64,000 nucleotides of DNA from Glaucostegus cemiculus (lineage: Eukaryota): assembly GCA_976551045.1 (NCBI GenBank), contig CDPCPM010000074.1, forward strand, positions 7,502,001 to 7,566,000, read 5' to 3'. The first letter of the stretch is position 1. Each line of letters begins with the position of its first letter. Positions 1 to 64,000 of the stretch are shown piece after piece. Under the pieces are notes generated by a model that made no database searches, had not been told where the DNA came from, and saw nothing but the letters and a program-made list of their open reading frames with translations. A program made the position numbers and the translations under genes.

Positions 1-679
1 AGTAAAGGCTTTGGAAAAGTTAAGCATTTAAACAATTCTTGTATGGTGTTGAATTTCAGCACGTATTAGAGCAAATTCCGAAACAAAGCCAGAACTTGTA
101 AACTGATTAACTCCATTGTGGTTCTGGCAGCTTCTTGTGAATTGCCAGAACACCATCAATGACTATTATTCTAAATTAAATAACTTAGTTTTTTTTATTC
201 AATGCGTCCAGATCTCTCGCTTACAGGTAACAGTACACATCTCCCACTTTCAGCGGAAACTAGGGAGCGGGCGCACCACAAAACATATTGATATGGGTGA
301 CAAATTTAGCGTGAACTTGGTTTGAACTCATAGATCCAGTTACAATCCACAAATGCGGAATATATTCCAAGTGCAGAAAACAAACTCCAGATTGAATTAA
401 TTTGAGAGCTGCAGTCGAGTGTCTAGCTCATTTATTAGTGTGGAAATGACTCAGATTTGAGGGATAAAAAGGAAATCTCGTCAATATTTGAAGTCGGTTA
501 ACCACACATCCAGAAATACAACAGGTCTGCAAAAGAACAGGGCGTTCAGCCTGGAGAACTATCACGCACTTTCCAATAAATGTTAGATTTACTTTGCAGA
601 ACATCAAATACTTTATAGAAAATTAAAAAACAAATTGCATTTAATGCGGTTGGCGATTTTAATTCCATGACGGTGTCGT

Positions 680-2200
680 TTGCTGCGCTGGGTTTTCCGC
701 TTTCCGCCCGAGCTATGAGTGTAAACACCCTTCTCCCACTTAATGGGTGCTTAACACATCCCCCTCCTCCCTCCCTGTATTTCTCCAGAATAAAATCCAA
801 TTTAGCTGTCAAAATGGCAGTGTGTGTGTGTGTTTGTTTTTAATGTGTGAGTAAGCTCCGCGCCATGTGTTTACTCAGCGTAACTCTCGTGTTGGTGGGC
901 GGACCTTGTGACCAACAAGCTCCTCCTCATCAACCGAACTTGAAACGGGGGAAAGGGAGGGGCGGCAATGAGAAAGCGGCCGCCTCCCCGCCTTTCCGGC
1001 CGCGCTATTGGCCGCTTTGCTCGGGCTCGCCGGCAAGCTGCGGCGCTGGTTGGAACAGCCGCCTTTCTCGTCAGGCTTGTCTCCGCCCCGTTTCTTACGC
1101 GGGGGCCAGCAGGTTAGGTGGCTGTGTCGGAGTTTAGCCTAGTACAATACAGCGCTTGTGTGCGTGAGGGAAGGAAAGTAGGACAAATGGTACGGCAGGG
1201 TCATGAAGGTCTATGAGTGTTATTAGCAGTGATCTGCGGACGCGTCGCGGCTCTCAGCTCCTCTCCCTGCTTTGTTTGGAAATCACAGTTTTCTTTTGGA
1301 GCTTCGACGTCTTGTGACCATTTTTCCTTTGGCCCGAAGTGACTTGTAGGTCTCTTTTTTTTGGGGGGGGGGCTGCCAGTTTATGAAGTGACGGAGTAAC
1401 TTTTCTCTCGACTTTTGTTTTCCTCCTCGTGTAGCCCTGCCAAGTGGGGAGGTGGAGGGGGTGGGGAGGGGGAGAAAATAACTTTATTTTTTTGGAAAGA
1501 ATATATCAAAGTGAGTCCCCCCTCTCTCTCTCTGCCTCCTCCCCCCGGAGTCATGGCCGAGGCACCGCCGCTGCAACAGGTCGTGGAGATCGACCCCGAT
1601 TTCGAGCCTCAGTCCCGGCCACGGTCGTGCACCTGGCCGCTACCTCGACCAGATTTCAGCTGCGCTTCCTCGCCGGCTTCGGTCAAGCAAGAAGGGCCGA
1701 GCGAGTTCAACCTGACCCCGGAAGGAGCCGGCCGGGTGAGCGCTTCGGTCTCGCCGGCTCTGGTACTGGAGGAGCAAGAAGAGGACTTCGACCAGAAGCC
1801 GGTGGTGCTGGCGCCCGAGTGCTGCGGCGACTTCCAGTGCCAGCACCAGGATGGTTGTCACCACCAACATCAGCACCAGCAGCAACAAGTGTCGCCGGCC
1901 GGAGCCGCTTCGGCAGCCCAGAGGAAGAGCAGCTCGTCCCGGAGAAACGCTTGGGGCAACCTGTCGTACGCCGACCTCATCACCAAAGCCATCGAGAGCT
2001 CTCCTGAAAAGAGACTCACCCTGTCCCAGATTTACGACTGGATGGTCAGGAGCGTTCCCTACTTCAAGGATAAGGGAGACAGTAACAGCTCTGCTGGATG
2101 GAAGGTGGGAACAAAATACTATTTTTTTTCCCCTCCACTGAGTCCCAAATTTTTAACTCCATTAAATCCGTGCCGGGTGGGCATCCGTGCGAACATGTGA
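680..2200 (+). promoter_or_regulatory. CpG island / FOXO1 promoter and 5' region
   Basis: Dense CpG in an otherwise CpG-poor window. GGGCGG boxes near 897 and 960, ATTGG (reverse CCAAT) at 1007, forkhead cores GTAAACA 721-727 and TGTTTAC 868-874. No clear TATA box; the TSS cannot be placed. Confidence 0.8.
1553..2104 (+). CDS. FOXO1: Forkhead box protein O1, coding exon 1 (184 codons)
   Basis: gtcATGG start. [33 protein letters not shown] contains the Akt/14-3-3 site (T24 equivalent). [42 protein letters not shown]...SSAGWK is the N-half of the forkhead domain. Ends at AAG|GTGGGA, the conserved FOXO intron position. Confidence 0.97.
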
Positions 2201-3479
2201 TTGAATTAGTTATGTTTAACTTTTTTTTCCACAAAAAAAATCATGTGTTTTGTTACACTTCCACGCTCACGTTTGTGCATATTCTTGCACATCCACTTAG
2301 CGCCAATTGTTGTCCCGGAGGAAGGAAATCTGATGGGGATGATATGAGCGACTCTGTGTTTAAATATTCCGCTTGTAGGAAAGTAAAATTATTTGTTTTT
2401 CCAACTCTACTTTTAAATCATTCCAGTACTAGTCACAGATTATTTAATATCAGACATTAAAGAGATTTTTCCTTTTCATCTTTCATCATGCCATCAGTTT
2501 TAAGCGGTGCCACGGTACTTTGATCACTAGAATAACTCGTGTGACCAAACAATTCTAGTGAATCCTTGTTAAGTAATCAAGGAATTGTCCCTTGCTCAAA
2601 CGGATGAGGGACTTTTGACAGCTTCACGTCAGATTTCCAATACATACTCGAGAACAAATATTAGTCACCTCTAACATATTTATAGCATACTATTAAAGTT
2701 AAGCTGTCATTGTATTACGTTTTATTAACAAGACTTATTTAGCCTTGGGGGAACAAGTGATTTGTAAATAAATCAATACTGACTGACGTACGACCTAAGT
2801 TCGCAAAACCAAATAATTTTTGTGCCATTAGATGAGTTAGCGGTAAATATTTTGTATCACTGTCAGGGCACTTTCTTTGAAAAAGTTGTGCTTTGGGAGG
2901 GGCAGTAATACTATGGATTGGCAATGAGCCTATTTTGCCATTATTTCATGCAACGCTGGTTTATGTAAATAACGAGTTGGAGAACATCGGATATTTGTGG
3001 AATAAATCTCAATTGTTCAATCACTGTTTGGACTTCCCATGAAGTGTTAGTCAGTGCTAATCAGCATGGCCGTGTCATAAAGGCAGGTGCTACCGTCGTA
3101 ACTAAAACACTCATTAAAGAATATGAATCTCAGTTTTGTTTTACTGGAAATGCGCTAATCAGTCGGCACCTCCTTAGAAAGAAAGGCACACCAGCTTGTA
3201 GCCGGACTGTTTTGATGAAAACTACATTTTTGAACTTTAACAACTTCAAAAGTGCTGCCAAAAAAATCTAACTACGTCCAAAAAGCGCGATTACCCCACA
3301 TTTCATTAGACGTGACTTTAAATAGCCCCGCGTCCTCATTAAAGTTTGTAACTGGCATCGTGCTGTGGTTTGCAGTTGTATCATGTTCAACTGTGCCAAG
3401 TGCCAGCCGCATATCAGGGGCAGACATCACAATGGGTCATAACAGTAGTCATGTAGGACATTAATTATTTTATTTGAAC

Positions 3480-4270
3480 GGAAATGCCTGCTGCCTTGCT
3501 TTATCCGCCGTGTTTGGGGTTTTTGAGTCACAGTCGATAATGGAGTTCATAGTTGCCGGCTGAATCACGCACCTGTGCAGCTGCGAGCCAGCCTCCCTCC
3601 CTCCCTGCCTGCCTGAGGTTTTGCTCCCATCGCTGTCACATACATCTGTCACTCACCGCATCTTAACTTGCTGCAATCGCCTGTCCCGCCTGCACCGTGA
3701 TCTGATTGGTCTGATCACCCCGCACCGCGGGGGGTGGGGGGTGGAAAGCGCTACCAAAGACATCGATTGGACCGCAGCCGCTGTCGATCATTCTGGGGAC
3801 ACCAAACTTGGTGGTTTTTTGGAAGCGCGAGTGACGGGCAGGGAGTGACTCATTGACAGAAACAAAGTTACGTAAAGATAGAATTAGTTGAAAGTTAACT
3901 TGTAATTTATTAGTCGGCTCTCGTGTGAAAACAGGCGATGCTGAATCGTTGTACACATGTTTTGGAGGGTATTGTTTGGGTGAAGTGAAAGGCTTCGATA
4001 AATAAGAGAGTCCGATTCAGATTGTGACCTGTGTCGGCTTTCCGCTTTCTCTCGTGACTTAGCAGCGACTTGGAACAATTTCATGTGTTTTCGTCGTTTC
4101 ACTTTGTATGCATATGTCGCACTGTTGTTTTTGATATCAGAATGGAAATGGATTTGACGTTTTTTGTCAAATGAATTGTGCGATACCCTTTGTTGAGCAA
4201 AAAAAAAACACGGGCAGCTAGCGGAACGGTTCGTTATTTTTACATCTTCCGGCAAAACAGCCACAATAAG
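3480..4270. promoter_or_regulatory. Intronic CpG-rich element (enhancer or alternative/antisense promoter)
   Basis: Retained CpGs. AP-1 sites TGAGTCA 3524-3530 and TGACTCA 3846-3852, ATTGG at 3705 and 3766, and a G-rich KLF/Sp-type run at 3729-3744. Confidence 0.55.
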
Positions 4271-4689
4271 CCGTGATGCATTTCCTTATAGGTTGGAAAA
4301 TAACACATTTTTGAGAATTGACTCATTTGAACCTGCTTGAACTGTTCGAATGTTTACGTTATATAAATCATATTGCATAGATGAACATTACCTGTTTTGT
4401 TGACTACAGCCTTGTACCTGGGACTTTTTGTGGAATATCCCTCAATTTGCTGCTTTGGAACTAATCTAGATGCAGTGGTTCGGTGGCTCCAGCTGTACTT
4501 GAAATTGCACCTGCGGAACATTTTTTAAACTCAATTTTTTAAAGTACTATTTAATTATTCATTATTTACTGTGATAATGGTATTTTGTTCTAATACTTTC
4601 AATTTTGTCATAGTATCTTTGGTTATGGGAATAAAAAAATTTATTATTCAGTTGGTTGATACAGCTGCTCAGGGATGGTGGGTGTTTTA

Positions 4690-5370
4690 ACATTCATACA
4701 TGGGTGTGGATGATACTGGCTTGTTCAGTATCTTTAGTGCCCATCCCTAATCGCCCTCAAGTAGTAATGAGCTCTCCTCTTCTGACTTGGCTGCAATCCT
4801 TTTGCATGGAATCATACAACACAGATATGAGCCTTTTCAACCCACTCATCCATGCGAAACATGATGCCTATCTGGACCAAGTTCCATTTGCCTGCTTTAG
4901 GCCTGTGTTTCTTCTGTGCCTTTTCTATCCTAATACCTCTTTTTAACATTGCAGTAGTATCTGCTTCCGCCACCACCTCTGGCAGCTCAATCCAGGTATT
5001 CACCACCCTTCATGTGGGGAAAGCTTATCCCTTGGTTCTCCTTTTAAATTTCTCCCTGTCTCACCTAAAACCTGTACCCTCTGGTTCTAGACTCCTCTGC
5101 CCTGGGAAAAGAGGGGGGAAGGAGTAGCTTCTACAGTCATAAAAGGTAGAGTCCCAAGACTTTGACTTGCTGTCATGGAATGACGTCACTGAAATCTCCA
5201 AAGTTAGGATTGTGTTTTGACGGAGGCAAACTAGTGGATGTTCTTTTCCTTCTAGGTGGCATGGGTTTGTAGGGTGGTGTCTAAGATGCCTTGGTGAGTT
5301 GCCACAGTGCACTTGCTGATGGTAAGAAATCCCATGGTGTATGAGAGGAGCACTTGTCAATTAGTTGAAT
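4690..5370 (-). mobile_element. Decayed non-LTR retrotransposon 3' remnant, split by a CR1 insertion
   Basis: 4690-4800 and 5130-5370 resemble successive parts of the LINE remnant at 39940-40320, in the same orientation. Confidence 0.5.
4812..5112 (-). mobile_element. CR1 LINE 3' end
   Basis: The minus strand encodes a CR1 ORF2 C-terminus (SRTRGYRF, then VNTWIELPEVVAEADT), followed by the typical tail. Confidence 0.75.
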
Positions 5371-5789
5371 TTGTTTTATATTGTTGTTTCCCCTTCTGAC
5401 AAGGTGTTTCTGTTCTGTACACTGATTCTGTCTCTACCTAGCCTTGATGATCTTCAGGAGAGAATAGGATCTATTTGTATCAGACTCTTGCTTTCGGAGA
5501 GTATATATTTCAAATTCAAAACAAAGCATCCCTTGTATCAGTTTGAGTATCTTGGACTCCAACCACTGAAGCTCCAACGTTACGCTGAGTAAAGCCACAG
5601 TGGTCAACCGATTCTTTAAAAAAAACTGTGCAGTTTAACACTCTTTTTAAAAAAAAAAGTGGCTTAATTTTGTATTTTGCCTCTGGAATTTGATCATATC
5701 TAGAATCTCATTTAAGGGAACAATCAGAACAGCTATAAAGTAATTATGAAAGATTATCCCATAGCACAAGTTCAAATAAGGACAAAGGA

Positions 5790-5965
5790 GTAATTGGTGT
5801 ACTGGGCAATATTTATCCCTCCAGCATTTTATTGAAGAAATGAACAGATCACACTGGATTCTTTTTTTCCTTGTGTTACGTAGGAAATACTTCATTGGCT
5901 GTGAAGTGCTTAGAAAATTCAGAAGTAGTGCATGGGTTGCTAATTTAAATGGAAGTCTTTTTGTG
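5790..5965 (+). mobile_element. DeuSINE (SacSINE1-like) remnant
   Basis: gggcaatatttatccctc...aaatacttcattggctgtgaagtgctt...aaatggaagtcttttt matches the Deu domain and tail. Confidence 0.5.
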
Positions 5966-6039
5966 TCTAAATGATATGCAAATGCAGAGTTTGGTACATT
6001 AGTTGTATAACACCACTGCTACACTGTTTCACTTCTGGA

Positions 6040-6990
6040 ATTGAGTGAACAAGTGCTAAAAGATGTAAAGAAATATCACTGAAAAGTGACATGCAAGTGT
6101 GGCAGACAATTAAGTCTTTATTGCTAGAGGATTTGTGTACAAGAGTAAAGATGTCTTATCACAATTACTTAGGGCCTTGGTGAGGTCACACCCAGGGTTT
6201 TATGCACTATGGTCTCCTTGCCTTAAAAAATATACATTCTATAGACAGAATGCAGTAAATATTCACCACTCTGATTCTGGATTGGCAGGTCTGTCACATG
6301 AGGAAAATGAGTTGGATAGGCCTTTATTAGCTGTTTAGCTGCCAATGAACACTGGAATATGTCCTCTTATGAATAAAAACAAATTTTAAAAAATTAACAT
6401 GCAAGTACCAACAAATATCAAATAAAAACAAAACTTGAAGCAAATTGAGTGAATAGTGCAGTGGTAAGTGTTTCACTTGCACGTCATGGAAAGTGTCACT
6501 CGTACACAATATTTGCCATCTGCAAAGTTTAGAAGAATGAGAACTGACCTCATTGAACAGAGGGGTTGATATGGGGAATGTTTCCATTGGCTAAGGAGTC
6601 TAGAATTGAAGTTGAGCTCTGAACATAAGGGGTAAATGAGAAATTTCTTCTCTCAAGCTGGTGATTCTCAGAAGTTCTCTCTCAGGGTTACATATAAACA
6701 CAGAACAGTACAGCATGGGAACAGGCCCTTTGGTCCATGATGTCTCTGCTGACCATGATGCCAATTTAAATTGATCCCATCTGTACTTGATCTATATTCC
6801 CTCCCATTCCCTGCCTGTTCAATTACCTGTCTAAATGCCCCTTAAATGCAATGCCTTTGTGGAAATTAATAGGTCACAAAGAAATCTTTAACAAAAATAT
6901 GGGGTAGAGCAGGAAAATGTTTAGCAATAGAAGATCAGGTGTGATCTTATGAACTTGAAGGAGTGAATGGCCTATTCCTTCTCCTATCTT
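6040..6990 (+). mobile_element. Decayed CR1 fragments, with an opposite-strand CR1 tail at about 6697-6850
   Basis: LLRALVRSHPGFYALWSPCLKK resembles CR1 LYxALVRPHLEY.QFWSP. Tail gagtgaatggcctattcct is present, plus a nested reverse tail acagaacagtacagcatgggaacaggcccttt. Confidence 0.6.
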
Positions 6991-8707
6991 TTACATTGCA
7001 CTTACTTTCTCTTGACTGCTAACATTTTCCTTTCTCTTCCATCCTGCCCCCCCACACACACAGACACAAACATTCACCCTGTACACTTTTCCTGCTCCAG
7101 TGGTCCTAACTAGTTTTGTCTCCAAAAAGAAAGGTTTCTTGGTATCTGAGTGATGAGTTGCAACCCAGGGGCTCTCCCCACAATTAGGCTGTTTTTGTCT
7201 GTCTCTGCATACTATGTGTTAGATGGCTCTGTAGTATATTTGCTTGCTAATTAGTTGCAAAATTCTAATAAGAAATTAAGTGCTTTGACTAGTTTAGCTC
7301 AGTATGGCTGTGCTTAAGAATGAACAAAATTAGTGGCACAAATCACATCTATTGATATCTTTATGAAAGCAATTTATGGATTATACTTGTTTTTTTCTTA
7401 GTCTAATTAGAATGTAATAATTTGATATTTATTTGTATTTGGTTGCACTGCCAGGTTATTTTCTACTTGTGAAGGAATGCAGTTACTGCCAGTATTTGTT
7501 GGCAGCTAACCAGCCAAGAGTTAGCATGTGTTTGGGCCATTTTATTGGCTGTGGTTAACACAGCACACAAGGATTTTAAATCTTTAAGAATTTAAAGGTA
7601 ACTATTATTGGCAATGTTGTGTATTTCACTTTGTACAGTGTAATATGTTTTCACCTTTGTTCCTAATCTTTGTGTTCAACTCCTGTATTATTACTTTTAA
7701 TAAAGTAATACATTGTTGTCTGATCGCAGAATCAATACTTGAAACTTGCAGGGGTTGTTTAAAGCCCAGTAAAGCTCCTATTGGTAAACTTAAAGGCTAT
7801 GAAGAGAGGTAGTAGTTTTTTTTTAAAGTGAAGCCTACATGTAAGCTGTTTTGTCTGACAACAAAATCATAACACCGTTGTCATTAGAAGCAAGGCTGGA
7901 CCTGTTGGATATCAGATCATTAAGCACTTGCTATTGAATACCATTATATTCAAGTTAACAATGCTTTGCTCCTGGAGAAATGTTCTGTTACTGTAAAATC
8001 TACCTCAGCAGTGGGACTTGTAAGGAGTACAGCAAGGCCCAATAACCTTCATCTGCATAACTATCATCTTGTTGCTTGCAAATACTGGATGGAGGTAGGT
8101 GAAGGAGAAAAATTATGGATACAGATTTGCTGTATTGTATCATTCGTAATGAGATAAGTGCTACTAGTAGTCGTGGGTGGGAAGAAGAGTGTTAGATGCA
8201 GTGAGTCATTGTACCTACACATTTTGGTTCCAGCGGTTTAACTGAGTATGAAAGTGTCTTGCCTTGCCTGAACTGATGAGCAATTGTTCAGTTATTTAGG
8301 TAATTGTGTGTTTCTAGTCCCAGATCTATGATTAACCTTTTCGTAATTGCAGCTTTGAGTGATCTTGTTTTTCAATACTCTGTGGAGTCAGTGAAATTTC
8401 CTAGATTGTTTCATTCATCTTATCCTCAGCCAGGCAAATTAGATAGCAAGTAATGTGATAGCCTAGTTGACTCACTAGGATGTGGGCTAAAATATTTAGA
8501 CTAGAATCCTTTTTCTTTCTCCTTGTATGTTTTGTTTCTCCCCACCCCATCTCTTCAAAAGCCAGTCCAGATTGTCCCTCTTCTGTGCAAGATGGAGTAC
8601 TTGTGCAATCTGGAGCTCTAGTTTCCCATTTAAAAGTTTTCTACAACCAACACAACAGTACAGGAACAGGCCCTACAGCCCACAATTATAGAACAATACA
8701 GCACAAA

Positions 8708-8739
8708 ATCACTAGTTACATGTTATCACTAGTTACATG
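8708..8739. repeat. Tandem duplication (17-bp period) next to a short reverse CR1 tail
   Basis: atcactagttacatg-tt-atcactagttacatg. Confidence 0.85.
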
Positions 8740-9589
8740 CTGATTCTGCATTGTATCAAATACTTACCACTCTATGCACCCAAAGAATTGAAAGGCTAGT
8801 TTGGGAATTCTCCTTCAAATGCAAATAATAAAGTTATCAGATTTTTCTCTCAGCTTGTGCTTAAAGTGGAAAGTGATCAGCTGCCATTCTTACTTTAAAG
8901 CTATAGCAAAGTTGGATAACAACAGCAGAAATATTATCCTTTTGGTCTAACAGTAACCTGTGATTTGGTAATGCATGTACTGCCAATTCAGTCACTACAC
9001 AGTTATAGACCTGGGTTGCAAAAGAAAGTGAATGGTTAATGTCCTGTGACCATTTTAACACCTTGCTAATTTATATGTCTTGCAGTTGTAGCTTTTGTCA
9101 GTCTGGCATATTTTTGATTTGAAAATAACTAAGGTGACTCGACTTGCCCAAAGCTGGAATTTCTAGTTTTTGCTACTACAGTTTCAAACCTATTTCTTGT
9201 CTGTAATCAAATGAGGTGATCTGATTCAAGGTAGTTTCATTCTTTGGGAATTCCACCCACTTGCCCTTAGCAGAGTACCATGCCTACTGACAATTGACTC
9301 ATCATTTGCTGTCATATGCATGGGAGGTTAATTAATTCAAATCATACTTCTGGTAATTACATTTGCACAATGAGCTGAGTACTTCAATTATGGGTCATGT
9401 TTTCAACTTGCAGCTCATATGAGCCTCTGCTTAATACTTCACACTACTAGATTTGATTAAATTTCTGTGATCATGAGTTGGTTTTGGGATGATTGTTAAC
9501 TTTTTAGCAAAGGAGAATGTCAGTCTTGTAGTTGCTTTTCAGATAGCTATGAAAGGGCCAATGATCCATTTGAATCTAATTGCCACCTT

Positions 9590-9950
9590 TTGATGGTATG
9601 TGCAATGATGCCACTCTTACTTTTGGGAAGATGGCTTTGAATTCCAGTCCTACTCCAATGATTTGAATATGTAATCTTGGCTGGCGTGGTGTAAATCTGT
9701 CAGGGGTGTCCTGTCTTTCAGATGTGATGTTTTTTTTTAAAAAAAGGCCTGATTATTCCTCCCAGGTGGGTGTTAAAGATCCTGTGATACAATTTGAAAA
9801 ATGGTCATTGCCTCCAAAATAAATTGGTCATTTATCTTGCTGTTTATAGAATGTTATGTTCAATTAGCTTTCATGGTTTCCATTAATTACATGAGCAGCC
9901 AATAATGAGTTGTCAAACTTTAGGGCATTTTGGTAGTTGCAAGCTGTATT
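9590..9950 (+). mobile_element. DeuSINE (SacSINE1-like) remnant
   Basis: Head ...gaattccagtcctactcca, then gtctttcagatgtgatgtt, caggtgggtgttaaagatcc and ggtcatttatcttgctgttt. Confidence 0.5.
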
Positions 9951-11139
9951 CACATAAAACTGGGATTAGATATGCAGAAAACTTGTCAGAAAGCACCCTC
10001 TTAAACTGATGTTCAGTGCAGTTTTGGTTCAGGTTGAGGTATGTACATAGACATTTCTGTTGTGATGATTTAGTCAAATAAGCAGTGTAACTTTACATTG
10101 CTAAGCTCCTGGGAATCCAGCCCAGGCAGCTTGGCTGTTACTATTTGTGGACAGTATGATGTTACCAGTAATTCCAAGTTAACTTGCCATGCAATAGTTC
10201 AAAATATAGTGCATCATATGAACAATATTGACAATATGGAAGTCCATGAATTGTAATTATTAATCGTGGTTTTTATGAAATGCTCATGTTGCAAGGTAGC
10301 TGAGCTGATGTGGAATGACTGGTGGCGGGGGGACTAATATTGCCAACAATACCAAATGTAGATCTTTCAAATTGTAATGTATTATCATCTTCAGAAATGG
10401 CTTTAAAGAAATGCATTTACCATCTTGGATATCTTTTTGTCTTATTGACTACAATAACTTTGCATGATAAAGTGGTGCTGTTTGCTTAGATTAATAATTG
10501 AAGGTCAGCCATTATAGTTTAAATCCAACCTCCCTTCAGTAGCCACAGTAAACATCACATTGGCAATATATTAAATGAGATTTGTATATAAAGGATGGAG
10601 GTATTTGCCACTCACACCCACTACTTGTATGCTTTAGGAGGTGGGAGGAGAGGTGTGATTTTGGCACACAGGGTGTTTGGCATTGTGATCCTAATTTTTC
10701 AGCAGTGGCAAAAATGGTGTAGTTGATTTGTGCTGGCATTGAAGAGGATGCTGTGCCAAATGTTCTTTTTTTGACACTCTGCCTACAGAGCTTGGCTTAT
10801 AATGCAGTTCACATAGAAGCATAAAATTCAGCCAGGCAGCAGAGCTTGCCATTATAGAGAACAGTAGAGCCTTGTGTAAAGTTTTTTAAGGCTTGCCTCG
10901 TAGCAAAAGAGTGTAATCCTATTTGGAGCCGAAAGCCTTTTTGCTGGTAAAATAGATCAGCTGCGTGGTGGGAGGTGACAATGGGCTTGATGTAGAACCC
11001 TTGTCTGGCTGCAAATAAGTATCTTTCTGCTAGCAAGAGTGAGACAGGTGTGAGTGCTTCTCACTTCGTGCATTTCTTTTTGGGACCATCAGTCATGGCG
11101 TTGACCCAAGGTGGCAATTCTATTCACATGAGGGGGGAG

Positions 11140-11255
11140 AAAAGTGCAGATGCTGGAAATCTAAAGTAAAAACCGAAAATGCTAGAAGTACTCAGTAGGT
11201 CAGGCTGCAGTTATGGGAAGAGAAACAGTTAACATCCCAGATCAAAGACCTGGGA
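11140..11255 (-). mobile_element. Penelope-like element 3'-terminal fragment
   Basis: gcagatgctggaaatct...aaatgctagaagtactcagtaggtcaggc is the reverse complement of the Penelope tail at 13460-13530. Confidence 0.6.
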
Positions 11256-11661
11256 AGAAGAGAAGGAGCTCATTAAGCTGTAAGGGAAGTGGATGTCCCT
11301 GGTTGGGTAAACCCAGTTTTTATTCCATTTGTACACCTCTGAATCTTCAATTTGTGCAAAGATGTACGATGCACATCTTGCAAATAAGATGAGTCCAAAA
11401 TGCTCCTCTGCTTGTGATTTTTTTTAACATAATTTGTATTTTAATGCAAAAGAAAAAGCCATTCACTGAGGCATTCTTCCCCTTAAAAAAAAATGCCAAC
11501 ATTATAGACTACTGAAATTTATGCTAACCTTGTCTTGGTATGTGGCATTCGAGGTTCTTGAATGCAGCCATTATTAGAGGTGCTGTCATTTACATACAGT
11601 GTTATACTTGAGACTTTGTAGTATCATTTAGATGAGGAAAGGTTTCAAGGCACTACTTTGA

Positions 11662-12305
11662 AGACAGACGTGCTGGAGGAACTCAGCAGGCCAGGCAGCA
11701 TCCGTGGAGAAAAGCAAGCAGTCAAAGTTTTGGGTCAGGACTGAAGATGGGTAAAGGGGAAGCCCAATATATAGGAGGGGAAAGGCAGGGCAGTGATAGG
11801 TGGACAAAAGAGAGGTGTCAGAGTGGTGATCAGTAGATGCAGGTAAGATAGTGATGGGGGGATGGATCAAAGGTAAGGGGGGATAGAAGAGGTAGGCTAG
11901 ATAAGGGGGGGAGGAGAAAAGGCATGGTTGGGGGTGGGTGTGTGGGGATTACTTAGTCGTAGAATTCATTGTTCATGCTGTTAGCTGCAAGGTTCCAAGA
12001 TGGGGGAAAATGAGGTGCTGTTCCTCCAGTTTGCACTTAATTCTCCTGGCAGTATGGGAGGGAGAGTTGAAGTGACTGGCCATGGGGGAGATGCAGATTG
12101 TGGTTATGAACGGAGTGAGGGTGTTCTGCGGAGGTGGTCACCTAGTCTGCATTTGGTCTTGCCAGCGTAGAGGAGGCCACACTTGGAGCACTAAATGCAG
12201 TAGATGATATTAAGGGAGGTGTGAGTAAATCTGTCTCACCTGAAAGGACTGTTTGGGTCTCTGGATGGAGGTGGTGTAGGGGCAGGTGCTCCACCTATGA
12301 TGGAG
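11662..12305 (-). mobile_element. Penelope-like element (GIY-YIG end + 3' tail), left arm of an inverted pair
   Basis: Reverse complement of 12535-13500, for example aaaatgaggtgctgttcctccagtttgc versus gcaaactggaggaacagcatctcatttt. Confidence 0.8.
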
Positions 12306-12364
12306 GTGGTAGAAGGTTCTTTTGGGGGGGGGGGGGGGGGGGGGGTGGTGGGGGAGGTGAACAC

Positions 12365-13545
12365 ATTCTCTGCCACTTCTGCCATCTCCAGTGGGACCCC
12401 ACTGCCAAACATATCTTCCCCTCCTCAACCCTTTCTGCCTTTTGCAGGGACTATGCTCTCCACGTCTCCCTAGTTCACTTCTCCGCGACTCCCGGGTTCA
12501 ATCTTCCCCCATCCTGGGAACTTTCCTCTGCCCCTGCCATAGGTGCAACACCTGCCCCTACACCACCTCTTTCAGGTGAGACAGATTTACCTGTACCTCC
12601 CCTAATATCTACTGCATTCGTTACCAGAGGGAATGCATTTAAGGTGAGGGGGGTTAGGCTCAGAACAGACGTGAAGGGTATGTTTTTTTACTCAGTGGTG
12701 GATGCCTGGGATGTGTTGCCTGATAGGGTGGTGGAGGCAAATTCATTGGGGGCTTTTAAGAGGGGCTTGGATGGGCACATGAGGAAAATAGAGGGATATG
12801 GGCTTTCTGTAGGTGGGAGGGATTAGCTATGTCAGCACAACTTTGTGGGCCAAAGGGATTGTTCTATGTTCTGTCTGGTGCTCCAAGTGTGTACATTAGC
12901 AAGACCAAACACAGTCTAGGCAATAGTTTTGCAGAACACCTGCACTCTGTCCATAACCGTGATCTGCATCTCTCCATTGCAAGTCATTTCAACTGCCCTC
13001 TCTCACACTATCACAGATATGTCAGTCCTTGGCCTCCTCCACTACCAGGAGAACTTCAAGCGCAAACTGGAGGAACAGCATCTCATTTTCTGTCTTAGAA
13101 CGTTGCAGTCTAACGGCATGAACATTGAATTCTCCCACTTTAAGTAATCCCCACAGCCCTCCCCTACACCCATCCCTAACTATGCCTCTTTTCCCTTTCC
13201 TAACCCACCTCTTTTTCTACCCTGTTTTTCCCTCCTTTTACCTCCTTGCCTTTGACCCATCTCCCCGTAGATCTGCTCTCCTCCCCTCCCCTGTACCTGC
13301 CTATCACTGTCTCTTGCTTGCATCTGCCTGTCACCACCTTGTACCCACCCTGCCTCCCCTCTTGTCCACCTATCACTGCTGTGCTTTTCCTTCCAATTTT
13401 TTGGGCATCCAACTTTTCCTGAAGAAGGGTCCTAACCAGAAACATTGACCACCTGCTTTTCTCAGATGCTGCCTGGCCTGTTGAGTTCCTCCAGCATCAT
13501 GTTTGTCATCCAGATTCCAACATCTGCAGTCCTTTGTTTCTCTTG
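12365..13545 (+). mobile_element. Penelope-like element (Neptune-type), right arm, frameshifted
   Basis: Cys linker GTFLCPCHRCNTCPYT, GIY-YIG remnant YISKTKHSLGNSFAEHL...ASHFN, C-terminus RKLEEQHLIFCLRTLQSNGMNIEFS*, a pyrimidine-rich 3' region and a hammerhead-like motif at 13419-13449. Confidence 0.85.
12620..12874 (+). mobile_element. CR1 LINE 3' end nested in the Penelope element
   Basis: TRGNAFKVRGVRLRTDVKGMFFYSVVDAWDVLPDRVVEANSLGAFKRGLDGHM followed by the tail gggccaaagggattgttctatgttctgt. Confidence 0.85.
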
Positions 13546-13549
13546 AAGA

Positions 13550-13770
13550 AGACCAGGAAACTCCTTGTGTCCTGACTCCAGGCATATGTCTCTCATCCAG
13601 TATACCGGAAAGAGATTCTAGCCATTATCACACATGCTGCTTGTGGTAGCTTGCTGTATACAAATTGGCTGCTATATTTCCTCCTCTGCAGTAATGACTA
13701 GACTTCAGAAGCAGTTTCATGGGTTTAACTTATCAAAGGTGTGGTGAATGCAAATCTGTATTTTTATTGT
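13550..13770 (+). mobile_element. DeuSINE (SacSINE1/AmnSINE1-like)
   Basis: tgctgcttgtggtagcttgctgtatacaaattggctgctatatttcc...gtaatgactagacttcagaagcagtttcatggg is the Deu domain. Confidence 0.65.
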
Positions 13771-15669
13771 GATTTGTTCTCTGAATTAAAGCAAATGTTT
13801 CTCTCAGATGAAACCTTTTGAGTTTTGCACACAAATGGTTTATGGTCATATAGATGGTGATTTGATGGGAGGAGCGCTGGTCATTTGAATGCCCCCTTTA
13901 CTAACTTGCATTTGAGGGTAACTGACTGTCTGAAGAAATTTTTTATGCCTTCCTGTTCCGAATGCAGTTTTAAGGAGCTGTCCTTAGAAGCCTTGTTTCT
14001 TTTCACATGTTGCATAATATGTGTGCATAATATTGCCTGATGTGGCAAATTTCCCTTGAGGTAGTGCAGAGATGTATGAATGCTTCATAAGGTTACCATT
14101 GTTTACTGGAAGCCCTGTGTTCCAAAGTCAGGGCAATGAAGGCTTTTCTTTTGATCCATGCATGGAAGTGGATGTTATTCCCTTTATACTTTTTGTGAAA
14201 TTCCCTTTGGTCTATTATGGCCATAATAATTGTCTTAGGATCATGGAATCCAAAAAGCATGCCTATTGTTCTGTAGAGGTAATGCTTGCACTTAAGAAAA
14301 GTTGATGCCCAAGTTAATCTGCAATGTGGCGTTGATATGCCCTGTAATCATACTTAGCAGATCTGTCATGGAGCAAATTGGACCTGATTTTTATGCCCTC
14401 ATTTATACATTCATGGAGAAAAATTACTTTAATGTTGTGAGATGGAATTGAACTGCAACAGTGCAAATCTCTAACCACCAACATAAATTGAGCACTGACT
14501 CTGGAATAACTCGTGATATTACAGCTAGAACATGAGTTCATGAAATTTTGTGCTGTGCTACAAACTAATATCCTTTTCAGGTCAGAATCAGTTTTATTGT
14601 CACAACCATATACATACATAGTATATGATCCTCTCTGCAGCCCTAACTATCCTATTAAGAGCATTGTTTGTTTGCATCTCTGAAATCATGTTGAGTTTTG
14701 AATTTGGTAGTCCTGCTCAAACTACCCAATCTGATGCCACAATATTTGTGGTGGTTTTGAAAACAGTCCACTAGCAGTTTGCACATGGAATTGGGCATTC
14801 TGTGTGTCTCTAGGCGGTGTTGCACCAACACTCCCCCTTTTATAAAATTTACTTGTCACATTGATATGTATGCAGCTGCATAACTGTCATTACAGTGGAG
14901 CTTTAGAATATAAAAATAGGTCCATAAATTCATTCCTAGTTGCTGATGCTAAGTAAGCTGCTTAATAGCATCAATAAATGTACCCTGCACCCATAATTCA
15001 ATGTATTGACTTCATAGGAGGGAATTTGAGGTAGGTATTTGTCACCATTAACTGGGGATTAATTTGTTGGCAGCTTTGTTTGCCCAATTCAGATTGACTT
15101 TAGCTGTTTCCTCCAGATTAAGAATGACTTGCTTCAGTCCATTTTTGTGGGAGGCCAGTATGGGCACTGCATCTTCATCCACAGATGGGTGAGGTGGTGT
15201 GCACATTCTGCTGCTTATGCAGGGCTCCTGTGTGCTCCTCATGACTTGAGGTTCGCACTACTATCTCAAATGCCACTTCTCAACTTTAGGCCAATATGCA
15301 CCATTTCCAAGTGGCAATGCTGCACTTTTTTGCAGTGAGGCTTTTCCCTGTATCCACCAAATCTCTTCCTAATGCAGAACTCGAATGTCTATTTGGGTGT
15401 CAAGCATGCAAATGTGGTCTGTTTAGCATAGTGCATTGAGTGTTAATGGAGCCACAGCATTGGGGATGTTGGCCTGGAAAATGACATGAACATTGGTTTG
15501 CTTACCTTCTGGTGGATTTGGAGGATTTTATGACCGCATTGGTGGTATCTCTCCTGCATCTTGAAATGCCTGCTGTAGGTAGTCCCGATCTCAGAAGCAT
15601 ATAGGAGGGCAGAAATTACTGCTGCTTGGTAGATTAAGTTTTCTGCCAGGCCTAGGTCATAAGTTTTCT

Positions 15670-15800
15670 TTAATTAACCAAAGGCTATGTCAGTACATTG
15701 AAGGCAATGGTGAACTTCATCATTGATGCCTGTCTTTGAGAAGAGGTCCTTGTCTTCCAGTGTCTCATGATGAACTTTTACTATGAGGGCAGTGTTCCCA
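15670..15800 (-). mobile_element. RTE-clade LINE fragment
   Basis: LFSKTGINDEVHHCLQCTDIAFG resembles the RTE post-RT motif LSxxxxIDDEIxxRLxxASxAFG. Confidence 0.55.
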
Positions 15801-17984
15801 GCAACAGTACCTACAGCATTGTCAATACTTGCACTGACTTTCTCTGAGAATGAAAGGTTCACAATATACTAATTACACTTTTTCAGTGGCTGAAATGTGA
15901 AAATTTCAGTTCCAGGAAATTTAGACTTGATGAATAAAAAATTATTTAAAAATATTCATCTATGGAAAGTCAATTGGATTGAAAAAACAGTATTATCTGA
16001 TTAGGGCAAAAAGTATTAAATGTAAAACTAGTGTTCAAGATTCTTTAGAATAATTGATCAGATTTTCATAAATAACTCGGTGGTGATTATTGCAACACTG
16101 ATTAGTGAATTGGCACAAATGTTGAGATTTAGAGCTGAAGTAATCATAGAAATTTAGCTGAATGGGGAAGCACAGATGTTATCCAGGTAGGTACATTTTT
16201 GTTTAACTGTGTAATACTAAATAAAAACAATTAAACAAGCAACACAATGTGTATAATTCATTACAACTTATTGTGTGGAAACAATATTATGGTTTGATAG
16301 GTCATGATTACCATACATGAGGATGTCACAAGCCCCTTGTTACAGAAAGATTTTCTGGAATAGGTGATTTACCAGCTTCAAGCAGGCCTAATGTGCTTGC
16401 AATCCATTTACTGAGAGGGCTGGCTGCTGATATCCTATAACTTGAATGCCATGGTTCTCCTGGCTCAGCACTAGGAGAGAATAGCTTGAGTTAATCAATT
16501 TTTTCTGGTTTTCTCTGAAATTGTCCATTTGATTACTCTTATCTATACAGCAGCAAGATATGTAATTTTTCTCACGAGCAGTGAGTATGCAGAACCTGCA
16601 TTCCTGTGTCAGTTTCTAATCTCTGCAAGAGATGCAGTTAGCTTTAAAAGCAAGTACCCTGCAGCCTCTGGAAAGGCACAGATGGCTTTTAATCTATGTT
16701 AACACTGGAGGGAGACCATAGTCACAGAAATATAACAAAATGGATGGTACACTACCTGTAAGTTCTAATTTGTGCACACTGTTTCTTGTCTCATCTTTGT
16801 GATTCAGTCTCATTAGCAGATCTGAGGGTAAATGTTTCAGGTCTCTTTGTAAATTAGTTTTCTTGGCATTCAATTTTCTATCCATCACTGCAGCTGAAAT
16901 GGGAGAGGTGCAAAAGGCAGTACTGTTTGACCGTTCTTTTCCACATCAAATATTTGACCTTAAAGATGACTCTTCTAACCACATTTCTTCCCTATTATTA
17001 TGACTGACTTATTGTGGAGTATGTTTTCATAAATCGGCATGTCGCTTGTACATCAGATTTACTTTGGTTTTTGCTTTTGAGTTAGGAAGGGGTGCTGTCT
17101 CATCTCACCCAATCCTGATGTTTTTCCTGCCTAATCTATTGGGTAACTAGTAGCCTAATTTGTATATAGAGTTCCATATCCTTCTCTAGAGCCTTGGAAG
17201 GTTGAAAGCATTGTGGACTTGCAACTGCTGCCCTGGTTATAATTAAAATCTATGAATAATTAGTTGAAATTGGCCTGTATTCTTCCTGATCTCTCCAACT
17301 GCAACAAAGTACATGGCAAAAGAGCCATATGGCCTTTGAAGACCAAAGAAAGTCAGTTAAGCTGTAAATTTCCAAATGTGCATGTAAGGAGACTGCTAAA
17401 TGTGGTGACTGTTTCAAATTGATTAGAGCATATTAATCTAGTGCATGTTGTAAATATCAAGGTGGGAACCTGTTAGATCTGCATGAATACAGTTAAAATG
17501 ATTACCTTGTTTAAGGTTTTGGGTAGGCAACTCAATGCACTTGTCCATCAGCTTTAGTTACCTAATCACATGGCTTCAGAATGTAGAATCCAAAGCTTTT
17601 GGCCATAGTGCTTGTCTGTATTTATTCAGTCATTTACAGTTACAATGTAGTTGATGAAGCTCAATGTGATTAAAGAGACAAATGTGGGTGTTGCCCACTT
17701 AATGTTTAATTAAATTAGATAACTTGTTAGTGCAGTGCAGTGTTTGGTGATGTGTGATAATACTTCCTCTGGGACCACTTTGCACTATTTTTGTTTCAGT
17801 TCTTTTATCTTTGCTAATCAAATGTCACTTTCATGTGCACATCATGCCTCATTGTCAACTAAAGCCATTTCCACCCCCCCCCCCCCCACCTCAAAAGCAA
17901 GTGCAGGGGATGTAAACTGGATAATCCTATTATGACAATAAAATGTATAGTAACCATAACAATGGCCAGGATGTATTAATTGAA

Positions 17985-18330
17985 AGCTTGGCTCAGTGTT
18001 AGCATCTGATTTGAAAAGTTGAGTTTAAAACTTCAGTCCAGAAACTCAAGCACACTCAATTAGCTTGTACTGGAGCTATGTACTGTCAAGGATGATATCT
18101 TTTGAAATGGGTGCTAAGCTGAAGTGCTACCTTTCCACTTTGGATGTTGGGAATGGAAACAGATTCTTCTGGCAAGTAGTTACCTGGTCATTTGTTACAT
18201 TGCTGTGATTAAGGCCTGAATGGGCATTGAATTCTTGTGTACCACTGCCTCTTAGTAATGACTACACTGCAAAGTACTTTGGCTGTGAAGTACATTCCTA
18301 GCTTGTGACAGCTACATTATGTACATGAAA
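17985..18330 (+). mobile_element. DeuSINE remnant
   Basis: cttggctcagtgttagca head, ctggtcatttgttacattgctgt, and gtaatgactacactgcaaagtactttggctgtgaag. Confidence 0.55.
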
Positions 18331-21177
18331 CATAAGAGAAATAGATCTCTGTTGTGGAATTAACTTTGAAAGTATCACTGTCAACCTGAGTTAATGTGTT
18401 CGCTTATGTCTGTGTGATGTAATTTTCACAAGGGGAGATTTTTGAATCAAGTGAGACAAAATACAATGTTCCGTCCTGTTCTGAAGTGCAGGCTATGCCG
18501 TAAAAACTTTCCAGCGCAGTAATTGAATTTAGTATTATGCACATTTTTAAAACATAACCTTCTAAAGTGTGCCTTTCATAAATGGTGGTAAAGTTGAGCA
18601 CCATCAAAATTTTGCTGCTGACTGCAAATGGTATTTTTGTTTATACTTCTATGTGCAATACAAAGCTTTGTTAATGAGACAGACAAATGTCTCACATGCC
18701 ATTTTATTGTTGGAAGTAATTTTGAATAACTTATGGTTATAATTTTATAATTGGGTTTGTGGAAAAACTATTCAGTCTTTGGCTCTCCGATAACTTTGGG
18801 GGCAATGTGGACATTGCAAGTAATATCTAGGAGGGTTTACATAGAGATTAGCTGTGTAGTTTGGTTTAAAATTTTTAAATCCTTTCTGGATCTATTTGAA
18901 TATTTAGTACTCTTATGGTCGAAGGTGTTGGTCAAAGTGCTGTCAGCTTTCAGTGTATGATGCAGCTTTCTGTTCAGATGTGCTGATGGTGGAAGTTTAT
19001 TATTGCCCTTTAAGTGATAACATTAATTTTTCTATGTGAATTGAGTTTTTGGAATGGAACATTTTTATAAGTGACCATTTGAGTGAGGACACTAATAAAG
19101 GTTTTCATTTGATGGCAAGCATTTTTAAACTTTATTTTTCACTAACTATTAGGTTATGTTATCAGGTTGATGTCAGGGAATAGTCTCAATCACTGGCTGT
19201 GTGGTCTAGTTATGTGGTTCAGTGTTGAAGGTAAAGCCTTGCATTGCTGGACGATCATAAAGTATTTCCCATAACTACACTTTTTGTAATACTATTTCAT
19301 TCCCTGCTTTTCTGTTAAATCACTAAATGATAAAAGTATATCATGTACACCAAGTTAATTTTTGGCTTTAAAATCTGTTGGAAAACATGGCTTATTCATG
19401 TGCACAAAAATGGAAGTGTTGCTGGTTTCAAACAGCAGCAAATAAGTTGTTCTTACTTATCCAAAGCACTTAATAATTTTCCACATCTCCATTTAGATTT
19501 CCTCTTCCTGTCTGCTAGAAGACTATCCCTAGCTTCTCTAGGTCTTTCATGTAACTGATGCCCTTTTATTCCTGGAATTATTCTAGTATGTGCCCTCTTA
19601 ACAACAAAGTAAGGTGCCTTGAAGTTTTTTAACTACATTTATTAAGGGACATTTGGAAGCTTTTTAAATGTTGTTAACTAAGCCATAACTATTTAAAATT
19701 GATTTAAGTGCTCACTTTCTGTGCCTTTCTGGTTGTGTGAATTCTATAGTGGTGTTGGGAATTTTTTTGGATTATTGTAATTGAATGGTTCTCAGTTCTT
19801 TAGGAAAGCAAATCTGTCATTTTTTTGCCCAGTCTGGTCTGTTTGATTCTGGAACCAAGATTGGTTAATTGTGCTCTCAAGATGCCTAGAGAAGGTTCAG
19901 AAATATTACTGGCAAGACCTATCTTATGGATGAATACATTTATTTTTTTATATAACAAATTATTGTAATTATTTTTTCTTTAAAAGTAAAGAAACAAATG
20001 AGAATTCACTTAACCTAGAAATAAGAGGGGAAAGAAATGGCTGTGGTACATGGAAAGAGAAATGGATGTCCCACATCTTCATTGTTTTCAGCAAGTTTTC
20101 ATACTTGCGTAGTGAAGCATGTTTAACATCTACTGCCTTGTGTACATGCATCCCTTGTTCAAGCTACTGAAAAAATGTATTTCATTTTCAAGGAAGCTTG
20201 CTGAACTTGATCAGAAAAATTTGATGCTGAAGTGCACTGTTTTCTTTTCAACAATTTGTACTTTGAGCTTCAGTCTTATGATCCAGTCTTTCAAATATAT
20301 GCAATATTGCTTTTCAAGAATGCCATTAAAAAAACTGACACTAAAAGACTACTTTGTTGTAAATTTTTATTTAAGTATATTTGCTCCACTTCACCTTAAA
20401 TACAACAAAAGATTCTCCTCTCAAATATGAGAATGTACTGGCTTCTTCTCTGAGTATGTGGAATTATACTCACTTCCACAACCACCCCCCCCCCCCACCT
20501 AAGCTCCCTGTTTTATACTTTGTGCTTTGCTTTCTGTTTCATTGTCTTTGTCCTGCCTAATAATGTCATTGTTATTTATCTTAAGGCAAATATAAAATTC
20601 AATTGTGATTAAATACAGTAAGAGAAACTTTGTTTTTCTGACCCAGTGATGTGGCTGGAACATGTATTTTGATTTTGCTGGGAACTACCATCTCAATGCC
20701 ACTTAAAATGTAGCATTTTCATTTTTGCTTCTGGCAAACTGCATTTCTGGCCAGTTGAATACTTCAATTGTGAATCTTTCTGAAAAGTAGTGTTTCCTGG
20801 AGGGCATGCTTCTGCAAGATTCATTTCACATTTTTAAAACAAAACTTACTGTCAATTTTGTAGTCTGGTGTTCTGTGAATTTTAAATTTTCCCTAGTGCC
20901 ACTGAATTATTTTCAACTCTATTGTGAGTGGTTTTTAATTCTATCATGTGGCTATCTCACCTTTTCCAAAAGGGCAACAAGTGAATGGTAGTGGATTTTA
21001 GTGGTTCAATGAATAGAAACAAATTCTGATTCTCTCATTCTTCATTGCTTCCAATTTGGATTCTTCCTTTAGTTTCTTCCAGTTAATATCTGGTAATTTT
21101 ATAGATGACAGTAATTATTTTACTGTCTTTCACCATTTTTAAAGAAGCTTTTCAACTTGTATAGTGGGCGCATTTAA

Positions 21178-21312
21178 ACATGGAACCATAGAACAATACA
21201 GCACAAAACAGGCCCTTCGGCCCACCAAGTTGTGCCGTCCGTCAAACCTCACACGATCTAACTCTTTCCTCCCACATAGCCCTCTATTCTACATTCCTCC
21301 ATATGCCTATCT
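21178..21312 (-). mobile_element. CR1 3' tail
   Basis: catagaacaatacagcacaaaacaggcccttcggcccaccaagttgtgcc is the reverse of the tail at 32960-33010. Confidence 0.75.
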
Positions 21313-24014
21313 AATAATTTCCTGTGCAATTGCAGTTATGCAGCTCAACGCCTGCTTAGAGCTTTGACCAGCAAGTTTATTAATCCCATAACTAACTCTT
21401 AGCTGATGGTTATAGTTTTGCTTCGTAATGGAAACTATGGTTGGGTTAGAGTTGAGGGGGTAGGTATGATGTGCTGGTTCAGACGGCTCTCCATCAGCTA
21501 TTGCTGGAAGGACTCTGGGAATGAACTCCAGTGAGTTTGGTCATAAACCTCTCCTGTTAAATAACCTGTCATTGCTGTTTTCCTCTGAAGCATGAAGATA
21601 AAAGTAAGTTTTTAATGAGAGGCATCAAATATTTGGGGAGAAGTGGTTCAGCTTGGCTTGTGCAACAGTCTTTCATGGTGCAGTCACTACAGTAAAATAC
21701 AATTGCGATTACAGTGACTTTTTAAAGGTCTTAAACTTGTTTATACTATTCCTCTGCTAATTTTACAAGGTACACACTGGGATTTTGTGGCATATGGAAA
21801 AATAAACCACCAGTGAGTTGTGCCTGTACAGTGCATTTAACTGGAGTTAACCAGCAGCTTTTATTTTTTTCCATCAGGTGGAGGCCCATTGTTTCCTGTG
21901 TATACCCGCCATCAATTAAATTAGTAGAGTCCAAAGTGATTATTCTGCTTTGGATACTTCTGCATTGCATGGTTGGATGCATTCAAGCAATGCCTTGAGA
22001 TCAACAATTAAATTAGTCTTTTTGCAGTTCTGCATTCCAAGGACCAAGGTGATACTAATAACATGTTAACTGTCTAACAACATTGGTTCCGCCACTTGTG
22101 ACTGACATCTTTTTTTAATGTTGCTACTATCATTGAGTTCATCTTGGCAGTTAAGCTAGATGGTTTTATTCACTACTTGTATCACTGTACAGGAAAGGTG
22201 TGAAATAATCCCCTATAACATTGACAATACTGTTAAAACAGATATTTCCTATGTGTTCATTTTTATCATTCATCTTAATTTTGACGATGCACAACAATAC
22301 AAGTTTAGAAGTTGTTAGTTGAATTGGGAAGGAATGACTGCTCACTATTCCATGCTATGTGACCATGCATCATTATATACATGGAAATCCCATATAGGTG
22401 ATAGAAGGAGTCTTCTGTCCCATCTATGGAAGAATCTGTGATTCCTTTATTGACCTTATCAGCCACCTTGGACCTCATTAACTGAATGAAAGCAAATCAT
22501 CCTTCATTTTCCCCAGGCACAAGAAAAGTTTAGTATATGTAACTTGGTAACCAGTGACTATCTCTACTCTCTGATCTGTCAGAATGACTTAAAATGTCAT
22601 TGGTTGCTATCAGATATTTCTTTGCAATTGAACTACTTTGCTGAGAATTTGTGTATTTTAATTATCTGTTGATCCCAATGACAGTGTGAAGAGTTAGAAA
22701 CCATAAATGCAGAAAATGAACTTGTATGCTATAATCTGTGGTTAAGCAGAATCTGTAAACTCTCTTGACAGGAATTATGCTTGGGTGGGGGATTGCTGAA
22801 ATGCTCTTGGGTAGACAGGACACTGGGATTAAACTGATTTAATATTATGGAGAAAAACATTGACAGAGCTCTGAAGGATCAGGTGATTTTGTACTTTAAC
22901 TTTTTTTAAGAAACTACTCTTCCTGCTTGTTTCAGAGGTGCAGAGCTGAGAGTTCATTGAAAGAGCTGCTGTAGTGTGGAGCTGTCAAGACAATTGAAAT
23001 TTGATCTGCAGAGCTGATCTTAAATCTTTTCATCAAGTACATTGTTAAGTAGAAATATGATAAAAGTAAAAAGTGCAAAATATTGCAAGGTGCAAGATGA
23101 CTATCAAACATAGTATGGAATTGCCTGACATTGCAATTCATGTTTTTCAGATTTAATGCAATAATAGTTGCAAAGATCAAAATTTATGCAGTACTGTATC
23201 TAGTGGTAAATTTTCCATGAAGATTCTTTCGTGATGTTCTGAGAATAATTGGGCTCCATTTGTGTTTGGATTTCACATCTTCAGATTTGTACAAGAAAGT
23301 GGGTGGGGTCTAGCATAATAGGTTTTACTAATTTGCTGTAAGTGCAGACATTCTGAAAATCAATGGGCCTTTTTTAAAGAAAACAATTGGTCATGTAGTC
23401 AGAATAGGATGCACTTCCCTGATTTTTTTTTCCCCCAAAAGTTATTCTTCCCAATGTGTACTGAGTGTATAACACTAAAATTTAGTTGAGGTGTGTTATT
23501 AACTGCTTCCTCACTACAATCTCCCAGCAGACTTTCCATTATGTTTTAGGATGAATGACTGAAACTATACTTTGCAGTATATTGCTGCCTCTTACTCCCA
23601 TTTTTTTTTTATTGACATTAGCAGATTTGAGAGGTTTTTTTTTGCTCTTGACAGTTAAGGAAAAATGCTTCAGTCCTTGAAGTATATCCACAAATTTCTT
23701 TGTAAATTTACAGGAAGTGAATACCAGTCGACTGAGGATGGCAGTGATATAGGAACATGGGTGGGTGCAAGTAAACAATGCTCTCTGTTCAGAATGGGTG
23801 GGTAGTTTCTGATTCAGTAAAAAGACATCACTGGCACAAAGCCAGAAAATACTGGAATGGCAGGTAATTCCTAGTAAGATATTAAAGCTCTGTAACTTGG
23901 CATCTTGTTCATTATTATTCATGGAATATCTTTCTGCATCAGGAATTGCACAGCTAGAAGATGAAGGGATCTAACAGGTAAAACTGCATAGTAACAAAGG
24001 CTTTAGCATCTTGA

Positions 24015-24130
24015 GCAATAGTCTGCTGGAGGAACTCGGTGGGTTGAGAGAAAAGAAATTGTCGACATTTTGGGTCAAAACCCTGCATCAAGACTGTGTT
24101 CTCCAGCATCCTTTTTGGCATATTAGATTT
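24015..24130. mobile_element. Short Penelope-tail fold-back element with a decayed minus-strand hammerhead
   Basis: tgctggaggaac...gttctccagca arms. The reverse complement of 24059-24096 reads CAGTC TTGATGC A GGGT TTTG ACCC AAAAT GTC GACAA. Confidence 0.6.
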
Positions 24131-27100
24131 CATGATTGTTACTCTCTTCTAATGTTGTGGAATCATATAGACTCTTTCTTTATGGCTGAACAGTACTGAA
24201 ATCAGATATGGAGTTCTTCAGTGCACACATCTGGAAAATGCATTGATGATGTGTAATTCAAATATTTGATGACTCTTATTGTGGTTGAACAACTTTTCTG
24301 AGCTAGTTGAATCCAAAGAAGACAGACATTAAATAGCTTCCTATCTGTGCCTGTCATTTTTAGTCCTTATGATGGGAAAAAGATTTCATATTTTGTTTGA
24401 GTCTTAGTGGCTTTTGTAGTTATTTGGGAGGGTAGTTGTGGTTTATCTGACTAGAGTTTGTTGTTTATTTCTTCAACATTTAATTATTGTTATGTGCACT
24501 GTAATTTAAATTGACTTTGATGTCTTGTGTATTGTAAACACTTGAGCTTTGTTGCGTGCATTAAGACTTGAGGTTTGTCCATTCAGTTGTATTAATTTTT
24601 CCAAGGAAGAAAATAAACTACTAAACAAAAGGGTTTTAAAGTCATGCAGGAGGCAAATACATTTGCCTACCTATGCTTCTGCAGGTAAGAACAAGTAGAA
24701 GTCGATGATAACTAAATAGAATAACACTGGCTCCTTCAGCACTTCACCTTGGTAGGTTTAAGAGAAGGGAAATTCTCCTGTTAGATTTGTTCTGGGTAGA
24801 AATGAGAAACTGCACAAAGGGGGGAAAATCTTTTCAGAAAGACAACACAAAAACATGTCTGTCAGGCATAGAAACTAGATGGTATAGATGAACCTTGCTA
24901 GATGGTTCCAGCAGTTTCATGTGAAACTGGCAGCTTTCAGTTGACAACATTTAAGTGAATCGTGGACTTCCATGTTCAACAGCACATGCATGGAAGTATG
25001 AGAGCTACTGAGTTGTAGATGGCACTGCATTTGCCACTAGTCTCCATTTTGAATTCTACATAGTCCCACATCTGAACCTGTTCTTGGATTTGCCACTTAT
25101 ATTAAAGAATTGTCTCTGAATTTATGCTAGTTGTGTGATCTGAGACCAATGATTTCAAGGGGTTCTAGGCTAGTAAATTATGAAACAATAGGGATATATT
25201 TTTAATCAAAGTGCATGTTTTACCTACTTTCCTAATTAACTATTTCAGAATTCATTAATTTCCTCTAGTAGATTTTGCATGTTTCTGAATATTGGGTATT
25301 CAAGCTAAAATCCATAAGAGCAGTAACGAAAGGGCAATGTTGCCTTCTCCCAAGGTCATTTGGGGATATTTTGGGCATGTGTTCTCAACACAACATCAGA
25401 GGACAACTTGCTGTCTGGATGTTGCCATTCGGGTGAGTATCACTGCATTAGGGCCAGAGATGCCAGGCCAGATTCATAGAAATTTTGGCTAAGAAACTAA
25501 CCATTCAATCCAACCACTAGAAGCAGGCAAGTTTTAGTAGGAAATTGTAACTTAAAGTCTTTGAACCCAACCTGCTGACTTCTGTCAATGGAAACAGAAC
25601 CAGGGTCAGATGAACACCTCATTTCTCAGGCTGTTGGTTAATCTTGCAAAACCTCTGGCTTGGAAATCCTGCTTCAGTAAATATTGGCACCAAAGGGCCT
25701 TTACCTTCTCTCAGTTCCCCTTTCCCTTTCTACCTCCTGACATGCCAAAAAAGACACCTTTTTAAAAATCAGGTAGTTAAGGCAACTGGCTTGAGATGAG
25801 ATCTTGTATTAACTAAAATTATATATTTTATCCATGGGCTTTATCTTTTAAGTCTTTGTATATTGGATTATTCTTGAATTCTCTTGAGGGCAAGTTGTGC
25901 AGCTGGAGTGCTGTTTGACCAGAAGAGGAATTTAAGGGACGAAGGGTCAAATAAGCATTTAACAAAATTTGTGTTATCTTAACACAGTCTTAGATTCTTT
26001 AGATTGGGGTTGAAAACAGTTTGCCTTTGTATAGTAATTATTTCACAATGCTAATGCAGCATTTTTGGAGCACTTTTTTTGTCAGAATTGTTCATTCTAG
26101 TTTTTACTGTTTTTAACCTATCTGTACTCCACACTTGTGAAAGACCGTTGACTATATTTCAACGGTCTCTTATTTGCATAACCCATTCAACTGTGAGGTC
26201 TAAAAATCTTCTGTTCTCCATCTACACAACTAAATACTAAATTAACCCGTGGCAAATCTTTAGCATGTAATCACACTGTAAAGAGTTTTATTGCTTGGTC
26301 AAAAATTTAAATTCTAGTTAGTAAAGCAATTTGATTATTATGCTCTTTCCCCATTTGGGGATTTCCAATGTGCTTAAAATAGTTCTGGAGAGAAGTGAAA
26401 ATTGCCTCGTATAGTGATGGGATATTGCAACAGTTGGTTGCATTAGAGTCATGGTGTGGTGGGTTATGAATTTGTGCCATTGGTCTTTCACACCGTTGAG
26501 TTCTCTGCCTTCCCTAGCTAGATTGACTGGCAGGCAAAGATTAAAATCTTGTCATTTCCCTGCAGGGCATGAAGATCTGTTCTGCTGATTTTTTTTAGGG
26601 TTTGGCTCTGTTACTGTCCTCTTGTTTTGTACATCCCCAAGCTTGTAGCAACTTTGCTCACCAATTTTCAGTCCTTGCACCCAATGGCTGTCATCATATG
26701 ATCCTTGCTTCCTTGCTGAAGCTTTGTATTGAGAGATGTAGTGTCTTATTTTATCAGGGTGAGTAGCTGAGTTTCTTTGATTCTGGGTACAAGCAGGGAA
26801 CTGAGGTAGAGTATGCAACCAATAGCATTCTTATTCCTGCTCTCGTCCACAAGTATGTCTAGCAGAGACTATTGGATTTGTATCTTCAATCTGAATCTAT
26901 TTTCCTCCAGACCCGGGGCAGTCAATGTCAACAGAATTCTTTCTGCAGCAGAGAGTTGGCAGTGTCTCTGGATCTGTTGTAGACCTGCTGATCTATGTGG
27001 TTCTGTTCTTCATTGGTTGAATGTGAGCTGTTAGTGAGACATACCAAGGCACTATCATCCTCTTTAGTTCACCTCTGCAAACAATCCTGTGAAATCCTAC

Positions 27101-27529
27101 TTCAGTTCCCAATTTCCTTTTTCACAGAGAAATGGCAACAACAGGTCCTCCCAGGGTGACAGCAGTGTTTCATTCCTGTGAGCTGTTTGTAACCCAAATA
27201 GTTTTCAAGTGGAGATGCAGCCAAGAACAGAGGTCCCACTGGGCTGAGGATACCTGCAGCTCCACAGCAGCTGGCAAATCCATCCCACTGGTCTAACAAA
27301 TGCTTGTTTCTGTGCTGGCTGCAGATAAGTTGGGTGTTTGTAAGCCAGGGAGGAGCTTTATGTAAAATGTTTCATAACTGAGCTACATTGGCAGAAATTT
27401 GATAGCAGCTTAGCAACCTTCTGAAAGAATGTTAATTGGAGGAATCCTCGGGTTGTATTGTAGTTGGGGTAAAGTGCTGATTGATCACTTAAGATCTTGG
27501 TAATTTTTTAAAGTCATTTGCAGGTCATG

Positions 27530-27990
27530 AGAAGGTACTTCCACACTGCTTTAATGGGGGGAGTTCCAGGGTATTGACCCAAGGGCAATAAAGAATTTAT
27601 GATTTGTCTCCAGTGGAGATCGTGTGATCTGGGGAATTTTCGGGTGCTTTATGTTCTGAGCTGATCCTCAGGTGGGGATAGAACTCCTGAGCTAGGAAGT
27701 CCAGTTGAAGCCTTGAATTGTTGCAGTGCATTTCAGAATAATGCAGACTATACTTCGGTGATGGTGGGATTGTATATTTTGTGTAGTCAGCTGTACCAGG
27801 TAAGTGGGTTGCTGCTTACCCAGATGTCAAGCTATTTGAGTGTTGCTGGAGATGCATTTTTTCCAGACGTGGAGAGTATTTTGTTAAATTCAAGACTTGT
27901 TCCTTGTTAATGGTGGAGAAGCTTTGGTGAGTCACTCACCACAGGATTCCAGTCTCTAACTTTCTTTTGTAGCCACAGTATTTATGTGGG
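27530..27990 (-). mobile_element. Decayed LINE remnant (same family as 39940-40900)
   Basis: gggagttccagggtattgaccca...; gtggagaagctttggtgagtcactcaccacaggattccagtctct...gtagccacagtatttatgtgg. Confidence 0.55.
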
Positions 27991-30900
27991 ATTACTACCA
28001 CACATTATTTCTAAAAATGTCAAATGTTTAGAACTTTGAACAAAGCACAGATTAAAGAAGATGGAATTTTTAATGTAAATTTTTTGTTAGTCATTGTAAA
28101 TTTGGGAAAACTAAGTGAGACAAATGCATTTTGCAGGTAGCTTTATCCTTGCAAAATTAGTATTTTTATTAACACTTCAGGTTGATAAATCTTTCTACCT
28201 GAAAAGTTAACTGTTTTTCTCTACAACTGTTGCAGTGTCTGTGAGTTTCCATTTGGTTCAAATTTTAAAATTTGCAATATTTTGTTTTTGAACTAGGACA
28301 GTATTTATCCACTATACACTCTTCTAAAGTTGCCATTAATAAACACATGAAGCTTTGTCACAAAAAAGCTGTTCAAGGATCAGTTCTCACTCATTGTTAA
28401 TTTACTTATTGAATCCAGTGATACTTTTAAAAAGTGAATTCCATGTATAACTCATCACACAATTCATCTCCTTCCATGAGGTCATCATTACCAGATTGTC
28501 TCTCCAAATGGTGGCAATACAATGATGCATTTATGCAGTTGAAAAATATCTTAGTACGTACTGGTAATTTGGTCTCTGAGGCTACCAATGGAGTTTTGCT
28601 TTTGTGATTTGCATAGCTTGATTGGAATTGTGATCAATTATTGGACACATCCTCTAGAAATGCTCCACTGGTTATCAGAAGGGATATGGCTTTTTATATT
28701 TTGATATTCAGTGCACATCCTAATGTTTTAATATAATAAAACCTGTTGTGTATAAATAATGGAACTTGTGACATTGTATTGTCTTGTACCCATTGATTTC
28801 ATAAATCACCTGAAACTTTTTTTTAGTGTTATGAATTATTTTGTCTTGTAAACATTTGAATGATGCTCAGATAGCAATTTAGTTCTGTCTGGTATAAAGA
28901 ATTCTGTTCCTTTACCCAAGATAGTGTAGAAATTAAAAAGGCCTTGGTGCAGTTCCTTGGAGAACACAATAGACTGATAAATGACTAGAATGTTAGAATG
29001 ACATTTATCAAATACCTTAAAATTTGAGACATCTAATCAATGATACTATTTTTTGGGAAGTCTTTATTTTGTCCTGGCATTGTAGGTGAATCCAGTTGCT
29101 ATCAAGAATTTTATTCAGTGAAATAAATATACTGAAGATTGTTCTTCTGAACCTGTAATGATATTTGCTAGTTTTTCAGTGGATTCATGAGATGAGAGAC
29201 AGGGATCTTTTCATACTTTGTTTCATTCTTTGTCCTGAAATGTCAGGTTGTCATATTGAACTGGTGCAATACTTGTGGCAGATGGTGCTTTCAAGAGCAT
29301 GATACAGCTAACGTTAAAAAAAAAATGACCTGGGTGACAATGAGGGAACAACAATATGTTTAAGTCGAGATGATTTTTAACAGAGGGTATTGGGACTAAT
29401 GGTATTCTCCTTAACGTTGGTGTTTTTGATCTTGATTAGAGCTTGTGGTCCTATTGGACTTGTTTGGTTGGTCTGGGTTGTGGACCACCTTGTAGATTTA
29501 CAAGAACAGTGTACCACCTTAAAGTTCTCAGTTACCACCTCAGTTCTGCCGTAGTTCAAAGTATATGCATGGAGTCTTGAGACACTGAACCCCTAAGTGA
29601 GTTGTAGAAATAGAGTAGCTCCTCCTCCTCCTGTTATTTCTTAATACCTGTTACTTTTGGTATCTCTCTCATTTATTCATGTGCAATACCTAGGTCTGAG
29701 TTTTGCCCAGTTCTTCAAAGCATCAAGACAATCTTGATCTTAGTTAGCCTGATATTTGCATTAAGAAATGTTAAGACACATTTTTACCTTTTTTCGTACT
29801 TTGACACCCGGTAAGTGTAGGATTACTAGCAACATTAAATTGTGTCAAATCACCTGGGGCAGGGATTGAATCTAGGACCTACCAGGCATTTGAATTCCTT
29901 GTTTGGCAGTTTTGGAGTGGTTTTTTTCCCCTCAATTTTTTTGTTTTGAGCCTTAAAACACTCTGGTTTTCTTGCTTGTCCAATGTTGTCACAAACTTGG
30001 TAGATGTATATTTAAGTTATAAACCCAGTTAAATGATTATCTACAGTACCTGTTCTTTAGTTCAGTCATTAGTTTGTAGTTATCTTGTCTGGAAGGGAAG
30101 CACGTGGCATTGATAGCAACTCAATTGTACCATTGAAAAGGGAATAATGGCACAGGGTGGCAGTCTGTCAAAGTTAATTACTTCCAAAGAGAGTAGATAG
30201 GAACCTTCATTACCTTTTCATATAGGACATTGATCAAATCATCTCCCCTGCTGGGTAATGAAACTTGGCAGCCAATCTGGATTCTATTGTACAGAACCTG
30301 TGGGACATGTGCATCCAATGTAATCTGCTCTCTGCCAGTTACCGTTGCTCAGTCTCAATCTTTTTTCAGATCGAATCCACATGTGCAAGTGCTTGAGCCT
30401 TTGAGTATGGTGCCAGATGTAAACTTTGCAACTAGCATTATAGCATAATACACCACATTGCTTTACATTAACTTGCTGTGCTTTTAGGCATTGTTACAGC
30501 ATCTTGATTACAACATGTGTAAATTGTAGTACATGAAAGTCATTTTCTGTAACTATAAGAACTTTTTGAGTTATTACATGGATTTACTTTCAATGCAAAT
30601 AGCAGGCGCTGCAAAGATGACAATTCTTTTAAACATGCCAAGGGCTATGACCAATTTTAAACTGGAAAGGAAGCAAGAATTGATTTTCAGTGACATTCTG
30701 TACTATTTGGCAGAGACTATCCTCCCTCTAAAAAGGTCTGTCCCCTTGCCACATGGTTAGGAAAAATGCAAGGTAGCATTTGATTCGGGAACAGTACAAG
30801 GACCTGCACACTTCATTACTTCAAGTACCCTTACCTTGCACAATTGGAATTGTAAGCTTTAACAAAACACATTACAAAGTAATATACAGACACAAGAAGC

Positions 30901-31194
30901 ACAAGCTTATCCAGCTTGTTGAAACGTTGTACTTGAACTGCTTCTGTACACAGTTTACATGCTGTAATCCATCAGAGATGATGTTACGATTTTACATGAA
31001 CTGTACTGTTTTGCTTGAACTGATTAAATGCATTTTATAAATTTAACCCAATCTCAGGTTTTTGTTCTCTAGGGTCTTTACAATGGTATTGTTGCCATGT
31101 GTAGAATTGGCAGATTTGCCAGATGTTAGAATGTCATGCATCTTTGAACTCTGTACAGTTGTTGCATTTGGACTTTATTTCAGATGCCAATTTT

Positions 31195-31280
31195 AAAAAA
31201 TCAGAAAATGCTGGAAATGCTCAGTGGGCCAGGCAGCATCTCTGGAAAGAAATGGAGTTGACGTGTCAAATCTGAGATTA
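31195..31280 (-). mobile_element. Penelope-like 3'-terminal fragment
   Basis: aaaatgctggaaatgctcagtgggccaggcagcatctctggaaagaaa...gttgacgt. Confidence 0.6.
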
Positions 31281-31293
31281 TGACCAGCAGAAT

Positions 31294-31527
31294 CACGATA
31301 GCGTAGCGGTTAGCGCGACACTGTTACAGCGCCAGCAATCGGGTTTTGATTCCTGTAGCTGACTATAAGGAGTTTGTACATTCTCCCGTGTCTGCGTGGG
31401 TTTCCTCCGGGTGCTCCGGTTTCCTCCCACATTCTAAAGACGTACGGGTAGGGGGTTTAAAATGGGCAGCGCGGACTCGTTGGGCCGAAAGGGCCTGTTA
31501 CCACGCTGTAAATAAAATTAAAAAAAA
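31294..31527 (+). mobile_element. V-SINE (HE1-like, tRNA-derived), young copy
   Basis: A-box-like tagcgtagcggttagc, B-box-like ggttttgattcc, V-domain gtctgcgtgggtttcctccgggtgctccggtttcctcccaca, CR1-type tail and A-rich end. AGAATCA is repeated at both ends. Confidence 0.85.
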
Positions 31528-32711
31528 GAATCAAGCTTCAGCAATAAATCCTTTCTGACAATGACCACATGCTAAAAATTTTCTTGCTCCAATCACTTGT
31601 GTTGCTGATTCTTTTCCTAATACCAAAGTTTTTTTTAAGTAGATGATAAAGTGGAGTCAACATTGGCAAAGTCAGGTTGAAATCCAGTTAAGTGTGGGAT
31701 TGCACCTCTTCAATAGCAGAAGAAACAAAACCCATTAATGACGGTGTTTTCTGTCCCTGATGATGGCCTTAACCTTCTCTTTCAATTGGCTACAGCCCAA
31801 ATAAATTATTGCCTAGTACACAAAGGCATTTTTTGGAATTTCATCTTGAAGTTTTCTGAACACTTGAGCATCCAAAAATTTTGCTTTTATGTATAGTTGT
31901 GATGGGTGCAATTAGAATGCCATATTGATTGGACAAACTGGCCTTCTCCATGGGTGCCTGGAAAGATTTATAGTGTCTATTTTATCCCATTTAATAGCTC
32001 AGTTTATCAGCGGGTGAAGTAATGTCTTCTACATTAAACTGGGCAAGGGTGTGAGATGGATCTAATCTGGTAAACACCTTTTTTACCTCTGTCATTGCAA
32101 CATGCCCTCTTGATATAGGGGTATCAATCCCTTTGTAAAGAATCATATTATCTCTGCAGAGGCATGGTATTATTTACCTTGGGTATCAGGATAATAAGTG
32201 TTGCCAAATCATTCTGTGGCACTTTCAGAAATGTCTTGTCTTGTATTACTGCAGTTTATTCAGCTGTTCTCCAAGGCATATGGTATGTACCCCTTTAGGT
32301 TTATAATAAATTGCTTTGGCATTTGGCTTAACAGATGCAACAATGGTGTCATTTAATGTTTATAAGAATCCCTAAGCTTGTTTGTTTTGTTCTCCTAGCT
32401 GTTTTACAAATGGTTATAATGAATTAACACTTTTTCCAATCCACCCTGAACTCTTTTTCAGCTAGTCTCTCCTTAACAGGATCTGTTCACATAATTAGCC
32501 AGCAAAATTGGTAGCCTTGTCTGTTCTCCATTATGGAGAAAAATCTTCTTAAGAATGATTATATATTCTGATTATATACAGTAACTGCTAAATGGCTTTC
32601 TTGATCTCTTTTAGCAGGTTCCAGGCTTGCAACTTCTCTCAACCTCTAGTGCTGTCATGAAGCAGTAATACACAACTTGTAAAACAATGTCAAATGGGAT
32701 ATTGGTTAGGC

Positions 32712-33010
32712 TTGTGTTCAATGTCTCAGATACAAGAGGCCATGGCTTTAAAGTAATGGGTGGGAAGTTCAAGGGAGATATCAGAGGAAGGTTTTTTTAC
32801 CCAGAGAATGGTTGGGGCATGGAATGTGTTCCCTGGGCGGTGGTGAAGGCAGGTACATTGGTCAAATTCAAGAGATTGCTAGATAAGCATATTGAGGAAT
32901 TTAAAATAGAAGGATATGTGAGGAAGGGGTTAGATAATCTTGGGTGAGGTTTAAAGGTTGGCACAACATTATGGGCCGAAGGGCCTGTATTGTGCTGTAC
33001 TTTCTATGAT
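32712..33010 (+). mobile_element. CR1 LINE 3' end
   Basis: TRGHGFKVMGGKFKGDIRGRFF...VVKAGTLVKFKRLLDKH followed by gggccgaagggcctgtattgtgctgtac. Confidence 0.85.
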
Positions 33011-36000
33011 TCTGATATCTGATGATGTTTACACCAACCAGATTGTCTTGTTTGTGTAGAACCTTGTTCTGGGAAATTTCTTTTGTCCCTTATTTCATTG
33101 TTTGTCCTTTTAAAAAAAAAAAAAGAAAAAGAAATCTCTATCTTTGTTCTATGTGCAAGAGCATTTGTACTTTGTCATAACTATTGCGATTTCCAGTATA
33201 GTTGGTCAGGGACTGGACTACTATTTTGCATTGTCTTCCACTTTGACGGTTACTCAACTTGTATTTTCTTTGCAATAAATTTTGTAGGGTCTACCTTATT
33301 TCCTTCCTGCTCGAGTCTGAACCTCAGGCTTGCGTTTAATCATGATTTTTCTCAGACACGCCCGAACAAGGCCGTCAGTTGACATCCTTGATAACTCTGC
33401 TGCTTTAGATGAGTGTTATTTTTCACTAGTACAGTCTCATTGCCACTGTAACATATTCACTCTTCTTAACTTCAAGCAGAATCTATAGCAGGGTGTACAG
33501 ATTAATACACAAGGAGCTGAACTGAGGTGTGATTTGGTTATTGAAGGTTCTGCTCAGATTATGCTGTACGCAATATGCATGTGACATAATACATTATAAG
33601 TGATGTTACATATATTTAGTGCAAACAATATCCTTTTTAAATCTCTGTCCCCAGATGCCTAATTTGTTTTAAAGCCATGGTTGTACTTGCTATAACTTGG
33701 AGATTTTCATACTTGTAGCATAACTTTGGTTATAATGTGAATGAGACTTGCAACTAAAAGTTTAGAAGCCATTTATTGTGAGGCAGATATGTAAAAATGT
33801 TTACTATTTTTCCTTTGCTATCATTTACTTTTAAATATATGGAGAATTGATAAGCAATTTGGTCTAAAGATATAAATTAACACTTAGCAGTATCAGCAAA
33901 AGAATTGCAATTCAGTTTTTCCTCTTTTAGTTTGCTATTTAATTTTCTGTGGGTAGTGGAAGCATTTAAAGAAAATCATTTGTAAGCTATATTGATCAAG
34001 AGTGAGATGTTTGTATTATCTGTGTGAGTATAATATCAATATGCTGCTAATTTGACATTGAGTTGCTGCAGCTGGGTTGCTTTTAAGTCTTAATGCATTA
34101 ATTTGTTTTCATTTATTTAGTACATCTGTACAAAATTGAAAATTTAGTATTTATTTTTGTGTGGGGCTTTAAGGATAACCAGTAACTCAATTTTTATATT
34201 TCTATAGATATTCCAAATTATATGCATTAAACGATGTATGCAATTTGTAACAATAAGCAAGGAAATTTTACACTTTTGATTTAAGTCTCACTAACAATTA
34301 CTATAGATGTATTAGATGGTGCTGTTTGTAGATGTAATTTTAAAAATTTGTAAAAATTAAAGGCCATAATTTGAGATTTTGATACTGACACCTTTTGAAG
34401 GTGTATCTAGTGTGTTCCAGTTCTTTTGGGACTGATATTGAATATTTTCTCTTCAGTTTTAAATTAGTATAAAACACTTGAGTTCACATCTGAAGTAATC
34501 CTTGCGCTATTCTTCTGAAAATTTAGTACTGAATCAAAAGGTTTTCTCAGCCAGTGACACATCTTGCAAAGTCTGTGTCTGAAAAACTGAGTAAATCTTA
34601 ATTCTATTTTTGCTCTTGCGGTGTTATCACCTCCCAAGCACTGCCAAGAAGTTCTTTTTATTGAGAAATGGAGTGATGAATGAGGAAAAAGCAGAACAGG
34701 AAATCTGTGGCGGGATGTGGTTGTCCTATACAGCCTGTCATTTTAACTCTACGTACAACTGCAAGGCAAGTCTGTCAGACAAGATGGAGAGTTAAACTGC
34801 TTACTGAAAATTTACATCTGTAATCCATTTCAATTTTGGAGAATTGTGTTGCTTTCCACTGCATGTTATTGCAGGTGCTGCCTCATTTACACAGTAGCAT
34901 TAAGCTGTCATTTACGAAACTTTGTTTTACTGGTAGTGATGAAGTCATTTGCTACAGTAGTGCTCAATGCCTCATATCAATTAGTTTGTCAAAAATCCTT
35001 TTGAGGGGTGAAATTGCCAGCCTTCAGTAAGTTTTATTCCCTTTCATACCTTGTCCAGTGTAGTTTTAGTACTTGTTATTGATATTGGCGATGAGTGATT
35101 TCACTGATTTTCATGGAAAAAACACTTTGTTCTTCATAATATTGAGCCATTCTGTTTGAGTTTCCTTCAAATGACATATGGTCATAAATGTCCAATCAAT
35201 CAGATTTAAAAAAACACAACAATGTAAAAGGTAAGCTTGTTGTACAGCAAGCATGTTGAAAGCTGGCACTTAGTTTAATGGTGGTTATGAGGAAATGCAT
35301 TAATTAATCATTTGAATAATAAGTAATGCAGTTCAAAACCTGTCTTGGGGAATGATACATTGTTATTATTGAACCATTAGACAGCCCTTCAAGTGGAGTT
35401 TAAGATTAGAATCCCCGAAGTGCATGTCTCATTTTTATCAAATTGTTTAAGGATGGAGGCTGTGAAATGAGGGTATAATTTTTTTTATTGGCTGCTTTCA
35501 AACATGGCTCTGCTTCCAGTCTGGAGCAAAACTTTCTGCTACGGAGATCCATGAAGCTGGTTCCTGGAGTGTTACATGTCAACTACAGGAATACATGTGC
35601 ATTATGACTGCTTAAGGAAGAGATTTAGTCGTCATCAGATTACTGATCTGTAAAATCTTCCCTTGACTCTAGAAATGACTAATGGAAGGTAATATGCTGT
35701 TGGATATGATTGACAGCTACTTGGTGGGTGTGGCCATTCATGCTTTAAACTGACAATTACCCTGGCATCCAGCTTTCATGCAGTGACATATAAACTCTCT
35801 AGCATGTTGATTACTCAATTCTTCTGTTATATCAATATTATCTTCAAAGCTGCTGCTTTTGCATCAGCTAAAACAAGGCACATTTCTAACCCAGCCCCCT
35901 CCCCCATCCTTGATGTTTGAGGCATGCACACAAAGTACAGTTTGTCTGGTGTTTCAATGATTGTCTTTCACAAACAACTAACATGATGGATTTCTATTTA

Positions 36001-38217
36001 TGACACACTGCTGGGGACGAGAGAGAATTTTGTGGCAAAGAATATAGTAAGTGTCTAATTTGCCTGTTAAATGACATTCCAGTTAAACGTTAGTGCACCA
36101 CCTGACTATAGAGACTATCTTAGCATGCAGACTAGTCTACCATGGTCCAGATGGGTGGTAGATTCCTAGGGGAAGACTCATTTGTGAGGAGCTTGTTTCC
36201 TCCTTAATAATACAATCCTTTGTTTCTCCACCTACTGTAAACCACAAGCCTTCTGTCTCTCGTAGATCAAGCCTATATTTGACCTGTTGAGGTTTCCTGT
36301 AAAATGTAATTTCCAGTCTAGAGGTTTCCTTGGAACTGAGACCACACCAGACCAACTTTTAACTGTCCCTTGTATTGAAGAAAATCTATTATCACTTTCC
36401 CAAAAAATTGCTGCAGATCAATAGCTTAAATTTGAAAAGTCACACAATGTGGGCAAGACAAAGGAGGAATGAGAACTCTCTTGCTGTATGCAATCTCATA
36501 AGTATGTGAGCACTCACTATTGTGGTATATGGGAGGTGCTGGGAAAATAAACAATACTGTTGCACAGCAAGAGTTGCTGTGAGGGGATGATTGTATAGCA
36601 AAAAATCAGAAAGAAAAGTGCACTAGAGGAAACAGAATATACCAGTCAGAGTAGACATTAAAGTGTATTTCTGGAGGAGAATGAATGCAATACGTGAACC
36701 AGTGAAGGAACATGAGCAAGAAAAACAAAACAAATGGATGATGGAGATGAAATTTATTCAGCCCATGAATTGTTTGAAAGCATTTGTGACTGAGGGAAGA
36801 CTTGTTTATAAACTTCAGTTTGAGGTGTGGTCCAAGTTCATTTTATTTAGCCACAGTGTACGCACCTTTACTGATCATAAATGGGTGGATGTTAACCCAG
36901 ATTTGCAAATTCAAGGGTGTGGTTCAGGTTATGTTTTAGTGGGTAGATGAGCTGCACAGATCACAACCTCAGTTCAGGGTGTGGTCTTGGTTCATGAGCA
37001 TGAAGAAATTTCCTTTCTTTTATTATAGACAGTAGCCATTCAATAGCTGAAATTGTTTACCAGCTTGAATGTTAAGTAGCTACTATTTCAGTTATAACTA
37101 ATTGTGGTTTTATTGTTAAACCAAATATTATACACAGCGATGTGGTTTCAGCCTAATGTAGTGCTCCTACTATGAACACAAAGCAAATTATCTGGGTGAT
37201 CAAAAATACAATTGTGGATTGGCATTGCTGGGAATCTGCTGAAATCGGTATCACTTATTTGCCTGGTGCCATTTGTGCTCTTAAAACGATACGAGAGTTG
37301 TAATATGCCATGCTAACCGAGGTTTTCACTTGTCTAATAGCTCAAGCTAAACTTCAGTGTTGTAAGTAATCACTAGTATTTTTTTAAATGTTAAATATTA
37401 TAAAACAATGTAATGAGGCCACAATAATAGATGTATATAGTGTGGTTATGTGCCTGAACTAGTAATTGAGACGTGCTGATAAATGACCACGAAGCCACTG
37501 AGAGGATATTGTAAAAAATCCAAACAAATTGATAATGCCACTCATAGCAGGAAAGCTGACAGTTGGATTTGTGCGACTCTGGTCCCACATTAATGTAATC
37601 GATGCTCTTGACAACTTGACTGCTTTCTGATGTGGCTAACAAGCCTCTCCAGTTGTAGTAAAATTCAGTTATTTACACCTGGAATTTGTTCTGCAAATTG
37701 GGTGCATATTCTGGAATAGCATGGGGGGGTTTGATTGAGTCAGGTTCTGCAGTGCCAGCTCACTTCAGTACTTCATCCTGGTCAGGGGGATTGGCTTAGT
37801 GAGAAAGTAACATTCAGGAAGTTAAAGAATTTCAGGTATACTTAGTGTTTCATCCTTTGATCGATAGTGTAGAGTGTATGAGATTGATTTACATTGTTGG
37901 ATGTGGAAATGGGACTTTTGGTCCACTGAGTTTATATGGAAATTAAGTACCCATCACACTAATCCCTTTTTATTCTCTCCACTTGTCAATTTCTATTACA
38001 CCAGCAGCCTTAATGTGGGAGTTACTTGTCTGTTGGACTGAATAAATTATTCTCCTGTTTTAAAAACTCCATTATTTGTGCAAGTACATGTGCAGACATG
38101 AGCTTAATCCAAGTCACAACTCCTATTATTCATTACCATATCTGGGTTAACCACATCATTCTTCTGCCATAGATACTAATGGTTGATATGCTCCTAGTGA
38201 GCATGTATAATCTCGGA

Positions 38218-38254
38218 TTTAAACCCACTGCCAGCTTTAAACCCACTGCCAGCT
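38218..38254. repeat. Perfect 18-bp tandem duplication
   Basis: tttaaacccactgccagc x2. Confidence 0.9.
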
Positions 38255-39939
38255 ACCTCTTGAGCCTCTCCTTTGATTTTTTTTGTTTGCTTTTCCAGCA
38301 ATAAGGATATGGACCTAATGGATTTATTTTAGACATGGATTGAGATTATCTGTTGAACTGCTGCTATTGACATTTCTCAAGGCTTTCTTAAATATTTTCC
38401 CCTCTTTAAAACTTGGATCATCAACCTTTTCTAAAAATAACCTTTTGATAGTCTGTTTTACAAACTGCCACCCCTTCTCTAATCTCCCTTTTCCTTATTG
38501 TTGCCTTATGACGGCACAAAGGAGTGGTTTGTACTATAGTGAATCCATGTTTACTCCTACGCTCTGTAATAATGATACCCAATGGTCTAGAAATGTCTTT
38601 GGTATATTCAGAAAGAGGCAGATGTTGCTTGTAATTAGCATCCTTTTTCTCAGAATTAAAATTGGTTCTCTTTTTTTTCTCCCTGAAACTGATGGAAAAG
38701 ATTTGCAGCTAAGTATAACAACTCTTTACAATCAGCGTTTTTTTGTGGCTGTATTTTGTTAGCCAAGCCCAATTTTCAAAGCAAAAATGTATTTACCTGG
38801 TTCATCATAATGAAAAAGTTACAAGAGGCCATTTTGCAACGTAAAGATATATATTTGGCACTTCTATATTTGTTCTTAACTAATTAACTTTTTTGGTTTT
38901 TCTGGCTGAGACTCAAATTCCAGCCATCAGTTATTATGCTCTGTTCTTCAATTCAATCTTAAAATGTGTAGTCTGGAGCATTGCTTCACTTTTTTAAAAC
39001 AGTTTTATATTGATGAAGACCAATTTTTCAAAGGAACATTTTTATACTCTTCAGATGGCAGCTTTTAGAGAACTAGTCTGTTTGCCAACCTGTAGCATTG
39101 AAGGAAGCAGCTGGTAGTCTTACTGCTAAGATTAACCAATGTGATCCTACACTGTGATGGAATTGTTGCTCTGGGGAAGAATGACTATATTGGACATGCA
39201 TTGGAAGGAGGACACGATAATGAAAAATATCTTTGATAATGTGGTAATGGCTAAATTACAGATTAACCAGAGAGGTTCTGATCAGTCTGTAATATTCATC
39301 AGTTGGTATTTCTTGATGTAAAAGGGGTTATATGGTGGGGAAATCTTATGTATTCTTGACCTTTTTAGGAATAACAGTAGTATAATATTTAGCAGCTGAG
39401 TTTGCTTGACCAAGAGGGATTTCTCTTTACTTTCAGATACTGGTGAACATCCCCTTGTAATCCCAAAACCTGAAGTGTTCTTTTTTTTCTCTCTATGCCT
39501 TGTAAATGTAGTGATTGAATTTCCAACTGTTCCTCTGGGGGAATATTCTCTCTATCATCTTCGTGAAGCCTTTCCCAGAAAACCATGCTATAAATTGAAT
39601 TTCCATGCAATTTTAAAACTCTTTAGGATATAATTTAAAATTGCAACTTGTAAATTGGCCATTTGTATTAACATTTCTTCTGCAGTGTCTGCAGTTTTTT
39701 CCAAAGAGATTGGGTTTGTTATATACAGTGAAGCCCATAAGATTATAGCTATTGAAATGTCCTTAATTCTTAGTATCAATAATCAAACCTCTCATCTCCA
39801 TAATTTTAGTTTTTAACACTATATTTGTAGCTTGGGAGATGTTCCATTATGCCTTTAAAAAAAAATCTAGCAGTATAACCAACTAAATGGAATAAATGTG
39901 AATGGTGCACATGGTGTGGAGCTGATATTTGATGATTTG

Positions 39940-40900
39940 TCCACTCTCTGGGATCTGGGCATTAATGGCAAAGCCAGCAATTTCTCATTCCTAATTGCCT
40001 TTGAGAAGGTGAGCTGCTTTCTTGAACTACTGCAGTTGGTGTTTCCCATGGTGCTCTCAGCCAGGATTGGGACCCAGTGATGAAGGAATGGGGGACATAT
40101 CTCCAAGTGAGGAGGGCCTGTCACTTGCAGGGGAGCATACAAATGATGACATACCATGTTTGTGGTAAAGCTGCTGGTATGGTTGAAGTTGGAGTAGCCT
40201 AGGTAAGTAACAGCAGTGGATTTTGTAGATAATGCAGACAAGATGACACTCGGTCACTACACCAGTGGTGGAGGGAATAGATGTTTAATGGGGTGTCAAT
40301 CAATTGATTACTGGATGGTGTAGAGCTGTTAGGGTTGGAGCTCTACTCATCCAGACAACTGAAGATCTTTCCATTGCGCTCTTGATTTCCACCTTGTGGA
40401 TGGTAGAAAGGCTTTGGATAGTGGGAGAAGAGTTGCTCATTGTAGGATAGCCTGTCTCTGCTTTTGTTGCCACATTATTGCTGTGGCCAGTTCAGATGAG
40501 TTTCTTGTCAATGGTGACCCCCAGCATGCTGATGGTGTGGGACATGTCTTTGACATTCAACATTATCACCAACACTAAGTGGTTACATCTGTTTGGAGCT
40601 GGTCCCTGCCTGGCACATTTTTGGCACTGAAGTTGCTTCCCATTTATCAACCTATGACTGCATGTTGTCTGTGTCTTGCTACAAGTAATGCAGTGTCTGC
40701 TGAGGAACTGCAAGTGGAATTAAATATTGTGCCATTGTTAGCGAACATCCTCACTTCCCACCTTGTGATGAGATGAAGGTCATTGAAGAAAGTGCTGAAG
40801 ATGGTTTAGGCTAAGAGCTCACTCCTGAGGCTTGGATGATTGAACTAAGAAAGCATAACCTTTGTCGATTTTGTGTGTGGCATGACTCCAACTACTGAAG
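39940..40900 (-). mobile_element. Non-LTR retrotransposon RT C-terminal remnant
   Basis: Minus-strand SHTISMLGVTIDKKL followed by a decayed post-RT region. Clade not assigned. Confidence 0.65.
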
Positions 40901-42821
40901 TGTTTCACTTGCAGCACTATGCTCCTTTATGTCATAAGTGCTGCTGTTATCAGAAATTATTTTGGTCAGTAACATTATTTTGGTGTTAAACATTTTTACT
41001 CTATCATGATTCTATTGGACACCCACATAATGTGGTGTGCTCACTTCTCAAATAGTAACAGTTTCACAGAACTTCAGTTTTAACCAAGAGTTTAGGGATA
41101 GTTAATGTGCTGCCCTTGTAAGTAAACATCTACCTTTCGATGTATATTTGCTGTGTTTCAAACATTCCTGAAGATGTTATGTGATCCTTTAAAGATTTTT
41201 GCCTGTAGTCACACTGGCTACAGTGCCCTTGTCTCCATCTTCAGTACCTTCAATGACTGTCTGCCCATTCCAAGGTTAGAGAGGATGTTCACTGATTGCA
41301 AATGCTCAGTCCACACTAGTTCCATGCTGTGGAGGTTTAATATCATTTGTCTACTGATGTGCTTGTAGGAAAATAATTTTGTCTAATTAGTGGGTTGGTA
41401 TGATTTACACTGTAACTTCCTTAATAAAGGCTTTTGTGTTCAGTGGATTAAGTACAATGTGCAATCCAGGCGAAGGAATGGAGGGATTTTTCCTTCCCAA
41501 ATCATTGAGTTGCTCTATTTGGACACTCACTTCCAAATAAGTGACCATTGAAGTCTGACCCTTTCTTCAAAGAAATATCTTGAGTCAGGGATTGTGCACT
41601 TTGGCTGTTGATCTATTAACAAAGGCCACCTCAGTGGACTCTCAGCCCATGTTGATGCAGTGACCAAATAGCAAGGTACAAGAGTTTGTTGTGGTGTTTT
41701 AGCCTTGAGGAATGATTCTTTTGTCTAGAATAGATGGCAAGGTTATTCTGAGATTACAAAGTTCGGGGAGATCAGTAAATGACAATGTTGGATGTGGCAG
41801 GTAACTTTTACCTACCTCATTCCACTGTTGATGCACTTTTGTCAGTCTCATCTGTTTCTTTTGTTTCCTAATGTGTCATATTTGAAAATTATTAATATTT
41901 TGTTTTTGTCCATTTGTAAGTTTTACAAAAGCTGAGATGAAAACCACCTCCCTTTTGCTGTTCTCATTTTAAATTAATGAAAGTTATTATTTTTTGGAAG
42001 GCTTGTTTTAAGACAACTCATTTTACTTTTCAGGGATAGGTTCATTCCTTTAGATTGAGAATCTTGTTTTTCAAGGAATGTATCATGCTTTTTTACTTGA
42101 CTACCCAAATGAACGTGATAGTTTTAAGTCTTAATCTTGGTGCAAATGATCTTTGTCTTAACCTTGATTCTTCTCCCCAGATAAAACTTAAGGTATTGCA
42201 CCATAAACTTGTATTTCAGTAGGATTAAATACTTCCAGTTAATTATATCTTCATGTCATATTTGGCATACCAACTAGTAAAAGTAAGTTTATTATGACTA
42301 CAGGCATAAGAAATAGCTGTGAAAATCTTGCAGTCTAAGAACAAGAGATTGGCTCATTAAAATAGTTTTTTTTGGAGTGTTGAATTGCAGGTGGTGCTTG
42401 ACAGGGTAGGTGGATTGTTTTGGATGCTCTCCTTTCTCTTGCTGTTTGTACACTAACTCTGTGTGCTTCCATTATAGAAACTGTTTTGGTGCTTTCCCAG
42501 ATGCTCCTTTCCCATTTGTCAACTATCGACCCCTGGTTGAATGGAAGTTTCCATCAGTTCCATTTTGGTAAAATTGAAACCATCCTTTTGGTCTCCTGCC
42601 AGTAAATGAATGCCTCCTGGCCCTTGCTCCATCAACATCGGTGGTTAGCACCATAAACAACTGCTGGAGGAGTGGAATTTTGGCACTATCTAATCCTGCA
42701 GTTCCTCCTGTTCCAAGCTCTGGGTGCCAGAACTTTTTTCCTTTTTCTCCTTAATCATTTCTCAAGCCCATCCTTTCATGTTACCCACCAGTGCTGAAAA
42801 TTTAAGTGGCCCTCACCTCAG

Positions 42822-43605
42822 TTATACAGCATGAAAACATGCCTTTTGGACTAATTAACACTATTACACCACCAGTGACCTGGGTTCAATTCTGGCTGCT
42901 GTCTGTAAGGAGTTTGCATGTTCTCCCTGTGTCTGTGTGGGTTCCCTCCAGTTTCCTCCCACATTCCAAAGATGTATGGGTTAAGAAATTATGGGTATGG
43001 TATATCAGCACTGGAAGTGTGGCGATACTAGTGTTCTGCCCTCAGAACATTCTATACAGAAGATGCATTTCACTGTGTTTCAATATACATGTGACTAATA
43101 AAGATCTCTCTTATAATTGGTCCGTGCTGACCAAGATTCCTATCTAAGCTAGTCCCATATCCCTCTTAAACCCTTACTCTCCATGTAACTACCCAAGTGC
43201 CTTTTTAATTGTTAATGTACTCCCCTCAACCACTTCCTGTGGCAACTCATTCCACATACCACCTTCTGTGTGGGGGGGAAGTTGCCCCTCGGGATCCTAT
43301 TAAATCTCTCCCCTCAAACCTGTGCCCTCCAGTTCTTGATTCCCTGACCCTGGGGAAAAAGACTGCATTTGCCCTATCTATTGCCCCCCACCATGATTTT
43401 GTACACCTCCTATAAGATTACCCCTCATTTTCTTGCACTCCAGTGAAAAAAGATCCAACCTGCTCAACCTCTTCATAACTGTCCCTTGAGTTCCAGCAAC
43501 ATCTTAGTAAACCTTCTCTGCACTCTTTCCAGTCTAATGGTATCTTTCCTACAGTAGGGCAACCAAAACTGAACACAGTATTCCAAATATAGCCTCCCCA
43601 CACCT
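42822..43605 (-). mobile_element. CR1 3' portion interrupted by a V-SINE
   Basis: The minus strand at about 43490-43590 reads LEYCVQFWLPYCRKDTIRLERVQRRFTKML. Tail pieces at 42822-42855 and from 43115 onward. Confidence 0.8.
42858..43110 (+). mobile_element. V-SINE, subfamily with a non-CR1 tail
   Basis: gggttcaattc B box, V-domain, tail catttcactgtgtttcaatatacatgtgactaataaagatct. Confidence 0.8.
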
Positions 43606-44329
43606 GAAGGTTAATCTTTTCACTGTCCTCCTTTTCTGGCCTTCCTCCAACCTCCATAGACTCTCCCATAGTCCTACTGACCAACTGTGGTCAATTTTCT
43701 CTGCCTCTATTGTGAAAATTCTCATTGCTTTCATGACCCTGTTCTGTTGAGGTCTACTTGAATAAGTACTATTTGGGTTTCTAAGTGAATTACTCATTCC
43801 TTGGTGGGTTGATTCTATTCATCAATATAATTTCACATCCTGAATAAACAGTTCAAATATTCAAGTCATGATCCAGAAATGTGAGTGCAGAATCCAGGTT
43901 AAAGCTTTGGTGTACTGTTTGTGGGAGTGCTGCATAGGTGTGAAAACTGTCTCCTTTTTGCCCTCCTTGGGAAGACCCAATTTCTCCCATGATGCAGTTT
44001 AAGATTAGAGGGTTCTCCAGTTGCCTTACTCAACCTATATTAGTCAGCCAACAGAAATCAAAATTATTCTCATTACATGCATCAGAGTAGTTACTAACAG
44101 CAATGCTCCAGCTAATAAGTTGGTTATGGACTGGAGCTTGTATTTTGCAGCAGATTGTCTATTATTCAGCAAATAAAATGTGTTTGGACTGATAGAAATG
44201 ACCTTTTCCAAGTACTAGTGTGGCGATTTCTGCAGAAAGTTGTGGAGGATATTTACAGCTAAATTATGATGAAATTTCTCTAGGTTACTTGCAACGGGCC
44301 ACCATACTTGAATGGGGGAGTTACTCGAT

Positions 44330-44505
44330 TGCCACTCTTCCTGCAAAAGGCATTCTGCTCTATGTAGGTTTGCTCCATTGTTGTGGGATGCTCTTGTGGT
44401 TACAATGGCTTCCACTTTGTTAGTGATTATGTTTTGTAAATACTTCCTTAATGCACTCAACAGCTGCATTTTTAATTGGTGCTGTATAAAGGAAAGTTCC
44501 CTCAT
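44330..44505 (+). mobile_element. DeuSINE remnant
   Basis: tgctccattgttgtgggatgctcttgtggttacaatggcttccactttg...gtgctgtataaaggaaagtt. Confidence 0.4.
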
Positions 44506-44814
44506 TCTTTAACTGGGTTAATCTCAGTGAATCATTGTTCACTTCTGCTTCAGATCTGTTGCTCATGGCAAGGTTGCACAGTGAAATGACTCTTCCAATT
44601 CACCAGAGATCTACTACTCTTATTCCTAACTCCACCCATCATTTCATTGCAATTTATTTTTAACTTTTAAAAATAACCCACAAACTTTTAATCATGCCAG
44701 CCTTCTGCAAAGCCTTCAGTATAACTTTGATACAAGTTTTCAAATAAATACCATCTCATTCCTCCCTTTGCCGAAGATTTGTCACTAATTACAACTGCCT
44801 ATTACAATTGTCAC

Positions 44815-45050
44815 TAACGGCCACTGCCTGTAAGGAGTTTGTACGTTCTCCCCGTGTCTGTGTGGGTTTCCTCCAAGTGCTTGAGTTTCCTCCCACATTC
44901 CAAAGACGTACAGGTTAGGAAGTTATGGGCATGCTATATTGGCACCAGAAGCATGGCAGCACTTGCAGGCTGCCCCCCCCAAAAAATTACTACACACAAA
45001 ATGTATTTCACTGTTTTGATGTACATGTGACAAATAAAGATCTTATCTTA
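44815..45050 (+). mobile_element. 5'-truncated V-SINE (same subfamily as 42858-43110)
   Basis: tgtaaggagtttgtacgttctccccgtgtctgtgtgggtttcctcc...gtacatgtgacaaataaagatct. Confidence 0.8.
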
Positions 45051-46599
45051 ACTGCAATGATACAATTCTGTTAATTACTCTGTGCCACACTCACATTACA
45101 ACAGGAGCCACATTGGCTGAATAACTTATTGGAAATGTTTCCACTAGTGCCACTTGACTGTTATTGTGATCATTCAGTACTAAGTTTACAACCAGATTTG
45201 CAGGTCTTGCTTTAAAGATGAATAACAAGCCCCAGGAGAGGGAAAACATTTGAAACTTTTTTCTGTAATATATTACTTTTGGTTCTCCATAATTTCGGAC
45301 AAAACAGGCATGCCAGACTCCTCCATTGAGGACATGTTTTTGTAGTTCTGTAGTAATAGTGGGCTTTGCCCTTCCTTTCGCAGGACGACAGCTTCCTCCG
45401 ATGTAGGGGTTTCCTGTGGAATGTAGTTAAGCCCTACTGTAAAGGAAATGTTTCATTTTAGTTAGCTGCATGCTGTTCACTAAAGGTCTTTGTAGGGCAG
45501 GCTTTTTTCTAGATTTCTTCAATTGCATCTCCAACCACAATGAAAACTTTGTATTCTGGTGTTTTCTTTCTAGTTTGCAGAACAGTTTGCTAATGAAATA
45601 GTTAGCAAGTACTTTCTTATAGGCAACCAGCCAACAAAGTAAATTGATGTAAAGCTGCCTTGAATAAATGAGCCTGCATCTTCTGCAGAAGCTCCCAGTG
45701 AAAATTTCTGCTAGAATGAGAGCTTAAAGCAACCATCATTGTTATCAAATCATTGAATATACAGGTTTATGTGTAATGAAATTGGCCTTCAAAGTTGCTG
45801 TGATATTTCAATTGATAAACCTATTAAGGCTGATTTTTCTGCCAGAATTGTCCTGACAGCCTTTAACTTTGGCACATGGAATGGCAAGGAAATCACAAAT
45901 GACAGAAACACATGTGTCTGATTAAGTCATAATTTTAACATATTAATGTATTCACCAAAATTTGTAGCAGCTTGTAGCGTAAGATGACCCTGTGAAGTAA
46001 AGTCAATGTTTGTGCTTTCAGTGAGGATGTGCCTAAAAGGTATGTGAGTTGCCAAATCAACACAGCTGTACCTTTTTTAACATCAGTGGGTAACTCAGTG
46101 AGGGTATTGGGAGAACTAAATTTATCTTTGTGTTTCAGGATATTGTAACATAACAGTAAATTAGAATCTGTATAGATCCTATTTCTACAAAAATGCTTGG
46201 GAGGGCATTTTGGTTTCATTGTTTTGTACTTGGATAAAAGTATGATGAGCTTGCCGGTGCAGTGCAATTGGAGTAGAATAAGCAAGATGCACAAGGTTTA
46301 AGTAGTTCTTAACATCACTCAATGATTCATAATTTTTTGTCTCAACAGTTGGTCAGCATTGGAATCTATGTTCTTAACCTATATCACCAATCTTTAACTG
46401 GAGGGATGTATCTTGTGTGACTGGGGGGTAGTGGTGGCAAGGAGGTGCAAGGTGGTGACATTTATAACCATAGTGGTGATTTGAAGCACTGACATTGTCA
46501 ATAGACAAAGTGGTGGCTGGCCCATTTGAGTACCAGGAAGTATGGGGAGCAAAGGTACTGACCAAAACTCCGTACAAGAAGATTTGATTTGTCCCTATA

Positions 46600-46905
46600 T
46601 GCATTCTTTGGCTGAGGACCACTTACTGGGTTCATTGTACACAATGTGACCTCTATGTTGGAGACCTCAAAAGCAGATGGGGTGATGGTTTGCAAGCACT
46701 TGTGCCCAGTCTGCATGAGTGTTTCTGAGATTTGAGTTACTTGCAATTTTAATTTGCCATCCCATTCCAACTCTAATTTCTTTCTGTGGCCTCCTGCACA
46801 CTTACAGTGAGGTGCAATATAACCTTGAGGAACAACATCTCACTTTTCATCTCGACGCATTGTAGCCTGCGGGGCTCCATTGAACTCTCCAACTTCAGAT
46901 AACTT
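46600..46905 (+). mobile_element. Older Penelope-like GIY-YIG fragment
   Basis: YWVHCTQCDLYVGD, then ggcctcctgcac...cttgaggaacaacatctcactttt...attgaactctccaacttcagataa, parallel to 12880-13147. Confidence 0.7.
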
Positions 46906-47119
46906 GCTCTCTTCTGTCTGTATCAGGACTGGCCACTTTTGCTTGCTGTCCTTCTCCTCATGCCTCTGGGATTAACTGCCACAAACTATAACTATCATCC
47001 ATTCTGAGAGGAATGACACCAACTATTGGAGATTCCCCCTTGTCGTCCCCCCCCCCCCCATACACTTTTTACCAAGGCCCTTTGCACTCTATCAGATGCT
47101 ACCCTGATATTGAAAATAA

Positions 47120-48830
47120 TTGCTGTCACCTTGCCTCTGGAATTTGGCTGTTTGGTCCTTGTTTTGAACTGAGGCAGGATGAGATCTGGGGTTGAGTGGT
47201 CTTGGGGGAAACATAAACTGGGTTATTGGCAAATGAGTGCCACTAGATAACACACTGAAGATACTTTGCTGATTGAAGGTAGACTGAGCAGTAATTAACC
47301 AGATTTAATTTGTCAGACTCTTTGTGAAGGTGTACATCACATTGTCAGGTAGATGACAATGTTGTTACTGTACCAGAATAGCTTGATTAACTACAGTCAG
47401 TGCTGGTCTTTAGTATTACAGTTGTATTTTTTTTGTGGTCCCATTGTCTTTGCTGTATCTAGAGTCTTTGTTTCTTGTAATCACTTAATGAATTGAATTA
47501 ATTGAAGACTGGAATTTGGTGAGGAATTTGGAAGAGCTGAGATGGTTCATCCATTTGGTATTTCTGGCAGAATATTGTTACCAATACTTTAGCCTTGTCT
47601 TTAGTACTCACATGCAGGGCCCCATCAAGGATGGAGATGTTCTACTCCTACTCTTATGACTGGAGTGCAGAAGTTTGAACTACTGTCTGATTGTTTGGCT
47701 CTATTCATTGACTGCTGCTTAGCTTCACTAGTTGGCACCTAATGCTGCTCCTGTCATGCATGCCTTTGGCTTGATATTGGTGATTAGACCAAGGGATCTG
47801 CTGGGCCATATTGTTACCATATTGTGGTAACTTTGTTTCTGTTGATGGTCTGCAACATCTCATAGATGCCCAATTTTAGGATGAATGTAGTGCCACAAAG
47901 CATAGATGGGGACCTTGTCACCACACAGTGATCACTTTTCCCAATGCTGGTGTGGATGGGTAGATTGGAAAAGTTGGGTAGGTTTGTACCTCAGCTGGTT
48001 TGATCACCATCTTCTGCATATCCAAACCTGGCAGGCAAGCTTTTCTGGACTTGACCTGCCTAGTTAGTGGCAGTGCCACCAAACCAGTATTGGTGACGGA
48101 TATTGTGCACTGTGGGGAACTTCATTTTGTGCTCTTGCAGCATTTTGCTTCTTCCACATGCTCATAAGGAAGAGTATTGATTCATCAGCTGAGAAAGAGT
48201 TGTAGATGGTGGTAGAGATTTCCTTGCTCTTTTGATCAGATACCATAAGACTAGGGATACATGAATGATAGAAAAATAGGGAGCTATGTGGGAGGGAAGG
48301 GTTAGATAGATCGTAGAGCAAGATAAAACATCAGGTTATAAACCTTGTGGGCTGAAGGGCCTGTACTTTGCTGTAATGTTCTAGGGGGTTTGCAGTCAAT
48401 GATGACTCAGGATTACTTCCTCTTTTATACCATGATGCTGCCAAATCTGGTGGGTCTGCCCTGCTGCTGTGATAAGATGTACCCAGGGATAATGTGATGG
48501 AGAAGTCCGGCATGTTGTCTAAAAGAATGACTCAGAGGATGATTATTGGACTGTTGCTTTACTAGCCTGTGGGACAGTTGTCCCAATTTGGACGCCAGTT
48601 CCAGATGCTTCAGAGGAGAATTTTTTAAAAGTTGACTGGGCTTGGAAATGAGTGTCCAGATTTGGTGTGTAGGCCAATGCTGTGTTCAATATGATTTTTT
48701 TTCTCTGTTTCAACACCACGGTTGTGATACAGTCGTGCTACTTGCTTGGGCATTTAAGAGTCAACCACCTTGTTGGGTTGGTAGTCACCCATAGGGAAGA
48801 CTAGGTAAGGATGGCAGATTTTCTCCACTT
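47120..48830 (-). mobile_element. Highly decayed LINE remnant with a nested + strand CR1 tail at about 48250-48383
   Basis: A CR1 tail (gggagggaagggttagatagat...gggctgaagggcctgtactttgctgtaatgttcta) is clear. The surrounding LINE call is weaker. Confidence 0.45.
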
Positions 48831-49224
48831 AAGGACATTGCTGCAAAAATTCATCAGCTTCACCAATCTGGTAGTTTTGTGGCCAGCATTGCTGGTTTGT
48901 TTCTATTTCAGAGCAATGGCCAGCCAGCTGTTGCAGAAATTTATTTGGCTGTTTTAAATATGAAAATGCAGTATTTTCAATGTAAGAATCTTTAGCATAA
49001 TTAACTCTCCTGATAGTACACAATCCAAAATAAGATTGGAAAACTAACAAGTGACTCTTAATAGTTTTGTCCTTGCCTGTTTTATAATGTGTAGACTTGG
49101 GTTTTCCTGTTTCAGTAAATATCGATTTGAAATTATGATGAATAGTTAAGGGAATCATTTTGAAATGTGGGAGTTAAAGGTAGTCAATGATTTTGCATGG
49201 TCATTGTTGTGAGAAATCAACATG

Positions 49225-49935
49225 ACTGTCACGTGACAGCAGTGACACTGACCCCCGCTGACCAGAGGACAGTATTGCTCTTTCTAATCTGAAGTCATCC
49301 TCCTGTCAATCAAGGTGCAGCTCCACCCACCCCTTAGGTGGGAGAGTATCCCTTGACCCCAAACCTGTCTAACCAGTTCTTTTGTCTTTGACCTCCTTTG
49401 ACCATTGGCTGTGGCAGAGGCTTTTGTCCTTGACCTGTCCACTATTGGCTCTTTCAAATGGTAACAGTAAGGCTCCACCCAGCCTTCCAGCACTATAAAA
49501 AGGACTGAGACCACAGCTCTTGCTCTTTCTACAACCTGGGAGTAGTGAGGTAACACTACAGAAACCTTCGGTAAGAGTGCGTCACCACATGGTCAAGGAG
49601 TGTTCCACTCAAACTCCGGGTAGTGTTAGAGCCAGTGCTAGGGTGGGCCCAGCACTGTAGTGTTATAGTCTGAAGTAGTATACTGTTACTTATTACCTGT
49701 GTGCATCAGCGTATGTGTGTTTATTTTACCCCTGTTGCGATCCCTCTCTCGTGTCTCGCGGGTATCCAAGTGTGTGTGTGTGTGTGTGTGTGAGTGAATG
49801 TACCCCCGTTCCCGTCCATCCTGCCCTGCGTTCTGTGTCTGTAGCTTATAATAAAGTTCTCTTTGTTAGTAAACCAAACGGTGTCCAGAATTCTTAATAC
49901 CCCCAAGACCCACATGAACCATTTCCGGGAACAGT
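49225..49935 (+). mobile_element. Solo LTR (ERV/Gypsy-like), about 0.71 kb
   Basis: TGT (49227)...ACA (49933), U3 direct repeats with ATTGG boxes, TATAAAA 49494-49500, a (TG)n tract at 49771-49792 and AATAAA 49850-49855. GC and CpG content are higher than in the flanks. Confidence 0.8.
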
Positions 49936-50140
49936 CATGCTTAACTAAGTTGGATCTTTATAAGGAGGTCAATGACGTAGTGAGTAAGGGTTGGACAATG
50001 GATGTTATATAGCTGAATTTCAAAAGTCACATACTGTTTGACATAAAAGGCTATTGCATAATTTTTGGATCTGATGGCAAGCTTTTAGTCCATGCACATG
50101 GGTAGTTGCTGATATGATGGAGTGTTTAGGGATTTTTTAT
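49936..50140 (+). mobile_element. CR1 reverse-transcriptase fragment (host of the LTR)
   Basis: SCLTKLDLYKEVNDVVSKGWTMDVI*LNFKS resembles CR1 SCLTNLxxFFEEVTxxVDxGxxVDVIYLDFxK. Confidence 0.65.
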
Positions 50141-52245
50141 TTAGGGCTGATTTGGAGGATGATTGTATTAAGATTGCAGTAGTTTGGAGAACCTGGTTCC
50201 AGAGAAGTTTTTATAGCAGTGCATGAAATTCGAGAACAGTGGCCCAGAAATCCATACTAATTTGACTATGTACTGAAATGGCAGTGTGCAGTGGATCTAT
50301 ACTGGCTTTGCACAAGTCCACATAGGATCAGTTTTCTTGCATGCTCAATAGTTTGCACATTGCATATCAAAATTTTGATTGCTGCAGGTTGCAGCAATGA
50401 GGTTCATTGGCTTTAAAGTTTGATCGCCATCTATAATGGGAGCCTTTTTAAAGTGAATTTCTAAATGTGAACAATTGCTTCAAGGACTGAGGCATTTCTG
50501 GATGTGTGGGAGATGGGAGCAGGCACCATGCATCGCTAGACATTGTCCTGTCAGAGGTGAACATCGTGGCTTTCCTTGGGTGGTTCCCTCCCACCACCCC
50601 TTTGCCCCAACACCAGAAGATTTTGCCTGTGATATAGAGGATATTAGAACCATCCATGAGGAATCCAGGGCTTGCTTCAGTGGTTTGGTGAAAGTGGTTC
50701 TGTTGTGACTGTGCCCTCTAATTTGTGCTGGACAAGGCCTTGCACTCTTAAGACTCCATGTAGTTTCATGTTTTAACAAGTTCTAGTTTTTAATTTCAGG
50801 ATATGATTTGTAATTCAATTTTTTTCCTAAATTAGCTGTTAGAGTAAATTTTGGCCAGATCAGTAAACCTTGCAATTAACATACCAAAGTTTGACATTTG
50901 CTACTCTAAAGAAAACATCCAAAACTGAGAGCGGTCTGATATAGTTCTTTACCCTACAAGTCTAGTGACTATTTAGACAGAAGTAATAGTAAAATCATAC
51001 ACCTTTTTTTATACTGCACATTTTCCTCAGCAGTTTACTGATTGCCCGTAATCACTACCTCATTTATTTCCATATTTTGTTTCAATAGTTCTCACTTAGT
51101 ACTGAGAAATTGCTTATTCCTATGAAAATGAGATCCATTTTCTAATCCAGTCAAATAATTTGTATGAATTTTCATTTGCATATTTTTAAAAAAAGCTTGA
51201 GTGAACAAATGGAAAAATGTCCTGACTGTGTGCAATTGCTACTAGCCCAAGTGTGATTTTTAAAACGACCACACCACCTCCCACAATCAAAGGCTGGGCA
51301 TGGCTGTTCAATAACTAAAGGGAATTTGAAAGGACTGATAGGAAAGACATGGGAATTAATGAGCATAGGTTTGCCAATCCTTCAGGATCGACCTAGCATT
51401 CCCAGCAATTGAACAGTTGGAAAAATAAACATCCTTTTTTTTCTCTTCAAGCTCTTTCATTTCTCAAGAATAAAAAGCCAATTTGGAAGTAAACAGTGAA
51501 AAGGCAGTGATGTGGGGAAGGAACCAATGGCAGGAGTGTGGGCTTGGGCTGGTAATGCTAGAAAGTTGAGTGTTGATGCCTCAAGGATGGCCACACTTAC
51601 AGAATCTGTGCAGACCAAATAGCAAACTCCACACGACTGGTGTCGCTTCCCAGTGGCAAAGATTTTGGTAATTTTTCTGTTGGCTACTTTTTCAACTTGC
51701 TAATGTTAACTGAAATGCAAATGTGCTTAGATTGTTTTAGATTAGTCATAGATTCTTGTCTCTAACATAATTTGTGTATGGGTTTATGCAAGACTTTAAT
51801 TTTGCTGGCTTTTACATGGGTATGTATGTAGCATTTTGAGCAAATTGGATGCATGCATATTAAGATTTATTGGGATGTGGGGGGAATCTGGCTGTTTTGC
51901 CTTGTACGTGCTCCTGATTTTTGCTTTGGAATAATGTGGTTTAGATAGCCTGTAGTTTAAGTTAAATTATAGTATTTGAATAATTATTTCTAATGTCTAT
52001 GTTAACTTGTCATGAAACTAGGCTTTTTGTGCCCAGTTAAGATTATACATACTTTCCAAAGACACTAGCTTTCATTAGAATTGTAGTTTGGGAGATGTGG
52101 ATCAAGTGGGACGGTACAAAAGCTGAGATTCCAAATTCTATTACAATGTTTTCTCAGCATCTTGTATAGTCCTTATTCAGTGCACTATTAAATGTGTCTC
52201 TGCAGACGAGCTTCTCTGTGTAATCTTGTGAACTGGGGAAACAAA

Positions 52246-52585
52246 TGGGCAGCACAGTGGTGTGGCTAGTAGAGCTGCTGCCTCAGCTCCAGTGACTGGA
52301 GTTCAATCCTGGCTTTTCGGTGCTGTTTGTTTGGAGTTTGCACATTCTGACTGTGGATTTCCTCCAGGTGCTCTGGTTTCCTTCCACACCCCAAGATGTG
52401 TGGATTATTTGGTTAATTCGCATTGTCAACTGCTCCTAGTGTGAGTGGTAGAATCTGGGGTGGGGGTAGCCTGGGGGAGTTGGATGAGAATGTGGGGAAA
52501 TAAAGAAAATGGGATTGGTGTTAAATGGGTGCTCGATGGTCAGTGCTGATTTGGTGGGGCCGAGGACCTCCATCTATGCTCACTG
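52246..52585 (+). mobile_element. V-SINE (HE1-like), older copy
   Basis: gggcagcacagtggtgtggctagtagagctgctgcctca, gagttcaatcc, V-domain, CR1-like tail gggccgaggacct. Confidence 0.8.
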
Positions 52586-53199
52586 CCACTTATTCTTGGA
52601 ACTATGCTCCATTTCTTCTAAAGTATCACATTGTAAGGAAGTGGGGAAAGAAAGATTTAACCAATTCCTTCTACATCTAAAAATATAAATGGATATATTG
52701 ACATTCTTCTGTGTGGAAGGCTGGTCATGGTGTTGGATCCAGACATATCATTCTGACATTGGAATATTTGTTCATCACTTTGGCCTCCCCTGTGGCTTCT
52801 GCCATGAATATCCATGAATTCTTTTTAAAGCTTCTTTGTATAGTTTTGCAGATTTGCTTTGATGTAATTTCACTTTATCAGTCTGATTACAGCCATAGAC
52901 TCTCCTTTTTTTTTCCCCCCTACCCCTCAGATAACTAACACTAGAGACTTTTCCTCCTGTGAATCCTGATCCTGGTGACACTACCTATAGGCAGATGTGT
53001 GGTCAGCTGCCAGGTCTATATTGCTGGTACCTGTCTCTATGAAACCACTGCCTTTTGATCCTTCCACTGCATCTGTACTGTTGTCACTTGATCGGACGTC
53101 TTGCATAAGCTGGAATTCTCGGCAACATTAGGGCACCAAACACTGGGCACTTGAGTTCTGCAGTGTCTCTTATCTCTACTCCCTGTATTGGATGCTAGT

Positions 53200-53405
53200 T
53201 TTGTCACCATCGCATTTTGCTAACCCAAGTGGTGTTCAAGTTGGGTTCCCAGATCTTGTTCTTTGTAAGCTTCTACTCATTGGAAACTTCACAATCCATA
53301 TCCTGATTCTGCTTCTGCTATTTAAAACTCTCCTAATCAAGTTTAAGTCCTTTCATGAACTCTCCTCCATTCCGCTATCTGTCTCTAACCTCTGCCAGCT
53401 GTAAA
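53200..53405 (+). mobile_element. L2-like LINE 3' fragment
   Basis: FKTLLIKFKSFHELSSIPLSVSNLCQ resembles L2 FKILxLVFKSLHGLAPxYLxNLLQ. Confidence 0.4.
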
Positions 53406-53852
53406 CACCAAGCAGCCGGGGATTTGTGATCTCACGGACATTTGATCCAGTCCTCAGTTGCCTGAACCAAGGAAGTTTATAAATAAAGAAATGGAGCGAA
53501 TGATAGTAAAGAAAACTGGGTAAATTTAGAGTAGGTTTAGAAATGGGTGGAAAATAAGGTGAAGTAATGGAGAGGAAAAAGACGAAAGAGATAAACAAGA
53601 AAAGCAAATGTAAACAAACCTTGAGCTATTAATGGGAGTGATACTCTAAAGCTTCATTGTTCTCTTTCTGGGTTTCCAAGGTTGGATCGCATATCTGTAC
53701 TATAAATTACATGTACATGGTCATACCAGCCTTAAATGGCTGTGACCAGAATAACCTATCAAGAAGCAGATGGCTGCACTAAATGTAGCATGAGGTAATG
53801 GGTCAACAAAATGCTGGAGGAATTCTGGTCAGGCAGCATCTATGGAGAGAAA

Positions 53853-53890
53853 CAGATGACGTTTCAGGTTGAGACCTTTCATCAGGACTG
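53853..53890 (-). ncRNA. Minimal type I hammerhead ribozyme motif (Penelope-type)
   Basis: Reverse complement: CAGUC CUGAUGA A AGGU CUCA ACCU GAAAC GUC AUCUG. Core intact, 4-bp stem II, palindromic ACGU stem III, GUC triplet. Stem I has two inner mismatches. Confidence 0.65.
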
Positions 53891-53918
53891 ACGAAGGGTC
53901 GACCCGAAACGTTGACTG
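53883..53918 (+). ncRNA. Minimal type I hammerhead ribozyme motif (Penelope-type), sense to FOXO1 pre-mRNA
   Basis: CAGGA CUGACGA A GGG UCGA CCC GAAAC GUU GACUG. Core intact, GUU triplet, stem I partly mismatched. Confidence 0.6.
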
Positions 53919-54649
53919 TTTATTTCTCTCCATAGTTCCTCCAGCATTGTGTGCATTGCTCCAGGTTCCAGCATCTGCAAAATCTCTTGTATCTCTGACT
54001 AGTCAATGGGTTCCCACAACATCCTGTTCAGAGATTTTGTGTTGCAGCACTAAGTGTGCCTTTTTAACCAAGCTTTTTCCAATTCTTGCATCTGTCCAAC
54101 AAAGCAAAAAAACAAATTGCCCAACCAGGTTATACCTTTTAAAATCTCTCTCGTATCTTTGATCAGGGCATTTGCTGTCCTGCCAGTCAGCTCTCAATTT
54201 CTCAGTTAAGTGATGGGATTTGTCAATCATATTTTTAAGCAGCACTTGCTAATGCTCATTTTGGGTTCTGCAAGGATCACTTGCTTATTACTGTCTGGTC
54301 CAAAAGTTGCCAAGAGATTAGCTCTCACCATATCTATAGAACTAATGCTCTTGATACCAACTTATTTTGTATCAGTGTCCCATGAAGCAGCTCCCGTAAA
54401 AATGAGTTTTGTACTAAGTAAGCTTCCGGTAGTTGGAGCTGTGCCTCTCAGGAATGTCTGTAATTGTTGGAAGCTAGTCATCTCGGCCACAGAACCGTGC
54501 TTCTAGAGTATGTTGGATTCCTTATCTTCATCTGCTTCACTTCCCTCCAATATTAAGGTGAAGAGCATTTAGATGGATCGAAATGTGCAAAGCAGTTATC
54601 TTTATCCAACAAAAGGATGTCTAACCACCCAAGTTTGATACTCAGAAGT

Positions 54650-55300
54650 ATTATGATTATTGAATCTACTGCCATCAACTTTTTCTGCTCAACCATGATG
54701 GGCAACTTGGACCACCAATTTACAAGTCAATCAAAAGCTTAGGTACTCTGTGGCCAGTGACTCTTCTAATTCCCCAAAACATTCCTACCACTGAAAGCTA
54801 GAAGTCACAGGTCAAGAGTATGATGGAATACATCTCACATACTTTTGACTTCTGAAAAGCAGCAGCTTGATGCCTTTTTTTAGGGGCACAGCAGCCTACT
54901 TGTTTGGGATTTCAACCACCACATTTAACAATTCACACTCTACACCAGTACAGGTGGGCCATGCTTGCATTGTGTACCATTTACAAGATGTATTGTGACT
55001 CTTTAGTTCACCCTTTGATTGCACTTCCTGAACCTGTAACAACTACCTCCAGCAGGTGCATGGGAACACCAAGAACTGTTGGGTTCCCCTCCAAGTTATG
55101 CACAACCCATATTTAAAAATGTATTGCTGATCCTTTGGTACTACTTGTACCTGATCTTTTGAGCATTCAACTTGCAGCACCAGGAGAATCTTGCCAGAAG
55201 TGTTGCCTCCATTCAAGATGGCAACTCGCCTGCACCACCTGTGGGGCAGTTGAGATGGGCCTTAAATGTTGGCCTTGATGACAATGCTTGCAACCAGTGA
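54650..55300 (+). mobile_element. LINE 3' remnant (family of 39940-40900, opposite orientation)
   Basis: caggtcaagagtatgatggaatac (QVKSMMEY) and tail gggcagttgagatgggccttaaatgttggccttg. Confidence 0.6.
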
Positions 55301-56874
55301 TTAAATAATGTTAATCCAATAACTTCACGAGCCAATCAGGAAGCTCAATGAGTTTTGTTTCCCATTTTGGTCAATAATAATAGAGCAGTCCTAACACCCA
55401 ACAATTTGTGGTACCCTTTAGCTGCACAATAAATCCACTATAATTTTGTTTTAGCAGTTTGAGTTGATGTGACACCAGGTCACATTTCCTTGGTATTGGT
55501 CCTACCCAGAAATGTATGTTGTCATTTTGTTATCTTATGGAAAAGTCTGTGCATTTAAACCAGCCTCCCACTCCTTGCCCTATTGCTTAATTGGTGCATT
55601 CAGCACTTTGTATAACTAGTATCCTACTAGTCCATATCAATGTGATATTAATATGAAACCAGTTGATTGAACTGTATTCTGGTGATTGCTGCCTTAGTGT
55701 CTCCCTTCCAATTTACTAGATTATATACTGACTTTTAGACCAGGCACATTAGTGCAGATTACACAAAGAAAATCGCTTATTATTAAGATTGATGGATAAC
55801 ATTTATCGAGAACTGTAAGGTTACAGTTTTACTGAGCTGGGTTACTATAAAAAGACTATTGCTGATTGAGTTTAATAAGTCATAGGTAATACTTTAGCAG
55901 CTTAACAATCTTGTACAAGTAAAAAAAACAGTAAAATTAATGTGACAAACTGGAGATTCCATCGAATATTCTGCTGTTGATGATATAAGGTCAACATAAA
56001 TGTCAAACAGGATTATTTGGTAATGAAGTGTGTGAGGTATCTATAGGAAACAAAAGGGGAAACAGTGAAGTTGCCATGACAACAGACTTGTGACTTTTTG
56101 ATCTGTTCTGGAGGCACCAGAATGCAAGCACTTAATGCTTAGTGGTAATTTCATTTGTTGCATTTTGTACCCTTTTTACCGCAAAAATACTCAAGCCATA
56201 TTAAGGCCCTAGAATTGCCTTACTCTGACGTTGTGAGCAAAGTAGTGTTTGCTTTTCCAAATAAAAAGTACTATGTAAAATTTTTGAGCTTTCAATTGGT
56301 TTACTACCTTGCTACATCAGAGGTTGCTAGTTCACAATAGTTAATTTTGTCTGTTTTTTTTTATTGACTGCTATAGGCCAATGTTGGGGGTGATGGATAG
56401 TAGTCATTTGGATTGATCATTGGAAATGGTGTTTAACATTTTTTGCCTTAAAGGAACACCAATGGAATTATGTCATTTGAAATTGAGAATATCTTTTGAC
56501 CTTGTTTCACAGGAATAATACCTATTAAGATAGGTCTCATTCATTTTAGGGGGTTGAGAGACTGAGCACCATGCTGTTTCATAATAGCTGGAGCATTAGC
56601 TATCATTGTGATTAGTAGTGTACAATTTTGATCCCTTATCAGGAAGTTTTGTCTGGGCAATCCTTGACATCACTGAAATGTTAATATTGTTAACAGTGCA
56701 TTGACTGCTTAACTTGCATGAAAATTTCTGACTTTACACTAAGTGCACATGTTAACACAGACCATATGCATGCATTTGTGTAAGGATGTCAAAGTTGATG
56801 CTGTCTGTTCACATACTTGAATGAAATGTAAAGAATTCAGAAATAGCACTATTTAGTACCAAGAACCTTTTCCA

Positions 56875-57230
56875 AAAATCATTTATTATTGCTGACATAT
56901 GATGTGAAATTTATTGTTTTGCAGCAGAGTACATGCAAGACATAAATCTATAAATTACAAAAATAGTGCAAAAAGAAGCAATAATGAGGTAGTGTTCATA
57001 GACGGTTCAGAAATCTGGTGGAGGGGAAGAAGCTGTTCCTGAATCATTGAGTGTAAGTCTTCAGCTCCTCCCTGATGGTAGTAACGAGAAGAAGCAATGC
57101 CCCAGCTGGTGAGGGTCCTTAGTGATGGATGCTGCTGGCTTGATCCACTGTCTCTTGATGTCGGGGAGGATTGTACCCATGATGGACCTGGCTGAGTCTA
57201 TAATCCTCTGCTGCTTCTTGCAATCCTGAT
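56875..57230 (-). mobile_element. Rex1/Babar-like LINE 3' end
   Basis: aggtagtgttcat...ttcagaaatctg...ggaggggaagaagctgttcctgaatc...cctgatggtagtaacgagaag...gggtccttagtgatggatgctg. Confidence 0.6.
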
Positions 57231-60200
57231 GCACTGAAGTTTTGTATCCATGAAGGATTAACTATGACCTAAATTTTGCATACCTGTCTCAAAACATCCA
57301 GTACAGATTTTGATTTTGACTGGATAGTATGGATTGTCTTAACAACAAAATTCAATGGAATGCACAAAGAATATGGCCCTGAGACAAGGCCAACAGTCAC
57401 TACTTAACTAGGTGATCATAAGCATTACTGCTTTTGTCTAATATACTACTGTACATTGTGAAAACGCTTATTTTTTGTGCACTCTAGCATGTCAATTTCC
57501 AATTGATTTAAAATCATTTTGGCTCTACTATTTACCAGTGGGTAGCCCATGATTGTTGCTGAACCTCATCTTTTTGTGGATCAGCTATAGTTAACTTGTG
57601 CTCCCAAGCTGATCTGATCCTCATTTCTGTAAGAGAGCCCTGTGTAATCAATACCTTCACATGGGATGGAGGCTGTAGCAAATCCTATTTGCTAAATAGT
57701 TGAGGGGGGGAAAAAGCTTTTCATTAGTTGGTTCATCTTTGCCTCCTGATTTAGCCATCCATTAATTCTGTCAAAATCTTTTGGATGCCAGTGTAATGAA
57801 ATTGCTGCATCTTCAAGCTCTGTCAGACTCCACAACTCTATAAGCAGTCCAATTTCAGAGCAGAGTCAGGAAATTGTTAGCGAAGAGTGACAGAGTATGA
57901 GAGTTCCATTATTCACAAAAGGATCCTAAATTGTGGGGATAACATGATGAAATACTCAGGTTTTGTACAGAACATCCAGCCTTTCCCTGCAAGGTGTGGT
58001 TCTTTTATAGTTCTACTTGTGCATTGATAAGGCTTTGAATTAATTTTTTGTCCATCAAGGACATTTTGGGGTATTTCACATATAGATGATGCATCTAGTC
58101 AAACCATTTTAAGAGTAAACCTTGTTCCAGTATTGTATATAAGCCAGGGAGCTGGAAACACCTTTTATTGGAAGTCCCAGCTGTCTTGTGTGGAAGTTCA
58201 TAGTGAGTTGTGTATGTGTGGCAGAGTAATGTGTGAAAAGATTGTTTAGTGCCCAGAGAGGTGAGGGAAAAGTGCAAAAATTTGTCAGCATGTTTAACCC
58301 CCTTGCCAAGATCCTGTTTCACTTTGTATTTGTCTGGAGTTGCCAGCAGACACAACATCATTAACAGCAGGACATACTTTCATAAGATTAAGAGGTAATC
58401 ATTTTTTCCTCCCAGGCTGGTAAATTAGTGCTTCATTTATGGCTTGTGCTTCGCACGAAAAACAGGAATTTGTGTAGCAACCCTGCAGCCCTTTTCCTGT
58501 TGGGAAGAAAGACTTTATTGTTTGGCAACACCAGGAGACAGTGCTTTTAGCTGGAAGCATGACCTGAAAACTCACCCATTGATCTAACTGTTGCAGACAG
58601 AGCCAGGATCTCTGTAGGTGTCTTAATTGTTTTTATTAAAAAGTGAAGGGAGGCCCATATACACTATCAACAGCCAACTGCATGTAGATAAGGCAGTGAT
58701 GTTGTGACCTCAATGAATTTAATTCCATAAGCGACTAATTTAATGTCCTTGGTTCTGCCGCTAATGTTTATGTGAACAGTGGAACAAAAAAACAGTGGGA
58801 GCTGAGTAAAATGTTCTTTTCAAAATAACAGCCTTTTTTCAATGTCCTAACTTGAGTTTTCAGTAGTTGGGTATAACTTATCAGCAAGAAGGAAAGGAAA
58901 ATGATGTAATAAATGTTCCACGAGATGGTAATGTACATCAGTTGTGATTTTAAAAAAACATTTAGCAGAAACTTAAATACTTGGTCCCTGGTTAAACATT
59001 AATTCTCTATCTATCTGGTATTAAACAAACTGAAGTATTGCCTAAAGATTTGCAGATTGTTGTAGGTATGCTAGAAATGACCTGGATTTGTGATCAGTTC
59101 TATTTCAAGCTAAATTAATGGATATCGAATTTCTGCATTGACCAGCAATTAAGTTGATTTTTCAAATTTGTATCAATTTGCTTGCCTTCCTGCTGTTGCA
59201 GTCAAGACTCTACATTTTAGCAAATTTCAAGTTTTTGAACAAAACATTTTTTTTCTCTTCTTGGGGATAGACCATGATGTCTGTTTTTTGGTCATGCCTT
59301 TTTCTAGTTTGGGGCCAATAAAATAGAAACCCAAAGCTTATAAATTAATGCAGTTTATTATGCATTGAAAATCTTTCTGCTGGGTTACGATATAATTTTA
59401 AGGATGTTGTATATTATACCAGGAGCCCATTTTGCATAATTATGGTGCATCTTGTAGTGTGCAAATATAATTAACTACAAGCTGAGAACACAGGCATATG
59501 ACTATGAACGGTTCTGATTTGATTAGCTTTGATTGGTAGCAAGTTAACATTAGCTATAATCTTCTATCTTTACATGTACCCCCCCATACCTTTCCACTCA
59601 CTCTTCTGATATTCCCCCACACTGCCCCCCCTCAAATGCTACCCAACCATTTTGCCCAATAATTATTGATCTCCATTCCAGACACTGGTGGTATGTTGCT
59701 CGAAACCCATATTTCTATTGAGTGAGGGAAGTAAAGCAGACTGCACATCTCCACATTACCATTTGTAAGAGTTGAGCCAGAATGTTTTTGTAATAGTTTT
59801 GAGTTATTAATCATGGCAACCCATTATTACTAACTCTTTACATAGGTTGCTGAAGTATATTGGGTCACACTTAACTAGAATGGGATTAGATTTTTGTTGT
59901 TGTAATTAGCAGAATGTGAGTGTAATAGGCTGTTCTGTTTTTGAATTAATGCCACATTTTTGGTTCCAAAATACCTCGTACAGTACAAGTCTTGAAGCTA
60001 AATCTTCATTGTCTTGTAATCATGAAGTTGTGCTGTGATCAATGAGATTGTGCAAGCCTGCAGCTCTGTAGTGTAATAGTGCACACACTCTAGGTTTTGT
60101 TTCTAGTTGTGCCAGCTTGGCTTGCTGTAAAAATTGAATGAACAGAGCTGTACATGATAGTACCCCTGTGGTTTCTTGATTAAACTGAAACTATCCCCTC

Positions 60201-60364
60201 AGTTCCATTTACTGTTTTCCACCCCCCCACCACACCACCCAGTACCCTACCAGTTTAATTTACTTGGGAAGGAAATGCTTAGAACATTGGTTTGTGAAGC
60301 AAAGTATTAAAGCAGTGCACTGAAGCAGAATTTCTGACTTGGCTATATGTATTTTCTTTTGCAG

Positions 60365-61702
60365 AACTCAATCCGTCATAATCTGTCACTGCACAGCAAG
60401 TTTGTAAGAGTGCAGAATGAGGGAACTGGCAAGAGTTCCTGGTGGATGTTAAATCCTGAAGGGGGAAAGAGTGGAAAATCTCCAAGAAGAAGAGCAGCAT
60501 CTATGGATAACAATAGTAAGTTTGCTAAAAGCAGAGGAAGAGCAGCTAAGAAAAAAGCAGCACTTCAGGCAGGCCAAGACGGCAGTGCTGATAGTCCTGG
60601 AACACAGTTCTCAAAATGGCCTGGAAGTCCGAACTCCCACAGTAATGATGATTTTGATGCCTGGACCACCTTCAGAACGAGAACTGGTTCAAATGCTAGC
60701 ACATTAAGTGGAAGGCTCTCTCCTATTATGCCAGAACAGGAAGATATTGGCGATGGTGAGGTTCATCAAATGTCACCCTTAGTCTACCCTGGTAGCTCCA
60801 GTAAAATGGCATCAACACTACCGAGTCTAAGTGAGATGACTATGAACAATTCTATGACTGAAAATGTAATGGAAAATCTTTTGGACAATTTGAATCTTCT
60901 GTCCCCAAACTCATCACTGGTAGCATCTACCCAGCCTTCGTCAGTGTCACTAATGCAGCAAAGCTCTGGCTACTCGTTTGCACCCCAGAACACAGCCATT
61001 GGTTCACAGACCCCAGATTACAGAAAATGCCTCTATGCTCAAAGCAGTATGAATTCTCTACAGCAAATGCCTTTGCAGACCTTTCAAGACAAAAAACAGA
61101 ACTTTGGACAGATCACTCAATATAACTGTCCAACGGGGCTTCTTAAAGAGTTGCTAACTTCTGACTCACCTCCACACAGTGATATGTTACCACAAGTGGA
61201 TACTGTGGTATCACAAGCTAATGGTCGAATGGGCAGTCAAAGTATGATGATCCCCACAACAGTAATGTCCTCATATGCTAACCAGGGAGTTCACACCAAG
61301 TTGATGAACCCCAGCATCCAGCAGCATCCAGTACATAGCCAGCAGTCAGTTGCAATGAATGGCCGTGTCTTACCTCATACTGTGAGCATCATGACTCATC
61401 CTTCAAATATCCGACATCTCCCAGCTCAGAAAAACCAGTTACATGTGCCTATGTCTCTGCAACTTAATGCAATGGATCCGTATTCTATTAATAGTAATGG
61501 AGGCTATGGAAGAATGAATATTGCTGCTGTGAATCAAGAGAAGCTCCCTAGTGACTTGGACGATATGTTCATTGAAAGCCTGGACTGTGATGTTGAGTCT
61601 ATTATTCGTAATGACCTTATGGATGGTGATACTCTAGACTTTAACTTTGACTGCTATTCAAACAGTTCAAAAGCACCCACACACAGCTGGGTATCTGGCT
61701 AA
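60365..61702 (+). CDS. FOXO1: Forkhead box protein O1, coding exon 2 (445 codons + TAA)
   Basis: [49 protein letters not shown] (S256 equivalent), RTRTGSNAS (S319 equivalent), [26 protein letters not shown]3 [23 protein letters not shown], and the FOXO1-type end THSWVSG*. Confidence 0.97.
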
Positions 61703-61711
61703 TTTTTCTAA

Positions 61712-61720
61712 GAGGTGGGT
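61712..61720 (+). other. FOXO1: Probable splice donor of a 3'-UTR intron (exon 2 ends at 61714)
   Basis: GAG|GTGGGT lies 12 nt after the stop. Vertebrate FOXO1 has an intron shortly after the stop and a non-coding exon 3. I could not identify exon 3 in this window. Confidence 0.7.
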
Positions 61721-62574
61721 ATTAGATTTTGTACAAAAACTTCATACTCTTTGTGTACATTAACATTGCCTCTAGTTTGCTGATAACTTGAATCAAATTA
61801 AGTAGTATAGTAATATTGTTCTTTGCATGAATATTATGCAGCTGAACAAGGATATAATCTTGTTTGAAATTGACATTGGGGAGAAAGTGTAACTTCAAAG
61901 GAAGGGAAATTTAAGTGAGTTGGAATCTACAGTTTGCTTTCTGCCTGGCCCAGATGAATGATGGAAGTGTCTGCCATTTTGTGAAAATTAGGAAAATGTA
62001 CTGTCTGCCCATTGGGGCTAATGTAATGGGAGGTCCAGATTAGTGAAGCCTGGAGAAGTAGTGTTGCAATGCAAAGTAATCTCAAATGGATTCTTTTAAC
62101 TCTAATCCTCCATTGTTATGAGGTTATCTGTACTTGTACTGTAGTTTCAATTAGCAGTTGGGAATTGATGTCATCAAATCTTAGCTTGCATATTTAAAAA
62201 AAAAGCGCTCCATTGCTTGTAGCTAGCCCACAGAGTCAGAATAGGAGAATGCCATACATCCACTATAACTGGATACCTGCTTGGATAAAAAGTTTAAATT
62301 GACTTTCCTTTCACCCCCAAACAATTTTGGAAAACACTTATGATTCAGCCTTCTGAATTTGTAATTCTTCGTAAATAATATAACATTGGTATTACTAAAT
62401 GAGAATTGTTTTGAGTGGGTGCTACCTCAATGCTTTGCTTCTTTGTTTAAAAATCTACCTGTAAAGAATAGGCCTTGCCACACTCCTGTGAAGAGTAGTT
62501 GAATATCAAACAACAGCTATTACTATCTAGGCTGAAATTAACTGTCTCCTTCTGCAAGCAAATTGTCCCAATCT

Positions 62575-62960
62575 CCATGCTGGTGATAGGTTGGTTCAGA
62601 AGGTTGAGAGTTCAAGCTCTAGTGCACAGATGACCAACAAATCTGAATTGATACTTGTGATTACTAGGATAATACTCTAGTATCTCATGGGTAAAATATT
62701 AAATTGGTGGTTTCGTTCCAATGAGTAATCTTATACTGTCAGGAGACTAAAGAGCTCTTGCACTGTTATTTCTCCAACATTTGGCATCTCCAAAGTAGTT
62801 TAGCCAGCCATTTTGTCTTGGCTCTTTATAATAAACAAATTGGTCACCATGTTGCCTACAAAACTAATCACATCAAAAGTAACTTGTTTGGGCTGTGAGC
62901 ATTTTGGGATATCTGATGTATAAAGCACCTGTACAAATGCATAATGAATTTTTATTTCCT
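62575..62960 (+). mobile_element. DeuSINE remnant downstream of exon 2
   Basis: cagaaggttgagagttcaagc head and caaattggtcaccatgttgcctaca...ggctgtgagcattttgggatatctga...aaagcacctgtacaaatgca. Confidence 0.55.
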
Positions 62961-63142
62961 TATCTGTAACAGCCCTCTAACCACATGTAGGGAAGAGAAA
63001 TTCTGCTCAGTTTCTTTTTCAGACTGTAGTACCACATTTATTTGGATTGCACAACCACAGAATATAGGGACTTAAGTTTGTAACTATTTATCATGAAGGC
63101 TGGTCTTTATTTAAATAACATAAGCTTACTTGATGGAATATT

Positions 63143-63395
63143 TTAGAACAGTACAGCACTGAACAGGCCCTTCGGCTCTCAATGTTATGCTGAAGTAGTT
63201 AATCCATCCTACCTACAGAATGCTCCATATCCCTCTATTTTCTTCTCATTCATGTGCCCATCCAAGTCCCTCTTAAAACCCGCCAATGAATTTGCCTCCA
63301 CCACCCTATCAGGCAACTCATTCCAGGTATCCACCACTGAGTAAGAAAATCTTACCCCCACGTCTGTTCTGAACATACCCCTTATCACCTTAACA
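63143..63395 (-). mobile_element. CR1 LINE 3' end, close relative of 12620-12874
   Basis: ccaatgaatttgcctccaccaccctatcaggcaac...atccaccactgagtaa...cacgtctgttctga is the near-exact reverse complement of 12660-12750. Confidence 0.85.
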
Positions 63396-64000
63396 GAACA
63401 TAGAACTTCATTTGATTTTGACTTTAATTTTTTAAAATCTACTTTGGTTTAGTGTATGCTCATGCTGTGACTTCAATAATAAGCTAAAAGCTTGTCAGTA
63501 GGAATGCCAAGTACATTTTCAATAAAAATTATTTGTGCCATGTTAGTCAATTATGTGATATTGTACAATTTATCTAATTGTATATTAATACATTTTCCCT
63601 AATGTACTAAACATTATACTGTTATTTAGTTTACTACAAGAAATGGTTCCTGTCAAAAATGCATATTTGTCTGCATTAGCTTGTATCAAAGTGTAATATT
63701 GCCAGAGTAGTTAAGGAGTGCTTTTTTAAAAAAAACTTCCTAAATAAGAAACTAAGGCCTGAGTTAGGTCCAGAGTTGGAAACCTTTTTACTAAGTTGTA
63801 ACCTAACTGAGAATTTCAGATGACTTTAGCTTTGTTCTTGATTTTTTTTTTAGTTAATTCTTCATTACTGTGGATTTACTATGGCAGAGATATCATTAGT
63901 ATTCACGTTGGTTGAATTGAGTATTATTTAAACATTCAGGGACATGCCAGGTTCTCTGAATTCTGAAAACATAATCTGAATTGTAGTTCAAAATGTTGAG

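What the first reader, a model, noticed from the sequence alone, without database searches (positions are those of the whole stretch)
53805..53995. Fold-back mini-element with overlapping hammerhead-ribozyme cores on both strands, inside FOXO1 intron 1
Seen: an imperfect palindrome of about 190 bp whose centre carries CUGANGA-stem II-GAAAC-NUH on the minus strand (53853-53890, GUC) and on the plus strand (53883-53918, GUU). The two motifs overlap at 53883-53890. Each has an extra A after A9 and an ACGU palindromic stem III. Known: Penelope-like elements carry minimal type I hammerheads in their terminal repeats, thought to cleave as dimers, and non-autonomous hammerhead-bearing retrozymes exist. 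Inference: this may belong to a non-autonomous, ambisense-hammerhead element family in cartilaginous fish, an architecture that recalls viroid-like RNAs. Similar fold-backs occur at 24015-24130 and, weakly, 28170-28270. Caveats: stem I is mismatched in both motifs, and the long hairpin would compete with ribozyme folding.
Basis: partly seen in the sequence, partly recalled or inferred. Interest (0 to 1): 0.75.

Follow-up and report, generated by a model that had tools for sequence, protein, structure and literature searches.

The report
Minimal Penelope fold-back with overlapping hammerheads
This 190-base hairpin in a shark-or-ray FOXO1 intron is two back-to-back copies of the end of a very abundant repeat, likely an old, dead insertion of a Penelope-like jumping gene whose two self-cutting-RNA motifs are predicted not to fold; the same back-to-back join also turns up in unrelated animal-like DNA, which may point to a preferred turning point when these elements insert.

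Summary
In detail: a strong hairpin (z -7.1) with two minimal hammerhead cores overlapping at 53883-53890. Both arms are copies of the 3' end of a repeat present on thousands of contigs per run. A longer fold-back of the same repeat in the window carries a GIY-YIG-like remnant. Head-to-head arms, a one-sided tail and a palindrome at the join are published Penelope-like-element (PLE) features, as are opposite-strand hammerhead pairs. The scan has reported similar fold-backs in other shark-like genomes. A dedicated ambisense family is not supported: most copies run on into ordinary upstream sequence, listed joints differ, the cores are not better conserved than flanks (p 0.18), stem I is broken in both motifs, and the hairpin is favoured by 16-26 kcal/mol. 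One hammerhead per strand cannot release a circle. One lead remains: the same two-base-spacer overlap occurs at 21 distinct fold-back loci of 16 arm types in metagenome DNA. Only that spacer was searched, so a junction hotspot is suggested, not shown.

The parts
53806..53890 (-). Left arm: inverted, tail-less copy of the 3' end of the PLE pseudo-LTR; its 5' end is the 5' edge of hammerhead stem I
   Evidence: Aligns with seven other arm copies in the window; loose ends before 53806 mark the family's tail-less end
53883..53952 (+). Right arm: forward copy of the same 3' end, with a 2-base deletion in stem II and a deletion of about 20 bases after 53935
   Evidence: loose ends at 53899, 53934 and 53935. 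Arms differ at 10 of 66 aligned columns
53953..53996 (+). One-sided 44-base tail
   Evidence: Matches the tail of the forward copy at about 13500-13543; highest depth; a one-sided 30-40-bp tail is described for PLEs
53883..53890 (.). Inversion junction: 8-base quasi-palindrome CAG-NN-CTG shared by both arms (3 exact bases of microhomology), leaving the two cores 2 bases apart
   Evidence: Sequence; the family's ordinary upstream context from loose-end lines before 53899
53853..53890 (-). Minimal type I hammerhead motif, GUC site after 53858; stem I reduced to 3 distal pairs by mutation
53883..53918 (+). Minimal type I hammerhead motif, GUU site after 53913; 5' strand of stem I borrowed from the other arm, 3 distal pairs only; 3-bp stem II
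53790..53803 (+). Possible decayed target-site duplication, left copy (10 of 14 identical to 53998-54011; weak)
   Evidence: 7.3% of 3000 random position pairs score as well
53998..54011 (+). Possible decayed target-site duplication, right copy
11671..13543 (.). Longer fold-back of the same repeat: inverted tail-less arm, forward arm with frameshifted GIY-YIG-like remnant and tail; internal comparison
24024..24110 (.). Short fold-back of the same repeat; left arm ends at the same stem I edge, right arm starts about 70 bases further on; core broken
28168..28275 (.). Decayed short fold-back of the same repeat with a different centre; core broken
1553..61702 (+). Host gene FOXO1: coding exon 1 from about 1553, exon 2 from about 60365; the element lies in the 58-kb intron 1

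Best explanation
The element is two head-to-head copies of a very abundant repeat end, likely a single old and dead insertion of a Penelope-like retroelement cut short on both arms, and its two hammerhead motifs are likely passengers that are predicted not to fold. Shown: arm identity, abundance, one-sided tail, junction sequence, decay. Inferred mechanism: the element's reverse transcriptase-endonuclease nicked both target strands and primed two short cDNAs on uncleaved RNA, one from the tail end and one from the tail-less end. Both stopped at the 5' edge of the hammerhead, and their ends annealed over the CAG-NN-CTG quasi-palindrome before gap filling. Self-priming at the palindrome, or a later deletion of a longer centre, would leave the same sequence. 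In FOXO1 pre-mRNA it would form an inert hairpin.
For: 2939, 2319, 10157 and 6869 contigs lay on the stretch; summed depth is thousands to hundreds of thousands on the arms against 0-54 on the flanks. Loose ends before 53899 (51, 40, 138, 159 contigs) and behind 53891 (104, 97) continue into ordinary upstream repeat sequence. The same repeat ends a 1.87-kb fold-back with a GIY-YIG-like remnant (skate protein hit E 2e-8). Inverted 5'-truncated copies, one-sided tails, overlap of the inverted and direct pLTR and palindromes at the inverted junction are described. Dual min-HHRs 100-700 bp apart on opposite strands are described. An anole PLE protein nicks and extends both strands, starts at two sites that define the tail, and uses uncleaved RNA. 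Both arms run past the cleavage site through the core, which fits an uncleaved template. Decay: 10 of 66 columns differ plus deletions; no significant core conservation. Folding gap 21.5 (+) and 25.5 (-) kcal/mol, 16-26 in nascent RNA. Flank contigs of two other species, 4-5% diverged, run 27-33 bases into both ends, so the insertion likely predates their split.
Against: No genome was available, so copies could not be counted or aligned in full. Three contigs in one run cross the centre at about 80-83% likeness. The other two short fold-backs in the window fit 'same junction, then deletion' as well as 'different junction'. All 11 core positions are intact in both arms, and the right arm keeps 4 CpG in 65 bases against an intron observed/expected of 0.17. 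The PLE protein evidence is moderate: no Pfam hit on four remnant pieces, Atlas score 0.90, GIY-YIG in the skate hit below the curated cut-off. The target-site duplication is weak. The steps of the mechanism were not tested here.
Confidence: 0.82

Rival explanations
1. Same origin, but the join is a preferred turning point: PLE copying or resolution tends to turn round at the 5' edge of the hammerhead core, so minimal double-hammerhead palindromes arise again and again in unrelated animals. This is compatible with the best explanation and adds to it.
For: A metagenome scan for two cores 2 bases apart gave 33 hits. They reduce to 24 distinct loci; 21 are fold-backs with arms of 41-113 bases at 86-98% identity (one further-reaching perfect palindrome among the 21 may be an assembly artefact), in 16 arm types. 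Three show a one-sided tail and a flanking direct repeat. Three carry the core-to-stem-I sequence printed for an Acropora Neptune PLE. The 24024 copy's left arm ends at the same base as ours. Three shark-run contigs cross the centre.
Against: Only spacer 2 was searched in metagenomes, so there is no denominator. L019 holds a second opposite-strand pair about 125 bases apart. The variable-spacer scans of viral and prokaryote collections held no animal PLE DNA (0 of 102). CAG two bases before the core is not general among the 56 published examples. In the host species none of 14 listed arm pieces crosses the centre.
Confidence: 0.35
2. The element belongs to a replicating non-autonomous family with hammerheads on both strands, spread by PLE proteins in trans, possibly through circular RNA.
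For: Both cores are intact; 3 contigs cross the centre; some metagenome arm types have 2-3 loci with the same centre; nonautonomous PLE derivatives and retrozymes exist.
Against: Most copies do not share the centre and listed joints vary. No tandem repeat, and one motif per strand cannot cut out a unit. Stem I is broken and stem II pairing probability rounds to 0 in the window and in all 45 strands tested across loci. In metagenome loci each pair of arms is its own sequence type, which fits separate origins; in the coral-like set the centre lies in both orientations relative to the tail and tail-less arm lengths differ.
Confidence: 0.08
3. The insertion has been kept by the host for a role in FOXO1 pre-mRNA, as a double-stranded substrate for editing or small-RNA processing, or as a slow intronic ribozyme.
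For: Likely shared by three species; strong hairpin; intact cores and CpG retention on the sense-strand arm.
Against: Old repeats are shared among related species without selection (general knowledge). Core conservation is not significant. Deletions in both arms. Only sub-threshold miRNA-model matches, as any hairpin gives. The orthologous centre could not be read.
Confidence: 0.06

Closest known systems
Insertions of endonuclease-bearing Penelope-like elements with an inverted 5'-truncated copy and a one-sided 30-40-bp tail (Craig et al. 2021, PMC8557442, passages; Arkhipova et al. 2013, PMC3846280, passages)
   Same: Head-to-head arms, tail on one arm, overlap or palindrome at the inverted junction (15-bp overlap in Pen2a_Av), microhomology deletions
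   Different: Here both arms are cut to under 120 bases, no coding sequence is left, and the join falls on the hammerhead core
Minimal hammerheads of metazoan PLEs (Cervera and De la Pena 2014, PMC4209133; parts 1-2 of 4 and most of supplementary file 2 read)
   Same: CUGANGAH core with the extra base after A9, G10.1-C11.1 pair, GAAA, palindromic stem III, NUH; dual motifs on opposite strands reported in Schistosoma and a wasp bracovirus PLE
   Different: Published pairs lie 100-700 bp or more apart; here the cores are 2 bases apart and share stem I letters. No cartilaginous fish among their 56 examples
Poseidon element of Anolis carolinensis, PAc (Frangieh et al. 2024, PMC11167929; parts 1-2 of 4 read)
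   Same: Two reverse-transcription start sites define the tail; both strands nicked and extended; uncleaved RNA is the main template
   Different: That work does not address inverted junctions in the parts read; the clade of the shark element was not determined
Non-LTR retrozymes (Cervera and De la Pena 2020, PMC7229834, passages; Li et al. 2026 preprint 10.64898/2026.07.22.740005, part 1 of 5 and passages)
   Same: Short, non-coding, hammerhead-bearing, PLE-related
   Different: Retrozymes are head-to-tail tandem units with one motif per unit that release monomers and circles; this is one inverted pair with no tandem unit
Viroid-like circular RNAs with ribozymes in both polarities (Lee et al. 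preprint 10.1101/2022.07.19.500677, passages)
   Same: A ribozyme motif on each strand within a rod-like fold
   Different: Those are circular RNA replicons; this is a linear genomic palindrome whose second motif is simply the mirror copy of the first

Membership tests
Penelope-like element insertion | Sequence belongs to the terminal repeat of an element with a C-terminal GIY-YIG endonuclease | tested here: met
   Same repeat ends the 11671-13543 element, whose remnant matches GIY-YIG-like proteins; moderate strength, no Pfam hit on the remnant itself
Penelope-like element insertion | Telomerase-like reverse transcriptase of a PLE clade | not testable with these tools
   No RT-coding part of the element lies in the window and no genome is held
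Penelope-like element insertion | Inverted 5'-truncated copy with a one-sided tail | tested here: met
Penelope-like element insertion | Minimal type I hammerhead in the pLTR | tested here: met
Penelope-like element insertion | Target-site duplication (optional in PLEs) | tested here: inconclusive
   10 of 14, reached by 7.3% of random pairs
Active minimal hammerhead ribozyme | Intact catalytic core and NUH site | tested here: met
   Both strands
Active minimal hammerhead ribozyme | Stem I closed next to the core | tested here: not met
   Two proximal mismatches on each strand
Active minimal hammerhead ribozyme | Fold accessible in context | tested here: not met
   Predicted gap 16-26 kcal/mol; stem II probability rounds to 0
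Active minimal hammerhead ribozyme | Self-cleavage as monomer or dimer | not testable with these tools
   Needs an assay
Non-LTR retrozyme | Head-to-tail tandem units, each with a hammerhead on the same strand | tested here: not met
   No such array in 52000-56000; one motif per strand
Non-LTR retrozyme | Expressed as linear and circular monomer RNA | not testable with these tools
   No RNA run was available
Non-autonomous mini-element family | Many copies share centre, ends and diagnostic changes | tested here: inconclusive
   Mostly against: 3 of 26 listed pieces cross the centre, none in the host species; joints vary; listings are cut
Viroid-like ambisense ribozyme RNA | Circular or multimeric RNA with a working ribozyme in each polarity | tested here: not met
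   Linear genomic palindrome with no terminal redundancy; both motifs predicted masked

The most novel reading that the evidence does not exclude
PLE insertion has a conserved turning point at the 5' edge of the hammerhead core, so that sharks or rays, corals and other animals each make minimal palindromes of about 200 bases with two overlapping hammerheads, a tail and a target-site duplication; some may be re-mobilised as MITE-like units. This would tie the ribozyme fold, rather than its cleavage, to where reverse transcription stops or turns.
Probability: 0.35. Interest if true: 0.55.

Novelty: new member of a known kind. Interest (0 to 1): 0.27.

Why it matters
As a single locus it matters little: it is a fossil of a described insertion pattern. 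The role of PLE hammerheads and the origin of PLE inverted junctions are both open questions in the papers read. If junctions pile up two bases from the core across phyla, that gives a cheap, countable signature that separates twin priming from self-priming and suggests the ribozyme structure shapes insertions. It also warns that 'ribozymes on both strands' in animal DNA or contigs can be a mirror by-product and not a viroid-like trait.

Tried and rejected
No genome is held for the window, so no genome-wide count. No RNA holder listed; this says nothing on expression. Rfam gave no hammerhead hit at E up to 10. An arm motif found 0 loci in viral, metagenome and prokaryote collections. A junction motif in viral contigs gave 2 unrelated hairpins. 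Variable-spacer scans of viral and prokaryote collections gave 102 hits, none an animal PLE fold-back, so they do not serve as the missing control. The records behind five metagenome loci are not held for further search. Pfam and solved-structure searches did not recognise the endonuclease remnant; the second Atlas search was below 0.9. I considered that the CAG before the core is a conserved splice acceptor that explains the join: the shark context looks like one (pyrimidine tract plus CAG), but the published examples do not share it, so it stays a guess. Assembly artefact was considered for the metagenome palindromes: 8 loci recur in a second assembly and arms are not identical; L025 (100% over 300 bases) may be one. 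Rows dropped before the count of 21: 8 duplicate loci, L008 (other end of L004), and 3 non-fold-back loci (L006, L015/L032, L028). Lunse et al. 2017 is not held; only its title was seen. The PAc supplement held no searchable sequence.

Full report
Observation. The sequence is as described. The plus strand folds into one long hairpin at -79.4 kcal/mol, z -7.12, with 0 of 200 shuffles as stable. A scan of both strands of the window found 2 hammerhead cores with a stem II, both here; 100 shuffles gave 0.41 per window and none with the ACGU-H ending. The extra base after A9, the G-C pair at the base of stem II and the palindromic stem III are the published consensus of PLE minimal hammerheads. The host gene is FOXO1, on the plus strand, and the element lies in intron 1.

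Anatomy. The left arm (53806-53890, minus) and right arm (53883-53952, plus) are two copies of the same sequence, meeting at their 5' ends. Only the right arm continues into a 44-base tail. The arms differ at 10 of 66 aligned columns, with 23 gap columns. Six more copies of this sequence lie in the window. One ends a 1.87-kb fold-back at 11671-13543 with the same plan: a tail-less inverted arm, a forward arm with a tail, and arms that differ at 87 of 496 columns. Its forward arm carries a frameshifted remnant whose first Atlas hit is a eukaryotic GIY-YIG cluster (0.90; 21% of members carry the family) and whose C-terminal piece matches a skate protein at E 2e-8. That protein has a weak GIY-YIG match (E 0.008, below cut-off). 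Pfam did not recognise four remnant pieces. I take this as moderate protein evidence, backed by the architecture, for a Penelope-like element.

Abundance and junctions. Contigs of four runs from three coded organisms were laid on 53400-54400 at 80% likeness: 2939, 2319, 10157 and 6869 lay there, nearly all on the element. Loose ends before 53899 (51, 40, 138, 159 contigs) and behind 53891 (104 and 97 in two runs) continue into the repeat's ordinary upstream sequence. Of 32 pieces listed (22678 not shown), 6 are flanks; of the other 26, 22 lie on the left arm and stop at 53881-53892, 1 lies on the right arm, and 3 cross the centre. The 15 joints shown of 52 are short inverted arrangements with differing break points, each on 1-3 contigs per run. 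So short fold-backs are common and varied, and this centre recurs but is a minority. The listings are cut, so no rate can be given.

Age. In two other species, flank contigs 4-5% diverged run 30-33 bases into the left arm and 27 into the tail. The insertion therefore likely predates their split; the overlap is at the limit of what the tool counts as bridging. A 14-base flanking repeat matches at 10 positions, which 7.3% of random pairs reach.

Can the ribozymes work? Both cores are intact, but this is not significant against the arm divergence (0 of 11 against 8 of 50, p 0.18), even before allowing for the locus having been picked for that reason. The other six window copies have damaged or missing cores or stem III. 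On each strand the two stem I pairs next to the core are mismatched: on the minus strand by mutation, on the plus strand because its 5' strand is borrowed from the other arm. Forcing stems I and II costs 21.5 (+) and 25.5 (-) kcal/mol, and 16-26 in RNA that ends just after the motif. On both strands the mirror copy is transcribed first, so co-transcriptional folding would not rescue them. There is no tandem unit, and one motif per strand cannot release a monomer. These are predictions; cleavage was not assayed.

Mechanism (inferred). The family's upstream context makes CAG-NN-CTG a quasi-palindrome at the core's 5' edge, and the join lies on it with 3 exact shared bases. A PLE protein from the anole nicks and extends both strands, starts at two sites that delimit the tail, and mainly copies uncleaved RNA. 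Two short cDNAs, one from each site, joined at this microhomology would give exactly this structure. Both arms include the core upstream of the cleavage site, which fits an uncleaved template. Self-priming at a palindrome, proposed by Arkhipova et al. from the abundance of palindromes at inverted junctions, or later deletion of a longer centre, cannot be told apart here.

An unexpected lead. A metagenome scan for two cores back to back with a 2-base spacer gave 33 hits. Eight are duplicates and L004 and L008 are two ends of one locus, leaving 24. Three are not fold-backs. The other 21 are, in 16 arm types at 85% identity; L025 may be an artefact. L005, L010 and L017 show a one-sided tail and a flanking direct repeat. 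L005, L018 and L029 carry the core-to-stem-I sequence printed for an Acropora Neptune PLE. The rest are AT-rich with a stem III of the 2-base-insertion type described for fly, rotifer, shrimp and mosquito PLEs; their hosts were not determined. In all 45 strands tested, including the window's two, the first stem II pair has a predicted probability that rounds to 0. The geometry thus arises separately in many PLE types. Against a hotspot: only this spacer was searched; L019 also holds a pair about 125 bases apart; the control scans held no animal DNA; and CAG before the core is not general.

What is known. Inverted truncated copies with a one-sided tail, overlap and palindromes at the junction, and dual opposite-strand min-HHRs are in print. 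Retrozymes are tandem and viroid-like RNAs are circular replicons; this element meets neither definition. I found no paper on overlapping cores at the junction in ten searches of the open library; subscription papers, Repbase and Dfam were not searchable, Lunse et al. 2017 is not held, one supplementary file of Cervera 2014 could not be searched and the 2026 preprint's supplements were not seen. Earlier notes of this scan describe similar fold-backs in other shark-like genomes (21 findings in at least 4 genomes), none indexed with overlapping cores.

Verdict. A real, old, minimal Penelope fold-back with passenger hammerheads: a new member of a known kind, interest 0.27. The junction-hotspot reading is open at about 0.35.

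Noticed in passing
window 11671-13543: 1.87-kb PLE fold-back with nested inverted segments, a GIY-YIG-like remnant, a 226-base piece at 12639-12864 that also occurs at 63161-63393 (84%), and a 7-of-7 flanking direct repeat.
   Followed up: partly
window 11144-11250, 31205-31268, 5815-5835: Further single arms of the same repeat; about eight arm copies in 58 kb of intron.
   Followed up: partly
window 53888-53952: The right arm keeps 4 CpG in 65 bases (observed/expected 1.09) while the left arm keeps 1 in 85 and the intron is at 0.17; unexplained, small numbers.
   Followed up: no
family context before 53888 (loose-end lines): A pyrimidine tract plus CAG two bases before the core looks like a 3' splice site; in Drosophila virilis Penelope an intron ends at helix I.
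   Followed up: partly
L019 215-425: A second opposite-strand hammerhead pair of another sequence type, cores about 125 bases apart with an unrelated spacer, 200 bases from the overlapping pair.
   Followed up: partly
L137 (Agromyces sp. contig): Inverted repeat whose arms carry CUGACGA and whose 21-base centre holds a GAAA-bearing small hairpin; possibly a bacterial hammerhead-like or REP-like element.
   Followed up: no
window 31318-31449, 42858-43107, 44824-45043: Three copies of another short repeat, SINE-like in size; also 21183-21324, 32869-33012 and 63144-63190.
   Followed up: no
P0001: The skate protein joins an RVT_1 part and a GIY-YIG-like part in the order RT-then-EN within 236 residues; it may be a gene model across two repeats.
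   Followed up: no
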